64,000 bases of DNA from Clostridia bacterium (GCA_017407835.1 JAFQVV010000012.1:19010-83009), one strand, 5' to 3'; counted from the stretch's first letter, positions 1 to 64,000 are shown. Made by a program: numbers and translations. The notes: a model not told the origin generated them from the sequence alone.

Positions 1-773
1 CCTGCGCCGTCTCGGCCAAGGCTATGGAGGAGTACCGCATCGCCGATGCGCTGACCGCCATCTTCGAGATGCTCCGCCGAGCCAATAAATATATTGATGA
101 AACCACTCCCTGGGCGCTGGCCAAGGAGGAAGAGAAGCGCGAGCGCCTGGGCACCGTGCTCTACAATCTGCTTGAGACCATCCGCTGGGGTGCCGTTCTG
201 CTGACGCCCTTCATTCCCGAAGGCGCCGCCGCCATCTTCGAGCAGCTGGGCAATGTTCCCGCCGATTATGCCACCATCGGCACCGCAGATCTCTTCTGCG
301 GCATGAAGGCCGGCGAGAAGACCGGTGCATCCCGCGTGCTCTACGCCCGCATCGACGAGGCAAAGAAACTGGCCGAAATCGAGGCCGCACGCGCCGCTGC
401 CGAGGCAGCCAAGGCGGCGGCTGAAGCCAAGCCCGAGAAGCCCGAGGGCATCGCCCAGATCGGCATCGAGGACTTTATGAATGTGGAGCTCCGCACCGCA
501 AAGGTGCTGGCCTGCGAGCCGGTGAAGAAGGCAAAGAAGCTGCTGAAGCTGCAGATCGACCTGGGCTACGAGCAGAGACAGGTGGTGTCGGGCATTGCCA
601 AGTGGTACACCCCCGACGACCTCATCGGCAAGAAGATCATCATCGTGGCAAACCTCAAGCCCGCCACCCTCTGCGGGGTGGAGAGCAACGGCATGATCCT
701 GGCCTCCGGCGAGGAAAATGTCCGGGTGGTTTTCCTTGATCCCGAGACTCCTCTGGGTGAGCGTGTCAGATGA
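1..773 (+). CDS. metG: methionine--tRNA ligase, C-terminal portion (5' end outside window)
   Basis: Frame is open from the window edge. Translation shows the anticodon-binding helical region (EEYRIADAL..IDETTPWALAK), an Ala/Glu/Lys linker, then an EMAP/Trbp111-type tRNA-binding OB domain (IEDFMNVELRTAKV..IIIVANLKPATLCGVESNGMILA). Stop overlaps the next start (ATGA). Confidence 0.85.
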   Translation, partial: CAVSAKAMEEYRIADALTAIFEMLRRANKYIDETTPWALAKEEEKRERLGTVLYNLLETIRWGAVLLTPFIPEGAAAIFEQLGNVPADYATIGTADLFCGMKAGEKTGASRVLYARIDEAKKLAEIEAARAAAEAAKAAAEAKPEKPEGIAQIGIEDFMNVELRTAKVLACEPVKKAKKLLKLQIDLGYEQRQVVSGIAKWYTPDDLIGKKIIIVANLKPATLCGVESNGMILASGEENVRVVFLDPETPLGERVR

Positions 774-1573
774 AGCTGACCGATACCCACGCCCATTATT
801 GCGACAGTTGGTTCACCGCCCCTGAAACGCCCGAACAGCCATATGAGAAAATCCTCGACGAGCTGCTCGGGGAGGGCGGGGAATTGGAGGCGGTCGTCAA
901 TGTTGCCACCACCCCCGACAATGCGGTGATCACCCTCCGGCAAGCGCACCGTTGGGACAAGATGTATGCTGCTGTTGGCATTCACCCCACCGACTGTCAG
1001 CTCTATGCCGATCCCGTATCAGAGCTTGACCGCCTGCGTCCCATGCTGGATGCCGCGCGGGAAAATAAGATTGTGGCGCTGGGGGAGATCGGCCTGGATT
1101 ATCACTACGATGATACCGACCGAGAAAAACAGCGCGCGGTTTTCGCTGCACAGCTGGAGATGGCGGAAGAATATGACCTGCCCGTTATCCTCCACAGCCG
1201 TGATGCAACGGGAGAATGTGTGGATATGATTCGCGCACATCCCCATGTCCGTGGCGTGTTCCACGCCTACGGCGGCAGTGTGGAGACGGCGGAGGAATTG
1301 GTCGCGCGGGGCTGGTATCTGGGCTTGGGCGGGGTAATTACCTTCCCAACCGCCAAGCGAATTCGCCGCGTTGCGGCTGCTCTCCCCCTTGATCGCATCC
1401 TTCTGGAAACCGATTGCCCCTATACCGCGCCCGAGCCCTTTCGCGGGACGCGCAACCATTCGGGGCTGATTTCCCGCACCGCCGAAATGCTTGCTGAGCT
1501 GAAAGGAATGGCAGTTGAGGAAATTGCTGTCATTACGTCGACAAATGCCGGCAAATTTTTCTCTTTTTTGTGA
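770..1573 (+). CDS. TatD-family metal-dependent hydrolase (YabD-like)
   Basis: 267 aa. Has the N-terminal DTHAH motif, GEIGLDYHY, HSRDA and LLETDCPY motifs typical of TatD DNases. 4-nt overlap with metG, the common Firmicute metG-yabD arrangement. Confidence 0.85.
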   Translation: MKLTDTHAHYCDSWFTAPETPEQPYEKILDELLGEGGELEAVVNVATTPDNAVITLRQAHRWDKMYAAVGIHPTDCQLYADPVSELDRLRPMLDAARENKIVALGEIGLDYHYDDTDREKQRAVFAAQLEMAEEYDLPVILHSRDATGECVDMIRAHPHVRGVFHAYGGSVETAEELVARGWYLGLGGVITFPTAKRIRRVAAALPLDRILLETDCPYTAPEPFRGTRNHSGLISRTAEMLAELKGMAVEEIAVITSTNAGKFFSFL

Positions 1574-1590
1574 CTTTTTCGAAAAAATGA

Positions 1591-1619
1591 TTGACAAAAT
1601 CAGAAAAGTCAGGTATACT
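1591..1619 (+). promoter_or_regulatory. sigma-A-type promoter of the SLH protein gene
   Basis: TTGACA, 17-nt spacer, TATACT, about 55 nt upstream of the ATG. Confidence 0.65.
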
Positions 1620-1675
1620 CTATGTTGGGCAGAAGTCCCATTGGGACGAAAATTTTATTTTAGGAGAGTGAATGT

Positions 1676-4600
1676 ATGTTGAAGAGAGTATTGGCGTCTG
1701 TCTTGACAGTTCTTATGCTCTTGACCGTTATTCCCGCAGCGTCGATTTCAGCGGCAACTTTGCCGTTGTATTCGCAAAATCTTACTTATGAGTACTACAT
1801 GAACGACAACAACGGTGTTACATGGTACTTGGTGTTTAACAACTGGTATTTCAAATATGGAGTGAGTATTTCGGACAGTACGACCGATTATTTGAAGCTG
1901 CAGAGCGGCATTTCTCTGCCGACTTCCGGTACGGTATATGTTGCCGATACCAAAACACCGCAGGCACTGTTCCAATACAGCGAAGCAGGTGGATGGCAAT
2001 ATAAGTATTCCATCGGTACAAGCGCAGGTGGTTCGACGATTCTTCCCGGCATGGGGACCACAGATTCGTATATCATGATTGACAACAATTCTTGTTATTG
2101 GCGCAGCACCATGGGTTCTTGGCAGTATATGAAGGATAACTTTTGGACTACCGGAACATTGGACGATTATCTGGCAGATAACGATAACAAGTATCCGACC
2201 AGCGGTACGGTATTTTCCTCCGACGGGAAGACGTTGATTGGTTATTCCACCTTCAATGAAGAAACCAAAAAGTGGTCCGCTGTATCAACCGGCGGAAACA
2301 TGGGCGGCATCGTTGACAGTACGATTGCGTCGTATACGATTATCGATAACCGCATGGTCAACTGGACCTGCTACTCCGGTGTGTGGATTTGCACGCTGTA
2401 TGTCAACAATCAGCCTGTAACCGCTACGGTTTCGGATTATTACGATTATTATAGCGAATATCCGCAGTGGGGTACTGCCATCAATTCCAAAAATGAAACA
2501 GTTGCAAACTGTGTTTTTGATGAAACCACTAAGACATGGAAGTATACAACCTCCGGCTCGCAGGGCGGTACAGGTTCCTTGGTGTACGAATATATTGTAG
2601 ACAATAATAACGCTACTTGGGTTACTCAGAATGGCGAGTGGAAGTATGCTTCGCTTTCGGGCGGTACACTTGTATACAAGGGAATTGTTGAATATTATCT
2701 TGTCTACAAAACTTATCCTCAGACCGGACGCGCAATGGATGCAAATGGCAACGCGGTTGCCGAGGTGGTTTTCGATACCACTACTCTCTCATGGACGATC
2801 AAGGGTACAACAGGAATCGTCGGCAGTTACTATTTGCTTGATAACAACGGAGAGCGTTGGTACTATGCGAACTCCAGTTGGATCTGGGCCTCTGCCACGA
2901 CGACCAATTTTATCCTTGAATATGTGATGAAGTACGGCTATCCCTTCAGCGGTACAGTCTATACAGAGAACGGCAGTGTTGTCGGTACTTATGTCTTTAA
3001 TACAGAGACAAACACTTGGGGATCGCTGAGCAATTCGGTTGTTCCTGACATTGGCAACGGTGGTGGTACAGGAAGTGGTACAGGAAGCGGTACGGGAACC
3101 AATTCCAACCAGGGCTATGCATGCGGTACTGCTTCCAATCCCAACATAGTCACCAGCGTCTATGATGTCAATAACTATCTCTGGACAAAGAATGGTACCA
3201 CTTGGTATTCAGCACATTCCTCGAAGTATTCCTTTAGTAATCCTGCAGTTTATATTGACTCTACCAACCGTGTTTGGGAGATGCGCGATGGCCGCTGGGT
3301 TGTCAATGCCTATGCTGATGCAGAGGATTATATTGTCATTCCTTCTACCTCGACCGATCCCAATAAGCTTTCTACTTTGGTGGATACCAATACCTATACA
3401 TGGACAAAATCCGGCAATACTTGGAACTCCAACGCTGCACTGTATTATACGGTAACAGGCACGCTGCCTCAGTACAAGGCAGAGGACGGAACACTGTGGA
3501 CGCTCCAGAACAATGTTTGGGTTAAGGGTTCCGGTTCTACCGGTACAGGTACCGGTACAGGTACCGGTACGGGAACCACAACACCGTCTGATTCTGTTTA
3601 TGGATATACCACATATGTTTTCGACGGAAAAACCTACCTTGTGCCCAACCATACCATTGAGCTTGTGCCCAGTCCCACGACCATGCCCTACAAGCCCGAT
3701 GGATATATGTGGGTAAATATCAACAATAAATATACGCTGATGACGCTGGAAGGCGATGTTTATCCGATTCCCACCCTGTATCAGCTGCCGACAGGTTACT
3801 ATTATTATCCGACCGGCGATGCAGAACAGCCCTGGACCATTATCGGTACCGGTGATTTTGTGAAATCTACCATTACCGACATTGAGCTGACCGACTATCC
3901 CTACAAGCTCGAAGTTGGAAAGAGCTACCAGTGCAAGGCAGATGTCGAAGCGACCGCAACGAATGATATAGGTACCGTTGTTATCTGGAGCTCCTCCGAT
4001 ACAGATGTTGCGACAGTCGATCAGAACGGTGTTGTCACCATCGTTGGTGTAGGCCGAGCTGATATCAAGGTTCGTGCATTTATGGGCTTTGTTGAAGCTA
4101 CGATCGATATCTATGGTATTGAGAGCAAGGAGCCTTCTACTCCTGTCATTCCTGATACGCCTGTTATTCCCGATACGCCTGTCGTTCCCGATGAACCCGC
4201 TACTACTCCCGTTTCCGAGAAGTACAGCGATGTCAGTGCCGATGCACCTTATGCTGAGTACATTCAGTATGTTGTAGACAATGACATCTTCAAGGGTATG
4301 ACTGACGAGTACATCGACGAAAACGGCAACACGGTTCTTGCAACCTTCTCGCCCGAAGGCACCATGACGCGTGCACAGTTCTACACGGTGCTTGCTCGCA
4401 TTGCAGGTTATACCGATGAAGAGCTGAAGGCACAGTATCCCACAACCCACTTTGTTGACTGTCAGGATAAGTGGTTCACTTCCGCAGTCGCATGGGCTTA
4501 CGAAACCGGTTTGGAAAGCGGTCCCGGTGCATATCAGGTGCTCGATGCAAACGGCAACCCTGTCTATGACGAAAATGGCTCCAGCGTTTGGGTAGAAGGT

Positions 4601-4888
4601 GGATTCAATCCTGATGGAATGATCAGACGCGAGGATGCTGTTGCTGCTATCTTCCTGGTTGCACAGAAGTTCCACAAGGTTTACTTCAACCAGCCCTACA
4701 GCATTACCTTCGCCGATGCAGGTGAAGTCAACTGGTGGGCACAGGTCGCAGTTTCCAGCTTCCAGCAGTTGGATATCCTGTCCGGGCATATTATCGACAG
4801 CGGCAACAACTTCCGCCCCGATGATCCCGCAACCCGTTCGGATATTGCAACCATTATCGCTCGCTACGCAATGCTTTATATGGACTGA
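1676..4888 (+). CDS. secreted SLH-anchored cell-wall protein with Trp-rich repeat modules and a Big_2-like domain (1070 aa)
   Basis: AGGAGAG RBS lies 7 nt upstream. Signal peptide MLKRVLASVLTVLMLLTVIPAASISA. Nine copies of a (D/N)xN..W-x5-6-W unit, two (Gly-Thr)n linkers, a Big_2-like segment (VVIWSSSDTDVATVDQNGVVTIVGVGRADIKV), a PVIPDT x3 linker and three C-terminal SLH repeats (YSDVSADAPYAEYIQYVV.., HFVDCQDKWFTSAVAWAYE.., FADAGEVNWWAQVAVSSFQ..). Confidence 0.8.
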   Translation: MLKRVLASVLTVLMLLTVIPAASISAATLPLYSQNLTYEYYMNDNNGVTWYLVFNNWYFKYGVSISDSTTDYLKLQSGISLPTSGTVYVADTKTPQALFQYSEAGGWQYKYSIGTSAGGSTILPGMGTTDSYIMIDNNSCYWRSTMGSWQYMKDNFWTTGTLDDYLADNDNKYPTSGTVFSSDGKTLIGYSTFNEETKKWSAVSTGGNMGGIVDSTIASYTIIDNRMVNWTCYSGVWICTLYVNNQPVTATVSDYYDYYSEYPQWGTAINSKNETVANCVFDETTKTWKYTTSGSQGGTGSLVYEYIVDNNNATWVTQNGEWKYASLSGGTLVYKGIVEYYLVYKTYPQTGRAMDANGNAVAEVVFDTTTLSWTIKGTTGIVGSYYLLDNNGERWYYANSSWIWASATTTNFILEYVMKYGYPFSGTVYTENGSVVGTYVFNTETNTWGSLSNSVVPDIGNGGGTGSGTGSGTGTNSNQGYACGTASNPNIVTSVYDVNNYLWTKNGTTWYSAHSSKYSFSNPAVYIDSTNRVWEMRDGRWVVNAYADAEDYIVIPSTSTDPNKLSTLVDTNTYTWTKSGNTWNSNAALYYTVTGTLPQYKAEDGTLWTLQNNVWVKGSGSTGTGTGTGTGTGTTTPSDSVYGYTTYVFDGKTYLVPNHTIELVPSPTTMPYKPDGYMWVNINNKYTLMTLEGDVYPIPTLYQLPTGYYYYPTGDAEQPWTIIGTGDFVKSTITDIELTDYPYKLEVGKSYQCKADVEATATNDIGTVVIWSSSDTDVATVDQNGVVTIVGVGRADIKVRAFMGFVEATIDIYGIESKEPSTPVIPDTPVIPDTPVVPDEPATTPVSEKYSDVSADAPYAEYIQYVVDNDIFKGMTDEYIDENGNTVLATFSPEGTMTRAQFYTVLARIAGYTDEELKAQYPTTHFVDCQDKWFTSAVAWAYETGLESGPGAYQVLDANGNPVYDENGSSVWVEGGFNPDGMIRREDAVAAIFLVAQKFHKVYFNQPYSITFADAGEVNWWAQVAVSSFQQLDILSGHIIDSGNNFRPDDPATRSDIATIIARYAMLYMD
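3065..3100 (+). repeat. in-frame (GGT ACN GGA AGY)-type Gly-Thr/Gly-Ser tandem repeat (linker 1 of the SLH protein)
   Basis: ggtacaggaagt ggtacaggaagc ggtacgggaacc encodes GTGSGTGSGTGT. Confidence 0.8.
3527..3577 (+). repeat. in-frame (GGT ACN)n Gly-Thr dipeptide tandem repeat (linker 2 of the SLH protein)
   Basis: ggttccggttct acc ggtaca ggtacc ggtaca ggtacc ggtacg ggaacc encodes GSGSTGTGTGTGTGTGT. Confidence 0.8.
4142..4195 (+). repeat. three tandem 18-bp repeats encoding PV(I/V)PD(T/E)
   Basis: cctgtcattcctgatacg / cctgttattcccgatacg / cctgtcgttcccgatgaa. This is the linker between the Big_2-like domain and the SLH repeats. Confidence 0.85.
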
Positions 4889-4896
4889 TTTAACTC

Positions 4897-4930
4897 AATC
4901 GGCCGTCCGAAAGGACGGCCGATTTCTTTA
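4897..4930 (+). terminator. rho-independent terminator after the SLH protein gene
   Basis: aatcggccgtcc-gaaa-ggacggccgatt followed by tcttta. Confidence 0.75.
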
Positions 4931-5082
4931 CATTAAAACGTCTATGAAATTTTAACAAAAAAATATAACAAATTTCGGAAAAACTATTTATTTTTTCTTT
5001 TGCGTGTGGTATAATAAAGATGGCGGGAGAGATTGCTGATGCAACCGCCCCGCCATAACTTCAAGGAAAAGGTGGTATTGGA

Positions 5083-5601
5083 ATGAAAATTACAATCGTC
5101 GGCAGACAACTCAATGTCAGAGAAGACCAACGCATGATGGTCGAAAAAAAGCTTGCCAAATTTGACAAGTTTTTCGGTGACGAGGCATCCGCAGTCGTTA
5201 CCTTCAGCTGTAAGCGCAACAACAAAACGCTGGAAGTAACCATTACCGAGGGTGCAATGATCTGCCGTGCCGAGGCCGAAGAAGAGACCTTCCAGATCGC
5301 CCTTGACCGCACGATGGAGGCAATTGAGCGTCAGCTTCGCAAGAACAAAACACGTCTGGAAAAACGTCTGCGCAGCGGAGCATTTGTTTCCGAATACCCC
5401 GAGGAAGAGGTGGAGGAGGAGCCCGAATTCCGCATCCGCACAAAGACCTTTAACCTCAAGCCGATGTCGATCGAAGAGGCAATCCTGCAGATGAATCTGC
5501 TCGGTCATCAGTTCTTCGTTTTTATCAACGATGCAACCAATAAGACCAGCGTTGTCTATTGCCGCAAGGATGGCGACTATGGTTTGATCGAGCCAGAATA
5601 A
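5083..5601 (+). CDS. hpf: ribosome hibernation promoting factor, long form
   Basis: 172 aa. N-terminal S30AE/RaiA fold signature (MKITIVGRQLNV..EKKLAKFDKFF) plus the C-terminal dimerisation domain (FNLKPMSIEEAILQMNLLGHQFFVFIN). GGTGG RBS upstream and a terminator downstream. Confidence 0.9.
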   Translation: MKITIVGRQLNVREDQRMMVEKKLAKFDKFFGDEASAVVTFSCKRNNKTLEVTITEGAMICRAEAEEETFQIALDRTMEAIERQLRKNKTRLEKRLRSGAFVSEYPEEEVEEEPEFRIRTKTFNLKPMSIEEAILQMNLLGHQFFVFINDATNKTSVVYCRKDGDYGLIEPE

Positions 5602-5622
5602 TACGACGAAATCAATTGTCGT

Positions 5623-5652
5623 GGGGCGCGCAGTTTGCGCGCCCCCTTTTTT
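5623..5652 (+). terminator. rho-independent terminator after hpf
   Basis: GC-rich stem ggggcgcgc / gcgcgcccc followed by cttttttat. Confidence 0.8.
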
Positions 5653-5755
5653 ATACGCGGACAATCTCTTTGACGGAAACAAAGCGCGAAACTTTACCAT
5701 TTTGCATAAATCTCACAAAATGCAGCCGATCAAATGAAAAATTGCAAATAAAGGG

Positions 5756-5784
5756 TTGATTTGTGGAGCGAAGTGTGATATAAT
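5756..5784 (+). promoter_or_regulatory. sigma-A-type promoter of asd
   Basis: TTGATT, 17-nt spacer, TATAAT, with an extended -10 TG (tgaTATAAT). Confidence 0.65.
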
Positions 5785-5873
5785 GCATCTATATTTCATC
5801 GTTCATGCGAAATGCGGAACGATTCACCTGTAATCAATAATAAAATTATATACAGAAAACGGAGTGAAGATTG

Positions 5874-6959
5874 ATGAACGCAAAGAAAAGAGTCGGTGTT
5901 GTTGGCGCAACGGGTATGGTCGGTCAGCGCTTTCTCACCCTGCTCGAAAACCATCCCTATTTTGAAGTAACTGCACTTGCAGCCAGCGCACGCTCGGCCG
6001 GCCGTACCTACGCAGACGCTGTAGGCGGACGGTGGAAAATGAAGACTCCCATGCCCGCGTGCTATGCCGATATGATTGTGCACGATGCCGCCAAGATCGA
6101 CGAAATGGCTGAGCTGGTGGATTTCGTTTTCTGCGCCGTGGATATGAAAAAGGACGAGGTTAAGGCGCTGGAGGAGGCATACGCCAAGGCTGAGATTCCC
6201 GTGGTTTCCAACAATTCTGCACACCGCTGGACTCCCGATGTGCCCATGGTGGTGCCGGAGCTCAACCCCGAGCACCTGGCTGTTATTGCAAGCCAGCGCA
6301 AGCGTCTGGGCACCAAGCGCGGCTTCATCGCCGTTAAGCCCAACTGCTCCATCCAGAGCTATGTCCCCATGCTCACCCCCCTGCTCAAGTACGAGCCTAC
6401 CGAGATCGTGGCTACCACCTACCAGGCTATTTCCGGTGCCGGCAAGACCTTCAACGAGTGGCCCGAGATGATCGACAACGTCATCCCCTTCATCGGCGGC
6501 GAGGAAGAGAAGAGCGAGCAGGAGCCCCTGCGCATTTGGGGTAAGGTGGAGAACGGCGAGATCGTCAAGGCTGCCGCCCCCGTGATCACCACCCAGTGCA
6601 TCCGCGTTCCCGTGACCGATGGTCATACTGCGGCTGTCTTTGTGAAGTTTGCCAAGAAGCCGACCAAGGAGGAGATCCTGGATGCCTGGAAGAACTTCGC
6701 CGGCCGTCCTCAGGAGCTGAAGCTCCCCCATGCACCCGAGCAGTTCATTACTTATTTTGAGGAAGATAACCGTCCTCAGGCCGCCATCGACCGCGACATT
6801 TACGGCGGTATGGGCGTTACCGCAGGTCGTCTCCGTGAGGATCCCGCAGGGCTTTACGACTACAAATTTGTGGGTCTCTCCCACAATACCCTCCGCGGTG
6901 CCGCAGGCGGTGCTGTGCTGATCGCAGAGCTGCTTTACGCCGAAGGCTACTTTGATTGA
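5874..6959 (+). CDS. asd: aspartate-semialdehyde dehydrogenase
   Basis: Starts KKRVGVVGATGMVGQRF (NAD(P) Rossmann), has the catalytic-Cys region (KPNCSIQ) and ends LSHNTLRGAAGGAVL. ATG at 5874 is preferred over the TTG at 5871 used by the ORF track (GGAG 9 nt upstream). Confidence 0.9.
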   Translation: MNAKKRVGVVGATGMVGQRFLTLLENHPYFEVTALAASARSAGRTYADAVGGRWKMKTPMPACYADMIVHDAAKIDEMAELVDFVFCAVDMKKDEVKALEEAYAKAEIPVVSNNSAHRWTPDVPMVVPELNPEHLAVIASQRKRLGTKRGFIAVKPNCSIQSYVPMLTPLLKYEPTEIVATTYQAISGAGKTFNEWPEMIDNVIPFIGGEEEKSEQEPLRIWGKVENGEIVKAAAPVITTQCIRVPVTDGHTAAVFVKFAKKPTKEEILDAWKNFAGRPQELKLPHAPEQFITYFEEDNRPQAAIDRDIYGGMGVTAGRLREDPAGLYDYKFVGLSHNTLRGAAGGAVLIAELLYAEGYFD

Positions 6960-6985
6960 TATCGTAAAATTAAGCATAATTTTTG

Positions 6986-7023
6986 ACAGCGAGGAAAACA
7001 AATCGTTTTCCTCGCTGTTTTTG
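6986..7023 (+). terminator. rho-independent terminator after asd
   Basis: acagcgaggaaaac-aaatc-gttttcctcgctgt followed by ttttt. Confidence 0.85.
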
Positions 7024-7101
7024 GCATGGGAATTGGTGAAATTGCACAAAAAGGAGGGGGCGATTTCTCTGATTTGACAGGAAAAAAGTCGCAAAGAATG
7101 C

Positions 7102-7130
7102 TTGCAATTTGGAAGGGTTTGCGGTATAAT
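7102..7130 (+). promoter_or_regulatory. sigma-A-type promoter of the EF-G paralogue
   Basis: TTGCAA, 17-nt spacer, TATAAT. Confidence 0.65.
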
Positions 7131-7246
7131 AAAATATGGTATCGTGATTTTGTACAGAACAAAATGAACGTTATCTTCGTTTATTATATTATTCTACAAG
7201 AAAGGATATTCTGCGAAGCGTGTTTCGCAGAATGGGTACGCACATC

Positions 7247-9313
7247 ATGGGAAAACAAGAAACGAAAAAGATTCGTAATGTCGCGCTTCTGGGCCACGGC
7301 GGCAGCGGTAAAACTTCGCTGGCTGAGGCAATGCTCTACATCAGCGACGGCACCGATCGTCTCGGAAAGACCCCGGATGGCAACACGGTGTGCGACTACG
7401 ACAGTGAAGAAATCAAGCGTGGCTTCTCGCTGCAGACAGCCATTGCCCCGATTAACTGGAAAGATGTTAAGATCAATGTCATTGACACCCCCGGTTATCT
7501 CGATTTCTCCGGTGAGGTTGCACAGGGCCTGCGTGTTGCAGACAGTGCAGTTATCGTGATCGACGGTAAGTCGGGTATCGAGGTTGGTACCGAGCTGGCT
7601 TGGGACTATGCCACTGAGGCCGGTATTCCGAAGGCTTTCTTTATCAATAAGTTTGACGACGGCGAGGCTCGCTTCCGCCGTGTGTTTGACCAGCTTCATG
7701 AGCGCTTCGGCGTGTCTGTCTGCCCCATCGTTATCCCGATGATCGACGGCGACACCGTTACCGCATTCCTGGATCTGATCGACATGAAGAGCTATACCTA
7801 CAACTCCAAGGGCGGCTACGGCGAGGCTGAGATTCCCTCCGCATTCGTTGCCGAGGCAGAGAAGTACCGCGAGGTGCTTTACGAGGCAATTGCTTCCACC
7901 GACGAGGCTCTGATGGAGAAGTTCTTCGGCGGTGAGGAGATCTCCCGCGAAGAAGCTGTGCTGGCTATCCATGAGGGTATCCTCCACGGCGCCATCGTTC
8001 CCGTTATCTGCGGTGCCGCAACCCGTCTGTGGGGCGTGGGCAACCTGCTGGATATCATCGACGAGTCTTTCCCCCGCCATACCGCCAAGGGAAGCGAGAA
8101 GATCGTTGTGGGCGATAAGATCGAAGAGCTGCCCATTGAGACCGATGGTACGCCGTCTATCTTCGTCTTCAAGACCATCGCTGACCCGTTCGTGGGTAAA
8201 ATGTCCTTCTTCAAGGTCATGGCAGGTGAGCTGAAGCGGGATACCATCCTCAAGAACATGACCTCCGGTCAGTCCGAGAAGCTGTCCCACATCTACGTCA
8301 TGAAGGGCAAGAAGCAGATGGAGGTTGAGCAGCTCAACTGCGGCGATATCGGTATGGTGGCTAAGCTGGTGAACACAAACACCAACGATACCCTGACTGC
8401 CGGCGGTGTGGTCCGCTATGCGCCCATCACCTATCCTCAGCCCTATATGAGCATGGCGGTTATGCCCGCAGCCAAGGGTGACGAGGACAAGATCTCGGGC
8501 GGTATCGCACGCCTGCTTGAGGAAGACCTCACCCTGAAGTTTGAGAACAACGCCGAGACCAAGCAGCTGGTGCTGTCGGGTATGGGTGATATGCATCTGG
8601 ATGTTACGGTTGCCAAGCTGAAGAGCCGCTCCAACGTCTCGGTTAAGCTGGTTGCTCCGAAGATCCCCTACCGTGAAACCATTACCAAGACCGTTCAGGT
8701 CGAAGGTAAGCATAAGAAGCAGTCGGGCGGTCACGGCCAGTACGGTCATGTTAAGATTACCTTCAAGCCCGGCGAGGCTGAGGGCCTGACCTTCACCGAG
8801 TCCACCGTGGGCGGTTCCGTACCGAAGAACTTCCATCCTGCTGTTGAGAAGGGCTTGCTTGAGGCCATGCAGAAGGGCGTTGCGGGTTATCCCGTTGTTC
8901 GCCTTGCCGCTGATCTGTACGACGGCTCCTACCACGACGTTGACTCCTCCGAGATGTCCTTCAAGATGGCTGCATCCCTTGCGTACAAGGAGTGCCTGAA
9001 GCAAGCGAAGCCGGTTATCCTTGAGCCGGTTGGCGCACTCTATGTCACCGTTCCCGAGTCCATGGTGGGTGACGTTATGGGCGATCTGAACAAGCGTCGC
9101 GGTCGCGTTATGGGTATGAATCCCGCTGAGAAGAAGGGCTACACCGTGGTCGAGGCTGAGGTGCCGAAGGCTGAGATGATGGACTACACCATCGCACTCC
9201 GCGCTTCCACTCAGGGCCGCGGAAGCTTCACGTATGAGTTCGTGCGCTATGAAGAGGTTCCCTCCAACGTGGCACAGAAGATCATTGCCGAGGCCGAAAA
9301 GGACGAGGACTAA
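7247..9313 (+). CDS. EF-G family translational GTPase paralogue
   Basis: G1 reads GHGGSGKT, where canonical EF-G has AHIDAGKT. G3 is DTPG and G4 is NKFD, followed by EF-G domains II-V (HGQYGHV.., EPV..V.VP..MGDVMGDLNKRRG). Start is uncertain among 7220 GTG, 7232 ATG and 7247 ATG; none has a good SD. Confidence 0.8.
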   Translation: MGKQETKKIRNVALLGHGGSGKTSLAEAMLYISDGTDRLGKTPDGNTVCDYDSEEIKRGFSLQTAIAPINWKDVKINVIDTPGYLDFSGEVAQGLRVADSAVIVIDGKSGIEVGTELAWDYATEAGIPKAFFINKFDDGEARFRRVFDQLHERFGVSVCPIVIPMIDGDTVTAFLDLIDMKSYTYNSKGGYGEAEIPSAFVAEAEKYREVLYEAIASTDEALMEKFFGGEEISREEAVLAIHEGILHGAIVPVICGAATRLWGVGNLLDIIDESFPRHTAKGSEKIVVGDKIEELPIETDGTPSIFVFKTIADPFVGKMSFFKVMAGELKRDTILKNMTSGQSEKLSHIYVMKGKKQMEVEQLNCGDIGMVAKLVNTNTNDTLTAGGVVRYAPITYPQPYMSMAVMPAAKGDEDKISGGIARLLEEDLTLKFENNAETKQLVLSGMGDMHLDVTVAKLKSRSNVSVKLVAPKIPYRETITKTVQVEGKHKKQSGGHGQYGHVKITFKPGEAEGLTFTESTVGGSVPKNFHPAVEKGLLEAMQKGVAGYPVVRLAADLYDGSYHDVDSSEMSFKMAASLAYKECLKQAKPVILEPVGALYVTVPESMVGDVMGDLNKRRGRVMGMNPAEKKGYTVVEAEVPKAEMMDYTIALRASTQGRGSFTYEFVRYEEVPSNVAQKIIAEAEKDED

Positions 9314-9326
9314 TTTCACAAGAGAC

Positions 9327-9358
9327 AAGGCTGCCGCAATTAGCGGCAGCCTTTTTTG
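9327..9358 (+). terminator. rho-independent terminator after the EF-G paralogue (shared with the convergent XRE gene)
   Basis: aaggctgccgc-aatta-gcggcagcctt followed by tttt. Confidence 0.8.
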
Positions 9359-9365
9359 TGTTTGT

Positions 9366-10214
9366 TCAGTTGAAGTATGGTTTGTTTCGATTGCTGCAGA
9401 AATAGGAAAAGGTATTCGGCCTGTCGATGATCTCTCGGGCAAAGATCAGCATGGCGAAGAAGGATGGGGTTGGTTTGAAGTTGTATACGGTCTGCAAGCC
9501 GTCGTTGATCTCGATCTGTGAAGTGCAGACCATATGGTACTTGGAGAGAACGGCAAGGATCCCATCAGCCTTTTCTCGGTCTATGCCCAGCTTTTGAATC
9601 AGCAGATCCGGGGTGAAGGCCTTTTTATGATCGCGGCTGTGGAGCAGAATGCAGGCATCGAATATGGCTTTGTCCGAGAGGTCGCGGAAGAGGGCAGGGT
9701 AGTCGATACCGTTGAAGAGGGCTGTATCGGTGTCCTTTGGCTCTGGGACGATGAGAAAATACTGCAGGCGGTTGCCGATGCCCATGTGGGTAAAGCCCTC
9801 ATTTTGCTGCATGGAGGAGTAATGCTCCACATCGGTTTTACCAATCTCTTTCTGATACTCTTCAACGCTTCCGATATCAATGAAGTGTCCGTGCGGCATC
9901 ATGGCCCGCTCCATATCCCAGCAAAAATTGAATACCCGGCGGAAATGTTCCTTCCGTGGCGTCTCCTGAATGCGTTTGATCAGCGCAGCCTGCAGTTCTC
10001 CGTTGTCGGGAGTTTCTCGCTCAAACAGCGTGTCGATGGAAACCGAAAAGAAATCTGCGATCTTGGGCAGAAGCTCGGTGTCGGGGAGACCGCCGTTCTC
10101 CCACTTGGAGACGGCTTGCGTGCTGACACCTACATAGCGGGCAAGCTCCTCCTGCTTGGCACCTTTTTCTTTTCGCAATGCTGCAATTTGTCTTCCCAGG
10201 GCTTGAATTTCCAT
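9366..10214 (-). CDS. XRE-family (HTH_3) transcriptional regulator with ~210-aa uncharacterised C-terminal domain
   Basis: ATG at 10214 is preceded by AAAAGGAGA. N-terminus LGRQIAALRKEKGAKQEELARYVGVSTQAVSKWENG is a Cro/C1-type HTH. The 122-codon upstream extension in the ORF track has no RBS and reads as non-protein-like. Confidence 0.75.
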   Translation of the reverse strand: MEIQALGRQIAALRKEKGAKQEELARYVGVSTQAVSKWENGGLPDTELLPKIADFFSVSIDTLFERETPDNGELQAALIKRIQETPRKEHFRRVFNFCWDMERAMMPHGHFIDIGSVEEYQKEIGKTDVEHYSSMQQNEGFTHMGIGNRLQYFLIVPEPKDTDTALFNGIDYPALFRDLSDKAIFDACILLHSRDHKKAFTPDLLIQKLGIDREKADGILAVLSKYHMVCTSQIEINDGLQTVYNFKPTPSFFAMLIFAREIIDRPNTFSYFCSNRNKPYFN

Positions 10215-10266
10215 ACATATTCTCCTTTTGGGGGGTAAAATTTCGGAAGTGATGTTTACTGTTCCC

Positions 10267-10295
10267 AGTATAGCATATCTTTCATTCTTCTGCAA
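10267..10295 (-). promoter_or_regulatory. sigma-A-type promoter of the XRE regulator gene
   Basis: On the minus strand: TTGCAG (10295-10290), 17-nt spacer, TATACT (10272-10267). Confidence 0.6.
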
Positions 10296-10312
10296 TGGAG
10301 GTGGTTTTGATG

Positions 10313-10333
10313 CAATCAACCCCCGGTTGATTG
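10313..10333. promoter_or_regulatory. perfect 9-3-9 palindrome (candidate operator)
   Basis: caatcaacc-ccc-ggttgattg. It lies 18 nt upstream of the -35 of the XRE gene promoter and downstream of the small-protein terminator. Confidence 0.4.
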
Positions 10334-10352
10334 ACGGCGGCAGGCACATCGG

Positions 10353-10397
10353 ACAAAAACAGCGGTTGGGCGGCCGATCTCGGTCGCCGAACCGCTG
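10353..10397 (-). terminator. rho-independent terminator after the 112-aa protein gene
   Basis: On the minus strand: cagcggttcggcgaccgagatcggccgcccaaccgctg followed by tttttg. Confidence 0.7.
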
Positions 10398-10407
10398 GGG
10401 GCATCGT

Positions 10408-10746
10408 TTATTTTCGGTAATAGGTGTAGTATGCAATAATGGTGCGCTCCTCACCGCCGTGCTCGTAGTCGGGCGCGGTGATGATGACACCTTCAAGCGA
10501 CAGCAGCTCAGAAGCCCGCATTTCTTCCACACGGGTGCGCATGACGATATCGCCCGAGGAGAAAACAATAAATTCGCCATCCCGCAGACTCAGACAGCCG
10601 TCACGACCGATGATTTCATCCACATTATCCTTGCGCTCGGTACAGTATTTGATGTGCCGCCCGGCCAGGTGTGTCGCCATGTCTTCCTTGAAGCGGCGGC
10701 TGTTTTCATTTTTGGATTTGATACGTTTTTTGAAAAACTTGAACAT
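10408..10746 (-). CDS. hypothetical small protein (112 aa, basic N-terminus)
   Basis: ATG at 10746 has GGAG 7 nt upstream, and the gene has its own terminator downstream (10353-10397). No family recognised. It is divergent from the ABC module. Confidence 0.5.
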   Translation of the reverse strand: MFKFFKKRIKSKNENSRRFKEDMATHLAGRHIKYCTERKDNVDEIIGRDGCLSLRDGEFIVFSSGDIVMRTRVEEMRASELLSLEGVIITAPDYEHGGEERTIIAYYTYYRK

Positions 10747-10815
10747 AAAAGGCTCCGTTTTGTGCATGAAAATTTGTGAATGTATCTGATATTTTTGTGA
10801 CTTTTGCGATTTCTC

Positions 10816-10843
10816 TTGCTTTTTTCCCAGAATATGATATATT
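10816..10843 (+). promoter_or_regulatory. candidate sigma-A promoter for the ABC/DUF1854 module
   Basis: TTGCTT, 16-nt spacer, TATATT, with an extended -10 TG (tgaTATATT). This would give a ~150-nt leader. Confidence 0.4.
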
Positions 10844-10997
10844 ATATGAAACGTAGAAACACAGATGACCGATGATCGAATCGGATGCGTGATTTTGTGG
10901 GAAATATATATACAGTATACCATATGATGCGCATCCACTTCAAGGGGATTTGCAAAAAATGCCCGGAAAGTTTTGAAACAGGAAAGGATGTGTTGAT

Positions 10998-13334
10998 ATG
11001 CTGCCTTTGGATAAGTTGACCGAGCAGGCACGATGTGCGTTTGCCGATCACGACTGCAATCCTGAAGCGTTTGACGCCGTTCTGGTATTGGATATGGATC
11101 TGTCAGGTGATTTTGGCCGAACTTGGCTGGCACTTGACCGTATCCGAAAATGTGTGTACCGTTTTTGTGAAAATGACGGTGCTTTTGCGCAATTTTCGCT
11201 TGCGTTGACAGCGGAACCGTATGTGGACAATTTTACTTCCTCAAACAGACTGCTTGCCCACGAGCATCAAGTTCCCGCTCCCCCAAAAGGAGAACTTGAT
11301 GACAAAGCATATGAGAAGTCCTGCGAGGAATGGCGACGGGAAGGAAAGACCGTCACGATTGCCTATTGTACGAACGCCTGTAAACGCAAGCTTTTTGCTT
11401 TTGTTTATCTCTGGGAACGCTATGCCGCCGGTCAGGAAGTTGGGGAAGATGATCCGATTTTCGAGCAGTTCAACGCGAAGTGCCCCAAGTGCGGCACTGT
11501 TTACGCAGACCAGCAGCGGCGCATTTGTGCGCATTGCATCAAAAAAAGTGCGACCATGTTTCGCCTGCTTGCCTACTTCAAGCCCTTTAAGCTGCAGTTT
11601 ATCACTGTTATGCTTTGCCTGGTGGCGAGCGCGGCAATCTCTCTGCTGACGCCGATTATCAGCAACCAGATCTTCTACGATCAGGTTGTCGCCCCCCCGA
11701 AATTTATCGACGGCGTGCAGATTCAGGGCAAGCTGCATGAGATAAAGTGGGTATACATCATGGTCGGAATTTTGTTCGGGATGGCGGTGCTTTCGCTGGT
11801 GATCGGGATCATCCAAAACCGCGCAAATGCATATATGTCGACTCGCGTGACCAAGAACATGAAGAACGATCTTTTCCGTGCACTCCAGCACCTCTCGCTC
11901 TCTTATTTCAACCAAAATCCAACGGGACGTCTGATCAACCGCGTCAACTATGATGCCGTTAAGATCCGCTCCTTCTACATCGACGGTGTTCCGCATTTCA
12001 TCGTCAATATGCTCAATTTCATCGGCCTGACCGTTTTCCTGTTTTCGCTGAACTGGAAGCTGACGCTGATTGTATATATTCCCGTGCCGATTGTGGTTTG
12101 CATGTTCAAGTTCATGCTGCCCAAGCTTTGGCGGATGTACTCCAAACAGTGGCGGCGCTCGTCCTCCCTCAATGCTATGCTGGGGGATTCGCTCAACGGT
12201 ATCCGGGTGGTCAAGGCTTTTGCCAAAGAAGCGGAGGAAACCAACCGATTCTATCAGTACTCCGAGAAGCTCTACCACGCCAACCTGCAGACAAACCTCG
12301 TCCACTTGACGATTTTTCCGGTGATCAGCCTGCTAATCGGTATCTCTTCCCAGGCGATCTGGGGCTTTGGCGGTATTCTTGTCATGGATGAATACATGAC
12401 ATACGGCCAGTTTGCCACCTATCTCGGCTATATCGGCATGATCTTCGGCCCCTTGAATTTCTTTACCAACTTTACCAATATGCTCACCGATACCATCAAT
12501 TCCGCCGTCCGTATGTTCGAGACGCTGGATATGATTCCCGAGATCACCGACGCGCCCAACGCAGTGGAGCTGGATAGCATTGGGGGCGATATAATTTTTG
12601 ACCGTGTCGGGTTCCACTACAATCCCAACCGCCCCATCCTCAAGGATGTGTCGTTTACCATTCATGCAGGCGATCATGTGGGGCTGGTTGGGCACACGGG
12701 AAGCGGGAAGAGCACAATTGCCAATCTGATCACGCGTATGTATGACGTGATCAGCGGATCAATTTCTATCGATGGACACAATGTTAAGGATATCAAGGTT
12801 GATTCGCTTCGCCGCAATATTGCCATCGTGTCGCAGGAAATTTATCTCTTCCACGGTACCATTGCTGACAATATTCGATACGCTCGCCCCGATGCTTCAA
12901 TGGCGGAAGTGATTGACGCCGCGCGGGCGGCAAATGCGCATGATTTTATCTTGCGCCTGCCCGAGGGATACGAAACGATGGTTGGCATCGGCAGCCGTTC
13001 GCTCTCGGGCGGTGAGCGGCAGCGAATTTCGATTGCGCGCGCCCTTTTGATGAAGCCCTCGCTGCTGATCCTAGATGAAGCAACCGCGGCAATGGATACC
13101 GAAACCGAGCGGCTGATCAGCGATGCCATCGATAAGCTGATCGAAGGACGCACAACCATTACCATTGCCCACCGCCTCTCCACCCTGAAAAACTGCAATT
13201 ATCTGATGGCTATCGAGCATGGTGAGATTGCAGAACAGGGAACAGCCGAAGAGCTGATGGAAAAGAAGGGCGTGTATTACAAGCTCTACACCCTGCAGAA
13301 CGAACAGATGAAGAAGGTTATGGCAGGGCTTTGA
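10998..13334 (+). CDS. ABC exporter, fused permease/ATPase half-transporter with ~190-aa N-terminal zinc-ribbon extension
   Basis: 778 aa. Type-I exporter TMD, Walker A GHTGSGKST, signature LSGGERQR, Walker B LLILDEAT. N-terminal extension ends in CPKC-x11-CAHC (nt 11481-11537) just before TM1. Confidence 0.85.
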   Translation: MLPLDKLTEQARCAFADHDCNPEAFDAVLVLDMDLSGDFGRTWLALDRIRKCVYRFCENDGAFAQFSLALTAEPYVDNFTSSNRLLAHEHQVPAPPKGELDDKAYEKSCEEWRREGKTVTIAYCTNACKRKLFAFVYLWERYAAGQEVGEDDPIFEQFNAKCPKCGTVYADQQRRICAHCIKKSATMFRLLAYFKPFKLQFITVMLCLVASAAISLLTPIISNQIFYDQVVAPPKFIDGVQIQGKLHEIKWVYIMVGILFGMAVLSLVIGIIQNRANAYMSTRVTKNMKNDLFRALQHLSLSYFNQNPTGRLINRVNYDAVKIRSFYIDGVPHFIVNMLNFIGLTVFLFSLNWKLTLIVYIPVPIVVCMFKFMLPKLWRMYSKQWRRSSSLNAMLGDSLNGIRVVKAFAKEAEETNRFYQYSEKLYHANLQTNLVHLTIFPVISLLIGISSQAIWGFGGILVMDEYMTYGQFATYLGYIGMIFGPLNFFTNFTNMLTDTINSAVRMFETLDMIPEITDAPNAVELDSIGGDIIFDRVGFHYNPNRPILKDVSFTIHAGDHVGLVGHTGSGKSTIANLITRMYDVISGSISIDGHNVKDIKVDSLRRNIAIVSQEIYLFHGTIADNIRYARPDASMAEVIDAARAANAHDFILRLPEGYETMVGIGSRSLSGGERQRISIARALLMKPSLLILDEATAAMDTETERLISDAIDKLIEGRTTITIAHRLSTLKNCNYLMAIEHGEIAEQGTAEELMEKKGVYYKLYTLQNEQMKKVMAGL

Positions 13335-13399
13335 GTGTCTGTACCAATAAAGTTCAATCCTATTTAGACTACCTTCGCCTGTGAGGCAGAAAGGAAACG

Positions 13400-13987
13400 A
13401 TGATGTCTGAAGTCAAAACCAAAAATCCGGCTGCGGAGACCGATGAGGATGCCGCATTGTTTGAAAAACGCGAGTCGATTATGCTGACACCCGAAAATGC
13501 GGTTTTCTCCCGCTCGGAGGGCGGATTGATCTCGCTGGATGTGACGCGTGCCGACGGAGAGCGCGAGCATTTTGAGCGTGTGGTTGTCCTGCGCTCCTTC
13601 CCGATTACCGATCCCGATGAGTATATTGCCGTTCGTGAACCTGAGACGCGCAAGAGCCGCCGCGGTCATGAAATCGGGTTGATCGTCCATATCGGGATTT
13701 TTGATGAGAAAACGGTAGCGCTCTTGAACGAGGAGTTGGATCGCCGTTATTTCACCCCCGAGATACACCGCATCCTTTCGGTCAAGGAAAAGCTGGGGTA
13801 TTACTATTGGGATGTTGAGACATCGGCGGGGCACGTGAACTTTGTGCTCAACAATATTTCCTCCAATATTCGCATTCTTGAGGATGAACGCATCTTTATT
13901 TTCGATATCGACGGCAACTGTTTCCAAATCAGTGATGTATCCAAGCTGGATCGAAACAGCTATCGCAAGATTGAGATTTATCTGTAA
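13400..13987 (+). CDS. DUF1854-like soluble protein
   Basis: 195 aa with no TM segments. Pattern LRSFPITDPDEYIAV..EIGLI..LDRRYFTPEI..I..V..W.V.T..G...F.......I......R..I.D..GN...I.D...LD..S matches my memory of Pfam DUF1854 proteins found beside ABC exporters. Family call is from recollection only. Confidence 0.6.
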   Translation: MMSEVKTKNPAAETDEDAALFEKRESIMLTPENAVFSRSEGGLISLDVTRADGEREHFERVVVLRSFPITDPDEYIAVREPETRKSRRGHEIGLIVHIGIFDEKTVALLNEELDRRYFTPEIHRILSVKEKLGYYYWDVETSAGHVNFVLNNISSNIRILEDERIFIFDIDGNCFQISDVSKLDRNSYRKIEIYL

Positions 13988-14023
13988 CCTGATACCGATT
14001 ATGTCGGGAAAGGAGAGGATTGC

Positions 14024-16234
14024 ATGAAATTGATGTATGAGCTTCCCGAACGTGACGAGCGTGCCTTTGCGGCGGCGGTCGGTGAAGGGGAGAAGCGGAT
14101 GTACTGCCTTCCGTACAACATCGAGGTTGATCGGTTTGTATCGGGCTGGATGGTGTTTACCGATCAGTACATTTATAAAATTCTGGACGGCGAGCTGAAA
14201 GAAAAATTCAAGCTGTCCGAGCTCTCGGATTTTTCCACCGAAAATCTTTACGGCAGCTGCGCTTTCTATGCCAAAGAAAACGGAGTGAGCCGCCTGCTTT
14301 GCCGGTTTATTTCGGGGCGAAACCTGCCGCGCTATTCGGTGATGGTGAAAGCCTGCGAAATTCTGGCAGAGGGCGGCAGCCGTGAGCCGCTGACCAACAG
14401 CGAGCCCGAACGCTATTGCCCGCAATGCGGTCGTCCCTTTGTCCTGCACACCAAGATATGTCCTTTCTGTCAGGACAAAAAGGAGATATACCGCAAGCTC
14501 TGGGCAATGACAAAAGGCTTGCGCTTGATGATGCTTTTTCCGCTGATTGCGGCGGCACTGTCGGTTGTCTTCCGCTTTGTTGTTCCGGCAGTGCAGCGCC
14601 ATGCCATTGACCGATTTATTGAGCCGGCACTCGATATTGAGCGAGGGTCGATGGCGGAATTTTTGCTGATTGTTCTTGCCATTATTCTGCTCGATGTCTG
14701 TCATCGCGCCATTGATGTCATCAAACAGCGCATGGCCGCATATTCGGGCAACAAATTTACCCTCATGCTTCGCGCACTTCTCTTTGAAAAGATTCAAAAT
14801 CTGTCCATGTCGTCGGTTCAGCACAAATCGACGGGCGATTTGATGGGGCGCATCAACAACGATGTGTCGGTGGTGCAAAACTTTATCACAGGCAATCTGC
14901 CGACCTATTTTGCGCAAGCATTTTCCTTCTTGCTGGCCCTTGTGCTTCTGCTGTGTCTCAATCCATTGATGTGCCTGTTTGTCTTCATTCCGCTTCCTTT
15001 GACTGTTTTCATCATCGTACGGTTTTGGGATACGGTACGTCAGCGCAATATCCATGCATGGCTGATCACCAGACGAACCAATCGCCATCTGCAGGATATT
15101 CTCAACGGCATTCGCGTGGTGAAAAGCTTTGGCAGTGAAGAGCGAGAGATCGTACGCTTCGAAGAGCACACCGAACGCCAGGCCGCTCAGGACGAGTCCA
15201 ATGCCAAGCTGTTTGATACCGTCTTCCCGCTGCTTGGTTTTGCGCTTCGTCTGGGGAACTATATGATCATGCTCTACGGAAATCTCAAAGTGTTTGCGGG
15301 CACAATGAGCATCGGTGCACTCAATCAGTTCAATAGCTATGCATCCATCATCTACGAGCCGCTGATGCAGATTACTGCCATCCCCCGAAACATCTCTACC
15401 TTCTTCACCTCACTCAATAAGGTGTTTGAGATTCTCGAGGAAGAACCGGAGGTTGCCGATATCGAGCTGCCCATTGATATCGCTATTGAAGGAGATATCA
15501 GCATTCGCGATGTCACCTTCGGCTACGACAGCTATAATCCTGTTCTTGAGCACATCAATCTTGAGGTGAAGCAGGGAGAGATGGTTGGCATCGTCGGTCA
15601 CTCGGGCTGCGGCAAGACGACCTTGATCAATCTCCTGATGCGTCTCTATGATGTCAGTGAGGGCGAGATTCTGATTGATGATGTCAACATTAAGGATATT
15701 TCCCAGAATGCACTGCGCTCGCAGATCGGCGTTGTACTGCAGGAGACACATCTCTTCGCCGGTTCAATCCGAGACAACATTCGCTATTCCAAGCCCCATG
15801 CGACCAACGAAGAGGTTATTGCAGCCGCACGGCTGGCAAACGCACATGACTTTATCATCAATCTCCCCGAGGGGTATAATACCATGGTGGGAGAGAAGGG
15901 CTATTCGCTCTCGGGCGGCGAGCGTCAGCGGATTGCCATTGCGCGCGCCTTGATTCATAATCCCCGCATTCTCATCCTTGATGAGGCAACCGCGGCACTC
16001 GATACCGAGACTGAGAAGTTGATTCAAGATGCCATCAACAAGCTGACGCACAACCGCACTACTTTCGCCATTGCGCACCGTCTTTCCACCCTGCGCAATG
16101 CCGACAAGCTGCTTGTGCTTGATCGGGGCAAGGTTGCTGAGTTCGGTACCCACGCAGAATTGCTTGAAGCGCGGGGGATCTACTACAAGCTGGTGATGGC
16201 GCAGCAGCGCGCCGCACTCCAGAAACAAATGTAA
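14024..16234 (+). CDS. ABC exporter, fused permease/ATPase half-transporter with ~155-aa N-terminal zinc-ribbon extension
   Basis: 736 aa. AAAGGAGAGG RBS. Walker A GHSGCGKTT, signature LSGGERQR, Walker B ILILDEAT. N-terminal extension ends in CPQC-x10-CPFC (nt 14417-14470) and looks paralogous to that of the upstream ABC gene. Confidence 0.85.
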   Translation: MKLMYELPERDERAFAAAVGEGEKRMYCLPYNIEVDRFVSGWMVFTDQYIYKILDGELKEKFKLSELSDFSTENLYGSCAFYAKENGVSRLLCRFISGRNLPRYSVMVKACEILAEGGSREPLTNSEPERYCPQCGRPFVLHTKICPFCQDKKEIYRKLWAMTKGLRLMMLFPLIAAALSVVFRFVVPAVQRHAIDRFIEPALDIERGSMAEFLLIVLAIILLDVCHRAIDVIKQRMAAYSGNKFTLMLRALLFEKIQNLSMSSVQHKSTGDLMGRINNDVSVVQNFITGNLPTYFAQAFSFLLALVLLLCLNPLMCLFVFIPLPLTVFIIVRFWDTVRQRNIHAWLITRRTNRHLQDILNGIRVVKSFGSEEREIVRFEEHTERQAAQDESNAKLFDTVFPLLGFALRLGNYMIMLYGNLKVFAGTMSIGALNQFNSYASIIYEPLMQITAIPRNISTFFTSLNKVFEILEEEPEVADIELPIDIAIEGDISIRDVTFGYDSYNPVLEHINLEVKQGEMVGIVGHSGCGKTTLINLLMRLYDVSEGEILIDDVNIKDISQNALRSQIGVVLQETHLFAGSIRDNIRYSKPHATNEEVIAAARLANAHDFIINLPEGYNTMVGEKGYSLSGGERQRIAIARALIHNPRILILDEATAALDTETEKLIQDAINKLTHNRTTFAIAHRLSTLRNADKLLVLDRGKVAEFGTHAELLEARGIYYKLVMAQQRAALQKQM

Positions 16235-16246
16235 ATTCAACCATAA

Positions 16247-16280
16247 AGGGTGCCGTATATTGCGCGGCACCCCTTTGCAT
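16247..16280 (+). terminator. weak terminator-like hairpin after the second ABC gene
   Basis: gggtgccg-tatattgcg-cggcaccc followed by only ctttg, a poor U-tract. Confidence 0.45.
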
Positions 16281-16359
16281 CCATGGATGGGGAAACTTTG
16301 CATATCTGCGTAACAAAGTGAGATTTTTTCGGTTCTGATTGGTGAGAGGGGGAGAGACA

Positions 16360-16899
16360 ATGGAAGATGCTGTGATCATCAGCCTGTACGAAGCACGCGA
16401 CGAAGCGGCCATTGAAGCAACCGCCGCGCAGTACGGCAAGCTCTGCATCGGGATTGCGCAGGGGATTTTGGGCAATCGCGAGGACGCCGAGGAGTGTGCA
16501 TCTGATGCATATTTGCGCTTATGGAATGCTATCCCACCCGCCAAGCCGAAGTCGCTGTCGGCATATCTTGGGCGCATTGTGCGTAATCTTGCGCTCAACG
16601 CGGCAGAGAAGAAGCGGGCACAGAAACGGGGCGGGGAGGTGCTTCCCCTGCTTGAAGAGCTGGGGGAGTGTCTGCCGCAGAATCAGGGCGACGGGGAGAT
16701 CGGGAAAATTATTGACCGTTTTCTTGCCGCCGAGACCGAGGAAAATCGCCGTATTTTTCTGCGCCGCTATTGGTACTGTGACAGTACCCGACAGATTGCC
16801 CATCGCATAGGGTTGCGTGAGGGGGCAGTCAGGCTTCGTTTGCACCGTATGCGCGAGCGTCTGCGGCTTGAATTGGAGAAGGAGGAGATTGATATATGA
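16360..16899 (+). CDS. sigma-70 family RNA polymerase sigma factor (ECF-like, group 4)
   Basis: 179 aa. Region 2 (DAEECASDAYLRLWN) and region 4 HTH (STRQIAHRIGLREGAVRLRLHRMRERL). ATG at 16360 follows GAGAGGGGGAGAG; the track start at 16339 is a TTG. Confidence 0.8.
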   Translation: MEDAVIISLYEARDEAAIEATAAQYGKLCIGIAQGILGNREDAEECASDAYLRLWNAIPPAKPKSLSAYLGRIVRNLALNAAEKKRAQKRGGEVLPLLEELGECLPQNQGDGEIGKIIDRFLAAETEENRRIFLRRYWYCDSTRQIAHRIGLREGAVRLRLHRMRERLRLELEKEEIDI

Positions 16900-17972
16900 C
16901 GAAAGAAAGCTTGTTTTGTGCCATCGGCGAGGTGCGCGATGCGTGGATCGCCGATGCTGACGAAGGCACACTGAGTCGTGTCTCGCGCCCCCGACGTATG
17001 GGAAGGCTGGCGCGGCGTTTGGGGACCGTTGCCGCGTGTTTGGTGCTTTTGCTGACGGGGGGATATCATTTTGCCTGCTGGTATTTTCCACCGGGCGCAC
17101 ATGAGCAGGTGCTGCGGATCATACCGGTGGTTTTGTATGACCGTTTCATGCAATATGAACTTGTCCGCTTGGGCGATGGGCAAGCGGCGATGCTGCCCTA
17201 TCAGCGGGGTGAATATGTAGGCAATTTGCAGGGGCGTGAGGTCTGGCATCTGCATGGACGGGAGGATTATGCCGAGCTGATTTTCTACGACGGAGAGAAA
17301 TGGCAGCTGGGGCGATTCAATCAATATAGCGGGCTTGCCGAGGGCTGGCAGTATGATCCCGCAGAGGATGCGGACTGGGCGTTTTCCACCCTGCTCATGC
17401 CTGAGGAATGGGTGAGGATCGATACCTCACCTTATACACTGGAAGAGGTGCTGCGCAATATTTACGGTGTAGAGCATGCCGAGGATATTGCATGGGTGCG
17501 TTTCGAGAAGAGCGGTATCGACAACACCCGGATCGGCCAATCGGTAAACGTGGAGACCGTCACCCTGCGAGATGACGATGAAATCGCTCTGGTGTGGGAT
17601 ATTTTGGTCAGTTTGACACCCATAGGTCATTACGATGAACGCCCTCAGCCCAGCGTAGCGCTGCCCGAGGATGTGCGGGCCGTGCAGGTTGTTCGGGGCG
17701 TGACGGTCAGCTTCAAAAACGGCACGGTGCTGGAGTTTGAGTATAATCCCGCAGGCGGCGAGGACTGCGCCCTCTTCTATCGGATCGAAGGGTACAATTA
17801 TTACTATCTCACCGCCCAACAGAATCATACGCTGATCGAGCTTGCGGGCATCAGTTTCGAGCCAACCCCCATTCCCGAGACAACGCCGCCCCGGGGCGTG
17901 GATGCCAACGAAACAACAGCGCGTCCGCCCGAGACTGCCATCTCTGCTGCTCCCCAGACGGTGGAGGAATAA
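16896..17972 (+). CDS. membrane-anchored protein coupled to the sigma factor (putative anti-sigma factor)
   Basis: ATGA overlap with the sigma gene. Short cytoplasmic N-terminus (IGEVRDAWIADADEG), one TM (VAACLVLLLTGGYHF), a ~260-aa outside domain and a Pro/Thr-rich C-terminus. No zf-HC2 motif seen. Function is inferred from position only. Confidence 0.5.
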   Translation: MTKESLFCAIGEVRDAWIADADEGTLSRVSRPRRMGRLARRLGTVAACLVLLLTGGYHFACWYFPPGAHEQVLRIIPVVLYDRFMQYELVRLGDGQAAMLPYQRGEYVGNLQGREVWHLHGREDYAELIFYDGEKWQLGRFNQYSGLAEGWQYDPAEDADWAFSTLLMPEEWVRIDTSPYTLEEVLRNIYGVEHAEDIAWVRFEKSGIDNTRIGQSVNVETVTLRDDDEIALVWDILVSLTPIGHYDERPQPSVALPEDVRAVQVVRGVTVSFKNGTVLEFEYNPAGGEDCALFYRIEGYNYYYLTAQQNHTLIELAGISFEPTPIPETTPPRGVDANETTARPPETAISAAPQTVEE

Positions 17973-18010
17973 AATGAGTGCCTGCCGCATTTGCGGCAGG
18001 CACTCATTTT
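17971..18010. terminator. bidirectional rho-independent terminator (anti-sigma-like gene / exonuclease gene)
   Basis: Perfect 19-bp arms aaaatgagtgcctgccgca-tt-tgcggcaggcactcatttt, giving A/T runs on both sides. Confidence 0.85.
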
Positions 18011-18026
18011 TCTTGCAGCGGAACCC

Positions 18027-19082
18027 TTATTCGCTGACAGTCTCGACCTTTTGAAGCTCGCGGGTATCGGCAGTCTCTGCTGCCTTTTTGCGCTTGCGTC
18101 CGCCGCGGTGACGACGACGGCGGCGCTTGGGGGCATCCTCACCGTCGTGGGCAAGCGAAGGATCGCGGCTGATGAAGGCCTCATATTTTTCCCTATAGTA
18201 TGCCAGCACCTCGTCGGTGGCGCGGTAGAGTGTCTTGCACACCTTCAGCACGCCGCCCGCACCCTTGAAGAATTGCACCCGCACCATGTAGTCGCCGTGG
18301 TCCTCACAATGGCAGAGGGTGATTTTTTTGCTTCCGCTCTGCTTTACCCAGAGCGGATATGCCATCGGCTTTCCGCAGACGGGGCAGAGGGTGACGGCGA
18401 TTTTTCGGTCGCAGAGGGCTGCCTGGCGGCTCTCAAAGCCGCTGTAGAGACTGTGGGTGATGTGGGGGAAGTAACCGCCAAGATCGATCTTTCCCTCATT
18501 GCCGTACTCGGCAATGCCCCGCTTGAGATCCAGCTTCATGCAGACCTGCGCGGTGTAATAGGCATCGTTGAGGGCATCGTGGGCGGGCATATCCTCCTCA
18601 AGGGCAATGCCGAAATGCTCAAGCGCTGTGTTGAGGGCGCGCTGCTGCTTCTGCCCGTCGGTCTGGCTGTTGTAGATGGGCTGAAGGTCATAGCAGTCGG
18701 TGATCCATGCGGCATCGATGTTGTGGATGAAGAGGTTGTCCAGCAGCATGGGAATATCATCCCGTCCCCATGTGAGCAGGACGCAGGGGGAGCCGCACCA
18801 GATGCGGAAATCGAAAATCGCCTCGGGGAAGGGGCGACCTGCGGAAATATCGCTCTGCGACAAACCGGTTACACGCTTAACCCCCGAATGCAGCTTGGTA
18901 TAATAAGCAGGTGCAATTGTCTCTTTGAATTCGTCAATGATCTCATATCCACCGTCATCCGTCTCGGCCAGCATGACAGCGCCGATCTGAATGATCTCAC
19001 CGATCAGCGGGAAGGGAGCTCGATCCACGCACTTGGGGGCGTAGGGTTGATTCCACTCCATGTCCAATACAATATAATTCAT
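18027..19082 (-). CDS. DEDDh 3'-5' exonuclease domain protein with C-terminal Cys-rich region and polybasic tail
   Basis: Exo I reads LDMEWNQ and Exo III reads HDALNDAYYTAQV (KapD/ERI-1-like). Then CPVCGKPMAY..LCHCEDHGDY, and the tail KRRRRRHRGGRKRKK. Confidence 0.75.
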   Translation of the reverse strand: MNYIVLDMEWNQPYAPKCVDRAPFPLIGEIIQIGAVMLAETDDGGYEIIDEFKETIAPAYYTKLHSGVKRVTGLSQSDISAGRPFPEAIFDFRIWCGSPCVLLTWGRDDIPMLLDNLFIHNIDAAWITDCYDLQPIYNSQTDGQKQQRALNTALEHFGIALEEDMPAHDALNDAYYTAQVCMKLDLKRGIAEYGNEGKIDLGGYFPHITHSLYSGFESRQAALCDRKIAVTLCPVCGKPMAYPLWVKQSGSKKITLCHCEDHGDYMVRVQFFKGAGGVLKVCKTLYRATDEVLAYYREKYEAFISRDPSLAHDGEDAPKRRRRRHRGGRKRKKAAETADTRELQKVETVSE

Positions 19083-19190
19083 TTTTATTTATTTTCCGTT
19101 TCTATTGTTAATCCACTGATATAAATGCGCTTTTATCAGTATAGCATAAAATCCGAAAAAAGAAAAGCCTTTTTTGCAAATTTTCAAAGA

Positions 19191-19754
19191 TTATTGTGTT
19201 TGTCTGTGTGCCGATATCAAGGCGTCTGCCAACCGTCTTGCCCGGTCAAGCAGCAATGCATCCTCTTTGGCAGACAGCGTATCGGTGCAGTGTGTGCAAA
19301 CGGAACCGATATGGGCGGCGTGCATGGCGTACAGCAGCCCTTCTGCCGTTTTCTCGGCATAGTCAAGCCTTCCGTTTCCGCCGCCGCAGAGCAAAATCCC
19401 CCCCACCTTTTTTCGCTCGATGAGGTGTATGCCCTGCATATGTGCAGCCGTATAAAACATTTGCAGTCTGCTCATCAGCGAGAGCAGAGGTCCTGTCAGC
19501 GAAGAAAAATACACAGGTGAAGCGATAATGATGCAGTCACAGGCGATGATATCGCGGTAAAGCGGCTGCATTTCGTCTTGAATGACACAACCGACTTCAT
19601 GCCAGCATTGCCGGCAATCCACACAGGGGTGAATATCAGCGCGGTAAGCATCGATGATTTGCGGAGCCTCCGGCAGTGCAGCTGAGAGGGCCTGAATCAG
19701 TGCTGCGGTGTCGCCCGAAGGGCGGGGAGAACCGTTGAAAATAATCGTTTTCAT
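19191..19754 (-). CDS. flavodoxin-like fold FMN reductase / iron-sulfur flavoprotein-like
   Basis: MKTIIFNGSPRPSGDT (NADPH-dependent FMN reductase N-terminus) plus a CVDCRQC cysteine cluster. Start is uncertain among 19754, 19778 and 19808; none has a clear SD. Confidence 0.7.
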   Translation of the reverse strand: MKTIIFNGSPRPSGDTAALIQALSAALPEAPQIIDAYRADIHPCVDCRQCWHEVGCVIQDEMQPLYRDIIACDCIIIASPVYFSSLTGPLLSLMSRLQMFYTAAHMQGIHLIERKKVGGILLCGGGNGRLDYAEKTAEGLLYAMHAAHIGSVCTHCTDTLSAKEDALLLDRARRLADALISAHRQTQ

Positions 19755-19927
19755 CGTGATTTCAAAAGCTTTCTTCATTGAAATATATTTGTGTTTATTA
19801 TACCGCATTTGTGTCGCTTACGCAAGATTTTTCCACAAAGTTTTGTATTTCTCTTGACTTGCTTCGCTAAATGTGGTAAAAATATATATAGTTGTGCATT
19901 ATTCATCCTGCGTCGGGAGGTGACGGA

Positions 19928-21349
19928 ATGGCGGAAAAATCCGCGAACAAATATAAGACATTGCTTTCTAACACAGCAATTCTGGGTGTGGGCACGTTTG
20001 CTTCCAAGCTGCTTGTTTATTTTTTGATGCCGCTGTATACCGCCTGCCTGACCAGCGATCAGTTTGGGCGCGCGGATTTGATTGCGCAGACGGCCAATTT
20101 GCTGATTCCCATTCTGTCGGTCAGCATTTGTGATGCTGTTTTTCGCTTTACGCTTGATCGCGCCAAAGACAGAGGAAGTGTCCTGTCTGCAGGATTGCTT
20201 GTTTTGCTGATCGGCGCCGTTGTCGGTATGCCGATCGCGCTTGCTTTTGAAGCAGTCCCTTATTTTTCGGGAGGCTACGGCTGGCTGATTGTCGCTTATG
20301 TATTGGCGTCCAATTTTCATACCCTCTGTGCCAATTTTCTTCGTGCTTCGGGAAAAACGGCATTGTTTGCGGCACAGGGCATTTGCACCACCGCCCTGAC
20401 CATTGGATTTAATCTCCTCTTTTTGCTCGGCTTTTCGATGAAGGTCACGGGCTATGTTCTCTCGGTTGTCCTTGCCGATGTGCTGGTTGGGATTGGTCTG
20501 TTTGTTTTCTGCGGTCTTTGGCGCAGCATCGATCTGCGCGCCGTCACCCGCAGCCAAGTGGGGGAAATGCTGCGCTATAGTGCTCCGCTGATTCCTACAA
20601 CCATTTTTTGGTGGATTACCAACGTCTCCGACCGCTATATGATTGCCTGGTTCTGCGGCGATTCGATCAATGGGCTCTACGCTGCTGCCTTCAAGATTCC
20701 CACGCTGCTCATTCTGGCATCGGGCATTTTCATTGAGGCGTGGCACTTTTCTGCCGTGACTGAGCAGGATGATGGGCGGCAGTCACAGTTCTTTTCTGCC
20801 GTCTTTGACAGCTTTCAGGCGGTGATGTTTATGGCGGGGGCGGGGCTTTGCGCTTTTGCCAAAGTTTGCGCTGTCCTGCTTTTTGATGACAGCTATTATG
20901 CGGCGTGGCAGTATATGCCCGTTTTGCTGCTGGCAACCGTTTTCTCCAGCCTTGTGACATTCATGGGCAGCGTTTATCTGGTTGAGAAAAAGAGTCTCAA
21001 TTCCTTCTATACCTCGCTGATCGGAGCATTGGTCAATCTTGTGCTCAATTTCCTGCTTATTCCCATCTGGGGTGCGCAGGGGGCCGCACTTGCAACATTT
21101 GCGTGTTATTTGGTTGTTTTCATCATCCGCGCGTGCAATACGCAGCGATACATTCGCTTTGATCTCCACCCGCTTAAGCTGACCTTCAATACGCTGCTGA
21201 TGGGTGTGCAGTGCGCCCTCATGTTGATTGAGCCACCGCTTTGGTGGCTCTGGCAGGCAGGAATCGTCGCCGCCATATTCGCCATCAATGCAGGACCGAT
21301 TCTGCGCGGGATCATGCAAATCCTCCGCCGAGGGAAGAATCCGCGGTAA
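19928..21349 (+). CDS. polysaccharide/oligosaccharide flippase (Wzx/MOP superfamily)
   Basis: GGGAGG RBS. About 12-14 predicted TM helices. N-terminus LLSNTAILGVGTFASKLLVYFLMPLYT is typical of polysaccharide biosynthesis protein families. Confidence 0.75.
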   Translation: MAEKSANKYKTLLSNTAILGVGTFASKLLVYFLMPLYTACLTSDQFGRADLIAQTANLLIPILSVSICDAVFRFTLDRAKDRGSVLSAGLLVLLIGAVVGMPIALAFEAVPYFSGGYGWLIVAYVLASNFHTLCANFLRASGKTALFAAQGICTTALTIGFNLLFLLGFSMKVTGYVLSVVLADVLVGIGLFVFCGLWRSIDLRAVTRSQVGEMLRYSAPLIPTTIFWWITNVSDRYMIAWFCGDSINGLYAAAFKIPTLLILASGIFIEAWHFSAVTEQDDGRQSQFFSAVFDSFQAVMFMAGAGLCAFAKVCAVLLFDDSYYAAWQYMPVLLLATVFSSLVTFMGSVYLVEKKSLNSFYTSLIGALVNLVLNFLLIPIWGAQGAALATFACYLVVFIIRACNTQRYIRFDLHPLKLTFNTLLMGVQCALMLIEPPLWWLWQAGIVAAIFAINAGPILRGIMQILRRGKNPR

Positions 21350-21373
21350 AAGGCAGAAATTTCGGCAAAGCCC

Positions 21374-21402
21374 TTGCATTTTCAGCGATTTTGGCGTATA
21401 CT
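21374..21402 (+). promoter_or_regulatory. sigma-A-type promoter of the mrp-like gene
   Basis: TTGCAT, 17-nt spacer, TATACT. Confidence 0.6.
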
Positions 21403-21437
21403 AATAGCAATGACTTTTAGCAAAAGGAAGTGTAACC

Positions 21438-22262
21438 ATGGCAGAAGAATGCACCCACAACTGTTCTACCTGCACGGCAAACTGCTCGTCGCGGGAAAAA
21501 ACTGATTTTCATGAAGCACCCAATCCCCGCAGCTCCATCAAGCACGTCATTGGTGTTGTCAGCGGTAAGGGTGGTGTCGGCAAGTCGCTGGTCAGCACCA
21601 TGCTGGCAGTTGAGCTGCAGCGCCGCGGCAACCATGTTGCCATTCTGGATGCGGATATTACCGGTCCTTCGATTCCCAAGGCATTTGGCCTGACCGCCTC
21701 GGTTGAAGGCGATGAAACCGGGCTTATTCCCCCCAAGACCACAACCGGGATTGATGTCATTTCTGTTAACCTCCTGCTCGATGATGTGACAAAGCCCGTT
21801 GTTTGGCGCGGTCCCGTGATCGCAGGTACCGTTAAGCAGTTCTGGACCGATGTTGTGTATGAAGATGTAGATTATCTGATCATCGACTGCCCTCCCGGCA
21901 CAGGCGATGTTCCCCTGACCATTTTCCAGACCATCAAGCTGGACGGCATCATTATCGTTTCCTCTCCGCAGGAGCTGGTTTCGATGATTGTCTCCAAGAT
22001 GGCGAACATGGCAGATATGATGGATATTCCGGTGCTCGGTCTGGTCGAGAATATGAGCTATGTCAAGTGCCCCGACTGTGGTAAGGAGATCAAGGTCTTC
22101 GGCGAGAGCCACATTGACCAGATTGCCGACAAGTTTGGCTACGATCTGCTCGCCCGCATCCCGCTGGATCCCCGTGTCGCGGCGTTGGTTGACCGCGGCA
22201 TGATTGAGCTGATGGAGAACGATTATCTCTCGGCCGCTGCCGATAAGGTGGAGTCATTGTAA
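21438..22262 (+). CDS. Mrp/NBP35 family ATP-binding Fe-S cluster carrier
   Basis: Deviant Walker A VSGKGGVGKS, CPPGTGD and the CPDCG motif. N-terminal Cys-rich stretch HNCSTCTANC. Confidence 0.85.
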   Translation: MAEECTHNCSTCTANCSSREKTDFHEAPNPRSSIKHVIGVVSGKGGVGKSLVSTMLAVELQRRGNHVAILDADITGPSIPKAFGLTASVEGDETGLIPPKTTTGIDVISVNLLLDDVTKPVVWRGPVIAGTVKQFWTDVVYEDVDYLIIDCPPGTGDVPLTIFQTIKLDGIIIVSSPQELVSMIVSKMANMADMMDIPVLGLVENMSYVKCPDCGKEIKVFGESHIDQIADKFGYDLLARIPLDPRVAALVDRGMIELMENDYLSAAADKVESL

Positions 22263-22271
22263 TTGTATAAC

Positions 22272-22310
22272 AAAAAGAGATGCACATCCTATGGATGTGC
22301 ATCTCTTTTT
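22272..22310. terminator. bidirectional rho-independent terminator (mrp-like / murE)
   Basis: aaaaagagatgcacatcc-tat-ggatgtgcatctcttttt. Confidence 0.85.
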
Positions 22311-22312
22311 GC

Positions 22313-23815
22313 TTACAGCGGTGCGCGCAGTTTTGCTGCGCACTCATGCAGGATGGCGCGCTCGTCAAAGGGAACTTTTTCCCCGCAGATGAGCTGATAA
22401 TTTTCGTGCCCCTTGCCGGCGAGCAGAATGATATCACCCGGACGTGCGCCGTATACAGCGGTATGGATAGCATCACGGCGGTCGGGCAAGATCATAAACG
22501 GCGCCCCATTGGGGGTGAATGCCTGCGCAATGTCGGCGATAATGGCCTCGGGATCTTCAAAATCAGGATTGTCGGAGGTGAGAATGGCAAGATCGCAGAG
22601 TTCGTTTGCAACAGCGCCAAGCTCCGGGCGGCGCATTTGTGTTCTGCCGCCCACCGATCCGAACAGGCAAATCAGCCGCTCGGGCGAATAGCAGCGCAGA
22701 GTTTCCAGCGCGGCACGAAGACTCACGCCGTTGTGCGCATAGTCAATGAGGAAGGTGACATCGGGCAGAATATCAACCGATTCAAAACGCCCCTTGATGG
22801 CAATCCCCGACAGCGCTTGTGCAATGTCAGCGAGCGAAAGCCCCAAGCGCAGTCCGACTGCGGCGGCACAGAGTGCGTTGTGGACATTGAACTCTCCCGG
22901 CAGGGGAAGGGAAAAGGCAATCTCCTCGCTGCCATGAATGCAGACAAATTCAACGCCGAGACGACTGCCGTGTCGGAAGAGGGAAATGTCACGGGCAAAC
23001 AGGTCTGCGTCGTATGCGACCGAGCAGAGCATACGCTCGGCATCGCTTCCGTCGATCATTTGCTCAGTGGCAGGATCATCGGCGTTTGCAATGATGCACT
23101 CGGCACCGTAATCGGTGAAGAGGGAGTGCTTGCAGGCGCGGTAGTGCTCGAAAGTGGGGTGCTCGACCCCGCCGATGTGATCGTGGGAGAGATTGGTGAA
23201 AATGCAAATCGGGAATTTCATTCCCAGCACTCGGCGCAGGTAAAGCGCCTGGGAGGACACCTCAAGGGCAACCACCTTCACACCCGCGTCCGCCATTTTG
23301 CGCAGATAGTAGTGCAGTTCGCAGCTCTCGGGGGTGGTGTTGACGGTGGGATAAAAGTGCCCGCAGAATTGTACGCCGTTGGAGCCGATGTAGCCCGCAG
23401 GGATGCCGTTTTCATCCAGTATATGGCGGATGAGCAGAGCGGTGGTCGTTTTGCCCTTGGTTCCCGTAATGCCGATGACGGTCATCTCACGCGCAGGATA
23501 GCCGTAGAAGGCGGCGGACAGCTCGGCCAGCGCGGCACGGCTGTCGGTGACGGTGATGATCAGCGCATCCTCGGGCAGATCGAGGGGACGCTCGGCAACA
23601 AATGCACGGCAGCCCTGCAGATATGCCTTCTGCGCATAGGTGTGACCGTCCTGCACTGCGCCGCGAATGCAGACGAAGAGAGCCCCTGCTCCTGTTTTTC
23701 GCGAATCGGGGCTGAGCACATCAATGGGGGATCCGGCTTGCGTCTCTGTCATGGATGGGACTTGGGTGAGATAGACGGGGGAGATGGCACTTATCAGTTG
23801 GGAGAGTGTAATCAT
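22313..23815 (-). CDS. murE: UDP-N-acetylmuramoyl-L-alanyl-D-glutamate--diamino-acid ligase (MurE)
   Basis: Mur ligase P-loop GITGTKGKTTT, and DYAHN. The position of the DNPR specificity motif reads DNPD (nt 22562-22573). ATGA overlap with the upstream racemase gene. Confidence 0.85.
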   Translation of the reverse strand: MITLSQLISAISPVYLTQVPSMTETQAGSPIDVLSPDSRKTGAGALFVCIRGAVQDGHTYAQKAYLQGCRAFVAERPLDLPEDALIITVTDSRAALAELSAAFYGYPAREMTVIGITGTKGKTTTALLIRHILDENGIPAGYIGSNGVQFCGHFYPTVNTTPESCELHYYLRKMADAGVKVVALEVSSQALYLRRVLGMKFPICIFTNLSHDHIGGVEHPTFEHYRACKHSLFTDYGAECIIANADDPATEQMIDGSDAERMLCSVAYDADLFARDISLFRHGSRLGVEFVCIHGSEEIAFSLPLPGEFNVHNALCAAAVGLRLGLSLADIAQALSGIAIKGRFESVDILPDVTFLIDYAHNGVSLRAALETLRCYSPERLICLFGSVGGRTQMRRPELGAVANELCDLAILTSDNPDFEDPEAIIADIAQAFTPNGAPFMILPDRRDAIHTAVYGARPGDIILLAGKGHENYQLICGEKVPFDERAILHECAAKLRAPL

Positions 23816-24540
23816 TGCGCAGCCTCCGCAAAATCTCGGTCGAAGCCGACAGGCGTTTTGCCGCAGGTTAAAATCGAGCGGTAAGCCAGTGCGTCGAGCG
23901 AGTCAAAATAAGGTGAGGTGAGTCCCGCATCCCGGCGGAGAAGGGAGAGCTCGGTGCAGCCGAGCACCAGTCGATCACATCCTGCGTCAAGCAGGCGTGC
24001 CGAGAGGGCAGAAAATGCGGTAAGATCGGGCGATTTCCCTTGCTTGATCGAGGAATAAATCAGCTCGCTGAGCACATCCTGCTCGGTGGGGGAGGGGAGG
24101 ACACATTCCAGCCCGAATTGCTCACCCACCTGTGCATAACCGCCTGCCGCGGCAGTTCCCGCGGTGGCAAGCAGACCAAACTTCTTTACCCCGATTGCGG
24201 CGAGGGAACGTACAGTTTCGTAGATAATGTTGATGATCGGCACAGGGAGTGCAGCGGCAAGCGCATCGTAGAAATAATGTGCCGTGTTGCAGGGAATGGC
24301 GATTACGTCAGCACCTGCCGCCACCAAATGCTCGGCATCTGCCAGCATATAGGGCAGAGGATCTTCGGTCGATTGACCGAGAATGAAAGCGGTACGGTCC
24401 GGCGTGGTCGCACTGCTGGACAGAATGAGATCAAGATGATCCTGATCGCACGAAGCCTCGGTGTGACGCGTCAGCAGTTCATAGAAATATACCGATGCCA
24501 TCGGTCCGAGTCCGCCCAGAACGCCCAGCTTTTTTGCCAT
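23812..24540 (-). CDS. aspartate/glutamate racemase family protein (probable aspartate racemase)
   Basis: LGVLGGLGPMAS.. and ..IPCNTAH.. / ..LGCTE.. are the two catalytic-Cys motifs of PF01177. ATG at 24540 has GGGGTGG 5 nt upstream; the track start at 24549 is a GTG. Confidence 0.8.
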   Translation of the reverse strand: MAKKLGVLGGLGPMASVYFYELLTRHTEASCDQDHLDLILSSSATTPDRTAFILGQSTEDPLPYMLADAEHLVAAGADVIAIPCNTAHYFYDALAAALPVPIINIIYETVRSLAAIGVKKFGLLATAGTAAAGGYAQVGEQFGLECVLPSPTEQDVLSELIYSSIKQGKSPDLTAFSALSARLLDAGCDRLVLGCTELSLLRRDAGLTSPYFDSLDALAYRSILTCGKTPVGFDRDFAEAAQ

Positions 24541-24553
24541 AACAGCCACCCCT

Positions 24554-25777
24554 TTATTTACAGTATTTTTTGTATTTTGCGTAGTGCCCGAGCAGGTGAC
24601 GGATCACCCAAAGCCGACGGCGGGGATTGCCCTGCAGATCCTCACGGCACCAGAGCGCCGAGGTCGATTTTCCCGCGCGGCGAAGTGCGGCTGCCTTCGC
24701 TCGGACGGCGTCGTCTCGCACATAACGCTTGACCACACCCCAGGGCACACAGTGCCAGAGATGCTCGTTTGCACAGTCAATATTCGTCAGCGGCTCATCG
24801 GTGAAGTAATCGCGGATGACCAGCTCAGCGATGTTTGTTCCCGATGAGGTGATGTAGTGGTTGCTGCGCCCCTGGCGCAGGTTGATCTCGAAGAAACGAA
24901 GCGAGCCGTCGCGCTCGTCGTATTTGATGTCGAAATTGGCGAAGCCCCGATAGCCGAGATCTTCCAGCAGCGCGCGGACACGGTCGGTCAGTTCCTTGTT
25001 CTGCTCGATCATAATGGCGGCGTGGTTTCCCCGTCCCTTGGGGGTGTGTTCCTCCAGCATGACGTGACCGAGACAGGTCATCTTGACCTTGCTGTCGCGA
25101 TCGGCATAGGCGGTCAGCACGTGCATATAGGAATCCTCGCCCGGAATCATATCCTGCACAATCATACGCTCGGTGTAGCCCGCGGCATAAATCTCACGGA
25201 TGATGACCTCAGCCTGTGCCGGGGAGTCGGCAACATAAACCTTCTGCATCCCATCAAACGGATGTTTCCAGTATTCAATGCTCGACGACGGCTTGACAAT
25301 GAGCGGATAGCCGAACCCAAGCGCGTCGGGTTCAAGCTGCGACAGTTCAAAATCGGCAGTGAGGACACGGGTCTTGGGGTAGGGAATATCGTACTCATCG
25401 CAAAGCGCGTAAAAATCAGCCTTGCTGACCAATCTGTCCCGCAGCGGTACATCAATGTACGGCACAATATAATACGGCTCAAGTTCGGCCTTGCAGGAGA
25501 TTAGCAGAGACGCATAATCATCGGTGCACCCCATTACCACCAATGGCTCGTCGGGATGCTTCTGCGCGAAATCGACCAGTACTTCGACCAGAATGTCGGG
25601 GTTATCCAGATTAGGCACCGCCGTGAAGTTGAGAAAACGCGAATACTGCGTCTGCCCCAGCGGATAACGTCCGAACGCCTGCGCTCGGACGCCGCACGCC
25701 TCATAAAACGCACGTGCCACCGAATAACAGTTCAAATCCGCCCCAAGCAGGACGGGAATCAGGTTAATCTCATTCAT
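24554..25777 (-). CDS. ATP-grasp carboxylate--amine ligase (candidate D-aspartate ligase, Aslfm/AslA-like)
   Basis: 407 aa. N-terminus PVLLGADLNCYSVARAFYEACGV and the central ATP-grasp fold (YPLIVKPS.., ANFDIKYDERDG..FFEINLRQGRSN). The functional call rests on gene context. Confidence 0.65.
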   Translation of the reverse strand: MNEINLIPVLLGADLNCYSVARAFYEACGVRAQAFGRYPLGQTQYSRFLNFTAVPNLDNPDILVEVLVDFAQKHPDEPLVVMGCTDDYASLLISCKAELEPYYIVPYIDVPLRDRLVSKADFYALCDEYDIPYPKTRVLTADFELSQLEPDALGFGYPLIVKPSSSIEYWKHPFDGMQKVYVADSPAQAEVIIREIYAAGYTERMIVQDMIPGEDSYMHVLTAYADRDSKVKMTCLGHVMLEEHTPKGRGNHAAIMIEQNKELTDRVRALLEDLGYRGFANFDIKYDERDGSLRFFEINLRQGRSNHYITSSGTNIAELVIRDYFTDEPLTNIDCANEHLWHCVPWGVVKRYVRDDAVRAKAAALRRAGKSTSALWCREDLQGNPRRRLWVIRHLLGHYAKYKKYCK

Positions 25778-25852
25778 AATCTATGTCCTTTTGCTCTAAC
25801 ATATTTACCAAAACCAAAATCAAGTCGGTTTGTCGGAAAGTTTTTGAAGGTT

Positions 25853-25884
25853 CCAAGGGGACTTTTTTCAAAAAGTCCCCTTGG
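25853..25884 (-). other. perfect 14-15 bp hairpin between asnB and the ATP-grasp gene, without a U-tract
   Basis: ccaaggggactttt-ttca-aaaagtccccttgg. On the coding (minus) strand the 3' flank is aaccttcaaaaac, so it is not a canonical terminator. Confidence 0.5.
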
Positions 25885-25910
25885 CAGGGTACGGGGTAGC
25901 GCCTCGCCCA

Positions 25911-27761
25911 TCAATCCATTCGCTTGAAGTCCACAAAGAAGCACCTGTACCAGACAAGGAAGGTGTACACCGTCCAAATCTTGCGTCCGTTGTTCGCCTT
26001 GCCCGCGTAGTGATCGTCCAACAGACGGCAGAGCACGTCCACGTCGAAGAATTCACTTGCATACTCCGCCGTGAATGCCTCGCGTACCAGACGATACCAC
26101 TTTTCCTCACGCAGCCAGAAGCGGATGGGAACGGGGAAGCCCTTCTTGGGGCGCGTCGCCCACTCATCGGGCAAAGTGCGATTTGCTGCCTTACGCAGAA
26201 CGTACTTGGTACCCTTTTCGTTGATGCGGTAGGGCGTGGGAATGGTTTGTGCCAGCGCCATAACTTCGCGATCAAGGAAGGGAACACGCAGCTCCAGTGA
26301 GTGCGCCATGCTCATTTTGTCCGCCTTGAGGAGAATATCCCCGGGCAGCCAGAGACAGAGATCCAGATATTGTTTCTTGGTCAGCTCATCCTTGTCCTTC
26401 ACCCGGGCGTAAATGGGTGAAGCCACCTCTTTGGGGGACTTACCGCCGCGGCAGTCGGGACGAAGTACAGCCAGTGCTTCCTTCTCAGGGAATACCCGAG
26501 CCTGACCGATGAACCAGTCCTCGGGGCGGCCGGTGCACTTGATGATAAAGTCATGCCCCTTGAAGTAGGGTAGCCGTGCGGCCAGCGCGCCCGCCGCGCG
26601 GCGCAGGAAGGCGGGGAGCTTTTTGTACTTGCGCATCAGCGGTGTTTCATCGTACCACTCGTAGCCGGCAAAAATTTCGTCAGCTCCCTCGCCCGAGAGG
26701 ACAACGGTGACGTGTTCCCGCGCCAGCTGCGCCAGAAAATACAGCGGCACCGAGGAGGGATTGGACTGGGGCTCGTCCATGTGATACTGAATGGTGGGGA
26801 AAGCGGAAAAGCATTCCTCGGGTGTCAGCATCTTTTTGAAATTTTTCACCCCGAGCCGTGCCGACAGCTCGGCGGCTTCGTCGGTTTCGTTGAAGCGATC
26901 CACCGCAAAGCCCACCGAGAAGGTGTCATCGGGCATCAGCGCGGCGGTGATATAGCTCGAATCGACGCCGCCCGAGAGAAAGGAGCCGACCTTTACATCA
27001 CTGATGCGGTGTGCGGCCACCGATTCACGGACACAAGCATCCAGCTTTTCCACATATTCGTCAAAGGTGCCGTCTTTGGCATCGAAATCAATGTCCCAGT
27101 AGCGGGTGATCCGCATCTCGCCCACCCGGGACATGGTAAAGCAGTGGGCGGGGGGGAGCTTGTACACGCCCTCAAAAAAGGTTTCCTCCCCCGAGGAATA
27201 CTGGAAGGTCAGATAGGGGCGCAGGGCATTGCGGTTGACGGTGGGGGTAAAGCCGGGGTGCTCAAGAAAGCTCTTGATTTCCGAGCCGAAGAGCAGGCTG
27301 CCGTCCGAGAGTTTTGCGTAATAAAAGGGCTTGATGCCGAAATGGTCGCGGGCACCGAAGAGGGTGCGGTGTGCTTTGTCCCAGATGACAAAAGCAAACA
27401 TTCCCCGCAAGCGGCGGACAAGGGCATCCCCACCGAATTCCTCATAGCCGTGCACCAAAACTTCGCTGTCTGTCTGGGTGCGGAAGGTGTGACCTGCGGC
27501 GATCAGCTCGCGGCGCAGATCCATGAAATTGTAGATCTCTCCGTTGAAAACCACAACAACAGATCCATCTTCGCCCGAGATGGGCTGACCGGCCTCGGCA
27601 GAGAGGTCGATGATGCTCAACCGACGGAAGCCAAGGGCGATGTCATCATCCAGATAACTGCCCGCCATGTCGGGACCGCGGTGGATGATGCGGTTCATCA
27701 TATTGTTCAAAATCTGCTCTCTGCGGTCGATCATTCCGCTGAAGCCGACAAAACCACACAT
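25911..27761 (-). CDS. asnB: asparagine synthase (glutamine-hydrolysing) family amidotransferase
   Basis: MCGFVGF N-terminal nucleophile Cys, the GATase-2 domain, and the SGGVDSS PP-loop. Confidence 0.9.
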   Translation of the reverse strand: MCGFVGFSGMIDRREQILNNMMNRIIHRGPDMAGSYLDDDIALGFRRLSIIDLSAEAGQPISGEDGSVVVVFNGEIYNFMDLRRELIAAGHTFRTQTDSEVLVHGYEEFGGDALVRRLRGMFAFVIWDKAHRTLFGARDHFGIKPFYYAKLSDGSLLFGSEIKSFLEHPGFTPTVNRNALRPYLTFQYSSGEETFFEGVYKLPPAHCFTMSRVGEMRITRYWDIDFDAKDGTFDEYVEKLDACVRESVAAHRISDVKVGSFLSGGVDSSYITAALMPDDTFSVGFAVDRFNETDEAAELSARLGVKNFKKMLTPEECFSAFPTIQYHMDEPQSNPSSVPLYFLAQLAREHVTVVLSGEGADEIFAGYEWYDETPLMRKYKKLPAFLRRAAGALAARLPYFKGHDFIIKCTGRPEDWFIGQARVFPEKEALAVLRPDCRGGKSPKEVASPIYARVKDKDELTKKQYLDLCLWLPGDILLKADKMSMAHSLELRVPFLDREVMALAQTIPTPYRINEKGTKYVLRKAANRTLPDEWATRPKKGFPVPIRFWLREEKWYRLVREAFTAEYASEFFDVDVLCRLLDDHYAGKANNGRKIWTVYTFLVWYRCFFVDFKRMD

Positions 27762-27913
27762 AATCGATATCCTGCTTTCTTGCTTTCATAGGGCATACCA
27801 TTACATTTTATCATTATATCACATAAGTGCAGAAAAATAAAGAGGAAAGGGACTTTTTTTTCAAAATTGAGCAAAAGCCGTCTGCCATTGCCTCCCATTG
27901 CCCGCAGAAAGAC

Positions 27914-27942
27914 TTGCAAGTGGAGAGAAAATGTGGTATCAT
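27914..27942 (+). promoter_or_regulatory. sigma-A-type promoter of hflKC
   Basis: TTGCAA, 17-nt spacer, TATCAT, with an extended -10 TG (tggTATCAT). Confidence 0.55.
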
Positions 27943-27977
27943 AATATTGTCAAAAGACAAGAAAGGTGGAATGAACA

Positions 27978-28955
27978 TTGAACAATACTCCTCCATATGA
28001 AGACAAAACCAAGCGAACAGCACCCAAGCTGACACCGCAGCGTCTGCTGCGCATCGCCGTGATCGCAGTGGTGCTGATTGCAGTGCTGGCCATCCTCGGC
28101 GGCTCCTGGTACACGGTGGATGACAAGCAGGAGGCTGTTGTGACAACCTTCGGCCGTGTCACAAATGTGACGGGGGCAGGCATGCACTTTAAGATCCCCT
28201 TCATTCAGCAGGTGCAGAAGGTGGATGTCAATGTGTCGCACAAAATTTATATCGGTTATCGACCCGAATCCGACAAATTTATCGAAGAAGAGTCGAAGAT
28301 GATCACGGGAGACTTCAATATTGTTAACGTAGATTTCTTTGTGGAATACAAGATCTCCAATCCCGAGAAGTATCTTTACGCATCGGCCGATCCTGATGGC
28401 ATCCTGACCAATCTGATTCAGAGCCAGATCCGCAATGTGATCGGTTCGACCGAGGTTGACCGCGTACTGACCACGGGTAAGAATGAGATTCAGACGCAGG
28501 TTAAGGAACTGGTGACGGCTGAGCTTGAGCAGTATGATATCGGTTTGATGCTCACCGACGTCAAGATTCAGGACAGTGAACCGCCGAACCAGTCGGTTAT
28601 CGAAGCCTTCAAGGAGGTTGAGACGGCTATCCAGACCGCCGAGAAGGTCATCAACCAGGCAAAGGCATATCAGAACTCCAAACTGCCCGAGGCACAGGCA
28701 GAGGCGGATAAGCTGATTCAGAACGCCGAGTACATCAAGCGCAACCGCATCAACGAGGCGACCAAGCAAATCGCCATGTTTGAGGCAATGTATGCCGAGT
28801 ATGCACTCAATCCCGACATTACCCGTACCCGTATGTATTATGAAATGATCTCCGAGGTTCTGCCCGGTGTCAAGCTTTACATCGATGCATCCAATGGAGA
28901 CACCCAGAAACTGCTCCCGCTTGAAAGCTTCGTGAAAGGAGGTGCCGCGGAATGA
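27978..28955 (+). CDS. hflK: SPFH/band-7 protein, HflK-like
   Basis: TTG start with AAAGGTGGA 7 nt upstream. N-terminal TM, an SPFH domain (VTTFGRVTNVTGAGMHFKIPFIQ) and a coiled-coil tail. 4-nt overlap with hflC. Confidence 0.8.
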   Translation: MNNTPPYEDKTKRTAPKLTPQRLLRIAVIAVVLIAVLAILGGSWYTVDDKQEAVVTTFGRVTNVTGAGMHFKIPFIQQVQKVDVNVSHKIYIGYRPESDKFIEEESKMITGDFNIVNVDFFVEYKISNPEKYLYASADPDGILTNLIQSQIRNVIGSTEVDRVLTTGKNEIQTQVKELVTAELEQYDIGLMLTDVKIQDSEPPNQSVIEAFKEVETAIQTAEKVINQAKAYQNSKLPEAQAEADKLIQNAEYIKRNRINEATKQIAMFEAMYAEYALNPDITRTRMYYEMISEVLPGVKLYIDASNGDTQKLLPLESFVKGGAAE

Positions 28956-29839
28956 AAAAGAAATTCGTAAAGGGCATCATTACCCTCGTCTTGCTGCTGG
29001 CTGTGGTCGGACTCTTCGGTTCGATGTATTCGGTCGCCGAAAATGAGTATGCCTGTGTTGTCCGCTTCTCGAAGATTGTGGACACCATTGATACCGCGGG
29101 CCTGCATTTCAAGATTCCCTTCATCGACAATATTCGCTTCTTCCCCCGCGATGTGCAGCTTTATGACATCAATCCCTCCGAAGTGCTGACCTCCGACAAG
29201 AAAAACATGACGGTGGACAGCTATGTCCTCTGGGAAATCAGCGATCCGCTGACCTTTTTCCAGACGGTCGGTACGATGGGGGAGGCAGAGCGCCGTCTTG
29301 ATGCGGCAACCTATACGACGCTTAAAAACCTGATGGGTACACTTGAGCAAAACGCCATTATCAATCAGGAAGACGGCGGCGAGCGTAATAAAATCTATGA
29401 CAACATCGGCAGAGAGGTTGCCGAGATTACCAAACAATATGGCATCAATGTTGTCGATGTCAAGATCAAGCGTCTTGACCTGCCTGCCGACAATGAGCAG
29501 GCTGTCTACTCGCGCATGATCTCCGAGCGCAACCAAATCGCCGAGAAGTACCGCGCCGATGGCGAGTATGAAGCATCGATTATTATCAACGATGTCGATA
29601 AGCAGGTCAATATCATCATCTCGGATGCACAGGCGGAAGCCGCCAAGCTGGAGGCTGAAGGTGAAGCCGAGTATATGCGTATGTTGGCCGAAGCCTTCAA
29701 CACTGACGACAAAAAGAGCTTCTATCAGTTCACGCTTGCCTTGGATGCACTGCGCGCCTCTCTGTCGGGCGAGGAAAAAACGGTTGTCCTCGGTGCCGAT
29801 GCCGAGCTGGTGAAAATGCTCATCAGTCCCGCCGAGTGA
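28952..29839 (+). CDS. hflC: SPFH/band-7 protein, HflC-like
   Basis: N-terminal TM, an SPFH domain (VVRFSKIVDTIDTAGLHFKIPFID), and ..YRADGEYEA..AEAAKLEAEGEAEY. Confidence 0.8.
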   Translation: MKKKFVKGIITLVLLLAVVGLFGSMYSVAENEYACVVRFSKIVDTIDTAGLHFKIPFIDNIRFFPRDVQLYDINPSEVLTSDKKNMTVDSYVLWEISDPLTFFQTVGTMGEAERRLDAATYTTLKNLMGTLEQNAIINQEDGGERNKIYDNIGREVAEITKQYGINVVDVKIKRLDLPADNEQAVYSRMISERNQIAEKYRADGEYEASIIINDVDKQVNIIISDAQAEAAKLEAEGEAEYMRMLAEAFNTDDKKSFYQFTLALDALRASLSGEEKTVVLGADAELVKMLISPAE

Positions 29840-29849
29840 TCGCTTCGAT

Positions 29850-30434
29850 ATGAAACGGGAGACAGTCTATCGTATCTTTTCCCGCCTGCCCGAGCTTGAG
29901 ACGGATCGGCTTCTGCTGCGCCGTATGCAGGTCAGCGATGCCGACGATATGTACGCTTATGCACGGCGGGCGGATGTGACCAAGTATTTGACCTGGACAC
30001 CGCATCCAAATCACGCCTATACGGTGGAGTATCTGCAGTATCTCGCCTCGCGCTACCGCATCGGAGATTTTTACGATTGGGGCGTGACTCTGCGGGAGAG
30101 TGGCCGCATGATCGGCACCTGCGGATTTACCTCGTTTGATTTTCCGCACAATGCAGCGCAGGTTGGCTATGTCCTCAACCCCGATTATTGGGGGCAGGGC
30201 ATTGCCGCCGAGGCACTGCGTGCGGTGATGTGCTTTGGCTTCCGAGAGCTTTCGCTGCATCGGATCGAGGCTTGCTATATTGAGGGAAACACAAGGTCCC
30301 GCCGCGTGATGGAAAAGGTGGGCATGACCTATGAGGGCATTCGCCGAGAAGCGATGCGAATCAAGGGAGAGTACCGAAATATCGGTGTCTGTGCCGTCCT
30401 GCGGGATGAATTCCGCGGAGGGCAGGAGAATTAA
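29850..30434 (+). CDS. GNAT family N-acetyltransferase (RimJ/RimL-like)
   Basis: LETDRLLLRRMQVSDADDMY.. and ..WGQGIAAEALRAV..F..L.LHRIEA....N..S.RVMEKVGM..EG is the Acetyltransf_3 pattern. Confidence 0.8.
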   Translation: MKRETVYRIFSRLPELETDRLLLRRMQVSDADDMYAYARRADVTKYLTWTPHPNHAYTVEYLQYLASRYRIGDFYDWGVTLRESGRMIGTCGFTSFDFPHNAAQVGYVLNPDYWGQGIAAEALRAVMCFGFRELSLHRIEACYIEGNTRSRRVMEKVGMTYEGIRREAMRIKGEYRNIGVCAVLRDEFRGGQEN

Positions 30435-30440
30435 ATCCCC

Positions 30441-30488
30441 AAAATCAAGAGCCGCGAATGACTTTGCCATTCGCGGCTCTTGATTTTT
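30441..30488. terminator. bidirectional rho-independent terminator (GNAT / ABC permease)
   Basis: aaaatcaagagccgcgaatg-actttgc-cattcgcggctcttgatttt. Confidence 0.85.
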
Positions 30489-30489
30489 G

Positions 30490-31608
30490 TTATCCACCCA
30501 CACACATGAGGAAGGCAGTGTTGGCGATCATTGTGCCGATCAGCAAAACAATCGCGCTGCGCAGAATCAGCGTCTGCAGTTCATGGCGCATGACGCGTCG
30601 AAAATCAGCGTTGTCCATGCCAATGGAAAAATATGTTTTCCCCGCGGCACGGCGATTGGCATATTGCAGGCGTACCATCAGCCATGCACTTGCCAGACCG
30701 ATCAGGGTGAGCAGAAGGAAGAAGATCCCCAAACAAAGAAACAGGTGGCTGACGGCGGAGACGACTGCTCCCGTGGTTTCAATGCCATCGAATGGATTGG
30801 CGTCCAGCACAACTTTCACATGAAGGAGATGCCACATCATCAACAGCATAAGGATGGGATAAAACGCGGAGATGGAAAAAGAGAGGGAGATTGTGTGATA
30901 GGTGGGGGCAGAATAGTCCACACTTTTTTGTGCGAGCCGCCGGAGCAAACTTTTTTGCTTAAAGGTGTTCGATTGCCGATAGCTGTGCGATGTGACGGCG
31001 GCGCGGGGGTTTTGCCGTTTGAGGGCGCTGATTACCGAGCGTGGGGTGAAGGTGATTTGCGGCAGCAGGCAGCAGAGAGCTGTTATGCCGACGCCGACGA
31101 TTACCTGTGCAAGCAGAACACCGAGATAGAGCAGTGCAGAGGGGGCAGGGGAGATGAGTGCTCCCAGAGTACCGAGAAAACGCCGCCCCAGGGTCACGCC
31201 GAGAAGGCTGCCGGGCAGTATTCCGCATAGTGCGGCGGGGGCATAAATCAACTGCAGTTGGGTGAAGGGAAACGCTTTCTTTTGTGCAGGAGATGCGCCT
31301 ACGCTGGTCAGTACAGCGAGAAGCTGTTCGTTTTGCTTTCTGTTCAGACCGATATGGATGCGAATCATGATGGCGGAGCAAAGCACCAGAAATCCGGCGG
31401 CGACCGTAATGCAAAGTCTGACTGTCTGCAGGAAACTTGAGAGTGGCAGCTCCTTTTCGGCGAGATTTTGCCGGAGAATGGTTTCTGCCGAAAAAAACAC
31501 CAGCATACTGATGAGCATCATCGAAACGAGGATCGCGGCAAAGAGGAGCAGGTGCTTGATGGGTGCTTGCTTGATTCGCCGCAGAGCGATTTTTCGTATG
31601 GGAGACAT
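30490..31608 (-). CDS. ABC transporter permease, FtsX-like fold
   Basis: ATG at 31608 sits 1 nt after the ATPase stop, with GGAGG upstream. Multi-TM protein in the standard position downstream of a MacB/LolD-type ATPase. The usual large extracytoplasmic loop appears very short. Confidence 0.6.
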   Translation of the reverse strand: MSPIRKIALRRIKQAPIKHLLLFAAILVSMMLISMLVFFSAETILRQNLAEKELPLSSFLQTVRLCITVAAGFLVLCSAIMIRIHIGLNRKQNEQLLAVLTSVGASPAQKKAFPFTQLQLIYAPAALCGILPGSLLGVTLGRRFLGTLGALISPAPSALLYLGVLLAQVIVGVGITALCCLLPQITFTPRSVISALKRQNPRAAVTSHSYRQSNTFKQKSLLRRLAQKSVDYSAPTYHTISLSFSISAFYPILMLLMMWHLLHVKVVLDANPFDGIETTGAVVSAVSHLFLCLGIFFLLLTLIGLASAWLMVRLQYANRRAAGKTYFSIGMDNADFRRVMRHELQTLILRSAIVLLIGTMIANTAFLMCVGG

Positions 31609-31609
31609 G

Positions 31610-32281
31610 TTATCGCCTCCTGTCATCGATTATTCTGCCATCGGCCATGGTGATGATCCGCCCCGCCGAAGCGGCAGCTTCTTCGCTGTGTGTCACCATT
31701 AGAACAGTGATGCCGTAGGTTTGGTTCATCATGGTCAGCAGGCGCATAATTTCGCGGCTGTTCTCGGCGTCGAGGTTGCCGGTCGGTTCGTCCGCCAACA
31801 GCAGTGACGGCTGACCGAACAGTGCGCGCGCAATGGCGACTCGCTGCTGCTGACCACCTGAGAGTGCATCGGGATATGCCCCCTCGCGCCCCTTCAGTCC
31901 CACGACCGAGAGAATATGGTCGAGTCTCTCCTCGTCGATTTCCCTTCCGTCAAGTTCGGTGGGCAGGGTGATGTTTTCGCGGAGTGTCAACTCGGGGATA
32001 AGGTTGTAAAATTGATAGATCACGCCGATTGTCTTGCGGCGGAGCAGAGCGGCACGCTTGGGGGGCAGGCGAACCATATCGATACCGTCAACCATGACCG
32101 ATCCGCTGTCGGGGGTGTCAAGCCCGCCGATCATATTCAGCAGTGTCGTTTTCCCTGATCCCGAGCGGCCGACAACGGCGACAAAATCGCCCCTATTGAC
32201 GACAAGGGAGAGGTTGTCGAGTGCGACAATCTCTCCGTCGGTGGTTGGATATGTTTTGCGAAGGTTTTGTATGTGCAGCAT
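31610..32281 (-). CDS. ABC transporter ATP-binding protein (MacB/LolD-type)
   Basis: Walker A GRSGSGKTT, signature LSGGQQQRVAIARAL, Walker B LLLADEPTGNLD. Confidence 0.9.
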   Translation of the reverse strand: MLHIQNLRKTYPTTDGEIVALDNLSLVVNRGDFVAVVGRSGSGKTTLLNMIGGLDTPDSGSVMVDGIDMVRLPPKRAALLRRKTIGVIYQFYNLIPELTLRENITLPTELDGREIDEERLDHILSVVGLKGREGAYPDALSGGQQQRVAIARALFGQPSLLLADEPTGNLDAENSREIMRLLTMMNQTYGITVLMVTHSEEAAASAGRIITMADGRIIDDRRR

Positions 32282-32341
32282 TGCGTTTCCTCCCGTTTGT
32301 TCTATGTTGTGCGGGGGCCGGTCACAAGCTTGAAGTGTCGG

Positions 32342-33139
32342 TCAATCGGCGTAATAGACGATCTGCTCGTCCTTGACACCTTTGAGGTAAACATCCTTTG
32401 CGGCAAGGGGCAGATGGATTTTGACATTGGGCGATTGCGAGAAATCCTGCAGGGAGAAAAAGTCGTGTTTGGTTGTCTCATAGGAAATGTGCGGCGGAAA
32501 ACGGAAGGTTGCCAGACGGCGGCAATCGTAGGCGACACACCAGTCGAGCCGTGTGATGGCGGGGGAGGAGAGATCAATTTCCTCCAGGCGTGTTGCGCGG
32601 AAGGCGTGTTTGCCGATGGTGCAAACCCGTTCGGTGGGATAGCGCAGGGTGGTCAGTGCATTGCAGTCGGCAACCAGATTGCGCGGAATTGCGGTGATGG
32701 TGCATCCATCCGCAAAGATAAGGCTGCGCAGTTTTTTGCACTTAGAGAAGCAATATGCGCCGACCTTGGCAAGCGAGCCGAAAGAGGCTTCGCGCAGTCC
32801 CGTTGCTTCAAAACAGCCGGGGCCGAGTACGCGAACCATGGGCAGGCTGATCTCCTCCAGTACACCGCAGCCTGCGAAGGAAAAACCGAGCAGATCTGTC
32901 GCCTGCGGCAGCGAGATGCGGCGCAGATTGCGGCAATCACGGAAGGCACAGGGATTCACACGGCGGACCGACGGAGCATCGAGTGATTCAATGCCCGCAC
33001 CCCAAAAGGCTTCCTCGCCGACAGACACGACGGGGATGCCGTCGATCTCTTCGGGCAAAACAAGATGTTTGATTTTCTCGCCCGGGGCAAAGCCGGTAAT
33101 TTCGATCCCTGCAGGGATTTTTGTATAGGAAAAGTGCAT
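32342..33139 (-). CDS. leucine-rich repeat protein (BspA-type LRR_5), no signal peptide
   Basis: AAGGAG RBS before the ATG at 33139. Repeated ..I.LP..V..IG..AF..C..L..I.. units (e.g. VNPCAFRDCRNLRRISLPQ, LGFSFAGCGVLEEISLP, IGKHAFRATRLEEIDLS). Confidence 0.7.
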   Translation of the reverse strand: MHFSYTKIPAGIEITGFAPGEKIKHLVLPEEIDGIPVVSVGEEAFWGAGIESLDAPSVRRVNPCAFRDCRNLRRISLPQATDLLGFSFAGCGVLEEISLPMVRVLGPGCFEATGLREASFGSLAKVGAYCFSKCKKLRSLIFADGCTITAIPRNLVADCNALTTLRYPTERVCTIGKHAFRATRLEEIDLSSPAITRLDWCVAYDCRRLATFRFPPHISYETTKHDFFSLQDFSQSPNVKIHLPLAAKDVYLKGVKDEQIVYYAD

Positions 33140-33175
33140 AATGACTCCTTTTCTCAAACGGAATACTGAATGGGT

Positions 33176-34663
33176 TTAATCGTGGCTGAAGAGATCCTTG
33201 CCCGGGAAGACAGGCTCACAGGTGAAATTGAGTCCCAACTTGCGCAGAATGCGCTCATCCGCGGCGGTGAGCATAGTGCTGGAATGTGCCTGGCAGCCCC
33301 GCAGATCGGCCAGCTTCGTCATCGCCAGCTCAACCATGGAGTTGGTCGCAGCGCAGATGCTCAGCGCGATCAACACTTCCTCCAGGCCCAGCCGCAGAAC
33401 GCGGTCACCCAAGACCTCGCCCTTCATACGCTGAATCGGTTCAATTACCACGGGGGAGAGCAGGAAAATCTCATCCGCAATACCCGACAATGTCTTGACG
33501 GCATTGATCAGTGCGGCGGCGGGCGCGCTCATGAGGCTGATTTCTTTTCCCGTGATGATGCGGCCGTCGTTGAGTTCAATGCTGAAGACGGGAAACTCCA
33601 CTTTTTCTGCCTTTTCGAGTGCAGGTGCGACCACGCGGCGGTCGGCTGTGGTGATGCCGACATTTTTCATCAGCAGCTCAACAAGATGGGCAGTTTCGAT
33701 ATCGGTTGCACCGTTTTTGTAGTCGCACCATGCCTTGTAATAGCGGCGCAGAATCTCCTGCTTTGCGGCTTCGCGGCAAACTTCGTCATCGATGATGCAG
33801 TTGCCCACCATGTTTACGCCCATATCGGTGGGGGAACGGTAGAGATCGCTCTTGCCCGTGATGCGTTCAAGAATGGTCTGCACGACGGGGAAAGCTTCAA
33901 CATCGCGGTTGTAGTTGACGGTTGCAACGCCGTATGCATCGAGATGATAGGGATCAATCATATTCACATCGCGCAGATCGGCGGTTGCCGCTTCATAGGC
34001 GATGTTGACGGGATGCTTGAGGGGCAGATTCCAGATGGGGAAGGTTTCAAACTTGGCGTAACCCGCTTTGACGCCCCGCTTGTATTCGTGATAAAGCTGA
34101 GAGAGGCAGGTGGCAAGCTTGCCCGATCCGGGGCCGGGGGCGGTCACAACGACCAGCGGACGAGTGGTTTCAATATAGGCGTTGGCACCGTAGCCTGCTT
34201 CGCTGACGATGGTATCGACATCGTTGGGATAGCCGTTGATTGAGCGGTGAACGTAGACACGTTCTCCCCGCATTTCCAGCTTTTTGCGGAACATATCGGC
34301 ACCGTGCTGATCTTTATACTGCGTGATAACGACAGAGCTGACGTAGATGCCCATCGCACGCAGATTGTCCATCAGACGCAGCACATCCATGTCGTAGGTG
34401 ATACCGAAATCGGCGCGGATTTTTTTGCGCTCAATATCAGCGGCGTTGATAATGATGATGATCTCGGTCTGATCGCGCATCTCACGCAGCAGATTGATTT
34501 TTGCATCGGGTGCAAACCCGGGCAGAACACGGGCGGCGTGCAGATCGTCAAAGAGCTTTCCGCCGAATTCGATATAGAGTTTGTTGTCAAAGAGCTTAAC
34601 ACGCTCCAGTATTTTTGCCGACTGTGTTTTGATATACGTTTGGTTGTCAAATCCGATTTTCAT
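33176..34663 (-). CDS. UPF0371/DUF1846 family protein
   Basis: 495 aa. N-terminus MKIGFDNQTYIKTQSAKILERV..LYIEFGGKLFDD.HAARVLPGF is characteristic of UPF0371. Confidence 0.8.
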   Translation of the reverse strand: MKIGFDNQTYIKTQSAKILERVKLFDNKLYIEFGGKLFDDLHAARVLPGFAPDAKINLLREMRDQTEIIIIINAADIERKKIRADFGITYDMDVLRLMDNLRAMGIYVSSVVITQYKDQHGADMFRKKLEMRGERVYVHRSINGYPNDVDTIVSEAGYGANAYIETTRPLVVVTAPGPGSGKLATCLSQLYHEYKRGVKAGYAKFETFPIWNLPLKHPVNIAYEAATADLRDVNMIDPYHLDAYGVATVNYNRDVEAFPVVQTILERITGKSDLYRSPTDMGVNMVGNCIIDDEVCREAAKQEILRRYYKAWCDYKNGATDIETAHLVELLMKNVGITTADRRVVAPALEKAEKVEFPVFSIELNDGRIITGKEISLMSAPAAALINAVKTLSGIADEIFLLSPVVIEPIQRMKGEVLGDRVLRLGLEEVLIALSICAATNSMVELAMTKLADLRGCQAHSSTMLTAADERILRKLGLNFTCEPVFPGKDLFSHD

Positions 34664-34715
34664 AATATACAGTCATTCCTTTCCACGGTGCTGCGCAGAA
34701 TCTCATAATATATCT

Positions 34716-34744
34716 ATTGTACCACGAATTGAACAATTTGTAAA
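34716..34744 (-). promoter_or_regulatory. sigma-A-type promoter of the DUF1846 gene
   Basis: On the minus strand: TTTACA (34744-34739), 17-nt spacer, TACAAT (34721-34716), with an extended -10 TG. Confidence 0.6.
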
Positions 34745-34915
34745 GAGAGAAGCGACGCTTCGGTGATAATTTTCTGTTGAAATTTTGCCCAAAATACCGG
34801 CGCATTCACATGGAGTTCATATTGATGCGATATAATGACAGTGCACAGATTATGTCTGTGGAATGGAGGAATGACTTTGTTGGCAAATAATCAACATAAC
34901 GAAACTGCCTGCCCG

Positions 34916-35842
34916 ATGAAAAAAACATCTATCGGCGGTCAGGCATTGATCGAGGGTATTATGATGCGCGGTCCTGAGATGACTGCAATGGCGGTGCGCA
35001 ATCCGGAGGGGGAAATTGTGCTGGAAAAGTGGCCCACCAAATCAACCTTTAAGGGAAAATTTTTCAAACTGCCCATTATTCGGGGTGTGTTCAATTTTAT
35101 TGATTCGATGCGCTTTGGCTATAAGTGTCTGATGCGCTCTGCAGAGATTGCGGGGCTTGAAGATGAGGAGCCGAAAAAAGATGGGAAATCGGGCGGAATC
35201 GGTCAGGTGGGGATGAATATCCTGATGGTGATCAGTTCGATTCTCGGCGTTTTGCTGGCGGTGGTTCTTTTTATGTGGCTGCCTGTTCAGCTCTACAGCT
35301 GGGTTGAAGACGCGGTGCCGACAATTGACGGAAACCGTTTTCTCAAAAGTCTGTGTGAGGGCTTGCTCCGCATTGCTATATTCTTGGGCTATATGCTGCT
35401 GATGACGCGGATGAAGGATATCCGCCGCACCTTTGAATATCACGGCGCCGAGCATAAAACTATTTTCTGCTATGAAAAGGGACTGCCGCTGACGGTGGAA
35501 AATGTCCGGGAGCAGCGTCGGTTCCATCCCCGCTGCGGTACATCTTTTATGGTGCTGATGCTGATTGTCGGCATCTTTATTTCCATGTTTATCAGTCCGG
35601 ATTTGCATCCGGTTTTGCGGACAGGCATTAAGCTGCTGACCCTACCTCTGGTTGTGGGAATCGGCTATGAGCTGATCAAGCTGGCAGGGCGCGTGGACAA
35701 TTGGCTCACGCGTGCCATCTCAGCGCCCGGTACTTGGATGCAGCATCTGACGGTGCTTGAACCCGATGACGCAATGATCGAGTGTGCCATCACTGCGTTC
35801 AAAGAAGTCCTGCCCGAGGACGAAAAGCGCGCAGAGTGGTGA
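34916..35842 (+). CDS. DUF1385 domain membrane protein
   Basis: IGGQALIEGIMMRGP.., ..YHGAEHK.. and ..HPRCGTSF.. are DUF1385 hallmarks. Start is uncertain (34871 or 34916). Confidence 0.75.
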   Translation: MKKTSIGGQALIEGIMMRGPEMTAMAVRNPEGEIVLEKWPTKSTFKGKFFKLPIIRGVFNFIDSMRFGYKCLMRSAEIAGLEDEEPKKDGKSGGIGQVGMNILMVISSILGVLLAVVLFMWLPVQLYSWVEDAVPTIDGNRFLKSLCEGLLRIAIFLGYMLLMTRMKDIRRTFEYHGAEHKTIFCYEKGLPLTVENVREQRRFHPRCGTSFMVLMLIVGIFISMFISPDLHPVLRTGIKLLTLPLVVGIGYELIKLAGRVDNWLTRAISAPGTWMQHLTVLEPDDAMIECAITAFKEVLPEDEKRAEW

Positions 35843-35865
35843 TCATTTCCCCACTTTGCTGTCAC

Positions 35866-35909
35866 AAAAAGCCGAGCGCCTCAATTTGAATTGAGGCGCT
35901 CGGCTTTTT
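35866..35909. terminator. bidirectional rho-independent terminator (DUF1385 / gntR)
   Basis: aaaaagccgagcgcctcaat-ttga-attgaggcgctcggcttttt. Confidence 0.85.
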
Positions 35910-35933
35910 ATGGTGTGTTTGAAGAGATGTAAG

Positions 35934-36656
35934 TTAATTCTCGTATAAGCTGACGTTGTAGCCGTACATATCACTTCGAATTTCCAGCATATCGCAGCAG
36001 GCGGGCTTGCTGCGAATATACGAGATGCGCTTGACGCAGAGCAGGGGAAATCCGATGGGGACATTGAGGTGTGCGGCCTCGGCCTCCTCTGCGGCGCGTG
36101 CCGTAATCCGCTCCTGCGCAGTATTGAATTGGATAAAATACTTGTCGTGCAAAAGGGCGTAGAAAGACTGCATTTGAGACGCGTATCCTTCGATACCTTC
36201 GACCATAGAATAAGGCAAGTAGTTGCGGATGATGGCAATCGGTACGCCGTCCGCGCATACAATGCGCTTGATTCGTACCAGTTTGTCATTTTCGGAGAGC
36301 GAAAATTGTGTTGCGATGTCGGGAAAGTCTGCTGATGCCCGAATACTGATGTCGATGGCGCGAAGCGAGACCGAGTGCCCGCTTTCGTGAAGTGTTTGGG
36401 TGAATGAGGAGATAGTATTGAGGTTTTGCATGGTTTTGTAATCGAGTACTACCGTTCCGATGCCTTGCTTTGCACAAACAAATCCTTCGCGCGAGAGAAT
36501 ATCGATGGCGCGGCGAACGGTTGTTCGGCTGACACCGAACAGTTTTTCCAGCATGGGCTCAGGCGGGAGAAGACTTCCGACAGGATATTGTTCGTTCATA
36601 ATACGCGACTTGATGGCTTCGTAAACCACAAGATAAGCGGGGGGATTCTTCTTCAT
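35934..36656 (-). CDS. GntR family transcriptional regulator (HutC subfamily, UTRA domain)
   Basis: N-terminal winged helix (LPPEPMLEKLFGVSRTTVRRAIDILSREGF) plus a ~140-aa UTRA-type effector domain. Confidence 0.85.
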   Translation of the reverse strand: MKKNPPAYLVVYEAIKSRIMNEQYPVGSLLPPEPMLEKLFGVSRTTVRRAIDILSREGFVCAKQGIGTVVLDYKTMQNLNTISSFTQTLHESGHSVSLRAIDISIRASADFPDIATQFSLSENDKLVRIKRIVCADGVPIAIIRNYLPYSMVEGIEGYASQMQSFYALLHDKYFIQFNTAQERITARAAEEAEAAHLNVPIGFPLLCVKRISYIRSKPACCDMLEIRSDMYGYNVSLYEN

Positions 36657-36705
36657 GACGAAACTCCTTCACGTTTGGATGGTGAATATGAGATTGCGTT
36701 GAGGA

Positions 36706-37782
36706 TTATTGCTCATCATCAAACATCGCAAGCTGATTGCCTGCTGCTGATGCCGATGAGGGGGACTCGGGGGGGCGAAGCCCAAGATGCAGATAGGCGG
36801 GGGCGGTGACACAGCGGCCTCTGGGTGTACGGTTCAAAAACCCGATTTGCATCAGATAAGGTTCGTACACATCCTCAAGGGTAATGGCCTCTTCACCAAC
36901 GGTTGCCGCCAGTGTTTCCAGTCCAACGGGACCTCCGCCGTAGAATTTGATGATGGTCTCAAGCATACGACGGTCGGTATTGTCCAGTCCAAGTTCATCG
37001 ATTTCCAGCTTACCGAGCGCATATGCGGTAATCTCTCGATCAATTGCTTCTTTGCCTGCAACCTGTGCAAAATCGCGTACACGCTTGAGCAGGCGGTTGG
37101 CAATACGCGGCGTGCCGCGCGAGCGAGAAGCCAGCTCCTTTGCGCCGTCCTCGGTGATGGGGAGCCCCAGAATGCCCGCACTGCGGCGGACAATGGTTGC
37201 CAGCTCGTCGATGGTGTAAAGCTCAAGCTTGAGCAGGACACCGAAGCGGTCACGCAGCGGCGTGGTCAACTGTCCCGCGCGCGTGGTGGCACCGATCAGC
37301 GTGAAATGGGGAAGATCGATGCGAATGCTTCGTGCTGCCGGTCCTTTGCCGATAATGATATCCAGCGCGTAATCCTCCATGGCGGGATAGAGAATCTCCT
37401 CGATGGATCGGGACATCCGGTGGATCTCGTCGATGAAGAGCACATCGCCCTCGTTGAGATTGGTCAGCAGCGCCGCAAGGTCGCCCTGCTTTTCGATGGC
37501 AGGTCCCGAGGTGACGCGGATGTTCACCCCCATCTCGGCGGCGATGATGTTGGAGAGGGTGGTCTTACCGAGCCCGGGAGGGCCGTAGAGCAGGACATGG
37601 TCAAGCGATTCTCCCCGCAGACGGGCGGCGTCAATATAAATTTTGAGATTTTCTTTTGCTTTTGCCTGTCCGATATATTCGTCAAGCGTGCGCGGACGCA
37701 GAGATAGCTCGACATCGGCATCGGAGGCATTGTATTCGGTGGAAATGATGCGGTTTTCAAAATCGAATTCGGTCTCAGTCAT
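36706..37782 (-). CDS. ruvB: Holliday junction branch migration DNA helicase RuvB
   Basis: [12 protein letters not shown], Walker [10 protein letters not shown], Walker B LFIDEIHR, and the winged-helix C-terminus. Confidence 0.95.
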
Positions 37783-37818
37783 ACTTCCTCCGTGAAACGT
37801 GTAGTGTGGGGCGGGGAA

Positions 37819-38436
37819 TTACTTCATCAGCTTTTTCAGCGCGGTGCGGATGATGTCCTCCAGCTCCATGCCCGACGTGTCAATGGTACGCAGGGCACCA
37901 AGTGCTTCGGCGCGGGTGTAGCCGAGAACAATAAGCGCATCCTGTGCCTCGGTCAGACGATTGGTGGATGTGCCCGGCTTGATGGTTTCCAGCGCGGCGG
38001 CGGTGGTGCTTTCCTCTTTGGATTCGCGCAGGAGCTTATCCTTGAGTTCAAGGACAATGCGTGCCGCCGTTTTGGCACCAACCCCCGATGCTTTTGAGAG
38101 TGTGCGTGTGTCCTCGCTGCAGACAGCGAGGGCAAATTTCTCGGGGGTGAGCAGTGACAGGATCGCCATTGCCGCCTTCGGACCGACACCCGATACCGAG
38201 ATCAGAAGCTTGAAGGCAGAGAGCTCCTCGTTTGTGGCAAAGCCGAAAAGCTCTACGGCGTCCTCACGGACTGCCATGTGGGTGAAAAGCCGAGCCTGTG
38301 GCATCGGCTGCGCGGGGCGAGGCAGGGCATCGTGGGTTGTTTGGCTGATGGTCAGCCGATAACCGACACCGCCTGCATCAATGACGGCGGTGTTGGCATC
38401 AAGCAGTGCGAGTCCGCCAGAGATATAGTAGAACAT
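37819..38436 (-). CDS. ruvA: Holliday junction DNA-binding protein RuvA
   Basis: MFYYISG..VGY.L.IS, HhH motifs (LISVSGVGPKAAMAILS, SKASGVGAKTAARIV) and domain III. Confidence 0.9.
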   Translation of the reverse strand: MFYYISGGLALLDANTAVIDAGGVGYRLTISQTTHDALPRPAQPMPQARLFTHMAVREDAVELFGFATNEELSAFKLLISVSGVGPKAAMAILSLLTPEKFALAVCSEDTRTLSKASGVGAKTAARIVLELKDKLLRESKEESTTAAALETIKPGTSTNRLTEAQDALIVLGYTRAEALGALRTIDTSGMELEDIIRTALKKLMK

Positions 38437-41252
38437 TATAGATTCTCCTTGTTGTCCTCGATGGGCGAATCGACAATCGGCACAGAGATATCGTTGAGCT
38501 CTGCGGCGATCTCTTCGAGGGTGTACAGCTCTTCCTCAGCGCCGTTCTGTGCAGAACGCATCGGATGACGGCGGCGCCAGATCGGCTCAAGGATGCAGAG
38601 TGCAATGAAAATAACTGTGGAGACAATCGTACAGATCATGCCGTAGGTGAATGCCTTCGGCTCGTATTTCAGCTCAAGGGTGTGCGTACCGGGGGTGGTG
38701 TCAAAGGCGATGAGTGCATCAAGTGTTTTATAAATTTCAACCGGCTCACCGTCAACCAGTACGGTCCAACCTTCATCGTAGGGAATCGTGGTCTGTACAA
38801 CGGACGCTTCTGCCGTTGTGGTAATTGTACCGGTAAAGTGATCTTCACTGTAGTCACTGTCGATGATATAGTTGCCCGCTGCCAGCTGCGAGAAAGCATC
38901 GGCAACAGCATCCATGTCGATGGCATAGAAGAAGGTTTTGTCCTCGAAAACATAGAGGTTGTCCTGTTTGATGGTTACCGTAACACGCACCTCTTCTCCG
39001 GCACTGAAGCTGCCCAGCGATAGGATTCGGGTCGTCTCGTTGCCGTAGAAAGTATCCAGATTTGAACCGTTGACTTTCAGGGCAACCTCACGCGGATAAT
39101 TGCTGGGGAGATATAAGAAGATCTCTCTGTCGTCAGGGGCGGTGAAGGTGTAGTAGATGTTGGCATCCTTGCTCTTGTTGGTCGGCGCATATGCCACGTG
39201 TCCTTCGGCATAAGAGACAGTGCAGTTATCATTGGTGGTACCCGTACGTTCGATCGGAGTGAAGAGATCGACGCTGTCGGTGCCGAGCATTGTACCCACC
39301 AGCGCATTGAGTCGGTCAAAGGGATTGTTGTAATCGCTCAGATCCGTGTCCTTGATGTCATCGCTGACGGCATATGCCAATGAGAGTGCATAAGGGTTGA
39401 GATATGCAGTATAGTTGCCCTCGGTGTAAGCAGCGGTATAGTAATCGCTGAGATCTTTGTCCGAGATAATATATTTCAGCCCGAGCAGCGAGTCGTTGAC
39501 GGGGGTTCCGCCCAGATATTTCGTCCAGTGCGAGCGGGAGGAATAGCCCATGCGGGCGAGGAATTGAATGGTTTCGGCGTTGAGTGTGGAGGTCGAATTG
39601 GTCAGACCGCGAATTTGCAGCGCCATATTATCGTTGGTCTTTCGGTGCTCGGTTTTTTCCATGCGGTAGAACGAGGTGTCGTTTTCCTGTACCGTCTCGG
39701 TAATGGGACGGATCTTGTCCATAAAATCCACATAAGAGGCATAGGAAGAATAGTAAACGTCATCATCCAGCGCCACCATATTGGTCAGCCCTGCGCAGAA
39801 GACCTCAAGACAGACCAGAATAACGGCAATCAATGCGGCATTTTCCCGATATTCCCGCCGGAAGGACATACAAAGCACCACAAGATAAAGCATGATGCAG
39901 AAGAGCGAGAACCAGATTGCCTCGAAATCGGGCATATTTTCATATTCGAGCTTCTGCGCGATAAGCAGAATCAGACAGAGGAAAGCGCAGATCGCGAGAA
40001 TGGTGCGGGGTGTGTTGTCCTTGAGGTGAATATATGCGCGGTAGGCGAGCACCAGAAGGAAGAAGCAGAGCATGAAGCTGTAGCGATAGTTGAGCCAGTT
40101 GGGACGCTGAAAGCCGTGCCAAACCAAATCAAGGGTAGTGATGTTGAAGCTGATGATGAAAATGCCAATCACTACACCTGCCATTACCTTTTGGCGCACC
40201 GTGAAACGGCGGCTCATAAAATAGAGCGGAACGAGAATAAGGGTGAGCAGTCCGCAATAGACGAAGGGATGCCCCTCGGGGCGGACGGTGTCAAAGGAGC
40301 CGGGGAAGAATTTGACGAGCAGATCAAAGAAATCGAACTGCTGTCCGAGTGCGAAGCTTGGATTGGTGAAGGTCGTCTTGCCGAAGGTCAGCGCATAATA
40401 GGCGGTGGCGATGATGACCATTGCCATGCCGACACCGATTGCCGAGAAGCCGGCGATCCGTCCGAATGACTTGAGAAAATGCCGTTTTTCCAGACAGGGA
40501 TTATTTCGGTTGTCTTCATTGTTGGCAAAATAGTAGTAGAAGAAGTAGATGATGACATACAGGCAGCACATATAGCCGATGTAGAAATTACTCATCAGGC
40601 AAATGGCGAGCGAGAAAACATACAGCTTGAACTTGCCGTGCTTGATGAGCTGCTCAATGCCGAGGGTGATCATGGGCAGCCAGATGAGGGCATCGATCCA
40701 CATGGTGTTGTGCTGCTGCACCACGGCGTAGCCCGAGAGGGCATAAAGAATAGAGAACGTGATCACCGCTGCTTTGCTGAGCTTTTCGGTGGTGCGGTGC
40801 AGATAATAGCCGAACGAGAATCCGCAGCAGCCGGTTTTGAGCAGGAAAATGCAGAGCAGGGCGTCGAGGATCTTTTCTTTGGGGAAGAGTGCAACGAGAT
40901 AAGAGAAAGGAGACGCGATATAATAGGCATAGATGCCCATAAATTCGCCGCCCAGTGAGCGGGAGAAAGAATAGAGCAGGCTTCCATCACCGTAGATGAA
41001 ATTACGCAGTGCTTCGAAAAAGTACACATATTGCGCATTGAGGTCGAGAATCAGCACTGAACGAATGCCGAAAGGGTGAATCTCCATGGCGATATACAGA
41101 ATGTACATGATGGCAAAAGGAATAAAGAAGGCAAGCATAAGATACATATACTGGTTGCCGCGCAGAAGATTCCGCAGACGGCCTGACTTGCGGCGTTGTG
41201 TTGTTGTCGGGATGCCGGGCTGATCGATTGTGGGGTGTTTATCGTTGGTCAA
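38436..41252 (-). CDS. YfhO family membrane glycosyltransferase-like protein
   Basis: 938 aa. About 13 N-terminal TM helices plus a large C-terminal extracytoplasmic domain and a terminal TM, the YfhO architecture. TTG start overlaps the DUF951 stop (TTGA). Its stop overlaps the ruvA ATG by 1 nt (TAATG). Confidence 0.75.
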   Translation of the reverse strand: MTNDKHPTIDQPGIPTTTQRRKSGRLRNLLRGNQYMYLMLAFFIPFAIMYILYIAMEIHPFGIRSVLILDLNAQYVYFFEALRNFIYGDGSLLYSFSRSLGGEFMGIYAYYIASPFSYLVALFPKEKILDALLCIFLLKTGCCGFSFGYYLHRTTEKLSKAAVITFSILYALSGYAVVQQHNTMWIDALIWLPMITLGIEQLIKHGKFKLYVFSLAICLMSNFYIGYMCCLYVIIYFFYYYFANNEDNRNNPCLEKRHFLKSFGRIAGFSAIGVGMAMVIIATAYYALTFGKTTFTNPSFALGQQFDFFDLLVKFFPGSFDTVRPEGHPFVYCGLLTLILVPLYFMSRRFTVRQKVMAGVVIGIFIISFNITTLDLVWHGFQRPNWLNYRYSFMLCFFLLVLAYRAYIHLKDNTPRTILAICAFLCLILLIAQKLEYENMPDFEAIWFSLFCIMLYLVVLCMSFRREYRENAALIAVILVCLEVFCAGLTNMVALDDDVYYSSYASYVDFMDKIRPITETVQENDTSFYRMEKTEHRKTNDNMALQIRGLTNSTSTLNAETIQFLARMGYSSRSHWTKYLGGTPVNDSLLGLKYIISDKDLSDYYTAAYTEGNYTAYLNPYALSLAYAVSDDIKDTDLSDYNNPFDRLNALVGTMLGTDSVDLFTPIERTGTTNDNCTVSYAEGHVAYAPTNKSKDANIYYTFTAPDDREIFLYLPSNYPREVALKVNGSNLDTFYGNETTRILSLGSFSAGEEVRVTVTIKQDNLYVFEDKTFFYAIDMDAVADAFSQLAAGNYIIDSDYSEDHFTGTITTTAEASVVQTTIPYDEGWTVLVDGEPVEIYKTLDALIAFDTTPGTHTLELKYEPKAFTYGMICTIVSTVIFIALCILEPIWRRRHPMRSAQNGAEEELYTLEEIAAELNDISVPIVDSPIEDNKENL

Positions 41253-41497
41253 GATTGAGAACCGTCCTTTCCGATGGTTTCGTTGGGGTGTTTGGCCGAG
41301 GTGCTTTCTGCAGAGGAGACAACGCGCTTTACCGCACGCTCAAGCTTGAGCCGGTCAAGGACAAGGTCGCGTCCGCATCCGCAGCAGACGATGCGCACAT
41401 CGCTTCCGACCCGAAGAACGCGGAATTGACGTGTGCCGCAGGGATGCACTTTTTTGAGTTCGAGAATGTCTCCCGTGTGCAATTTGAGAATGTCCAT
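41249..41497 (-). CDS. DUF951 family protein
   Basis: 82 aa. GGAGGTGAGG RBS. GDILELKKVHPCGTRQFRVLRVGSDVRIVCCGCGRDLVLDR matches the DUF951 pattern. The upstream extension in the track is rejected. Confidence 0.7.
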   Translation of the reverse strand: MDILKLHTGDILELKKVHPCGTRQFRVLRVGSDVRIVCCGCGRDLVLDRLKLERAVKRVVSSAESTSAKHPNETIGKDGSQS

Positions 41498-41534
41498 GCG
41501 CCTCACCTCCCCAAAATGGATATAACTAATATAC

Positions 41535-41563
41535 AGTATACCATATTTCGCCGATTTTGTAAA
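41535..41563 (-). promoter_or_regulatory. sigma-A-type promoter of the DUF951-yfhO-ruvAB operon
   Basis: On the minus strand: TTTACA (41563-41558), 17-nt spacer, TATACT (41540-41535), with an extended -10 TG. It lies directly after the upstream terminator. Confidence 0.6.
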
Positions 41564-41573
41564 CCTTAATCTT

Positions 41574-41620
41574 ACAAAAAACCGGAGACATCGCGTTGTT
41601 TTTCGCGATGTCTCCGGTTT
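41574..41620 (-). terminator. rho-independent terminator after the 144-aa helical protein gene
   Basis: On the minus strand: aaaccggagacatcgcg-aaaaacaa-cgcgatgtctccggttt followed by tttttg. Confidence 0.8.
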
Positions 41621-41656
41621 GCGCGGCTCTGTTTGTTCTCTTTTTCTGCAAAGCAC

Positions 41657-42091
41657 TCACAGGTACTGCCGGATATCCACACACAGCTGTTCTTCTGCGT
41701 TGATCAGCCGCTTGGCGATATCTTTGCTGCGCTCGTCGGCTGCTTTATATTGATTGAGATATCGGTTGAGTGATTTTACCCCCATGTTGCAGCCGTCGGT
41801 CAGCAGATCGGCGATGGTTTTGTCCGAATCGTTCATGCTCATCTTGAAATTTGTTTTCATCCACGACATGCCCTTGGCTACGGGAGAGGGGGCTTTGCCG
41901 TCATCGTGATATTGTGCAAGCATGGAGGTGGCCTCTGCCTGCAGATTTTCATGCTCCCGCTTGCAGCCGATCAGCCGCTGACGAAAACTCTCATTGTGCA
42001 CATCATTCAATACATCTTCGATGGATGAAACGCCCATTTTAATGCCTGCGTCACATTCGCGCAGAAGCTTGATGGTATCTTGTTCGATCAT
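41657..42091 (-). CDS. hypothetical all-helical protein (four-helix-bundle, DUF2383/ferritin-like?)
   Basis: 144 aa with GGAGGAAA RBS and a strong terminator. Helical heptad-like composition. The family assignment is a weak recollection. Confidence 0.45.
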   Translation of the reverse strand: MIEQDTIKLLRECDAGIKMGVSSIEDVLNDVHNESFRQRLIGCKREHENLQAEATSMLAQYHDDGKAPSPVAKGMSWMKTNFKMSMNDSDKTIADLLTDGCNMGVKSLNRYLNQYKAADERSKDIAKRLINAEEQLCVDIRQYL

Positions 42092-42180
42092 AATTTCCTC
42101 CGTTTTTTGGCGATACGGAGATAGTATGCCGCGAAATGTGATGTACTATACCGAGGGGAAAGTGCTGCATGATCGCTTTT

Positions 42181-43086
42181 TTATCCGATTAGGGTTGGGG
42201 CAACAAAGAGCATTTCGCGAACCCCTGCATAGAGCTCGAACATTTCGGAGGATTCTCCGCAGTATACGGTGAATGCCGGAAGCGAAAAGGCTTCGGCTGC
42301 CCAGTCGCAGAAACGACTGCCGTCCGAGAATTCAAGCGGAATCCCGCATAGCCGCCCCAGCATCCGTCCAAGCCCGACTGTCTTTCGGTCGGCGGATTTT
42401 GCACAGATCACCCGCCGCGGTCCGCAGCACAGCTCAATCACCATACCAATGTCTCCTCGGCATCGAAGCAGCCGTCCCACTGCGGCGCTCTCGGGCTCGG
42501 ACTCGGGCGACTCTCCGCACCAACCCGCCGTCATGCCGCATTCTGCTGCTGCCGTCAATGCCTCGGTTTTCCGGGTGGAAAAATCGGCGGTGGCATAGTT
42601 AAGATCAAGCGCAACACCTCGTGCATTGCCTGTCCATGCCGAAAAATCCTCGCTTCCGGCATTGAGGGCGAGCAGTCGTCTGTGCAGAATGTGTTCTGCA
42701 TCAACCCCATGCAGAGTATATCCGATACCGTCGGGATTGAGCATCGGCAATAGTTCGATTCGCCGAAGCTCGGTGAGATAATTAAGATTATAGCCAAATA
42801 TCCGGCCCCGCCGCAGGTGCAGTTCACAGTATTCATTGATAAAACGAGTCAAAACAGCGGTGCTCAGACGATCGGCGCCGGAGCGGCCGCCCAGGTAAAT
42901 GACGGTTGGTTTTCCCCTGCCAAGTCCGAGCAGAGACAGCTCCCGCCCGAGCATACTTCTGCCGAGGGTGTTGTGTTCAATGAGGGGGTAGCGTGCGCAG
43001 AGCAGAGAGAGTGCATGTTCGAAGTTGTCCGCGTCAGGTGGGGAGAGCGGATCGAGAATTCGTTTTTGGGTGTTGGGTTCAGGCAT
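42181..43086 (-). CDS. M14 carboxypeptidase-like protein with degenerate active site
   Basis: M14 landmarks are present: LPMLNPDG, WTGNARGV.LDLN and GESPESEPES. No HxxE occurs anywhere in the protein. The expected zinc-ligand positions read GGRSGADRLS and VIELCCGP. Confidence 0.65.
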   Translation of the reverse strand: MPEPNTQKRILDPLSPPDADNFEHALSLLCARYPLIEHNTLGRSMLGRELSLLGLGRGKPTVIYLGGRSGADRLSTAVLTRFINEYCELHLRRGRIFGYNLNYLTELRRIELLPMLNPDGIGYTLHGVDAEHILHRRLLALNAGSEDFSAWTGNARGVALDLNYATADFSTRKTEALTAAAECGMTAGWCGESPESEPESAAVGRLLRCRGDIGMVIELCCGPRRVICAKSADRKTVGLGRMLGRLCGIPLEFSDGSRFCDWAAEAFSLPAFTVYCGESSEMFELYAGVREMLFVAPTLIG

Positions 43087-43220
43087 GATTTTTTCCTTTC
43101 CTACAGTTGCGTGTTGCTCCATTGTATGCAAAAAAGAGAAAAATGTTTACAAAAATATGTGGCATTTGGCGCGCAGATGTGGTAAACTATTAAGACAATA
43201 CTACAGAAGAGGATTTGACA

Positions 43221-43937
43221 ATGTCTACAATACATACCGAGCGCCGACGCGCGCTCTTCATTCTGTTTCTTCTTACCTTTGGTCTGCACGCCCTCCGCTC
43301 TTTTGTGATCTGCCCGCTGAAAGTTGTGGCAGGCACGGATGTTGCTTACATGGCAACCGCTTGGCCCATCGTTTTGGATGTGCTTGCCGATCTGCTGCAG
43401 ATGGCAGTGGTGTATATCGCATTTTCCTTTGTCCTGCGATATATTTTCGCGGGCGGTCTGCGCGCGGCGATGCCTTTTGCACTCATCTATATTGCCGCCT
43501 TCATCTTCGGCACAGTAGGAAATTTTTTGATGGATATGCTGCAGTGGAACATGGGGGAATATTATCAGCTTTTGCTGCTCCCCGTGATATCGGGCATTTT
43601 GCAGGAGCTGCTTCAGCTCGTGATCGTTATTTTCGCGGCCCTGTTGGTTACACGCAGAAGCACCGCGCCGATTGCTGTACCCGAGAGGCTGTTTTCGTTC
43701 TCCAATCCGGTGCAGCGTGCTGCTTTGATTGCCGTTGCCGTGACTGCCGTGTTCCGCCTGACCGCACGCATTATTTTTGATGTGGATGCGGGAATGCCGA
43801 CCTCGGGTGCCGAGCTGGCCGAAATGGTGGGCGGATATGCAAGCGATCTGCTGATCCCGCTTCTCGGTTATCTTGGTATGGTTTTGTGGATGATGCACGA
43901 GCCCAAGCAGAAAACAGAATCCTCTGCGCAGACTTGA
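43221..43937 (+). CDS. hypothetical polytopic membrane protein
   Basis: GAGGA RBS 7 nt before the ATG at 43221. About 6 hydrophobic helices, with a terminator downstream. No family recognised. Confidence 0.55.
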   Translation: MSTIHTERRRALFILFLLTFGLHALRSFVICPLKVVAGTDVAYMATAWPIVLDVLADLLQMAVVYIAFSFVLRYIFAGGLRAAMPFALIYIAAFIFGTVGNFLMDMLQWNMGEYYQLLLLPVISGILQELLQLVIVIFAALLVTRRSTAPIAVPERLFSFSNPVQRAALIAVAVTAVFRLTARIIFDVDAGMPTSGAELAEMVGGYASDLLIPLLGYLGMVLWMMHEPKQKTESSAQT

Positions 43938-43959
43938 TTGCAGGTGCAGAGTTTCATAC

Positions 43960-43995
43960 GGTGCTGCCGCATTGGTAATGCGGCAGCACCTTTTC
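43960..43995 (+). terminator. rho-independent terminator after the 43221-43937 membrane protein gene
   Basis: ggtgctgccgcat-tggta-atgcggcagcacc followed by ttttcgttt. Confidence 0.8.
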
Positions 43996-44044
43996 GTTTA
44001 CGGCGGTTTCTGCATCGTTGTGCGAAGAATCTTGTTGTCCCGTC

Positions 44045-44073
44045 TTGACGTGTACGCGATTTTGTGTTATACT
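44045..44073 (+). promoter_or_regulatory. sigma-A-type promoter of ruvC
   Basis: TTGACG, 17-nt spacer, TATACT, with an extended -10 TG. Confidence 0.6.
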
Positions 44074-44110
44074 ATTATAATGGTAAAATCTATCAAGAAA
44101 GGCAGAAGCC

Positions 44111-44611
44111 ATGATTATTCTCGGTATCGATCCCGGACTTGCGATTGTGGGTTGGGGTGTCATCGAATACAACGGAAACCGCTTTCGTACCCTCGGCTAC
44201 GGCTCGATTCAAACCCCGAAGACCGAGACGACTTCAAAGCGGCTTGTCGATATATACAATGCACTCTGCGACATCATTGACCGCTATCATCCCGAGCAGA
44301 TCGCGGTGGAGGAGCTGTTCTGGAATACCAACGTCACAACGGGTATCCGCGTGGCTGAGGCGAGGGGTGTGATTCTCCTCTGCGCGCAGCAGAAGGGACT
44401 TGTGATGCAGGAATATACGCCCATGCAGGTCAAGGGGGCAGTGGTGGGGTACGGCAAGGCGGAGAAAAAGCAGGTCATTACCATGGTGACGATGCTTCTG
44501 GGGCTGCGTGAGCCGCCCAAGCCCGACGATACCGCCGATGCCCTTGCTATTGCCGTTTGCCATGCCCACAGCGCGGGAAGTGCGCTGTCGGCTTATTATA
44601 ATCAACCGTAA
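44111..44611 (+). CDS. ruvC: crossover junction endodeoxyribonuclease RuvC
   Basis: MIILGIDPGLAIVGWGVI.., ..VEELF.. and ..PKPDDTADALAIAVCH are the RuvC catalytic acidic motifs. Confidence 0.9.
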   Translation: MIILGIDPGLAIVGWGVIEYNGNRFRTLGYGSIQTPKTETTSKRLVDIYNALCDIIDRYHPEQIAVEELFWNTNVTTGIRVAEARGVILLCAQQKGLVMQEYTPMQVKGAVVGYGKAEKKQVITMVTMLLGLREPPKPDDTADALAIAVCHAHSAGSALSAYYNQP

Positions 44612-44630
44612 TACAGGAGACAATAAATAT

Positions 44631-45509
44631 ATGTGGTGTGCCGATCAATGGAAAGATTACCGTTTGCTCGATGCTTCGTCGGGTGAACGCCTGGAGCAAT
44701 GGGGGAAATATATCCTCATCCGTCCCGACCCGCAGATCATCTGGGAAAGCGACAAGACGCACCCGGCATGGAAACGTGCGGATGCAATTTACCATCGCTC
44801 GCAGAAGGGTGGGGGAGGTTGGAGCAAAAACAATCTGCCCGAGAGCTGGAAGATCGGCTATGGCGAGCTGACCTTTATGCTCAAGCCCATGGGCTTTAAG
44901 CACACGGGACTTTTTCCCGAGCAGGCGGCAAACTGGGATTGGTTCGGCGAGCTGATCCGCCGCGCGGGACGCCCCATCAAGGTGCTCAATCTCTTTGCCT
45001 ATACCGGCGGTGCTACCGTGGCGGCGGCAAAAGCGGGGGCTTCTGTCTGCCATGTTGACGCGGCAAAGGGTATGGTAGCCCAAGCCAAGGAAAATGCCCG
45101 TCTCTCTGGGCTTTCGGATGCCCCCATCCGCTACATTGTAGACGACTGCCGCAAATTCATCGAACGGGAGATCCGCCGGGGAAACCGCTACGACGCCATT
45201 ATCATGGATCCTCCCTCCTACGGACGCGGGCCGTCGGGCGAGGTCTGGAAACTGGAGGAGTGTATCGACGATTTTGTTGCCCTCGCGGCACAGGTGCTCT
45301 CGGATAAGCCCCTCTTTTTCCTGATCAATTCCTATACCACGGGGCTCTCTCCTCTGACGATGGCATATCTGCTTGAGCTGCGGGTCCGTGCACGATACGG
45401 CGGCCGCTGTGAGGCGGGGGAGCTTGCTCTGCCCGTGGAGGCAAGCGGCAGCTTTCTCCCCTGCGGTGCGAGTGCTCGCTGGCAGGCGGAGGGCGCCGAT
45501 TCCCGCTGA
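44631..45509 (+). CDS. class I SAM-dependent (RlmI/YwbD-like) methyltransferase
   Basis: ATG at 44631 after CAGGAGA. VLNLFAYTGGATVAAA (SAM motif I) and IIMDPPSYGRGP (motif IV). The track ORF start at 44508 lies inside ruvC and is rejected. Confidence 0.8.
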   Translation: MWCADQWKDYRLLDASSGERLEQWGKYILIRPDPQIIWESDKTHPAWKRADAIYHRSQKGGGGWSKNNLPESWKIGYGELTFMLKPMGFKHTGLFPEQAANWDWFGELIRRAGRPIKVLNLFAYTGGATVAAAKAGASVCHVDAAKGMVAQAKENARLSGLSDAPIRYIVDDCRKFIEREIRRGNRYDAIIMDPPSYGRGPSGEVWKLEECIDDFVALAAQVLSDKPLFFLINSYTTGLSPLTMAYLLELRVRARYGGRCEAGELALPVEASGSFLPCGASARWQAEGADSR

Positions 45510-45545
45510 CGGCGGGAGAAAATTCCCACGAAAGGTCGTGATTTG

Positions 45546-46433
45546 ATGGAGCCTTTTATCCAAGTCGAACAGTTGAATTACGCTTATGATGAGGACGGCG
45601 GTCAGCGCCGCCGTGTACTGCGAGATCTTTCTTTTTCGGTTGAGCGGGGCGAATATGTTGCAATCCTGGGCCATAACGGCTCGGGCAAGTCCACGCTGGC
45701 AAAGCTGCTGAATTTGATCCTGACGCCTGATAGCGGCAAGATCATCATCGCAGGCCGCGAGATTACCGATCCCAATCTGACCGAGGATGAGTTGTACGAA
45801 GTCCGCCGCCGCATGGGGATGGTTTTTCAGAATCCCGACAATCAGTTGGTTGCCACCATTGTTGAGGAGGATGTTGCTTTCGGTCCCGAAAATCTCGGTG
45901 TGCCGAGCGAGGAGATTCGCCGCCGTGTCGATGAAGCACTGGCGCTGGTGGGGATGACAAAGTATGCCCACCACGAGCCGCACCGTCTATCGGGTGGGCA
46001 AAAACAGCGTGTCGCCATCGCGGGGATCATCGCGATGCTGCCCGACTGCATCATTTTCGATGAATCCACTGCTATGCTCGATCCCATGGGGCGCCGCGAT
46101 GTGCTTCGCATTATGGACAATCTCAATCGGGAACGCGGCATTACGGTGCTGACCATCACCCACTATATGAATGAAGCCGCCCGTGCCGACCGTGTGCTGG
46201 TGCTCAACGACGGTGAGTTGTATATGCAGGGAACGCCTGCCGAGATTTTCTCGCATCCCGACCGGCTCGCCGCCATCGGCCTTGATGTGCCTCAGTGCAC
46301 CGACCTTGTGCATCAGCTGCGTGACGCCGGCATTGCCGTGGAGGGTGATTGCCTGACTCCGGCCCAGTGTGCCGACGCGATTTGTGCCGCCTGCGCGGCG
46401 AGCGGCATCACATTTGCTCCGCCGCGAACCTGA
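45546..46433 (+). CDS. ecfA1: energy-coupling factor transporter ATPase EcfA1
   Basis: GHNGSGKST, LSGGQKQRVAIAGI and IIFDESTAMLDP. Sits in the conserved ecfA1-ecfA2-ecfT-truA order. Confidence 0.85.
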   Translation: MEPFIQVEQLNYAYDEDGGQRRRVLRDLSFSVERGEYVAILGHNGSGKSTLAKLLNLILTPDSGKIIIAGREITDPNLTEDELYEVRRRMGMVFQNPDNQLVATIVEEDVAFGPENLGVPSEEIRRRVDEALALVGMTKYAHHEPHRLSGGQKQRVAIAGIIAMLPDCIIFDESTAMLDPMGRRDVLRIMDNLNRERGITVLTITHYMNEAARADRVLVLNDGELYMQGTPAEIFSHPDRLAAIGLDVPQCTDLVHQLRDAGIAVEGDCLTPAQCADAICAACAASGITFAPPRT

Positions 46434-46470
46434 ATCCTGAATCGGAGGAAGGCGCACAGACCTTCTGGCT

Positions 46471-47346
46471 GTGACGCCGAATACCATGAATACACTACAG
46501 CTTGAACATATCTCTTATTTGTACAGCGCGGGAACCCCCTATGAGATGCGGGCGCTCGACGATGTCAGTCTGACCATTCGCGGCGGCACCGTGACGGGGT
46601 TGATCGGTCATACAGGATCGGGTAAATCTACCCTTGTGCAGCTGCTCAACGGTCTTAACCGTCCCACCGCGGGGCGCGTGCTCATCGACGGCGAGGACAT
46701 CTGGGAAAAGCCCAAGGAAATCGCCCGTCTGCGCTATCGCGTCGGACTTGTCATGCAGTACCCCGAATACCAGCTCTTTGAGGAGACGGTGCGCGCCGAT
46801 ATCGCGTACGGTCCAAAAAACATGGGACTCTCCACCGAAGAGATCGAGGCGAGAGTGCTTGAGGCGGCGGAATTTGCGGGAATCTCCCGGGACATGCTGG
46901 ATCAGTCCCCCTTTGACCTGTCGGGCGGACAGAAGCGTCGTGCCGCTATCGCAGGCATCATGGCCATGCGTCCCGAGGTGCTGGTGCTTGACGAGCCTGC
47001 GGCAGGGCTTGATCCGCAGGGGAGAGAAGAGATTCTCGGCGGCATCCGCGCGTATCGCGAGAAAAGCGGCTCGACAGTGATCATCGTCAGCCACAGTATG
47101 GAGGACATGGCGCGCTATTGCGACGAGCTGATCGTGATGGCAAATGCCAAACTCTTGATGCAGGGAAGCTGTGAGGAGATTTTCTCTCACCCCGAGGAGC
47201 TTGCCGCCGTCGGACTTGACGTGCCGCAGATCACGCGAGTGGCAGAACTGCTGCGCCAACGCGGACTTCCCCTGCCCGAGAGTATTTACACGGTTGAGCA
47301 GGCAGCCGCCGCGCTCCGTCAATTGATGGGAGGTGTCGGCAGATGA
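46471..47346 (+). CDS. ecfA2: energy-coupling factor transporter ATPase EcfA2
   Basis: GHTGSGKST, LSGGQKRRAAIAGI and LVLDEPAAGLDP. Start is uncertain (GTG 46471 or ATG 46486). Confidence 0.85.
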   Translation: MTPNTMNTLQLEHISYLYSAGTPYEMRALDDVSLTIRGGTVTGLIGHTGSGKSTLVQLLNGLNRPTAGRVLIDGEDIWEKPKEIARLRYRVGLVMQYPEYQLFEETVRADIAYGPKNMGLSTEEIEARVLEAAEFAGISRDMLDQSPFDLSGGQKRRAAIAGIMAMRPEVLVLDEPAAGLDPQGREEILGGIRAYREKSGSTVIIVSHSMEDMARYCDELIVMANAKLLMQGSCEEIFSHPEELAAVGLDVPQITRVAELLRQRGLPLPESIYTVEQAAAALRQLMGGVGR

Positions 47347-48161
47347 CTTCCATTACCCTCGGACAATATTTCCCCGGCAATTCACTTCTGCACCGGCTCG
47401 ATCCCCGATTCAAAATTGTGCTGGCTGTTCTTTATATCACCGCATCCTTCCTCTGCAAAAGCATCTGGAGCTTTGCCGCGCTTGCACTGTCGGCCGTTGT
47501 GCTGATTCTGATCAGCCGTATCCCGCCGTCCTTTGTGCTGCGCGGTTTGCGCCCCATCCTGTTTATCATGCTCTTTACCGTGGTGCTCAATGTTTTTCTG
47601 ACCCGCGGGGAAACCCTGTTGATTGATTTCTGGATCATTCATATTTATCTGGAAGGTGTGCTTACTGCGCTTTCCATGGTGCTGCGTATCACGGTAATTA
47701 TTATCGGAACAGGGATGTTCCTCACCTATACCACCACGCCGATTGCACTCACCGATGGCATTGAGCGCCTCTTCTCACCGCTCAAGGTTTTCCATCTCCC
47801 CGTGCATGAATTTGCTATGATGATGACCATCGCATTGCGCTTCATTCCGATTTTGATCGAAGAAACCGAAAAGATCATGGCGGCACAGAAAGCGCGCGGC
47901 GCCGATTTTTCGACAGGCAGCTTGATGCAGCGGGCCAAGGCGCTCATTCCAATCCTCGTTCCCCTCTTCGTCTCTGCGTTCCGCCGTGCCGATGAGCTGG
48001 CAGTCGCCATGGAATGCCGCTGTTACCGCGGCGGGGAGGGACGCACCCGCATGACGGTTCTGCATGCGACTGCCGCCGATTGGGTGATGCTTGCCGCGAT
48101 GATTCTTTTTGGTGCCGTATTGCTGCTGATCAACCGGTTCGCACCCGGATTTGCACTGTGA
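47343..48161 (+). CDS. ecfT: energy-coupling factor transporter transmembrane component EcfT
   Basis: ATGA overlap with ecfA2. CbiQ/EcfT pattern (HRLDPR.K.., ..ARGADF.., ..AMECRCY). Confidence 0.85.
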   Translation: MTSITLGQYFPGNSLLHRLDPRFKIVLAVLYITASFLCKSIWSFAALALSAVVLILISRIPPSFVLRGLRPILFIMLFTVVLNVFLTRGETLLIDFWIIHIYLEGVLTALSMVLRITVIIIGTGMFLTYTTTPIALTDGIERLFSPLKVFHLPVHEFAMMMTIALRFIPILIEETEKIMAAQKARGADFSTGSLMQRAKALIPILVPLFVSAFRRADELAVAMECRCYRGGEGRTRMTVLHATAADWVMLAAMILFGAVLLLINRFAPGFAL

Positions 48162-48175
48162 GCGGGCAGGGCAGC

Positions 48176-48952
48176 ATGAAGCTGCTGATCACCGTTCGCT
48201 ATGTGGGTACGCGCTACTGCGGGTATCAGGTTCAGCCCAACGGTCCCACCGTCCAGGCGGCGCTGTGTGCGGCCGCCGAGGCACTGTTTGGCTTCCCCTG
48301 TGATATTGTCGGCTGCAGCCGCACTGACAGCGGCGTGCACGCCGAATGCTTCTGCGCCACCATTTCCCGTCGTGGGGAGGATTATCTGCCCACCAATGTG
48401 CCGGTGGAGCGTATTCCCCGGGCACTTTGCCGACACTTGCCCGAGGATATTGCCGTTTGGGGGGCGAAATGGGTTCCACCATCTTTCCACGCTCGCTATG
48501 ATGTGCTTGAGAAGGTGTATACCTACCGCATCTGGAACCGCCATGAGCGTGATCCTTTTCTCGCTGATCGTGCATGGCATTATCCTTGCCCGATTTCGGA
48601 TGCGCAGTTTTCTGCCATGCGTGATGCTGCCCAACGCTATGTCGGAGAGCATGATTTTGCCGCCTTTATGGCGCAGGGCTCATCGGTGACGAGCACTGTT
48701 CGCACGGTAACTGCCGCGTCGGTTGAACGGCAGGGGGATTTGATCCTTTTCCGTGTCGCGGCGAACGGCTTTCTCTATAACATGGTGCGCATCATGGCAG
48801 GGACGTTGATCGCCGTTGCCGAGGGAAAGATCGCGCCGGATGAAATTGACGATATCCTGTGCTCGCGCGACCGAAACCGCGCGGGGATCACTGCACCTGC
48901 CTGCGGGCTTTGCCTGTCGCAGGTCGTATATTCTCCCGAATTCTGCATATAA
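48176..48952 (+). CDS. truA: tRNA pseudouridine(38-40) synthase TruA
   Basis: YVGTRYCGYQVQPN.., the catalytic ..GCSRTDSGVHA.., and ..FLYNMVRIM.G. Confidence 0.9.
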   Translation: MKLLITVRYVGTRYCGYQVQPNGPTVQAALCAAAEALFGFPCDIVGCSRTDSGVHAECFCATISRRGEDYLPTNVPVERIPRALCRHLPEDIAVWGAKWVPPSFHARYDVLEKVYTYRIWNRHERDPFLADRAWHYPCPISDAQFSAMRDAAQRYVGEHDFAAFMAQGSSVTSTVRTVTAASVERQGDLILFRVAANGFLYNMVRIMAGTLIAVAEGKIAPDEIDDILCSRDRNRAGITAPACGLCLSQVVYSPEFCI

Positions 48953-48969
48953 CGTAAAGGAGGTGCGCC

Positions 48970-50229
48970 ATGTCGGCTAAACCCACTCAGCCCGAGACCA
49001 ATTCGCCTCGCCCCGCAGCCCGTCCTCCGCAGCAGCCGAATAGACGCACGGGGGAGCAGGGAGAGCATGCGCGATATTATGCTCGTGTCGCCGCACGTTA
49101 CCGCCTTGCCAAATATCTGACGCTGTTTGTTCTCATTCTGGTTTTGTTGGCGGGGATAATTATGGGCTCTGACAGCATTACCTATGCCAATTTTGTGTAT
49201 TTGCTCCGTGATTTTGACACGGTACTGGATGTCGTCGGCGGTGAAGATGCTCTCACCCTGCGATACAGCACCATGGAGGACCGTCAATATCTTGCATACC
49301 GCGATGGCTTGACTCTGGTCAGTCGATCGGGCATCGAAATTTATAATGCGGGCGGGAAACGTACGCTGGAGGCAACTCCCGATTATGCTGATCCGTACGC
49401 GGTGGCGTCTGACCGCTATCTGCTGGTTTGTGATCTGGGGGGAGAGAGCTATACGCTCTATAATTCGCTCTCGGATGTCTTCAGTGAAACCCTCGGTTAT
49501 CCCATTCACGGTGCGGCAATCTCCGATTCGGGGCATTATGCACTGATTACCGAAACCCGCGAATATACATCTGCCGTTTTGCTGTATAACAAAAACTGCA
49601 AGCTGATCAACCGCTATCTCAAGGATAAATATGTCATTGATGCGGCAATCTCCGATGACGGAGAGCGAATTGCCATTGTGTCGGTTTCTTCGGTTGACGG
49701 GGCGTATATGGCGGAGTTTCAGCTTTGCGAACCGGGGAAGGATACGGCAATTGCCACACTGCAGGTGCAGAATGTTTTTCCCCTCGCCGTGCGGTTCTTC
49801 GATGACAACAGTTTTGCTGTGCTCGGAGACAGTGCAATGTATTTCTATACCGATCGGGGAGAGCTGATCAATACCGTTTCATTTGCCGATGTACCTCCTG
49901 ACCGATTTGTGCTTGACGGCGATCGCGCTGTGCTGGTTTTTCCGGGCAATGTGATGGCAACCGAGAGCCGCGTCTGTGTATATGACAGCAGAGGAGAGAC
50001 GGTGCTTGATCATGCACTTGAGGGAAATGCGCAAATTCTGACGCTGACAGAGCAGGCAGCCTATGTTATGACCGAACGTGAAATCTTCCGCCTGTCTGAT
50101 CGGGGTGAGGTTTCATCACTGGTACATAACGGGGGAGCCAAGGCACTGCTGACATTGGGAGATGATGTGCTGCTTTGTACCGCATCTGCCGCCTATCGCT
50201 ATTCCGATGAGCAATTTACCGAATCTTAA
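48970..50229 (+). CDS. hypothetical membrane-anchored protein (Pro/Arg-rich cytoplasmic tail, 1 TM, ~330-aa outside domain)
   Basis: AAAGGAGG RBS. TM segment is LTLFVLILVLLAGIIMG. No catalytic motif recognised. Confidence 0.55.
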   Translation: MSAKPTQPETNSPRPAARPPQQPNRRTGEQGEHARYYARVAARYRLAKYLTLFVLILVLLAGIIMGSDSITYANFVYLLRDFDTVLDVVGGEDALTLRYSTMEDRQYLAYRDGLTLVSRSGIEIYNAGGKRTLEATPDYADPYAVASDRYLLVCDLGGESYTLYNSLSDVFSETLGYPIHGAAISDSGHYALITETREYTSAVLLYNKNCKLINRYLKDKYVIDAAISDDGERIAIVSVSSVDGAYMAEFQLCEPGKDTAIATLQVQNVFPLAVRFFDDNSFAVLGDSAMYFYTDRGELINTVSFADVPPDRFVLDGDRAVLVFPGNVMATESRVCVYDSRGETVLDHALEGNAQILTLTEQAAYVMTEREIFRLSDRGEVSSLVHNGGAKALLTLGDDVLLCTASAAYRYSDEQFTES

Positions 50230-50258
50230 GACGAATGGAATTGGGGAGGTTTTTCTCG

Positions 50259-50966
50259 ATGAGTTTCTTGCTTGATCTGATTCTGCTTGCCATTGTCATC
50301 ATCACCGTTGTTCGATGCACGGTGCGCGGCTTTGTGAAATCCATTATAAATTTAGTCTCGCTTGTGGTTTCTTTTGTCGCGGCACGCGCTTTTACGCCGA
50401 AATTGTCAGTCTGGCTGGAGGAAAATTTCTTTTCCGAGAAGATCACCGAACGTGTGAGTGAGGTAATCCGCGATTTGGCGGCGAAGGGGAGCGAGCTCTT
50501 TGATTTCTCCCGCCTGTTTGCCGATATGCCCGCCGATTTTTTGGCCATTCTCGAACGCTACGGTGCAAATGCCGAGAGTCTGTCTGCCACATACGGTGCG
50601 ATGAGCGAAGCAAATGAAGCAGCGGCTGCCTCTCTGGCATCGACCATTACAGCACCTGTTGTTGCGGGCATTGCAAACATCAGTGCGTTTGTTTTGTTGT
50701 TCCTTGCTGCGATGCTTGCCTGCTATCTCATCGGTCTGCTTCTTCAGCTGATTGTCAAGCTTCCCGTGCTGAAGACGGCAAATCGCCTGTTCGGCTTTTT
50801 GCTGGGCTTGGTGTGCGCGCTTGCCCTTGCGCTGATTTACGCGCATGCTGCCGAAGCATTGATTGGCTATCTTTACAGCGTGGATCCCGCGAAATTCAAT
50901 ATGATCTCTGTCGAGCAGACACTTCTGCTCAAATATTTCTGTTACCCCGAGCTGCTCTGGGGATAA
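50259..50966 (+). CDS. CvpA family membrane protein
   Basis: GGGGAGG 9 nt before the ATG at 50259. N-terminus SFLLDLILLAIVIITVVRCTVRGFVKSI and four TM helices are typical of CvpA. Confidence 0.7.
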   Translation: MSFLLDLILLAIVIITVVRCTVRGFVKSIINLVSLVVSFVAARAFTPKLSVWLEENFFSEKITERVSEVIRDLAAKGSELFDFSRLFADMPADFLAILERYGANAESLSATYGAMSEANEAAAASLASTITAPVVAGIANISAFVLLFLAAMLACYLIGLLLQLIVKLPVLKTANRLFGFLLGLVCALALALIYAHAAEALIGYLYSVDPAKFNMISVEQTLLLKYFCYPELLWG

Positions 50967-51019
50967 CGGTGCCATAGACGGTTTATGCAAAATGTTTCCC
51001 AAACGGAGGGATGTTACAA

Positions 51020-53350
51020 ATGACCATGTGCTCAAGATGCCACAAACGGGTGGCAGTCGTATTTGTTACCAAAATTGAAAACGGACAGCGTGTCAGCGAG
51101 GGGATCTGCATGAAATGCGCCCGCGAGCTGGGCATGCCTGTGGATGATATGCTGGGCGGAGCCCTCGGCAAGATGGGCATCAGCCCCGAGGATTTTGAGG
51201 CGATGGAGGGAGAGATGGGCAATATGCTCAACTCGCTTACGTCAGCCGATGCCGATGAGGGAGAGGGCGGCGAGGAAGGCGGTGCACCTGCCATCGATTT
51301 CCCCAAACTTTTCCGCGAAGCGGGAATTTTCGGTCAGCCGAATGGAGAGGGAACTCTGCCTGCCAAGCCCGACAAAAAGCAGGATAAGCGCGAAAAATCC
51401 AAGGAAAAAGAGAAAAAATATAAATTCTTGGACACCTATTGCCGCAATCTGACGCAGCAGGCGGCAGAGGGAAAGCTCGACCGAATCGTTGGCCGTGAAC
51501 GTGAGTTGGCCCGTGTGATCCAGATTCTTTGCCGCCGGCAGAAGAATAATCCCTGCCTGATCGGCGAGCCGGGTGTAGGAAAGACGGCGATCGCAGAGGC
51601 GTTGGCACAGAAAATTGCGTTCGGTGATGTTCCCTACCGTCTGCGCGGATATCAGGTCTATCTTGTCGATCTGACGGCGCTGGTCGCGGGGACGCAGTTT
51701 CGCGGGCAGTTTGAGTCGCGTATTCTCGGTCTGTTGGCTGAAGTTCGTCAGGCGGGGAATATTATCCTTGTGATTGATGAAGTGCACAATATCGTCGGTG
51801 CCGGGGATGCTGAGGGCAGCATGAATGCCGCCAATATCCTCAAGCCCGCCCTCTCGCGCGGCGAAGTGCAGGTGATCGGTGCGACCACACTCAACGAATA
51901 TCGCAAGCATATTGAGAAGGACAGCGCTCTTGAGCGACGCTTCCAGCCCGTCACGGTCAACGAACCGTCGGTTGACGAGAGTGTGGAGATGCTGGGGGGC
52001 ATCAAGCACTATTATGAGGAGTTCCACAATATCCGTATTCCCGAGGATGTGCTTCGCCGTGCGGTGGTGCTCTCTGAGCGCTATATCACCGACCGCTATC
52101 TGCCCGATAAGGCGATTGACCTTATCGACGAAGCGGCGGCAAATCTGTCAATCAATTCTGCTGTGCTCAATGAAAGCCGTCTCCTGCGTGACCGCCTGCT
52201 TGCCCTCAAAGCCGAGCGGGAGGCATTGGAAGCAACCGATGGCGGGGATGAAAAAGACATCAATATCCGTTACGAGAAAATTGCCAATATCCGTACCGAT
52301 GAGCTGAAGGTTGCTGAAAAACTGAAAGAACTTGAGTCGGAAGCCGAGTCTGTCTACCTGACCGAAGAAGGATTGGCGGATGTGATCGAGATCTGGACAG
52401 GCGTTCCCGCGACCAACATCACCGAGAACGAATATGTGCGCATTGATCAGCTTGAGAGTCGTCTGCGTGCACGAATTGTCGGACAGGACGAGGCGGTTTC
52501 CGCTGTTGCCCGTGCCATCAAGCGCAATCGCGCGGGGATTGCCTATAAGCGCAAGCCTGTATCCTTTATTTTCGCAGGTCCGACGGGTGTCGGCAAAACT
52601 GAGTTGGTCAAAACGCTGGCCAATGATTTGTTCAATTCTCCCGAGACGCTCATTCGTCTCGATATGAGCGAATTTATGGAAAAGCATTCGGTGTCGCGCA
52701 TCATTGGCGCACCTCCCGGGTATGTGGGCTATGATGAGGCGGGGCAACTGACCGAGAAGATCCGCCGCCGTCCATATTCGGTTGTACTCTTTGATGAAAT
52801 TGAGAAGGCGCATCCCGATGTGCTCAATGTTCTCCTGCAGATTCTTGATGATGGGCGCATTACCGATGCGCATGGCAAAACAGTGAATTTTGAGAACGCA
52901 ATTCTGGTGATGACCACCAATGCCGGCTCCGACCGCTCGGCGGCAACTGTCGGCTTTGGCAGTGCCCGGTCGGTTGCGTCGGCACAGACCGAAAAGGCAT
53001 TGTCATCTTTCCTGCGTCCCGAATTTCTCAATCGTGTGGATGAAATCATCACCTTCCGCTCACTGAGCGAGGAAGATTTTGCGTCGATTGCCAAGATCAT
53101 GCTGGGCGAGCTTGCCACGGCGCTTGCCGAGAAGAGCATCACCTTCACCTATACCGAGGAGGCCGCCGCATATATTGCACGAAATGCCTTCTCCCATAAG
53201 TACGGCGCCCGCAATATGCGCCGCTATATCCAAACGCATGTGGAAGATCAGCTGGCAGAGCAGATTATCGCCGATCACACACGCAGCATCAGCCGTGCGG
53301 TGCTGACGGCGGACGGCGAATGCGACGACCTGCGGATCACCTGTTTCTGA
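51020..53350 (+). CDS. Clp/Hsp100 AAA+ ATPase with N-terminal C4 zinc ribbon (ClpE-like)
   Basis: CSRC-x22-CMKC (nt 51029-51118). Two AAA+ modules ([15 protein letters not shown]; [18 protein letters not shown]), a short middle domain, and VGF in a candidate ClpP-docking loop. Confidence 0.8.
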
Positions 53351-53351
53351 T

Positions 53352-56078
53352 ATGACGCGTAAATGGTATGCCATGCCGCAGGATGCGGTCGAAAAGGAGC
53401 TGGGAAGCGGCGGAGGCGGGTTGTCGTCCAAAGCCGCCTCCACCCGTCGGCGCAGGGAAGGGGAAAACTGTTGTTTTGCCCTGCCGTACACTTCTGCGCA
53501 AACCTGTGCCGCCTATGTCTGCTCGGATATTTCCATGCTGCTGTTGGTGGTGACGGCTGTGATTGCCGCCATTTGGGGTGAGCAGGGCGGGGCAATTCTT
53601 GCCTTGGTTGCCCTCAACTGCACCGCAGCAATCTTTACCTATATAAAAGCACGCCGCATTGTGGAATCAATGGCGGTGTGTACCATGCCCCGTGTCCGCG
53701 TTCTGCGCGGCGGTCGGGTTTATGCGATTGACGCGCGCCTTTTGGTCCGCGGCGATGTAATCCTGCTGCAGGCGGGAGATGTTATCTCCTGCGATGCCCG
53801 CCTGATCGCCTCAGATGGGCTTGACGTGCTTGAGTATCGCGGCAAGATTGATGGTGTTCCCCGGCGCGGCCGGGTAACCAAAGATGCTTCCCGTACATAT
53901 GAGGAGCGCGAGGTGCTCTCACTGGGGGAACAGCTGAATATGGTTTTTGCAGGCTCAGTCGTGCTGGGCGGGCAGGGAAGAGCCATTGTGGTTGAGACAG
54001 GGGCGGATACCTTTCTGGTGTCCACCGAGGGACAGATTCCCCTGACGCGTCAGCGTGATCGTCTTGATGTGCTCGAGGCACTTAAGCGGTTCTGCGCACG
54101 TTCTTCACTGCTTATGCTGGTGATGATTCTGCCCCTGACATTGATTGGTGTTCTTTTCCCAACACAGGGGTTTGACTTGCTGGACTACTTTCTGCTTGCA
54201 CTTTCCCTTGCCGTCTCCTCCATGAGTGAGCTGACGGCGGCAATCGGATGCATTGTTGTGGCCTCAGGGCTTTTGTATGCTGCCAAAGGCGGCGGAACCG
54301 ATGAAAATACCGCCATTATGCCGCACATGGGCGATCTGCCCCACCTTGCCCGTATGGATGCCGTTGTCCTCTTTGATGATCTTCCGCTGACCGAAGGAAA
54401 ACTTCGCGTCACGGCATCCTGCGTTGGAACCGAACCCTTTTCGGCCGCCGCAGATCCCGCTTGGCAGACCGATCTGCTTGAAAGTGCGCTGATTGCCGCA
54501 GGCCTTCCGCATCCCGATCAGCTCGGTGAGCGCACTGAGGGGGGCGATGATGTTTCGGCACTGCTTGCGTTTGCCGAATCATGCGGTGTCTCGGCCGAGA
54601 AGGTGCGAAATCAAACAAAGCTTTTGGGTTATGCCGCTGCCTCGGCTGCCAACCCCTTCGATACGGCACTGATTGAGGAACAGCGTTCCCCTTATGTGAT
54701 TTGCCGCGGTGAAGTGAGCCGGCTGCTTCCCCGCTGTCGGCGCTCCCTTGACCGAAATGCTGTCGGAGGAACCTGCCTGCTGCGCGCCGAACGCCGGGAT
54801 GCATTGCTTGCCGCCTGTGCCGCCGAGACCGAAAGCGGCGGGTATGCGATCGCTTATGCCCGCAGGAGCAGTCCGTATAACACACTGCACCGCCTCTCCG
54901 CTGTGCAGGAGGAGCTGATTCTGATCGGTGTTCTGATTTTCCGCGATCCCATCGCGGCGGGGACTGCCGATGCGGTTACGGCACTTGCCAAAGCGGGTGT
55001 GTGCACCGTATTGATGGCAGATGCGCCCACAAACGGCGGAGACATCACTGCCCTTGCCCGTGCGGCAGGCATTTTGCGCGAGGGCGTTGTTTGCCGTGCG
55101 CCCGAGCCAATCCGTGATGATGCCGAGCTGTGCATCGGTTATTCTGTAGCCGAGCGCCGTGCGTGGCTGACCGCGCAGAAAGAGGCGGGACGTTTGATGC
55201 TGGGCGTCGGCACATCAGTCGGCGATCTTTCCCTGATGCAGGCGTGTGCTGTTGATGCGGTATCCACCCCCGTTGTCTACAATCGGCGGCGTGAGAATCG
55301 GATACTGACCTCGCTTGATCCCGCAAACGGTGAGGTTTACGGCGCTGAATTGCTCAAAAAGAACGCGAGCCTGCTCATTCGGCGCGCATCGGGCAAGTCG
55401 GGCGGTCTTCCTGCGATTGCTGCCGCACGCCGCGCCGCCCGCCGCATCGAAGCAAACCTCGCGTCGGCACTTCGCTGTCTGCTCGCCGCGCAAGGAATGC
55501 GCTGTGTTATGCTGCCGGCTATTCTTTGCCTGCGCATACCCGTCCTTCGTCCCATACAGATTCTTTTTTCGGGGCTGATTGTTGATTTTGCCGCAATTTT
55601 GGCCTGTGCCTTTGATCGCGGCCCTGATTTCCCTGTCGACCGTGACTTTTTCCGTCGCCCCCTGCGCAGCTGTCTGCCCGATTTTGTGATCGGTGCGGTT
55701 TGCGGAATGGGAAGTGTAGTGACGCTCTCGATCCTGCGTTTTTTCCGCAGTTTTGCCGCTGATGTTGACGCCGGAAGCGCATCCTTCCTCTTTTTGACGA
55801 TGCTGCTGACACAGCTTGTGCTGTTCTTCGTTTGCCGTCGGGGCGGTGCTGTTTTCCGTGGGACACGCATCGGGCTGCTTTTTCCGCTTCTGCTGCTCAC
55901 TTTTGGTTTGATATGCTATTTCTCGCCTGTTTGGGGCGGTGTTTTCGGGGTTTGTCCGCTCGCGCCCGAGGTTCTGCTCTGCCTGTTGATCTCGCCCATG
56001 ACTGCCCTCTTCGGCGGCGAAATTGTCCGCACGGTTTCGGCAGTGCGCGGGCTTCATCGGGAGGATGCCGATGCGTGA
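53352..56078 (+). CDS. P-type ATPase-like membrane protein with degenerate catalytic motifs
   Basis: The Cation_ATPase_N-like start, the A-domain strand LVRGDVILLQAGDVISCDARLI, and NMVFAGSVVLGGQGRAIVVETGADT are retained. TGES is absent, DKTGTLT reads DDLP-LT (nt 54372-54392), and GDGVND reads GTSVGD. Confidence 0.7.
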   Translation: MTRKWYAMPQDAVEKELGSGGGGLSSKAASTRRRREGENCCFALPYTSAQTCAAYVCSDISMLLLVVTAVIAAIWGEQGGAILALVALNCTAAIFTYIKARRIVESMAVCTMPRVRVLRGGRVYAIDARLLVRGDVILLQAGDVISCDARLIASDGLDVLEYRGKIDGVPRRGRVTKDASRTYEEREVLSLGEQLNMVFAGSVVLGGQGRAIVVETGADTFLVSTEGQIPLTRQRDRLDVLEALKRFCARSSLLMLVMILPLTLIGVLFPTQGFDLLDYFLLALSLAVSSMSELTAAIGCIVVASGLLYAAKGGGTDENTAIMPHMGDLPHLARMDAVVLFDDLPLTEGKLRVTASCVGTEPFSAAADPAWQTDLLESALIAAGLPHPDQLGERTEGGDDVSALLAFAESCGVSAEKVRNQTKLLGYAAASAANPFDTALIEEQRSPYVICRGEVSRLLPRCRRSLDRNAVGGTCLLRAERRDALLAACAAETESGGYAIAYARRSSPYNTLHRLSAVQEELILIGVLIFRDPIAAGTADAVTALAKAGVCTVLMADAPTNGGDITALARAAGILREGVVCRAPEPIRDDAELCIGYSVAERRAWLTAQKEAGRLMLGVGTSVGDLSLMQACAVDAVSTPVVYNRRRENRILTSLDPANGEVYGAELLKKNASLLIRRASGKSGGLPAIAAARRAARRIEANLASALRCLLAAQGMRCVMLPAILCLRIPVLRPIQILFSGLIVDFAAILACAFDRGPDFPVDRDFFRRPLRSCLPDFVIGAVCGMGSVVTLSILRFFRSFAADVDAGSASFLFLTMLLTQLVLFFVCRRGGAVFRGTRIGLLFPLLLLTFGLICYFSPVWGGVFGVCPLAPEVLLCLLISPMTALFGGEIVRTVSAVRGLHREDADA

Positions 56079-56559
56079 ACAGTTGATTCATTCCATCCCA
56101 CCCGTCTGGGATGCACAGTCGCGCATTCTCATTCTCGGCTCTTTTCCGTCTCCGAAATCACGCGAACAGGGATTTTTCTACGGGCATCCGCGCAATCGTT
56201 TCTGGCAGGTACTCTCTGCCGTTTATGCCTATCCCGTTCCGCAGACCGTCGAGGAAAAAATCAACTTCCTGCATCATGCGCATATCGCGCTCTGGGATGT
56301 GCTTGCCTCCTGCAGTATCGAGGGAGCCGCGGACAGCAGTGTCCGCGATCCCCGTCCGAACGATCTTTCTCCTATCCTGCAGGGGGCGCCGATTACCGCC
56401 ATCTGTACGACCGGGAAGACGGCGCACCGTCTGTATACGCGTTTTATCGCGCCCGATACGGGGATAGATGCCATTTCCTTACCTTCCACCAGTCCGGCAA
56501 ATGCCGGAATGTCGCTGGATGCCTTGGTTGAAGCCTATCGGCTCCTGCTTCGTCTGTGA
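56071..56559 (+). CDS. DNA-deoxyinosine (hypoxanthine) glycosylase, UDG superfamily
   Basis: ILILGSFPSPKSREQGFFYGHPRNRFW and ..LPSTSPAN.. GGAGGA lies 6 nt before the ATG at 56071. 8-nt overlap with the upstream gene. Confidence 0.75.
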   Translation: MREQLIHSIPPVWDAQSRILILGSFPSPKSREQGFFYGHPRNRFWQVLSAVYAYPVPQTVEEKINFLHHAHIALWDVLASCSIEGAADSSVRDPRPNDLSPILQGAPITAICTTGKTAHRLYTRFIAPDTGIDAISLPSTSPANAGMSLDALVEAYRLLLRL

Positions 56560-56598
56560 ACCGTTTCGCAATCTGCGAAACGGTTCTTTTTCTTTTTG
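56558..56598 (+). terminator. rho-independent terminator after the glycosylase gene
   Basis: gaaccgtttcgca-atc-tgcgaaacggttc followed by tttttcttttt. The stem starts inside the stop codon. Confidence 0.85.
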
Positions 56599-56639
56599 TT
56601 TCGCATATACTGCAGCAGGAAAAGCAAGGAGGAGAGGGT

Positions 56640-56942
56640 ATGGCAAACTGTACGTGTACGGCATTGCGTGAGAAAGAGGTGATCAACCTCTGTGACGGCC
56701 GTCGTTTGGGATATGTGTGCGATGTTGAGCTGTCGTTGTGCGATGGAAAGCTCACGGCAATCATGGTTCCCGCCGAGAGCGGTTTGTTCGGCTTTTGCCG
56801 CTGTCCGCAGATCGTGATTCCGTGGGAGAAAATCGAGACAATCGGCAATGATGCGATTTTGGTTCGGCTAAGCCCGGCCGAATGCTGTCCGCAGGGAACC
56901 CGTGAAAAACGAGGTCCGCGGATTGGGCCGTTCCAGGGATAA
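56640..56942 (+). CDS. YlmC/YmxH family PRC-barrel protein (sporulation-associated family)
   Basis: AGGAGGAGAGGG RBS. L.EKEVINLCDGRRLGYVCDVEL.L.DGKLTAIMVP..... is the YlmC/YmxH signature. Confidence 0.75.
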   Translation: MANCTCTALREKEVINLCDGRRLGYVCDVELSLCDGKLTAIMVPAESGLFGFCRCPQIVIPWEKIETIGNDAILVRLSPAECCPQGTREKRGPRIGPFQG

Positions 56943-56976
56943 TTGTAAAAAAACTGTGAATTTACGCAGGGCGCTC

Positions 56977-57005
56977 TTGCCAAGAACGCCCTGCTGTGCT
57001 ATACT
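56977..57005 (+). promoter_or_regulatory. sigma-A-type promoter of rpsB-tsf
   Basis: TTGCCA, 17-nt spacer, TATACT. It is followed by a ~150-nt leader. Confidence 0.6.
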
Positions 57006-57154
57006 ATCTACAATTGCGGAAAAAGTGGAAAAATCCCTTTGGATGCAAGAAAATATTACACACACAGCGCAGTTTCGCGTGATCGGTGCTTGCCATCCCG
57101 CAGGTTGAACACGCCGTACGCTGTGGTGGAAACAACCGAAGGAGGACATGAAAA

Positions 57155-57883
57155 ATGTCGATTATCTCGATCAAGCAGCTGCTTGAAGCAGGCGTCCATT
57201 TCGGACACCACACCAGAAGATGGAACCCGAAGATGGCTGAGTACATCTTCACCGAGCGCAATGGTATCTATATCATTGACCTCCAGAAGACCGTAAAGAA
57301 GTTCGACGAGGCATATAACTTCGTTCGCGACCTCTCCGCACAGGGCGGTACTCTGCTGTTCGTCGGTACCAAGAAGCAGGCTGCCGATGCCATCAAGGAA
57401 GAGGCTACCCGCTGCGGTATGTACTACGTCAATGTTCGTTGGCCCGGCGGCATGATGACCAACTTCAAGACCATCAAGCGCTCCATCAACCGTCTCAACA
57501 ACCTGACCAAGATGCAGGAGGACGGTACCTTTGATATGCTTCCCAAGAAGGAAGTTGCCGCTAAGCAGAAGGAAATCTTCGACCTGGAGAAGAACCTCGG
57601 CGGTATCCGTACCATGGATACTCTCCCCTCTGCTATTTTCATCGTTGACCCCCGCAAGGAAAAGAACGCTGTTGCCGAGGCAAAGAAGCTGGGTATTCCG
57701 GTCATTGCCATCGTTGACACCAACTGCGATCCCGATGATGCCGACTACATCATCCCCGGTAACGATGACGCTATCCGCGCCATCAAGCTCATCTCCTCTG
57801 TTCTCGCTGACGCTGTCATCGAGGGCAAGCAGGGCGAGCAGCTGACCGACGCTGAGCCCGCTGCTGAGGACGCAGAGGCCTAA
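57155..57883 (+). CDS. rpsB: 30S ribosomal protein S2
   Basis: [43 protein letters not shown]. Confidence 0.95.
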
Positions 57884-57917
57884 GTCCCCAACGATTAAAA
57901 TTTAAGGAGATAAAATC

Positions 57918-58838
57918 ATGGCAAACATTGCTGCAAAAGATGTCGCCGAGCTGCGCAAGCAGACCGGTATCGGTATGATGGAGTGCAAGAAGGCACTCGT
58001 TGAAGCAGACGGTAATTTCGAAGAGGCAATCAAGATCCTTCGTGAGAAGGGCGAGCTGAAGGCTGAGTCCAAGATGGCTACCAGAATCGCAGCTGACGGT
58101 CTGGTTGAGATCCTCAAGGAGGGCAACTACACCGCAATGATCGAGGTTAACTCCGAGACCGACTTCGTTGCAAAGAACGAGACCTTCAAGGCTTTCGTTG
58201 CCGACCTGCTCAAGATCATTGTTGCCCAGAATCCCGCAGATGTTGATGCACTCATGGCCTGCAAGTTCGACGACGAGATGAACGTCGAGGCAAAGCTGAA
58301 GGAAATGATCTTCAAGATCGGTGAGAAGATCACCGTTCGCCGCTTTGTTCTGGTTGAAGGCATCACCAGCACCTATATCCACGGCACCGGCTCCATCGGT
58401 GTTATCGCCAAGTTCGAGACCAATGTTGCCGACAAGGCGGAGTTCGCTGCATTCGCAAAGAACATCGCTCTCCAGATCGGCGCATATCCCACTCCCTACC
58501 TCTGCCGCGAGCAGGTTCCTGCAAGCGTGATCGAGGAAGAGAAGAACATCCTTCTCGCGCAGATCGCCAACGATCCTGCCAACGCAAAGAAGCCCGATGC
58601 AATCAAGGCTAAGATGGTTGAGGGCAGAATTTCCAAGTTCTACGACAACAACTGTCTGGTTGACATGGGCTACGTCAAGGACGATGAGCTGACTGTCGGT
58701 CAGTATATTGCAGCTACCGCTAAGGAGCTGGGCGGCGAGATCAAGGTCGTCGATTACTATCGCTTCGAGAAGGGCGAGGGTATCCAGAAGCGCGAGGACA
58801 ACTTCGCTGAGGAAATCGCAAAGCTGACCAGCAAATAA
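57918..58838 (+). CDS. tsf: translation elongation factor Ts
   Basis: VAELRKQTGIGMMECKKALVEADGNFEEAIK (UBA-like N-terminus) plus the EF-Ts core. Confidence 0.95.
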   Translation: MANIAAKDVAELRKQTGIGMMECKKALVEADGNFEEAIKILREKGELKAESKMATRIAADGLVEILKEGNYTAMIEVNSETDFVAKNETFKAFVADLLKIIVAQNPADVDALMACKFDDEMNVEAKLKEMIFKIGEKITVRRFVLVEGITSTYIHGTGSIGVIAKFETNVADKAEFAAFAKNIALQIGAYPTPYLCREQVPASVIEEEKNILLAQIANDPANAKKPDAIKAKMVEGRISKFYDNNCLVDMGYVKDDELTVGQYIAATAKELGGEIKVVDYYRFEKGEGIQKREDNFAEEIAKLTSK

Positions 58839-58862
58839 GATATCCATTCTCGAAGAATAATG

Positions 58863-58902
58863 AAAAAACTGTCACACGAGCCAGCTCCTGTGACAGTTTT
58901 TT
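58863..58902 (+). terminator. rho-independent terminator after tsf
   Basis: aaaaaactgtcaca-(12 nt loop)-tgtgacagtttttt. Confidence 0.75.
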
Positions 58903-58933
58903 CGCAAGTTGCAAAAAATTTTCAAAAATGTTG

Positions 58934-58962
58934 TTTACAAAAAAGCGCGAATGGAGTACAAT
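58934..58962 (+). promoter_or_regulatory. sigma-A-type promoter of pyrH-frr
   Basis: TTTACA, 17-nt spacer, TACAAT. Confidence 0.55.
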
Positions 58963-59005
58963 AAAAGTATCAGCATTGTAATCTCATTCTCGAAGGGGGA
59001 ATTTT

Positions 59006-59746
59006 ATGGAACAGGCAAAGCCGATCTACAGACGAATTTTGATCAAGCTCTCGGGGGAAGCGCTCCGCGATGAAAAGGGAACGACAATTTATGAAGCAAG
59101 TCGTTTGCAGGAAGCGGCGGAAAATTTGCGCACCATTTATGCAGGCGGCACACAGGTGGTGGTCGTCGTTGGTGCGGGCAATATTTGGCGCGGAGGGCGA
59201 AATTCGGGTTTCCCGATGCGCAATCGCTCTCGCGGTGATGCCATGGGTATGCTTGCCACGGTGATCAACTCGCTTGCGATTGTTGATGCACTTGAGCAGG
59301 CAGGCGTTCCTGCCGTTGCCATGTCCACTATCGATGTCTCTCCCCTTGCCGCACACTATTCGCGCGAGGCGGCAGATGCCGCGCTGAACGCAGGCAAAGT
59401 TGTTGTTCTGGGCAGCGGACTGGGAATCCCCTATGTTTCTACCGACACAACCGCCATTGTCCGCGGCTCCGAGCTGGAGGTCGACATGGTCCTGATGGCG
59501 AAAAATGTGGACGGCATCTATGATAAAGATCCCGGAAAATTCGATGATGCGGTGAAGTTTGATACCCTCAGCTATGAACGCATTATTGCAGATAAACTCA
59601 AAGCCATCGATCTGACCGCTGCACAGCTCGGTCTTGAACGGAAGATCGGGTTTATCGCCTTTGATCTGCGTGACCCCGCCAACATTGGCCGTGTCATGGC
59701 AGGCGAAAAGATTGGCACACGCGTTAACGCCCAAGAACTGCTTTAA
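59006..59746 (+). CDS. pyrH: UMP kinase
   Basis: YRRILIKLSGEAL.., ..VVVGAGNIWRG.. and ..DGIYDKDP. Confidence 0.95.
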   Translation: MEQAKPIYRRILIKLSGEALRDEKGTTIYEASRLQEAAENLRTIYAGGTQVVVVVGAGNIWRGGRNSGFPMRNRSRGDAMGMLATVINSLAIVDALEQAGVPAVAMSTIDVSPLAAHYSREAADAALNAGKVVVLGSGLGIPYVSTDTTAIVRGSELEVDMVLMAKNVDGIYDKDPGKFDDAVKFDTLSYERIIADKLKAIDLTAAQLGLERKIGFIAFDLRDPANIGRVMAGEKIGTRVNAQELL

Positions 59747-59781
59747 CTCTGACACTATACATAAAACAAAGGAGATTTGCC

Positions 59782-60336
59782 ATGAAACTGAACACCAAGG
59801 ATTACGAAGAGAAAATGAAAAAGAGCCTCGCCTCGCTCGAGGAGACCCTGACTTCGGTTCGTGCGGGTCGTGCCAACGCAGGCGTGCTGTCCCGCGTAAC
59901 TTTTGATTACTGGGGCACCCCCACGCCCATTACCACCATGGCTGATGTTCGCGTGACCGATGCAAAGACGCTGACCATCACCCCCTTCGATGCAAAATCG
60001 CTCAAGGATATGGAGAAGGCGATTCTTGCCTCCGATATTGGCATCACGCCCCAGAACGACGGTAAAGTTCTGCGCATGGTATTCCCTCAGCCTACCGAGG
60101 AGCGCCGCCGCGAGCTGAAAAAGCAGGTCCAGAAGTACGGCGAAGACGCAAAGGTTGCCATTCGCAATATCCGCCGCGATGCAAACGATGCCTGCAAGGC
60201 ACAGAAGAAAGACGGCAGCATGACTGAGGATGAGCAGAAAGCATCCGAGAAGGCAATTCAGGACCTGACCGATAAGTACATCAAGCAGGTCGATGCCATT
60301 GCTGCTGCCAAAGAGAAGGAGATCATGGAGATCTAA
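59782..60336 (+). CDS. frr: ribosome recycling factor
   Basis: SVRAGRANAGVLSRV.., ..TPQNDGKV.R..FP..TEERR.EL.K.. and ..IRNIRRDAND. Confidence 0.95.
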   Translation: MKLNTKDYEEKMKKSLASLEETLTSVRAGRANAGVLSRVTFDYWGTPTPITTMADVRVTDAKTLTITPFDAKSLKDMEKAILASDIGITPQNDGKVLRMVFPQPTEERRRELKKQVQKYGEDAKVAIRNIRRDANDACKAQKKDGSMTEDEQKASEKAIQDLTDKYIKQVDAIAAAKEKEIMEI

Positions 60337-60404
60337 GGCACCCTGCCGTGCCGTGCGCATCAGGTATCGGTGTGCAGAAAAATGAAATGTAAATGGAGTT
60401 CTCT

Positions 60405-61118
60405 ATGGCCCAAACCCAAACAGAAAATCCAATCCGTGTTGACGCTCGTCTGCGGCACATTGCCTTCATCATGGACGGCAACGGCCGTTGGGCGCAGAAA
60501 CGGATGATGCCCCGCGAATACGGGCACAAAGTCGGTGCGGCTACCTTCAAAAAAGTGGTTCGCCATTGCGGAGATATCGGGATCAAAACCGTTACGGTAT
60601 ATGCGTTTTCAACCGAAAATTGGTCCCGCCCTCCGCGCGAGGTCAATGCTATCCTGCGTTTACTTGAAGAGTATCTGGATAAATGTGAAAATGACCGTGA
60701 AGCGCAGGACATTCGCTATCGCTTCATCGGCGATCAAAGCGTGCTGCCCGAGGGGCTGCGCCGCCGCATCGAGCACATCGAGAGGACCTCTGCCGACCGT
60801 GAGCTGACGCTGAATATTGCCCTCAACTACGGTGCGCGGGATGAGCTTGTTCATGCCGTTAATCGTTTGATCGCAGAGGGAAAGCAGTCGGTCACCGCCG
60901 AGGATATCTCGGGCGCACTTTATACCGCAGACTCGCCCGACCCTGATTTGATCGTTCGGACGGGCGGCGAGTTGCGCCTCTCTAACTTTTTGCTCTGGCA
61001 GGCCGCCTATGCAGAGCTGTATTTCACCGATGTTCTCTGGCCCGATCTCTCGGACCAAGATGTGGATGCAGCTGTGCGACATTTTTACGCAAGACAACGC
61101 CGCTTTGGCGGGGTGTGA
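60405..61118 (+). CDS. uppS: isoprenyl transferase (undecaprenyl diphosphate synthase)
   Basis: HIAFIMDGNGRWA.., ..YAFSTENW.R.. and ..IRTGGE.RLSNFLLWQ.AYAE. ATG at 60405 has GGAG 6 nt upstream; the track start 60393 has none. Confidence 0.9.
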   Translation: MAQTQTENPIRVDARLRHIAFIMDGNGRWAQKRMMPREYGHKVGAATFKKVVRHCGDIGIKTVTVYAFSTENWSRPPREVNAILRLLEEYLDKCENDREAQDIRYRFIGDQSVLPEGLRRRIEHIERTSADRELTLNIALNYGARDELVHAVNRLIAEGKQSVTAEDISGALYTADSPDPDLIVRTGGELRLSNFLLWQAAYAELYFTDVLWPDLSDQDVDAAVRHFYARQRRFGGV

Positions 61119-61130
61119 AAGGATCTAATC

Positions 61131-61967
61131 ATGCGAATACGATTTATCACCGCCACGGTTGGTATCGCTGTTTTACTGCCTATTTTGTTTCTTTCCCATA
61201 CGTGGGTTTTGCCCATCGCCGCAGCATTTTTTTCGGTGGTTGGTTCATTTGAAATGATGCGCTGTCTGGGCGTACATCGCAATTTGCTCGCTGTCGTCCC
61301 ACTGTGCTTGATTTCGGCCGCATTGCCCATTGCCGCTCGTTTGATCGGCGAAATTTCCGCGTTCGGAAGCTTTGCGCTTTTTGTGCTGATGGGCTATTTT
61401 TTCTATCTGATGGCAGTTACGCTGCTCTCGAAAAATACGCTCACCGTGGCGCAAAGTGCCCAGATCTTTATGACGGGTGCATACATCTCGCTGGCGTTTT
61501 CTGCCATTGTTATGGTGCGAGACTTCGGCGAAACGGGAAAGTATCTCTATCTGCTGATTTTTATCGCGGCGTGGGTAACCGATATTTTTGCCTATCTTTG
61601 CGGCAGATTCTTCGGCCGGCATAAGCTGATTCCCGCTGTCAGCCCCAACAAAACGGTTGAGGGAAGCATCGGCGGTATGCTGTTTTGTGTGCTTGCCTGC
61701 GTGCTGTTCGGCATAGTAACATCACTGCTGACGCAGGCTGAGCCGAACTACATCTTCCTTGCATTCAGCGGCCTTGTGCTCTCTGCTTGCGCACAGATTG
61801 GCGACTTGATTGCCTCGCTGATCAAGCGAGAGCATGGGATCAAAGATTACGGAAAGCTTTTCCCGGGGCACGGCGGTGTGATGGATCGCTTTGACAGCAT
61901 CGCAGCTGTTGCGATTGTTCTGCTGATCCTCTGCGCGTTGCCCGATATGGGACATTTTTACGCTTAA
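61131..61967 (+). CDS. cdsA: phosphatidate cytidylyltransferase
   Basis: Eight TM helices and the C-terminal signature SPNKTVEGSIGG.. / ..KREHGIKDYGKLFPGHGGVMDRFDS. Confidence 0.85.
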   Translation: MRIRFITATVGIAVLLPILFLSHTWVLPIAAAFFSVVGSFEMMRCLGVHRNLLAVVPLCLISAALPIAARLIGEISAFGSFALFVLMGYFFYLMAVTLLSKNTLTVAQSAQIFMTGAYISLAFSAIVMVRDFGETGKYLYLLIFIAAWVTDIFAYLCGRFFGRHKLIPAVSPNKTVEGSIGGMLFCVLACVLFGIVTSLLTQAEPNYIFLAFSGLVLSACAQIGDLIASLIKREHGIKDYGKLFPGHGGVMDRFDSIAAVAIVLLILCALPDMGHFYA

Positions 61968-62042
61968 ATCGCCGAGCAGGGCAGGGGGGATTTCTCTCCT
62001 TCTGCCCGCTCACTTTTTGCCCTTCCCCGAAAAGGAGGACTT

Positions 62043-63227
62043 ATGAATCAGACAATAACGACGGAATATCCGTCGATGATCGTTTTGGGCGCCACGGGCT
62101 CGGTTGGTCTGCAGGCGCTTGATGTCGCGCGTGAGCAGGGCATCCGTGTCACGGCGCTCAGCGCCAACCGCAGTGTGGACGAGGTTGAAGCACTGGTGCG
62201 TGAATTTTCTCCCGTCGCCTGCGCGATGGCAGATCCCGCTTCCGCCGCTGAGCTGCGTATTCGCTTGGCCGACACATCGGTTCGTGTTTATGCCGGAGCC
62301 GATGGAATTTGCAGGATGATTGAGGAGACCGAGGGCGAGGTGGTGCTCAACTCCATTGTTGGGCGTGCAGGTCTTGAGCCGACGCTGACGGCACTGCGCT
62401 GCCGCCGCCGTTTGGCACTTGCCAATAAGGAATCTCTGGTGGTGGCGGGGGATATCGTGATGGATACCGCACGTGCCGTCGAACAGGAGATTTACCCTGT
62501 TGACAGTGAACATAGTGCCATTTACCAATGCCTTGCTGCCGGTCGTCGTGCCGACCTGCGGCGGATTCTGCTCACCGCATCGGGAGGACCCTTCTTCGGC
62601 CGAACCCGCGATGAGCTGGCGAAAATCACCGTAGACGAGGCACTGGCCCACCCCACATGGAAAATGGGGGCGAAGATTACCATTGACAGCGCCACCCTGA
62701 TGAACAAGGGCTTTGAGGTGATCGAAGCCGTTCATCTGTTCGGGGTATCTCCTGCGCAGATCGAGGTGGTGGTTCACCGCGAGAGTATAATCCATTCCAT
62801 GGTCGAATACAATGACAACAGCATTATTGCACAGCTTGGGCTGCCCGATATGCGTACCTGCGTCCGTTATGCCGTGACCGCGCCTGCCCGTATTGCGGGT
62901 GATGTTGGCGCGATTGATTGGCGAACACTGGGGCAGCTGACCTTTGCCGCTCCCGATACCGATACCTTTACGCTGCTTCCGCTTGCGGTGGATTGTATCA
63001 CACGCGGCGGTGCGCTGCCCGCAGTGCTCAATGCTGCCAATGAGGTGGCCGTTTCCGCTTTCCTTGACCGTCGGCTGACCTTCATCGGTATTGCTGATAC
63101 GGTTGCCGCTGTCGTGGCTGACATGCCCGATGCCGCCGCTTGTCGGACGTTGGATGAGATTACGTCGGCGGACCGCGATGCGCGCGAACGTGCTCGACGG
63201 TTAATCGAGCCATCTTCCTTGTTTTAA
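62043..63227 (+). CDS. dxr: 1-deoxy-D-xylulose 5-phosphate reductoisomerase
   Basis: VLGATGSVG.., ..LANKESLV.., ..DSEHSAI.QC.. and ..ASGGPF...AL.HP.W.MG.KITIDSAT..NKG.E. Confidence 0.95.
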   Translation: MNQTITTEYPSMIVLGATGSVGLQALDVAREQGIRVTALSANRSVDEVEALVREFSPVACAMADPASAAELRIRLADTSVRVYAGADGICRMIEETEGEVVLNSIVGRAGLEPTLTALRCRRRLALANKESLVVAGDIVMDTARAVEQEIYPVDSEHSAIYQCLAAGRRADLRRILLTASGGPFFGRTRDELAKITVDEALAHPTWKMGAKITIDSATLMNKGFEVIEAVHLFGVSPAQIEVVVHRESIIHSMVEYNDNSIIAQLGLPDMRTCVRYAVTAPARIAGDVGAIDWRTLGQLTFAAPDTDTFTLLPLAVDCITRGGALPAVLNAANEVAVSAFLDRRLTFIGIADTVAAVVADMPDAAACRTLDEITSADRDARERARRLIEPSSLF

Positions 63228-63255
63228 TCTGCTTATTTTTCGGGAGGATACACCC

Positions 63256-64000
63256 ATTAAACTTTGGACGATTTTGCTGGCTTTGTTTTGCTTCAGCCTG
63301 CTGATTTTGATTCACGAGGGCGGACATTTCTTTTTCGCCCGTCGTTTCGGCGTCCCCGTCAAAGAATTTTCGATTGGGATGGGGCCGAAGATCCTTTCGC
63401 GAAAATCCAAAAAATATGATACCGTTTATTCGATTCGTGCTCTTCCCATTGGCGGATTTGTCAGCATGGTGGGAGAGGACGAGGTATCGGATGACGAAAA
63501 TGCGCTCGGGCGAAAGCCCGTCTGGCAGCGCATGATCATCACAGCTGCCGGCTCGGCGATGAATATCGTCATCGGTTTCCTTGCCATGTTCATCCTTATG
63601 CTCTCGGCCGATGGCTTGGCATCAACCACCATTGCCGACTTCAGAGAGGGAGCAATCAGCCCGCAGTACGGTCTGCAGGTTGAGGATAAGGTGCTTGAGG
63701 TCAACGGTGAGCGGATGCACACGGGGTATGATCTGATCTACGCCATTACCCACGCGGGGAATGCACCGATGGATTTTCTGGTTGAGCGTGACGGCGTGGA
63801 GGTGCTGCTCGAAGATGTGATTTTTGCGACTTCAACCGAGGACGGCATTGTGTTCGGTGAGTACGATTTCACGATTTACGGCTATGAAAAGACCTTGCCC
63901 CGCCTGCTCGAACATTCCTTCTGGCGTTCGGTGCTGGCGGTGGAGATGGTGTGGGATTCGCTGGTGGATTTTGCTTCCGGGCGGTATACCATAGATAGTG
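63256..64000 (+). CDS. rseP: RIP metalloprotease RseP (M50 site-2 protease), 3' end outside window; start codon uncertain
   Basis: This ORF is not in the supplied track because it runs off the window. My translation gives ..WTILLALFCFSLLILIHEGGHFFFARRFGV.VKEFSIGMGPK... (HExxH) followed by a PDZ-like segment (QVEDKVLEVNGERM). GGGAGGA sits at 63242-63248. The only in-frame codon at SD spacing is ATT at 63256; the next option is TTG at 63274. Confidence 0.8.
   Translation, partial: MKLWTILLALFCFSLLILIHEGGHFFFARRFGVPVKEFSIGMGPKILSRKSKKYDTVYSIRALPIGGFVSMVGEDEVSDDENALGRKPVWQRMIITAAGSAMNIVIGFLAMFILMLSADGLASTTIADFREGAISPQYGLQVEDKVLEVNGERMHTGYDLIYAITHAGNAPMDFLVERDGVEVLLEDVIFATSTEDGIVFGEYDFTIYGYEKTLPRLLEHSFWRSVLAVEMVWDSLVDFASGRYTIDS

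Follow-up and report, generated by a model that had tools for sequence, protein, structure and literature searches.

A putative three-component ABC exporter with PH-like heads and a DUF1854 partner in Clostridia

Two ABC half-transporter genes that bracket a gene for a small soluble protein raise the question of whether the three products work together, on what they might act, and whether the arrangement is new. Here we address this question for a locus in an uncultured gut Oscillospiraceae bacterium, within a window of 64,000 nucleotides.

One conserved unit of three genes

The three open reading frames lie on the plus strand in the order ABC1 (10998..13334; 778 aa), DUF1854 protein (13400..13987; 195 aa) and ABC2 (14024..16234; 736 aa), and are separated by 65 and 36 nt; an earlier note on this DNA had their coordinates, lengths and spacing right. 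The start of ABC1, MLPLD, is conserved among its orthologues. Where the contig allows, the gene order is kept in 80 of the 80 related reference-genome loci that we examined, with a median of 31 nt between the DUF1854 gene and ABC2. The synteny that the note expected in relatives was thus borne out, and the linkage of the three genes is more than chance. Three loci (L041, L048, L068) carry a second, paralogous triad, in which ABC1-like and ABC2-like partners, their cysteine ribbons and the DUF1854 gene are all retained. When the neighbourhoods of the related loci were compared, the flanks proved variable and no other universally conserved gene was found beside the triad; an adjacent XRE regulator, whose conservation the note had proposed to test, occurs only in the two closest loci and so falls outside the module. 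We consider it probable, with fair confidence, that ABC1, DUF1854 and ABC2 form one operon for a three-component, ATP-driven exporter working by the mechanism proposed below.

Exporter cores and their N-terminal heads

Both half-transporters are built alike: a predicted PH-like extension at the N-terminus and a Cys4 ribbon are followed by a six-TM exporter domain and then by the nucleotide-binding domain (NBD). The Pfam domains ABC_membrane and ABC_tran cover residues 202–486 and 548–697 of ABC1, and 174–446 and 508–657 of ABC2; in each case PF00664 and PF00005 score far above their cut-offs on one polypeptide, the pairing expected of a type-I exporter, and NCBIfam likewise identifies both proteins as exporters. 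These domains and the gene order agree with the proposed heterodimer-type pair of type-I half-transporters around the DUF1854 protein. ABC1 and ABC2 are 35% identical and, as judged by sequence, are anciently duplicated paralogues. Conservation among 71 orthologues of either protein is 90% or more at Walker A, the Q-loop, the signature LSGGERQR, LILDEATA and the H-loop histidine, and the catalytic glutamate is retained in both NBDs; both nucleotide-binding sites are fully canonical in sequence. Heterodimeric type-I exporters such as TM287/288, BmrCD and TmrAB are also encoded by two adjacent half-transporter genes with ABC_membrane and ABC_tran domains, but have one degenerate ATP site, and they lack both the N-terminal cytosolic domain and the intervening gene for a soluble partner that are found here. 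Among bacterial proteins, TM288 and Sav1866 give some of the best sequence matches in the PDB. The extension is absent from solved ABC structures, as PDB sequence matches begin at residue 173 or later.

The ribbons have the form CPKC-x11-CAHC in ABC1 (residues 162–180; 11481..11537, plus strand) and CPQC-x10-CPFC in ABC2 (residues 132–149; 14417..14470, plus strand), exactly the motifs and positions first reported for them. Their cysteine pairs are at least 90% conserved among the 71 orthologues of each protein, and two CxxC pairs 10–12 residues apart recur in the window, the orthologues, the paralogous triads and a Ralstonia counterpart (see below). Pfam matches are below threshold, to Zn_ribbon_3 for ABC1 (E = 8e-4) and to several zinc-ribbon families for ABC2, and we regard both motifs as putative zinc ribbons. 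Hydropathy places TM1 near residue 199 in ABC1 and 169 in ABC2, so that the ribbons end some 18–20 residues before TM1 rather than about 10 as had been thought; in the ABC2 model an amphipathic helix (154–163) lies between ribbon and TM1.

The extensions comprise residues 1–155 of ABC1 (10998..11462) and 1–116 of ABC2 (14024..14371), both on the plus strand, and their cytosolic location, as first suggested, is supported. That of ABC2 is modelled by AlphaFold2 with a mean pLDDT of 85.8 (>90 over residues 1–110) as a helix, seven strands (within 25–95) and a C-terminal helix (97–115), features of the PH-like superfamily. All 50 of its top Foldseek matches are PH, PTB or GLUE domains at a Foldseek probability of 1.0, and the bacterial PH domain 3dcx in the PDB superimposes with a TM score of 0.69 and an rmsd of 3.6. 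The PH-like fold suggested from the DNA therefore holds directly for ABC2; for ABC1, whose extension has an insertion of about 25 residues, we infer it from homology by hhalign alone. With the ribbon included, the two extension profiles align at 95.3% probability (E = 2e-8), in the register that the earlier note had used to propose their paralogy; with the ribbon left out the same register is returned at E = 0.15, and most of the homology signal stems from the ribbon. At the sequence level, no Pfam bPH family matches either extension. Among 294 representative clusters the extension occurs only at the N-terminus of proteins of 712–810 aa. The ABC1 extension is the fastest-evolving part of the system (median identity across loci 39%).

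Cytosolic N-terminal domains that recruit cargo or regulate the pump include the C39-like domain of HlyB, the C39 peptidase of PCAT, the siderophore-interaction domain of IrtA and FHA in Rv1747. The heads described here resemble these in preceding TM1 as an extra cytosolic domain, but differ in fold, being PH-like with a zinc ribbon; neither ABC1 nor ABC2 has a Peptidase_C39, SID or FHA match in Pfam. We rejected assignment to the PCAT or T1SS HlyB type on the lack of a Peptidase_C39 match and the PH-like extension. Bacterial PH domains (DUF1696 in 3dcx; the YdbS/YdbT-type DdE and DdF) share the seven-strand sandwich and the C-terminal helix cap, whereas here the domain is fused to a transporter and followed by a zinc ribbon.

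The classical ligands of PH domains are phosphoinositide-type lipids. This would suit an MsbA-like pump exporting a lipid, glycolipid or lipid-linked precursor destined for the envelope, with the heads binding lipid head groups and the DUF1854 protein acting as a lipid-handling partner. MsbA models are indeed the next-best NCBIfam matches of ABC1 and ABC2 (446 and 413 bits), and the module, with its variable neighbours, resembles a stand-alone housekeeping unit, while mutants in relatives have pleiotropic phenotypes in stress and motility (bioRxiv 10.1101/072470). The MsbA scores, however, fall far short of the cut-offs and mirror the similarity common to exporters in general, the heads are acidic (pI 4.7–5.3) and thus poorly suited to anionic lipid, and no lipid-synthesis gene is linked. 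We consider lipid export very unlikely.

The DUF1854 protein and the cphA-linked relatives

The middle protein matches PF08909, as had been expected, over profile positions 1–128 of 130 (135.6 bits against a gathering threshold of 26.8; E = 1.2e-39). It has no TM segment, is acidic (pI 5.0), and is modelled by AlphaFold2 (pLDDT 85.4) as two beta-sandwich-plus-helix halves, between which no internal repeat is detectable. Its best Foldseek match, the tandem PH domains of Rtt106, is weak (E = 5e-3, TM score 0.23), and this one match hints faintly at a tandem-PH fold.

Cytosolic domains can also act on the ATPase, as in the C-terminal regulatory domains of MalK, MetN and ModC and the FHA modules of Rv1747. 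By this analogy the PH-like heads and the DUF1854 protein would form a sensor or brake that answers a metabolite or protein signal by turning the ATPase on or off, and would not handle cargo. The DUF1854 protein is more conserved across loci than the heads (median identity 62–65% against 39–55%), as would be expected if it kept several fixed contacts, and the variable neighbourhood holds no linked cargo gene. MalK regulatory domains appear among its low-ranked Foldseek matches, but at a Foldseek probability of about 0.2 these are not significant; moreover, no ligand-binding motif was recognised, and the cofitness of beta-proteobacterial relatives with polymer synthetases would fit a role in the pathway equally well (bioRxiv 10.1101/072470). 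A purely regulatory role thus seems to us unlikely, if less so than lipid export.

In Acidovorax and Cupriavidus, DUF1854 genes are cofit with an ABC gene and with cphA/cphA', and from such fitness data Price et al. proposed that DUF1854 is a subunit of an amino-acid-polymer exporter; in some genomes it is fused to the ABC protein (bioRxiv 10.1101/072470). A Ralstonia locus has the order cphA, cphA, ABC (768 aa), DUF1854. The extension of this ABC protein matches the ABC2 extension profile (hhalign 95.2%, E = 2.7e-8), with the same PH-like motif and a ribbon CPTC-x10-CPQC; over its full length it is 33% identical to ABC1 and to ABC2, and the two DUF1854 proteins are 32% identical. The best NCBIfam matches of all three window proteins are the equivalogs NF052233 (cyanophycin metabolism-associated ABC transporter) and NF052234 (cyanophycin metabolism-associated DUF1854 protein), despite scores below the cut-offs: 548.5 bits for ABC1 and 508.8 for ABC2, which aligns from residue 7, against 880, and 89.5 bits for the DUF1854 protein against 150. 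Function is thus not simply transferable. Both systems have the PH-like motif and Cys4 ribbon on the exporter, with DUF1854 immediately downstream, but the beta-proteobacterial one has a single ABC gene (presumably a homodimer) with cphA/cphA' next door, whereas here two diverged genes surround DUF1854 and cphA/cphA' is absent from the locus. The Clostridial DUF1854 protein is, in addition, about 40 residues longer at the N-terminus. As far as sequence comparison can tell, the triad is the counterpart in Clostridia, with two ABC genes, of the single ABC gene and DUF1854 found in beta-proteobacteria.

The description of the triad as an undescribed system was therefore overstated, since the pairing of extension and DUF1854 is found in the cphA-linked exporter, is catalogued as NF052233/NF052234 and has a role proposed by Price et al. 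The family is catalogued but biochemically unstudied, and what is new in Clostridia is the duplication of the half-transporters, the two ATP sites that are both canonical, and the lack of a linked cphA.

In each half-transporter the head of PH-like domain and Cys4 ribbon lies just ahead of the elbow helix and TM1. We suggest that the two halves assemble into a heterodimeric exporter of type I (ABCB/MsbA-like) that would hydrolyse ATP at both sites. Their dedicated third subunit would be the DUF1854 protein, which is soluble and acidic; placed in the cytosol under the transporter, against the two heads and/or the NBDs, it may either hand on to the pump a substrate made in the cytoplasm or link ATPase activity to the availability of substrate. 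On the analogy with the cphA-linked pair, the cargo would most likely be a peptide-like polymer of non-ribosomal origin or some other molecule bound for the envelope, produced by an unlinked gene; this is the weakest step of the explanation. A tblastn search with Ralstonia CphA across the 64-kb window and the 80 loci (1.1 Mb) for cphA or another candidate synthetase returned MurE as its sole match, so that the polymer analogy has no local support here.

Flanking DNA and a frequent neighbour

Divergent from ABC1 lies a gene (10408..10746, minus strand; alternative start at 10767) for a basic protein of 112 aa that belongs to no recognised family; searches of Pfam, NCBIfam and PDB sequences returned no match for it. 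The protein might be cargo of the pump or its fourth subunit, loosely as with DdE and DdF, PH-domain proteins needed for ABC-dependent export of the leaderless enterocin DD14 (PMC8657885), which offer a precedent for such domains in peptide export. Of 61 genome loci, 36 have the gene upstream of ABC1, in 33 of them directly adjacent and divergent and in three at a distance of 1.1–2.2 kb; of 51 metagenome loci, 25 have it next to the ABC1 extension. Promoter-like blocks are conserved in the shared intergenic region. Yet the linkage is not obligate in either direction, the protein adjoining unrelated genes elsewhere, such as those for YfhO-like proteins, and the gene is absent at the Ralstonia locus. 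The protein itself is well conserved (median identity 54%) and without a leader, unlike bacteriocins, and no resemblance to either the extensions or DUF1854 could be detected. A part in export, as cargo or subunit, is in our view improbable; the gene often lies next to the triad, and whether it belongs to the module is uncertain.

The earlier note gave the triad a single candidate promoter and a closing hairpin. Consensus promoter and terminator scans of the locus gave results at chance level. A GC-rich 9-bp hairpin, a possible terminator, folds 14 nt past the ABC2 stop codon (16248..16272, plus strand; −22.5 kcal/mol, z = −2.0), without a T-tract. Upstream of ABC1, a block that the consensus scan did not flag (TTGCTT, a 16-nt spacer and an extended −10, TGaTATATT; 10816..10843, plus strand) is a candidate promoter of the triad; the four closest loci keep it with little or no change amid intergenic DNA that varies.

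The triad and its genomic setting

ABC1 (10998-13334, 778 aa), the DUF1854 protein (13400-13987, 195 aa) and ABC2 (14024-16234, 736 aa) all lie on the + strand, separated by gaps of 65 and then 36 nt. Pfam assigns ABC_membrane and ABC_tran domains to both half-transporters and PF08909 (E 1.2e-39) to the protein between them, confirming the ORFs, the architecture and the DUF1854 assignment proposed in an earlier note made from the sequence alone. A scan with a DUF1854 alignment, using one genome per species, recovered relatives in at least 263 species-level genomes, the best 80 loci all belonging to uncultured rumen and gut Clostridia or Oscillospiraceae; in the two closest loci (L001, L002) the DUF1854 protein is ~89% identical to that of the window. 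Among these best 80 loci, the order ABC1-like, DUF1854, ABC2-like is kept on one strand in every locus with sufficient contig reach, and both N-terminal extensions are recognisable there. The triad shows operon-like spacing and strict synteny.

In three genomes the triad is accompanied, a few kb away, by a second, divergent one (L041, 12588-16581; L048, 8613-12615; L068, 11639-16514; all on the - strand). It has the same architecture, with 38-52% identity to the first triad and its own Cys4 ribbons in both ABC genes. Two irregularities were seen among the loci: the ABC1 ortholog of L001 (5618-7953) is split into overlapping ORFs (5618-7153 and 7150-7953), owing to a frameshift or else a misassembly, and two contigs of one MAG (RGIG3888; L012, L013) hold near-identical triad copies, reflecting either bin redundancy or recent duplication.

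Clustering of all flanking ORFs revealed no further gene universally conserved beside the triad. The adjacent XRE regulator (9366-10211, -), whose conservation the earlier note proposed to check along with that of the triad, recurs in L001 and L002 only and was ruled out as part of the module. The same holds for the genes directly downstream, an ECF-type sigma factor (16339-16899, +) and, overlapping it by 4 nt, a 358-aa protein with no Pfam match (16896-17972, +) that is likely an anti-sigma factor; the pair is conserved at this position only in the closest relatives. An anti-phage defence system was also rejected, the PADLOC matches being to generic ABC ATPase domains only.

Consensus promoter and terminator scans gave matches at chance level only. 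A TTGCTT-16-TGaTATATT block (10816-10843, +) points towards ABC1, and a second block, AGTATACCATAT (10913-10925), reads on the - strand as a TATACT -10 element directed towards the small gene divergently upstream. Both are conserved in the four closest loci (L001-L004), which suggests divergent promoters with overlapping 5' leaders. A GC-rich hairpin (16248-16272; -22.5 kcal/mol, z = -2.0) follows the ABC2 stop codon. Between 10300 and 16500, Rfam matched no riboswitch or leader RNA even at E as high as 1.

The N-terminal heads and the DUF1854 protein

The first ~195 residues of ABC1 and ~165 of ABC2 have no Pfam match above threshold. Each of these extensions carries a Cys4 motif at precisely the coordinates first reported, CPKC-x11-CAHC in ABC1 (nt 11481-11537) and CPQC-x10-CPFC in ABC2 (nt 14417-14470). 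Hydropathy places the onset of TM1 at ~residue 199 in ABC1 and ~169 in ABC2, so that the ribbon ends about 18-20 residues before TM1 rather than the ~10 initially estimated. Profiles built from 71 orthologs per protein show conservation of both extensions, the Cys pairs being essentially invariant.

Comparison of the two extensions required profiles, because pairwise BLASTP aligned the ribbon alone (E 0.013). Aligning the profile of extension 1 (residues 1-195) to that of extension 2 (1-160) recovered the proposed register (95.3%, E 2e-8, 150 colinear columns), with a ~25-residue insertion in ABC1 relative to ABC2. When the ribbon was removed the register was unchanged but no longer significant (E 0.15), so it is chiefly the ribbon that lends statistical support; for the predicted PH-like parts, probable paralogy is based on colinearity together with the fold model, and not just on sequence statistics. 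The AlphaFold2 model of extension 2 (19 sequences, pLDDT 85.8) runs from a helix (9-18) through seven strands (25-95) and a long helix (97-115) to the ribbon and a short helix (154-163). Because Foldseek matched this model in the PDB only to PH, PTB or GLUE domains (probability 1.0), among them the PH domains of GRK2 (E 5e-4) and of the bacterial entry 3dcx (TM 0.69, rmsd 3.6), the PH-like fold guessed in the earlier note appears sound for ABC2 and, through homology, probable for ABC1.

Word-indexed homolog searches with the extensions returned mostly contig-truncated fragments. Exhaustive searching of 1.84 billion representatives with a profile yielded only 294 clusters at E up to 1e-3, in which the match is always N-terminal and full-length proteins span 712-810 aa; the extension family is small and has a single architecture. 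No ABC chain in the PDB covers the extension, and our literature search found no description of a PH-like/zinc-ribbon ABC exporter.

The DUF1854 protein is soluble and acidic, with no TM segment. Its AlphaFold2 model (54 sequences, pLDDT 85.4) has a disordered N-terminal tail and two lobes, beta-sandwich-plus-helix halves at 34-116 and 121-192. Foldseek gave no match with an E of 1e-3 or lower; its top match, to the Rtt106 tandem PH domains (E 5e-3, probability 0.87, TM 0.23), is at most a hint of likeness. The halves share no sequence similarity by hhalign, which likewise gave no sign of internal duplication or of kinship with the extensions or the small protein, and the PDB holds no sequence relative. 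Median identities are 62-65% for DUF1854, 39% and 55% for the PH-like heads, 58-67% for the TM domains and 79-82% for the NBDs, making DUF1854 more conserved than the heads.

Kinship with cphA-linked exporters

The best NCBIfam matches are NF052233, 'cyanophycin metabolism-associated ABC transporter', for both ABC proteins and NF052234, 'cyanophycin metabolism-associated DUF1854 family protein', for DUF1854, all scoring below the curated cut-offs (548 for ABC1 and 509 for ABC2 vs 880; 89.5 vs 150). NF052233 is a 766-position profile, to which ABC2 aligns from residue 7. In Acidovorax and Cupriavidus, DUF1854 is cofit with an ABC transporter and cphA/cphA', is occasionally fused to the ABC protein, and has been proposed to be a subunit of an amino-acid-polymer exporter (Price et al., bioRxiv 10.1101/072470), the only mention of DUF1854 found in our literature search. 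To call the system 'undescribed', as was done at first, was therefore an overstatement: the family is catalogued and a role has been proposed, while the function of DUF1854-linked exporters is so far only genetically hinted, with neither structure nor biochemistry.

On a Ralstonia chromid, two cphA genes are followed by an ABC gene (768 aa) and a DUF1854 gene (156 aa). The ABC protein has LQLDLD..FTQGWLVVTNRRL together with a CPTC-x10-CPQC ribbon, matches the extension-2 profile of the window (95.2%, E 2.7e-8) and has 33% full-length identity to ABC1 and to ABC2; the DUF1854 proteins are 32% identical. The window triad shares its ancestry with this cphA-linked pair, and because the Ralstonia relative has both extension and ribbon, the extension is ancestral and family-defining rather than a Clostridial novelty.

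The cphA-linked relatives have one ABC gene, whereas the window has two. ABC1 and ABC2 are 35% identical, and each lies just as far from the Ralstonia protein. Within the second triads, the ABC1-like partner most resembles ABC1 (41%) and the ABC2-like partner ABC2 (40-42%), which places the duplication before the split of the two triad subfamilies. Both NBDs are canonical, giving two consensus ATP sites, unlike many Gram-positive heterodimeric exporters.

A tblastn search of the window and the 80 loci (1.1 Mb) with the two Ralstonia CphA proteins found no cphA near the triad. The sole match was MurE (22313-23815, -), so a nearby cyanophycin synthetase was ruled out, and the remaining large ORFs of the window, scanned with Pfam, gave nothing related. 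MurE lies beside an Asp/Glu-type amino-acid racemase (23812-24549, -), followed by an ATP-grasp-like protein with weak family matches only (24554-25777, -) and an asparagine synthase (25911-27761, -); this cluster may build or modify the peptidoglycan stem peptide. The absence of a linked cphA from the Clostridial form weakens 'cyanophycin metabolism-associated' as a label for the whole family. The window system is a putatively heterodimeric member, lacking a linked cphA, of an exporter family that is catalogued yet biochemically uncharacterised. New here are the PH-like domain and zinc ribbon as the family's defining N-terminal module, DUF1854 as a predicted two-lobed beta protein, and the duplicated, putatively heterodimeric form in uncultured gut and rumen Clostridia, conserved in at least 263 species-level genomes, with both ATP sites canonical and no linked cyanophycin synthetase.

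Possible mechanism and neighbouring genes

We suggest that ABC1 and ABC2 would pair as a heterodimer, with DUF1854 as a third, cytosolic subunit touching the heads and/or NBDs, and that heads and DUF1854 could together recruit cargo or gate ATP hydrolysis; they might instead be purely regulatory. Only analogy with the beta-proteobacterial relatives suggests a peptide-like polymer as cargo. A less likely rival reading takes the pair for a flippase of lipid or glycolipid. Should DUF1854 and the PH-like heads act as cargo adaptor or gate, this would be an accessory principle new to type-I ABC exporters and could bring to light a so far unknown product exported by abundant gut anaerobes. A more specific and rather doubtful picture is that the heads and the two-lobed DUF1854 form a basket on the cytosolic side of a fully active heterodimeric exporter; the basket would catch a cytoplasmically made non-ribosomal peptide-like polymer or envelope precursor and feed it to the pump, by a mechanism common to gut Oscillospiraceae and the beta-proteobacterial cphA/cphA' systems. 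Such a basket would be a cargo-adaptor mechanism so far undescribed for type-I ABC exporters, and would imply that abundant rumen and gut Clostridia export a product not yet recognised.

Alternatively, though less probably, the pump might export, or partner with, the small basic protein of 112 aa encoded divergently upstream of ABC1 (10408-10746, -; MFKFFKKRIKSKNENS...YYTYYRK), for which Pfam, NCBIfam and the PDB gave no match. Of the 61 genome loci with enough flank, 36 have it upstream of ABC1, divergent and adjacent in 33 (210-400 nt from the ABC1 start) and 1.1-2.2 kb away in three. In the reverse test, the ABC1 extension was divergently upstream in 25 of 51 metagenomic small-protein loci, the remainder having varied neighbours, including YfhO-like membrane proteins. 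The small protein is a frequent neighbour whose membership of the module is uncertain.

Elsewhere in the window, an EF-G family GTPase (7220-9313, +), overlapped by a longer spurious ORF on the opposite strand, scores above the cut-off of one EF-G subfamily model and below that of the equivalog TIGR00484, and may, from these scores, be a second EF-G paralog. Host cell-envelope features include a 1070-aa protein with SLH and Big_2 domains (1676-4888, +) and a 938-aa YfhO membrane protein (38436-41252, -).
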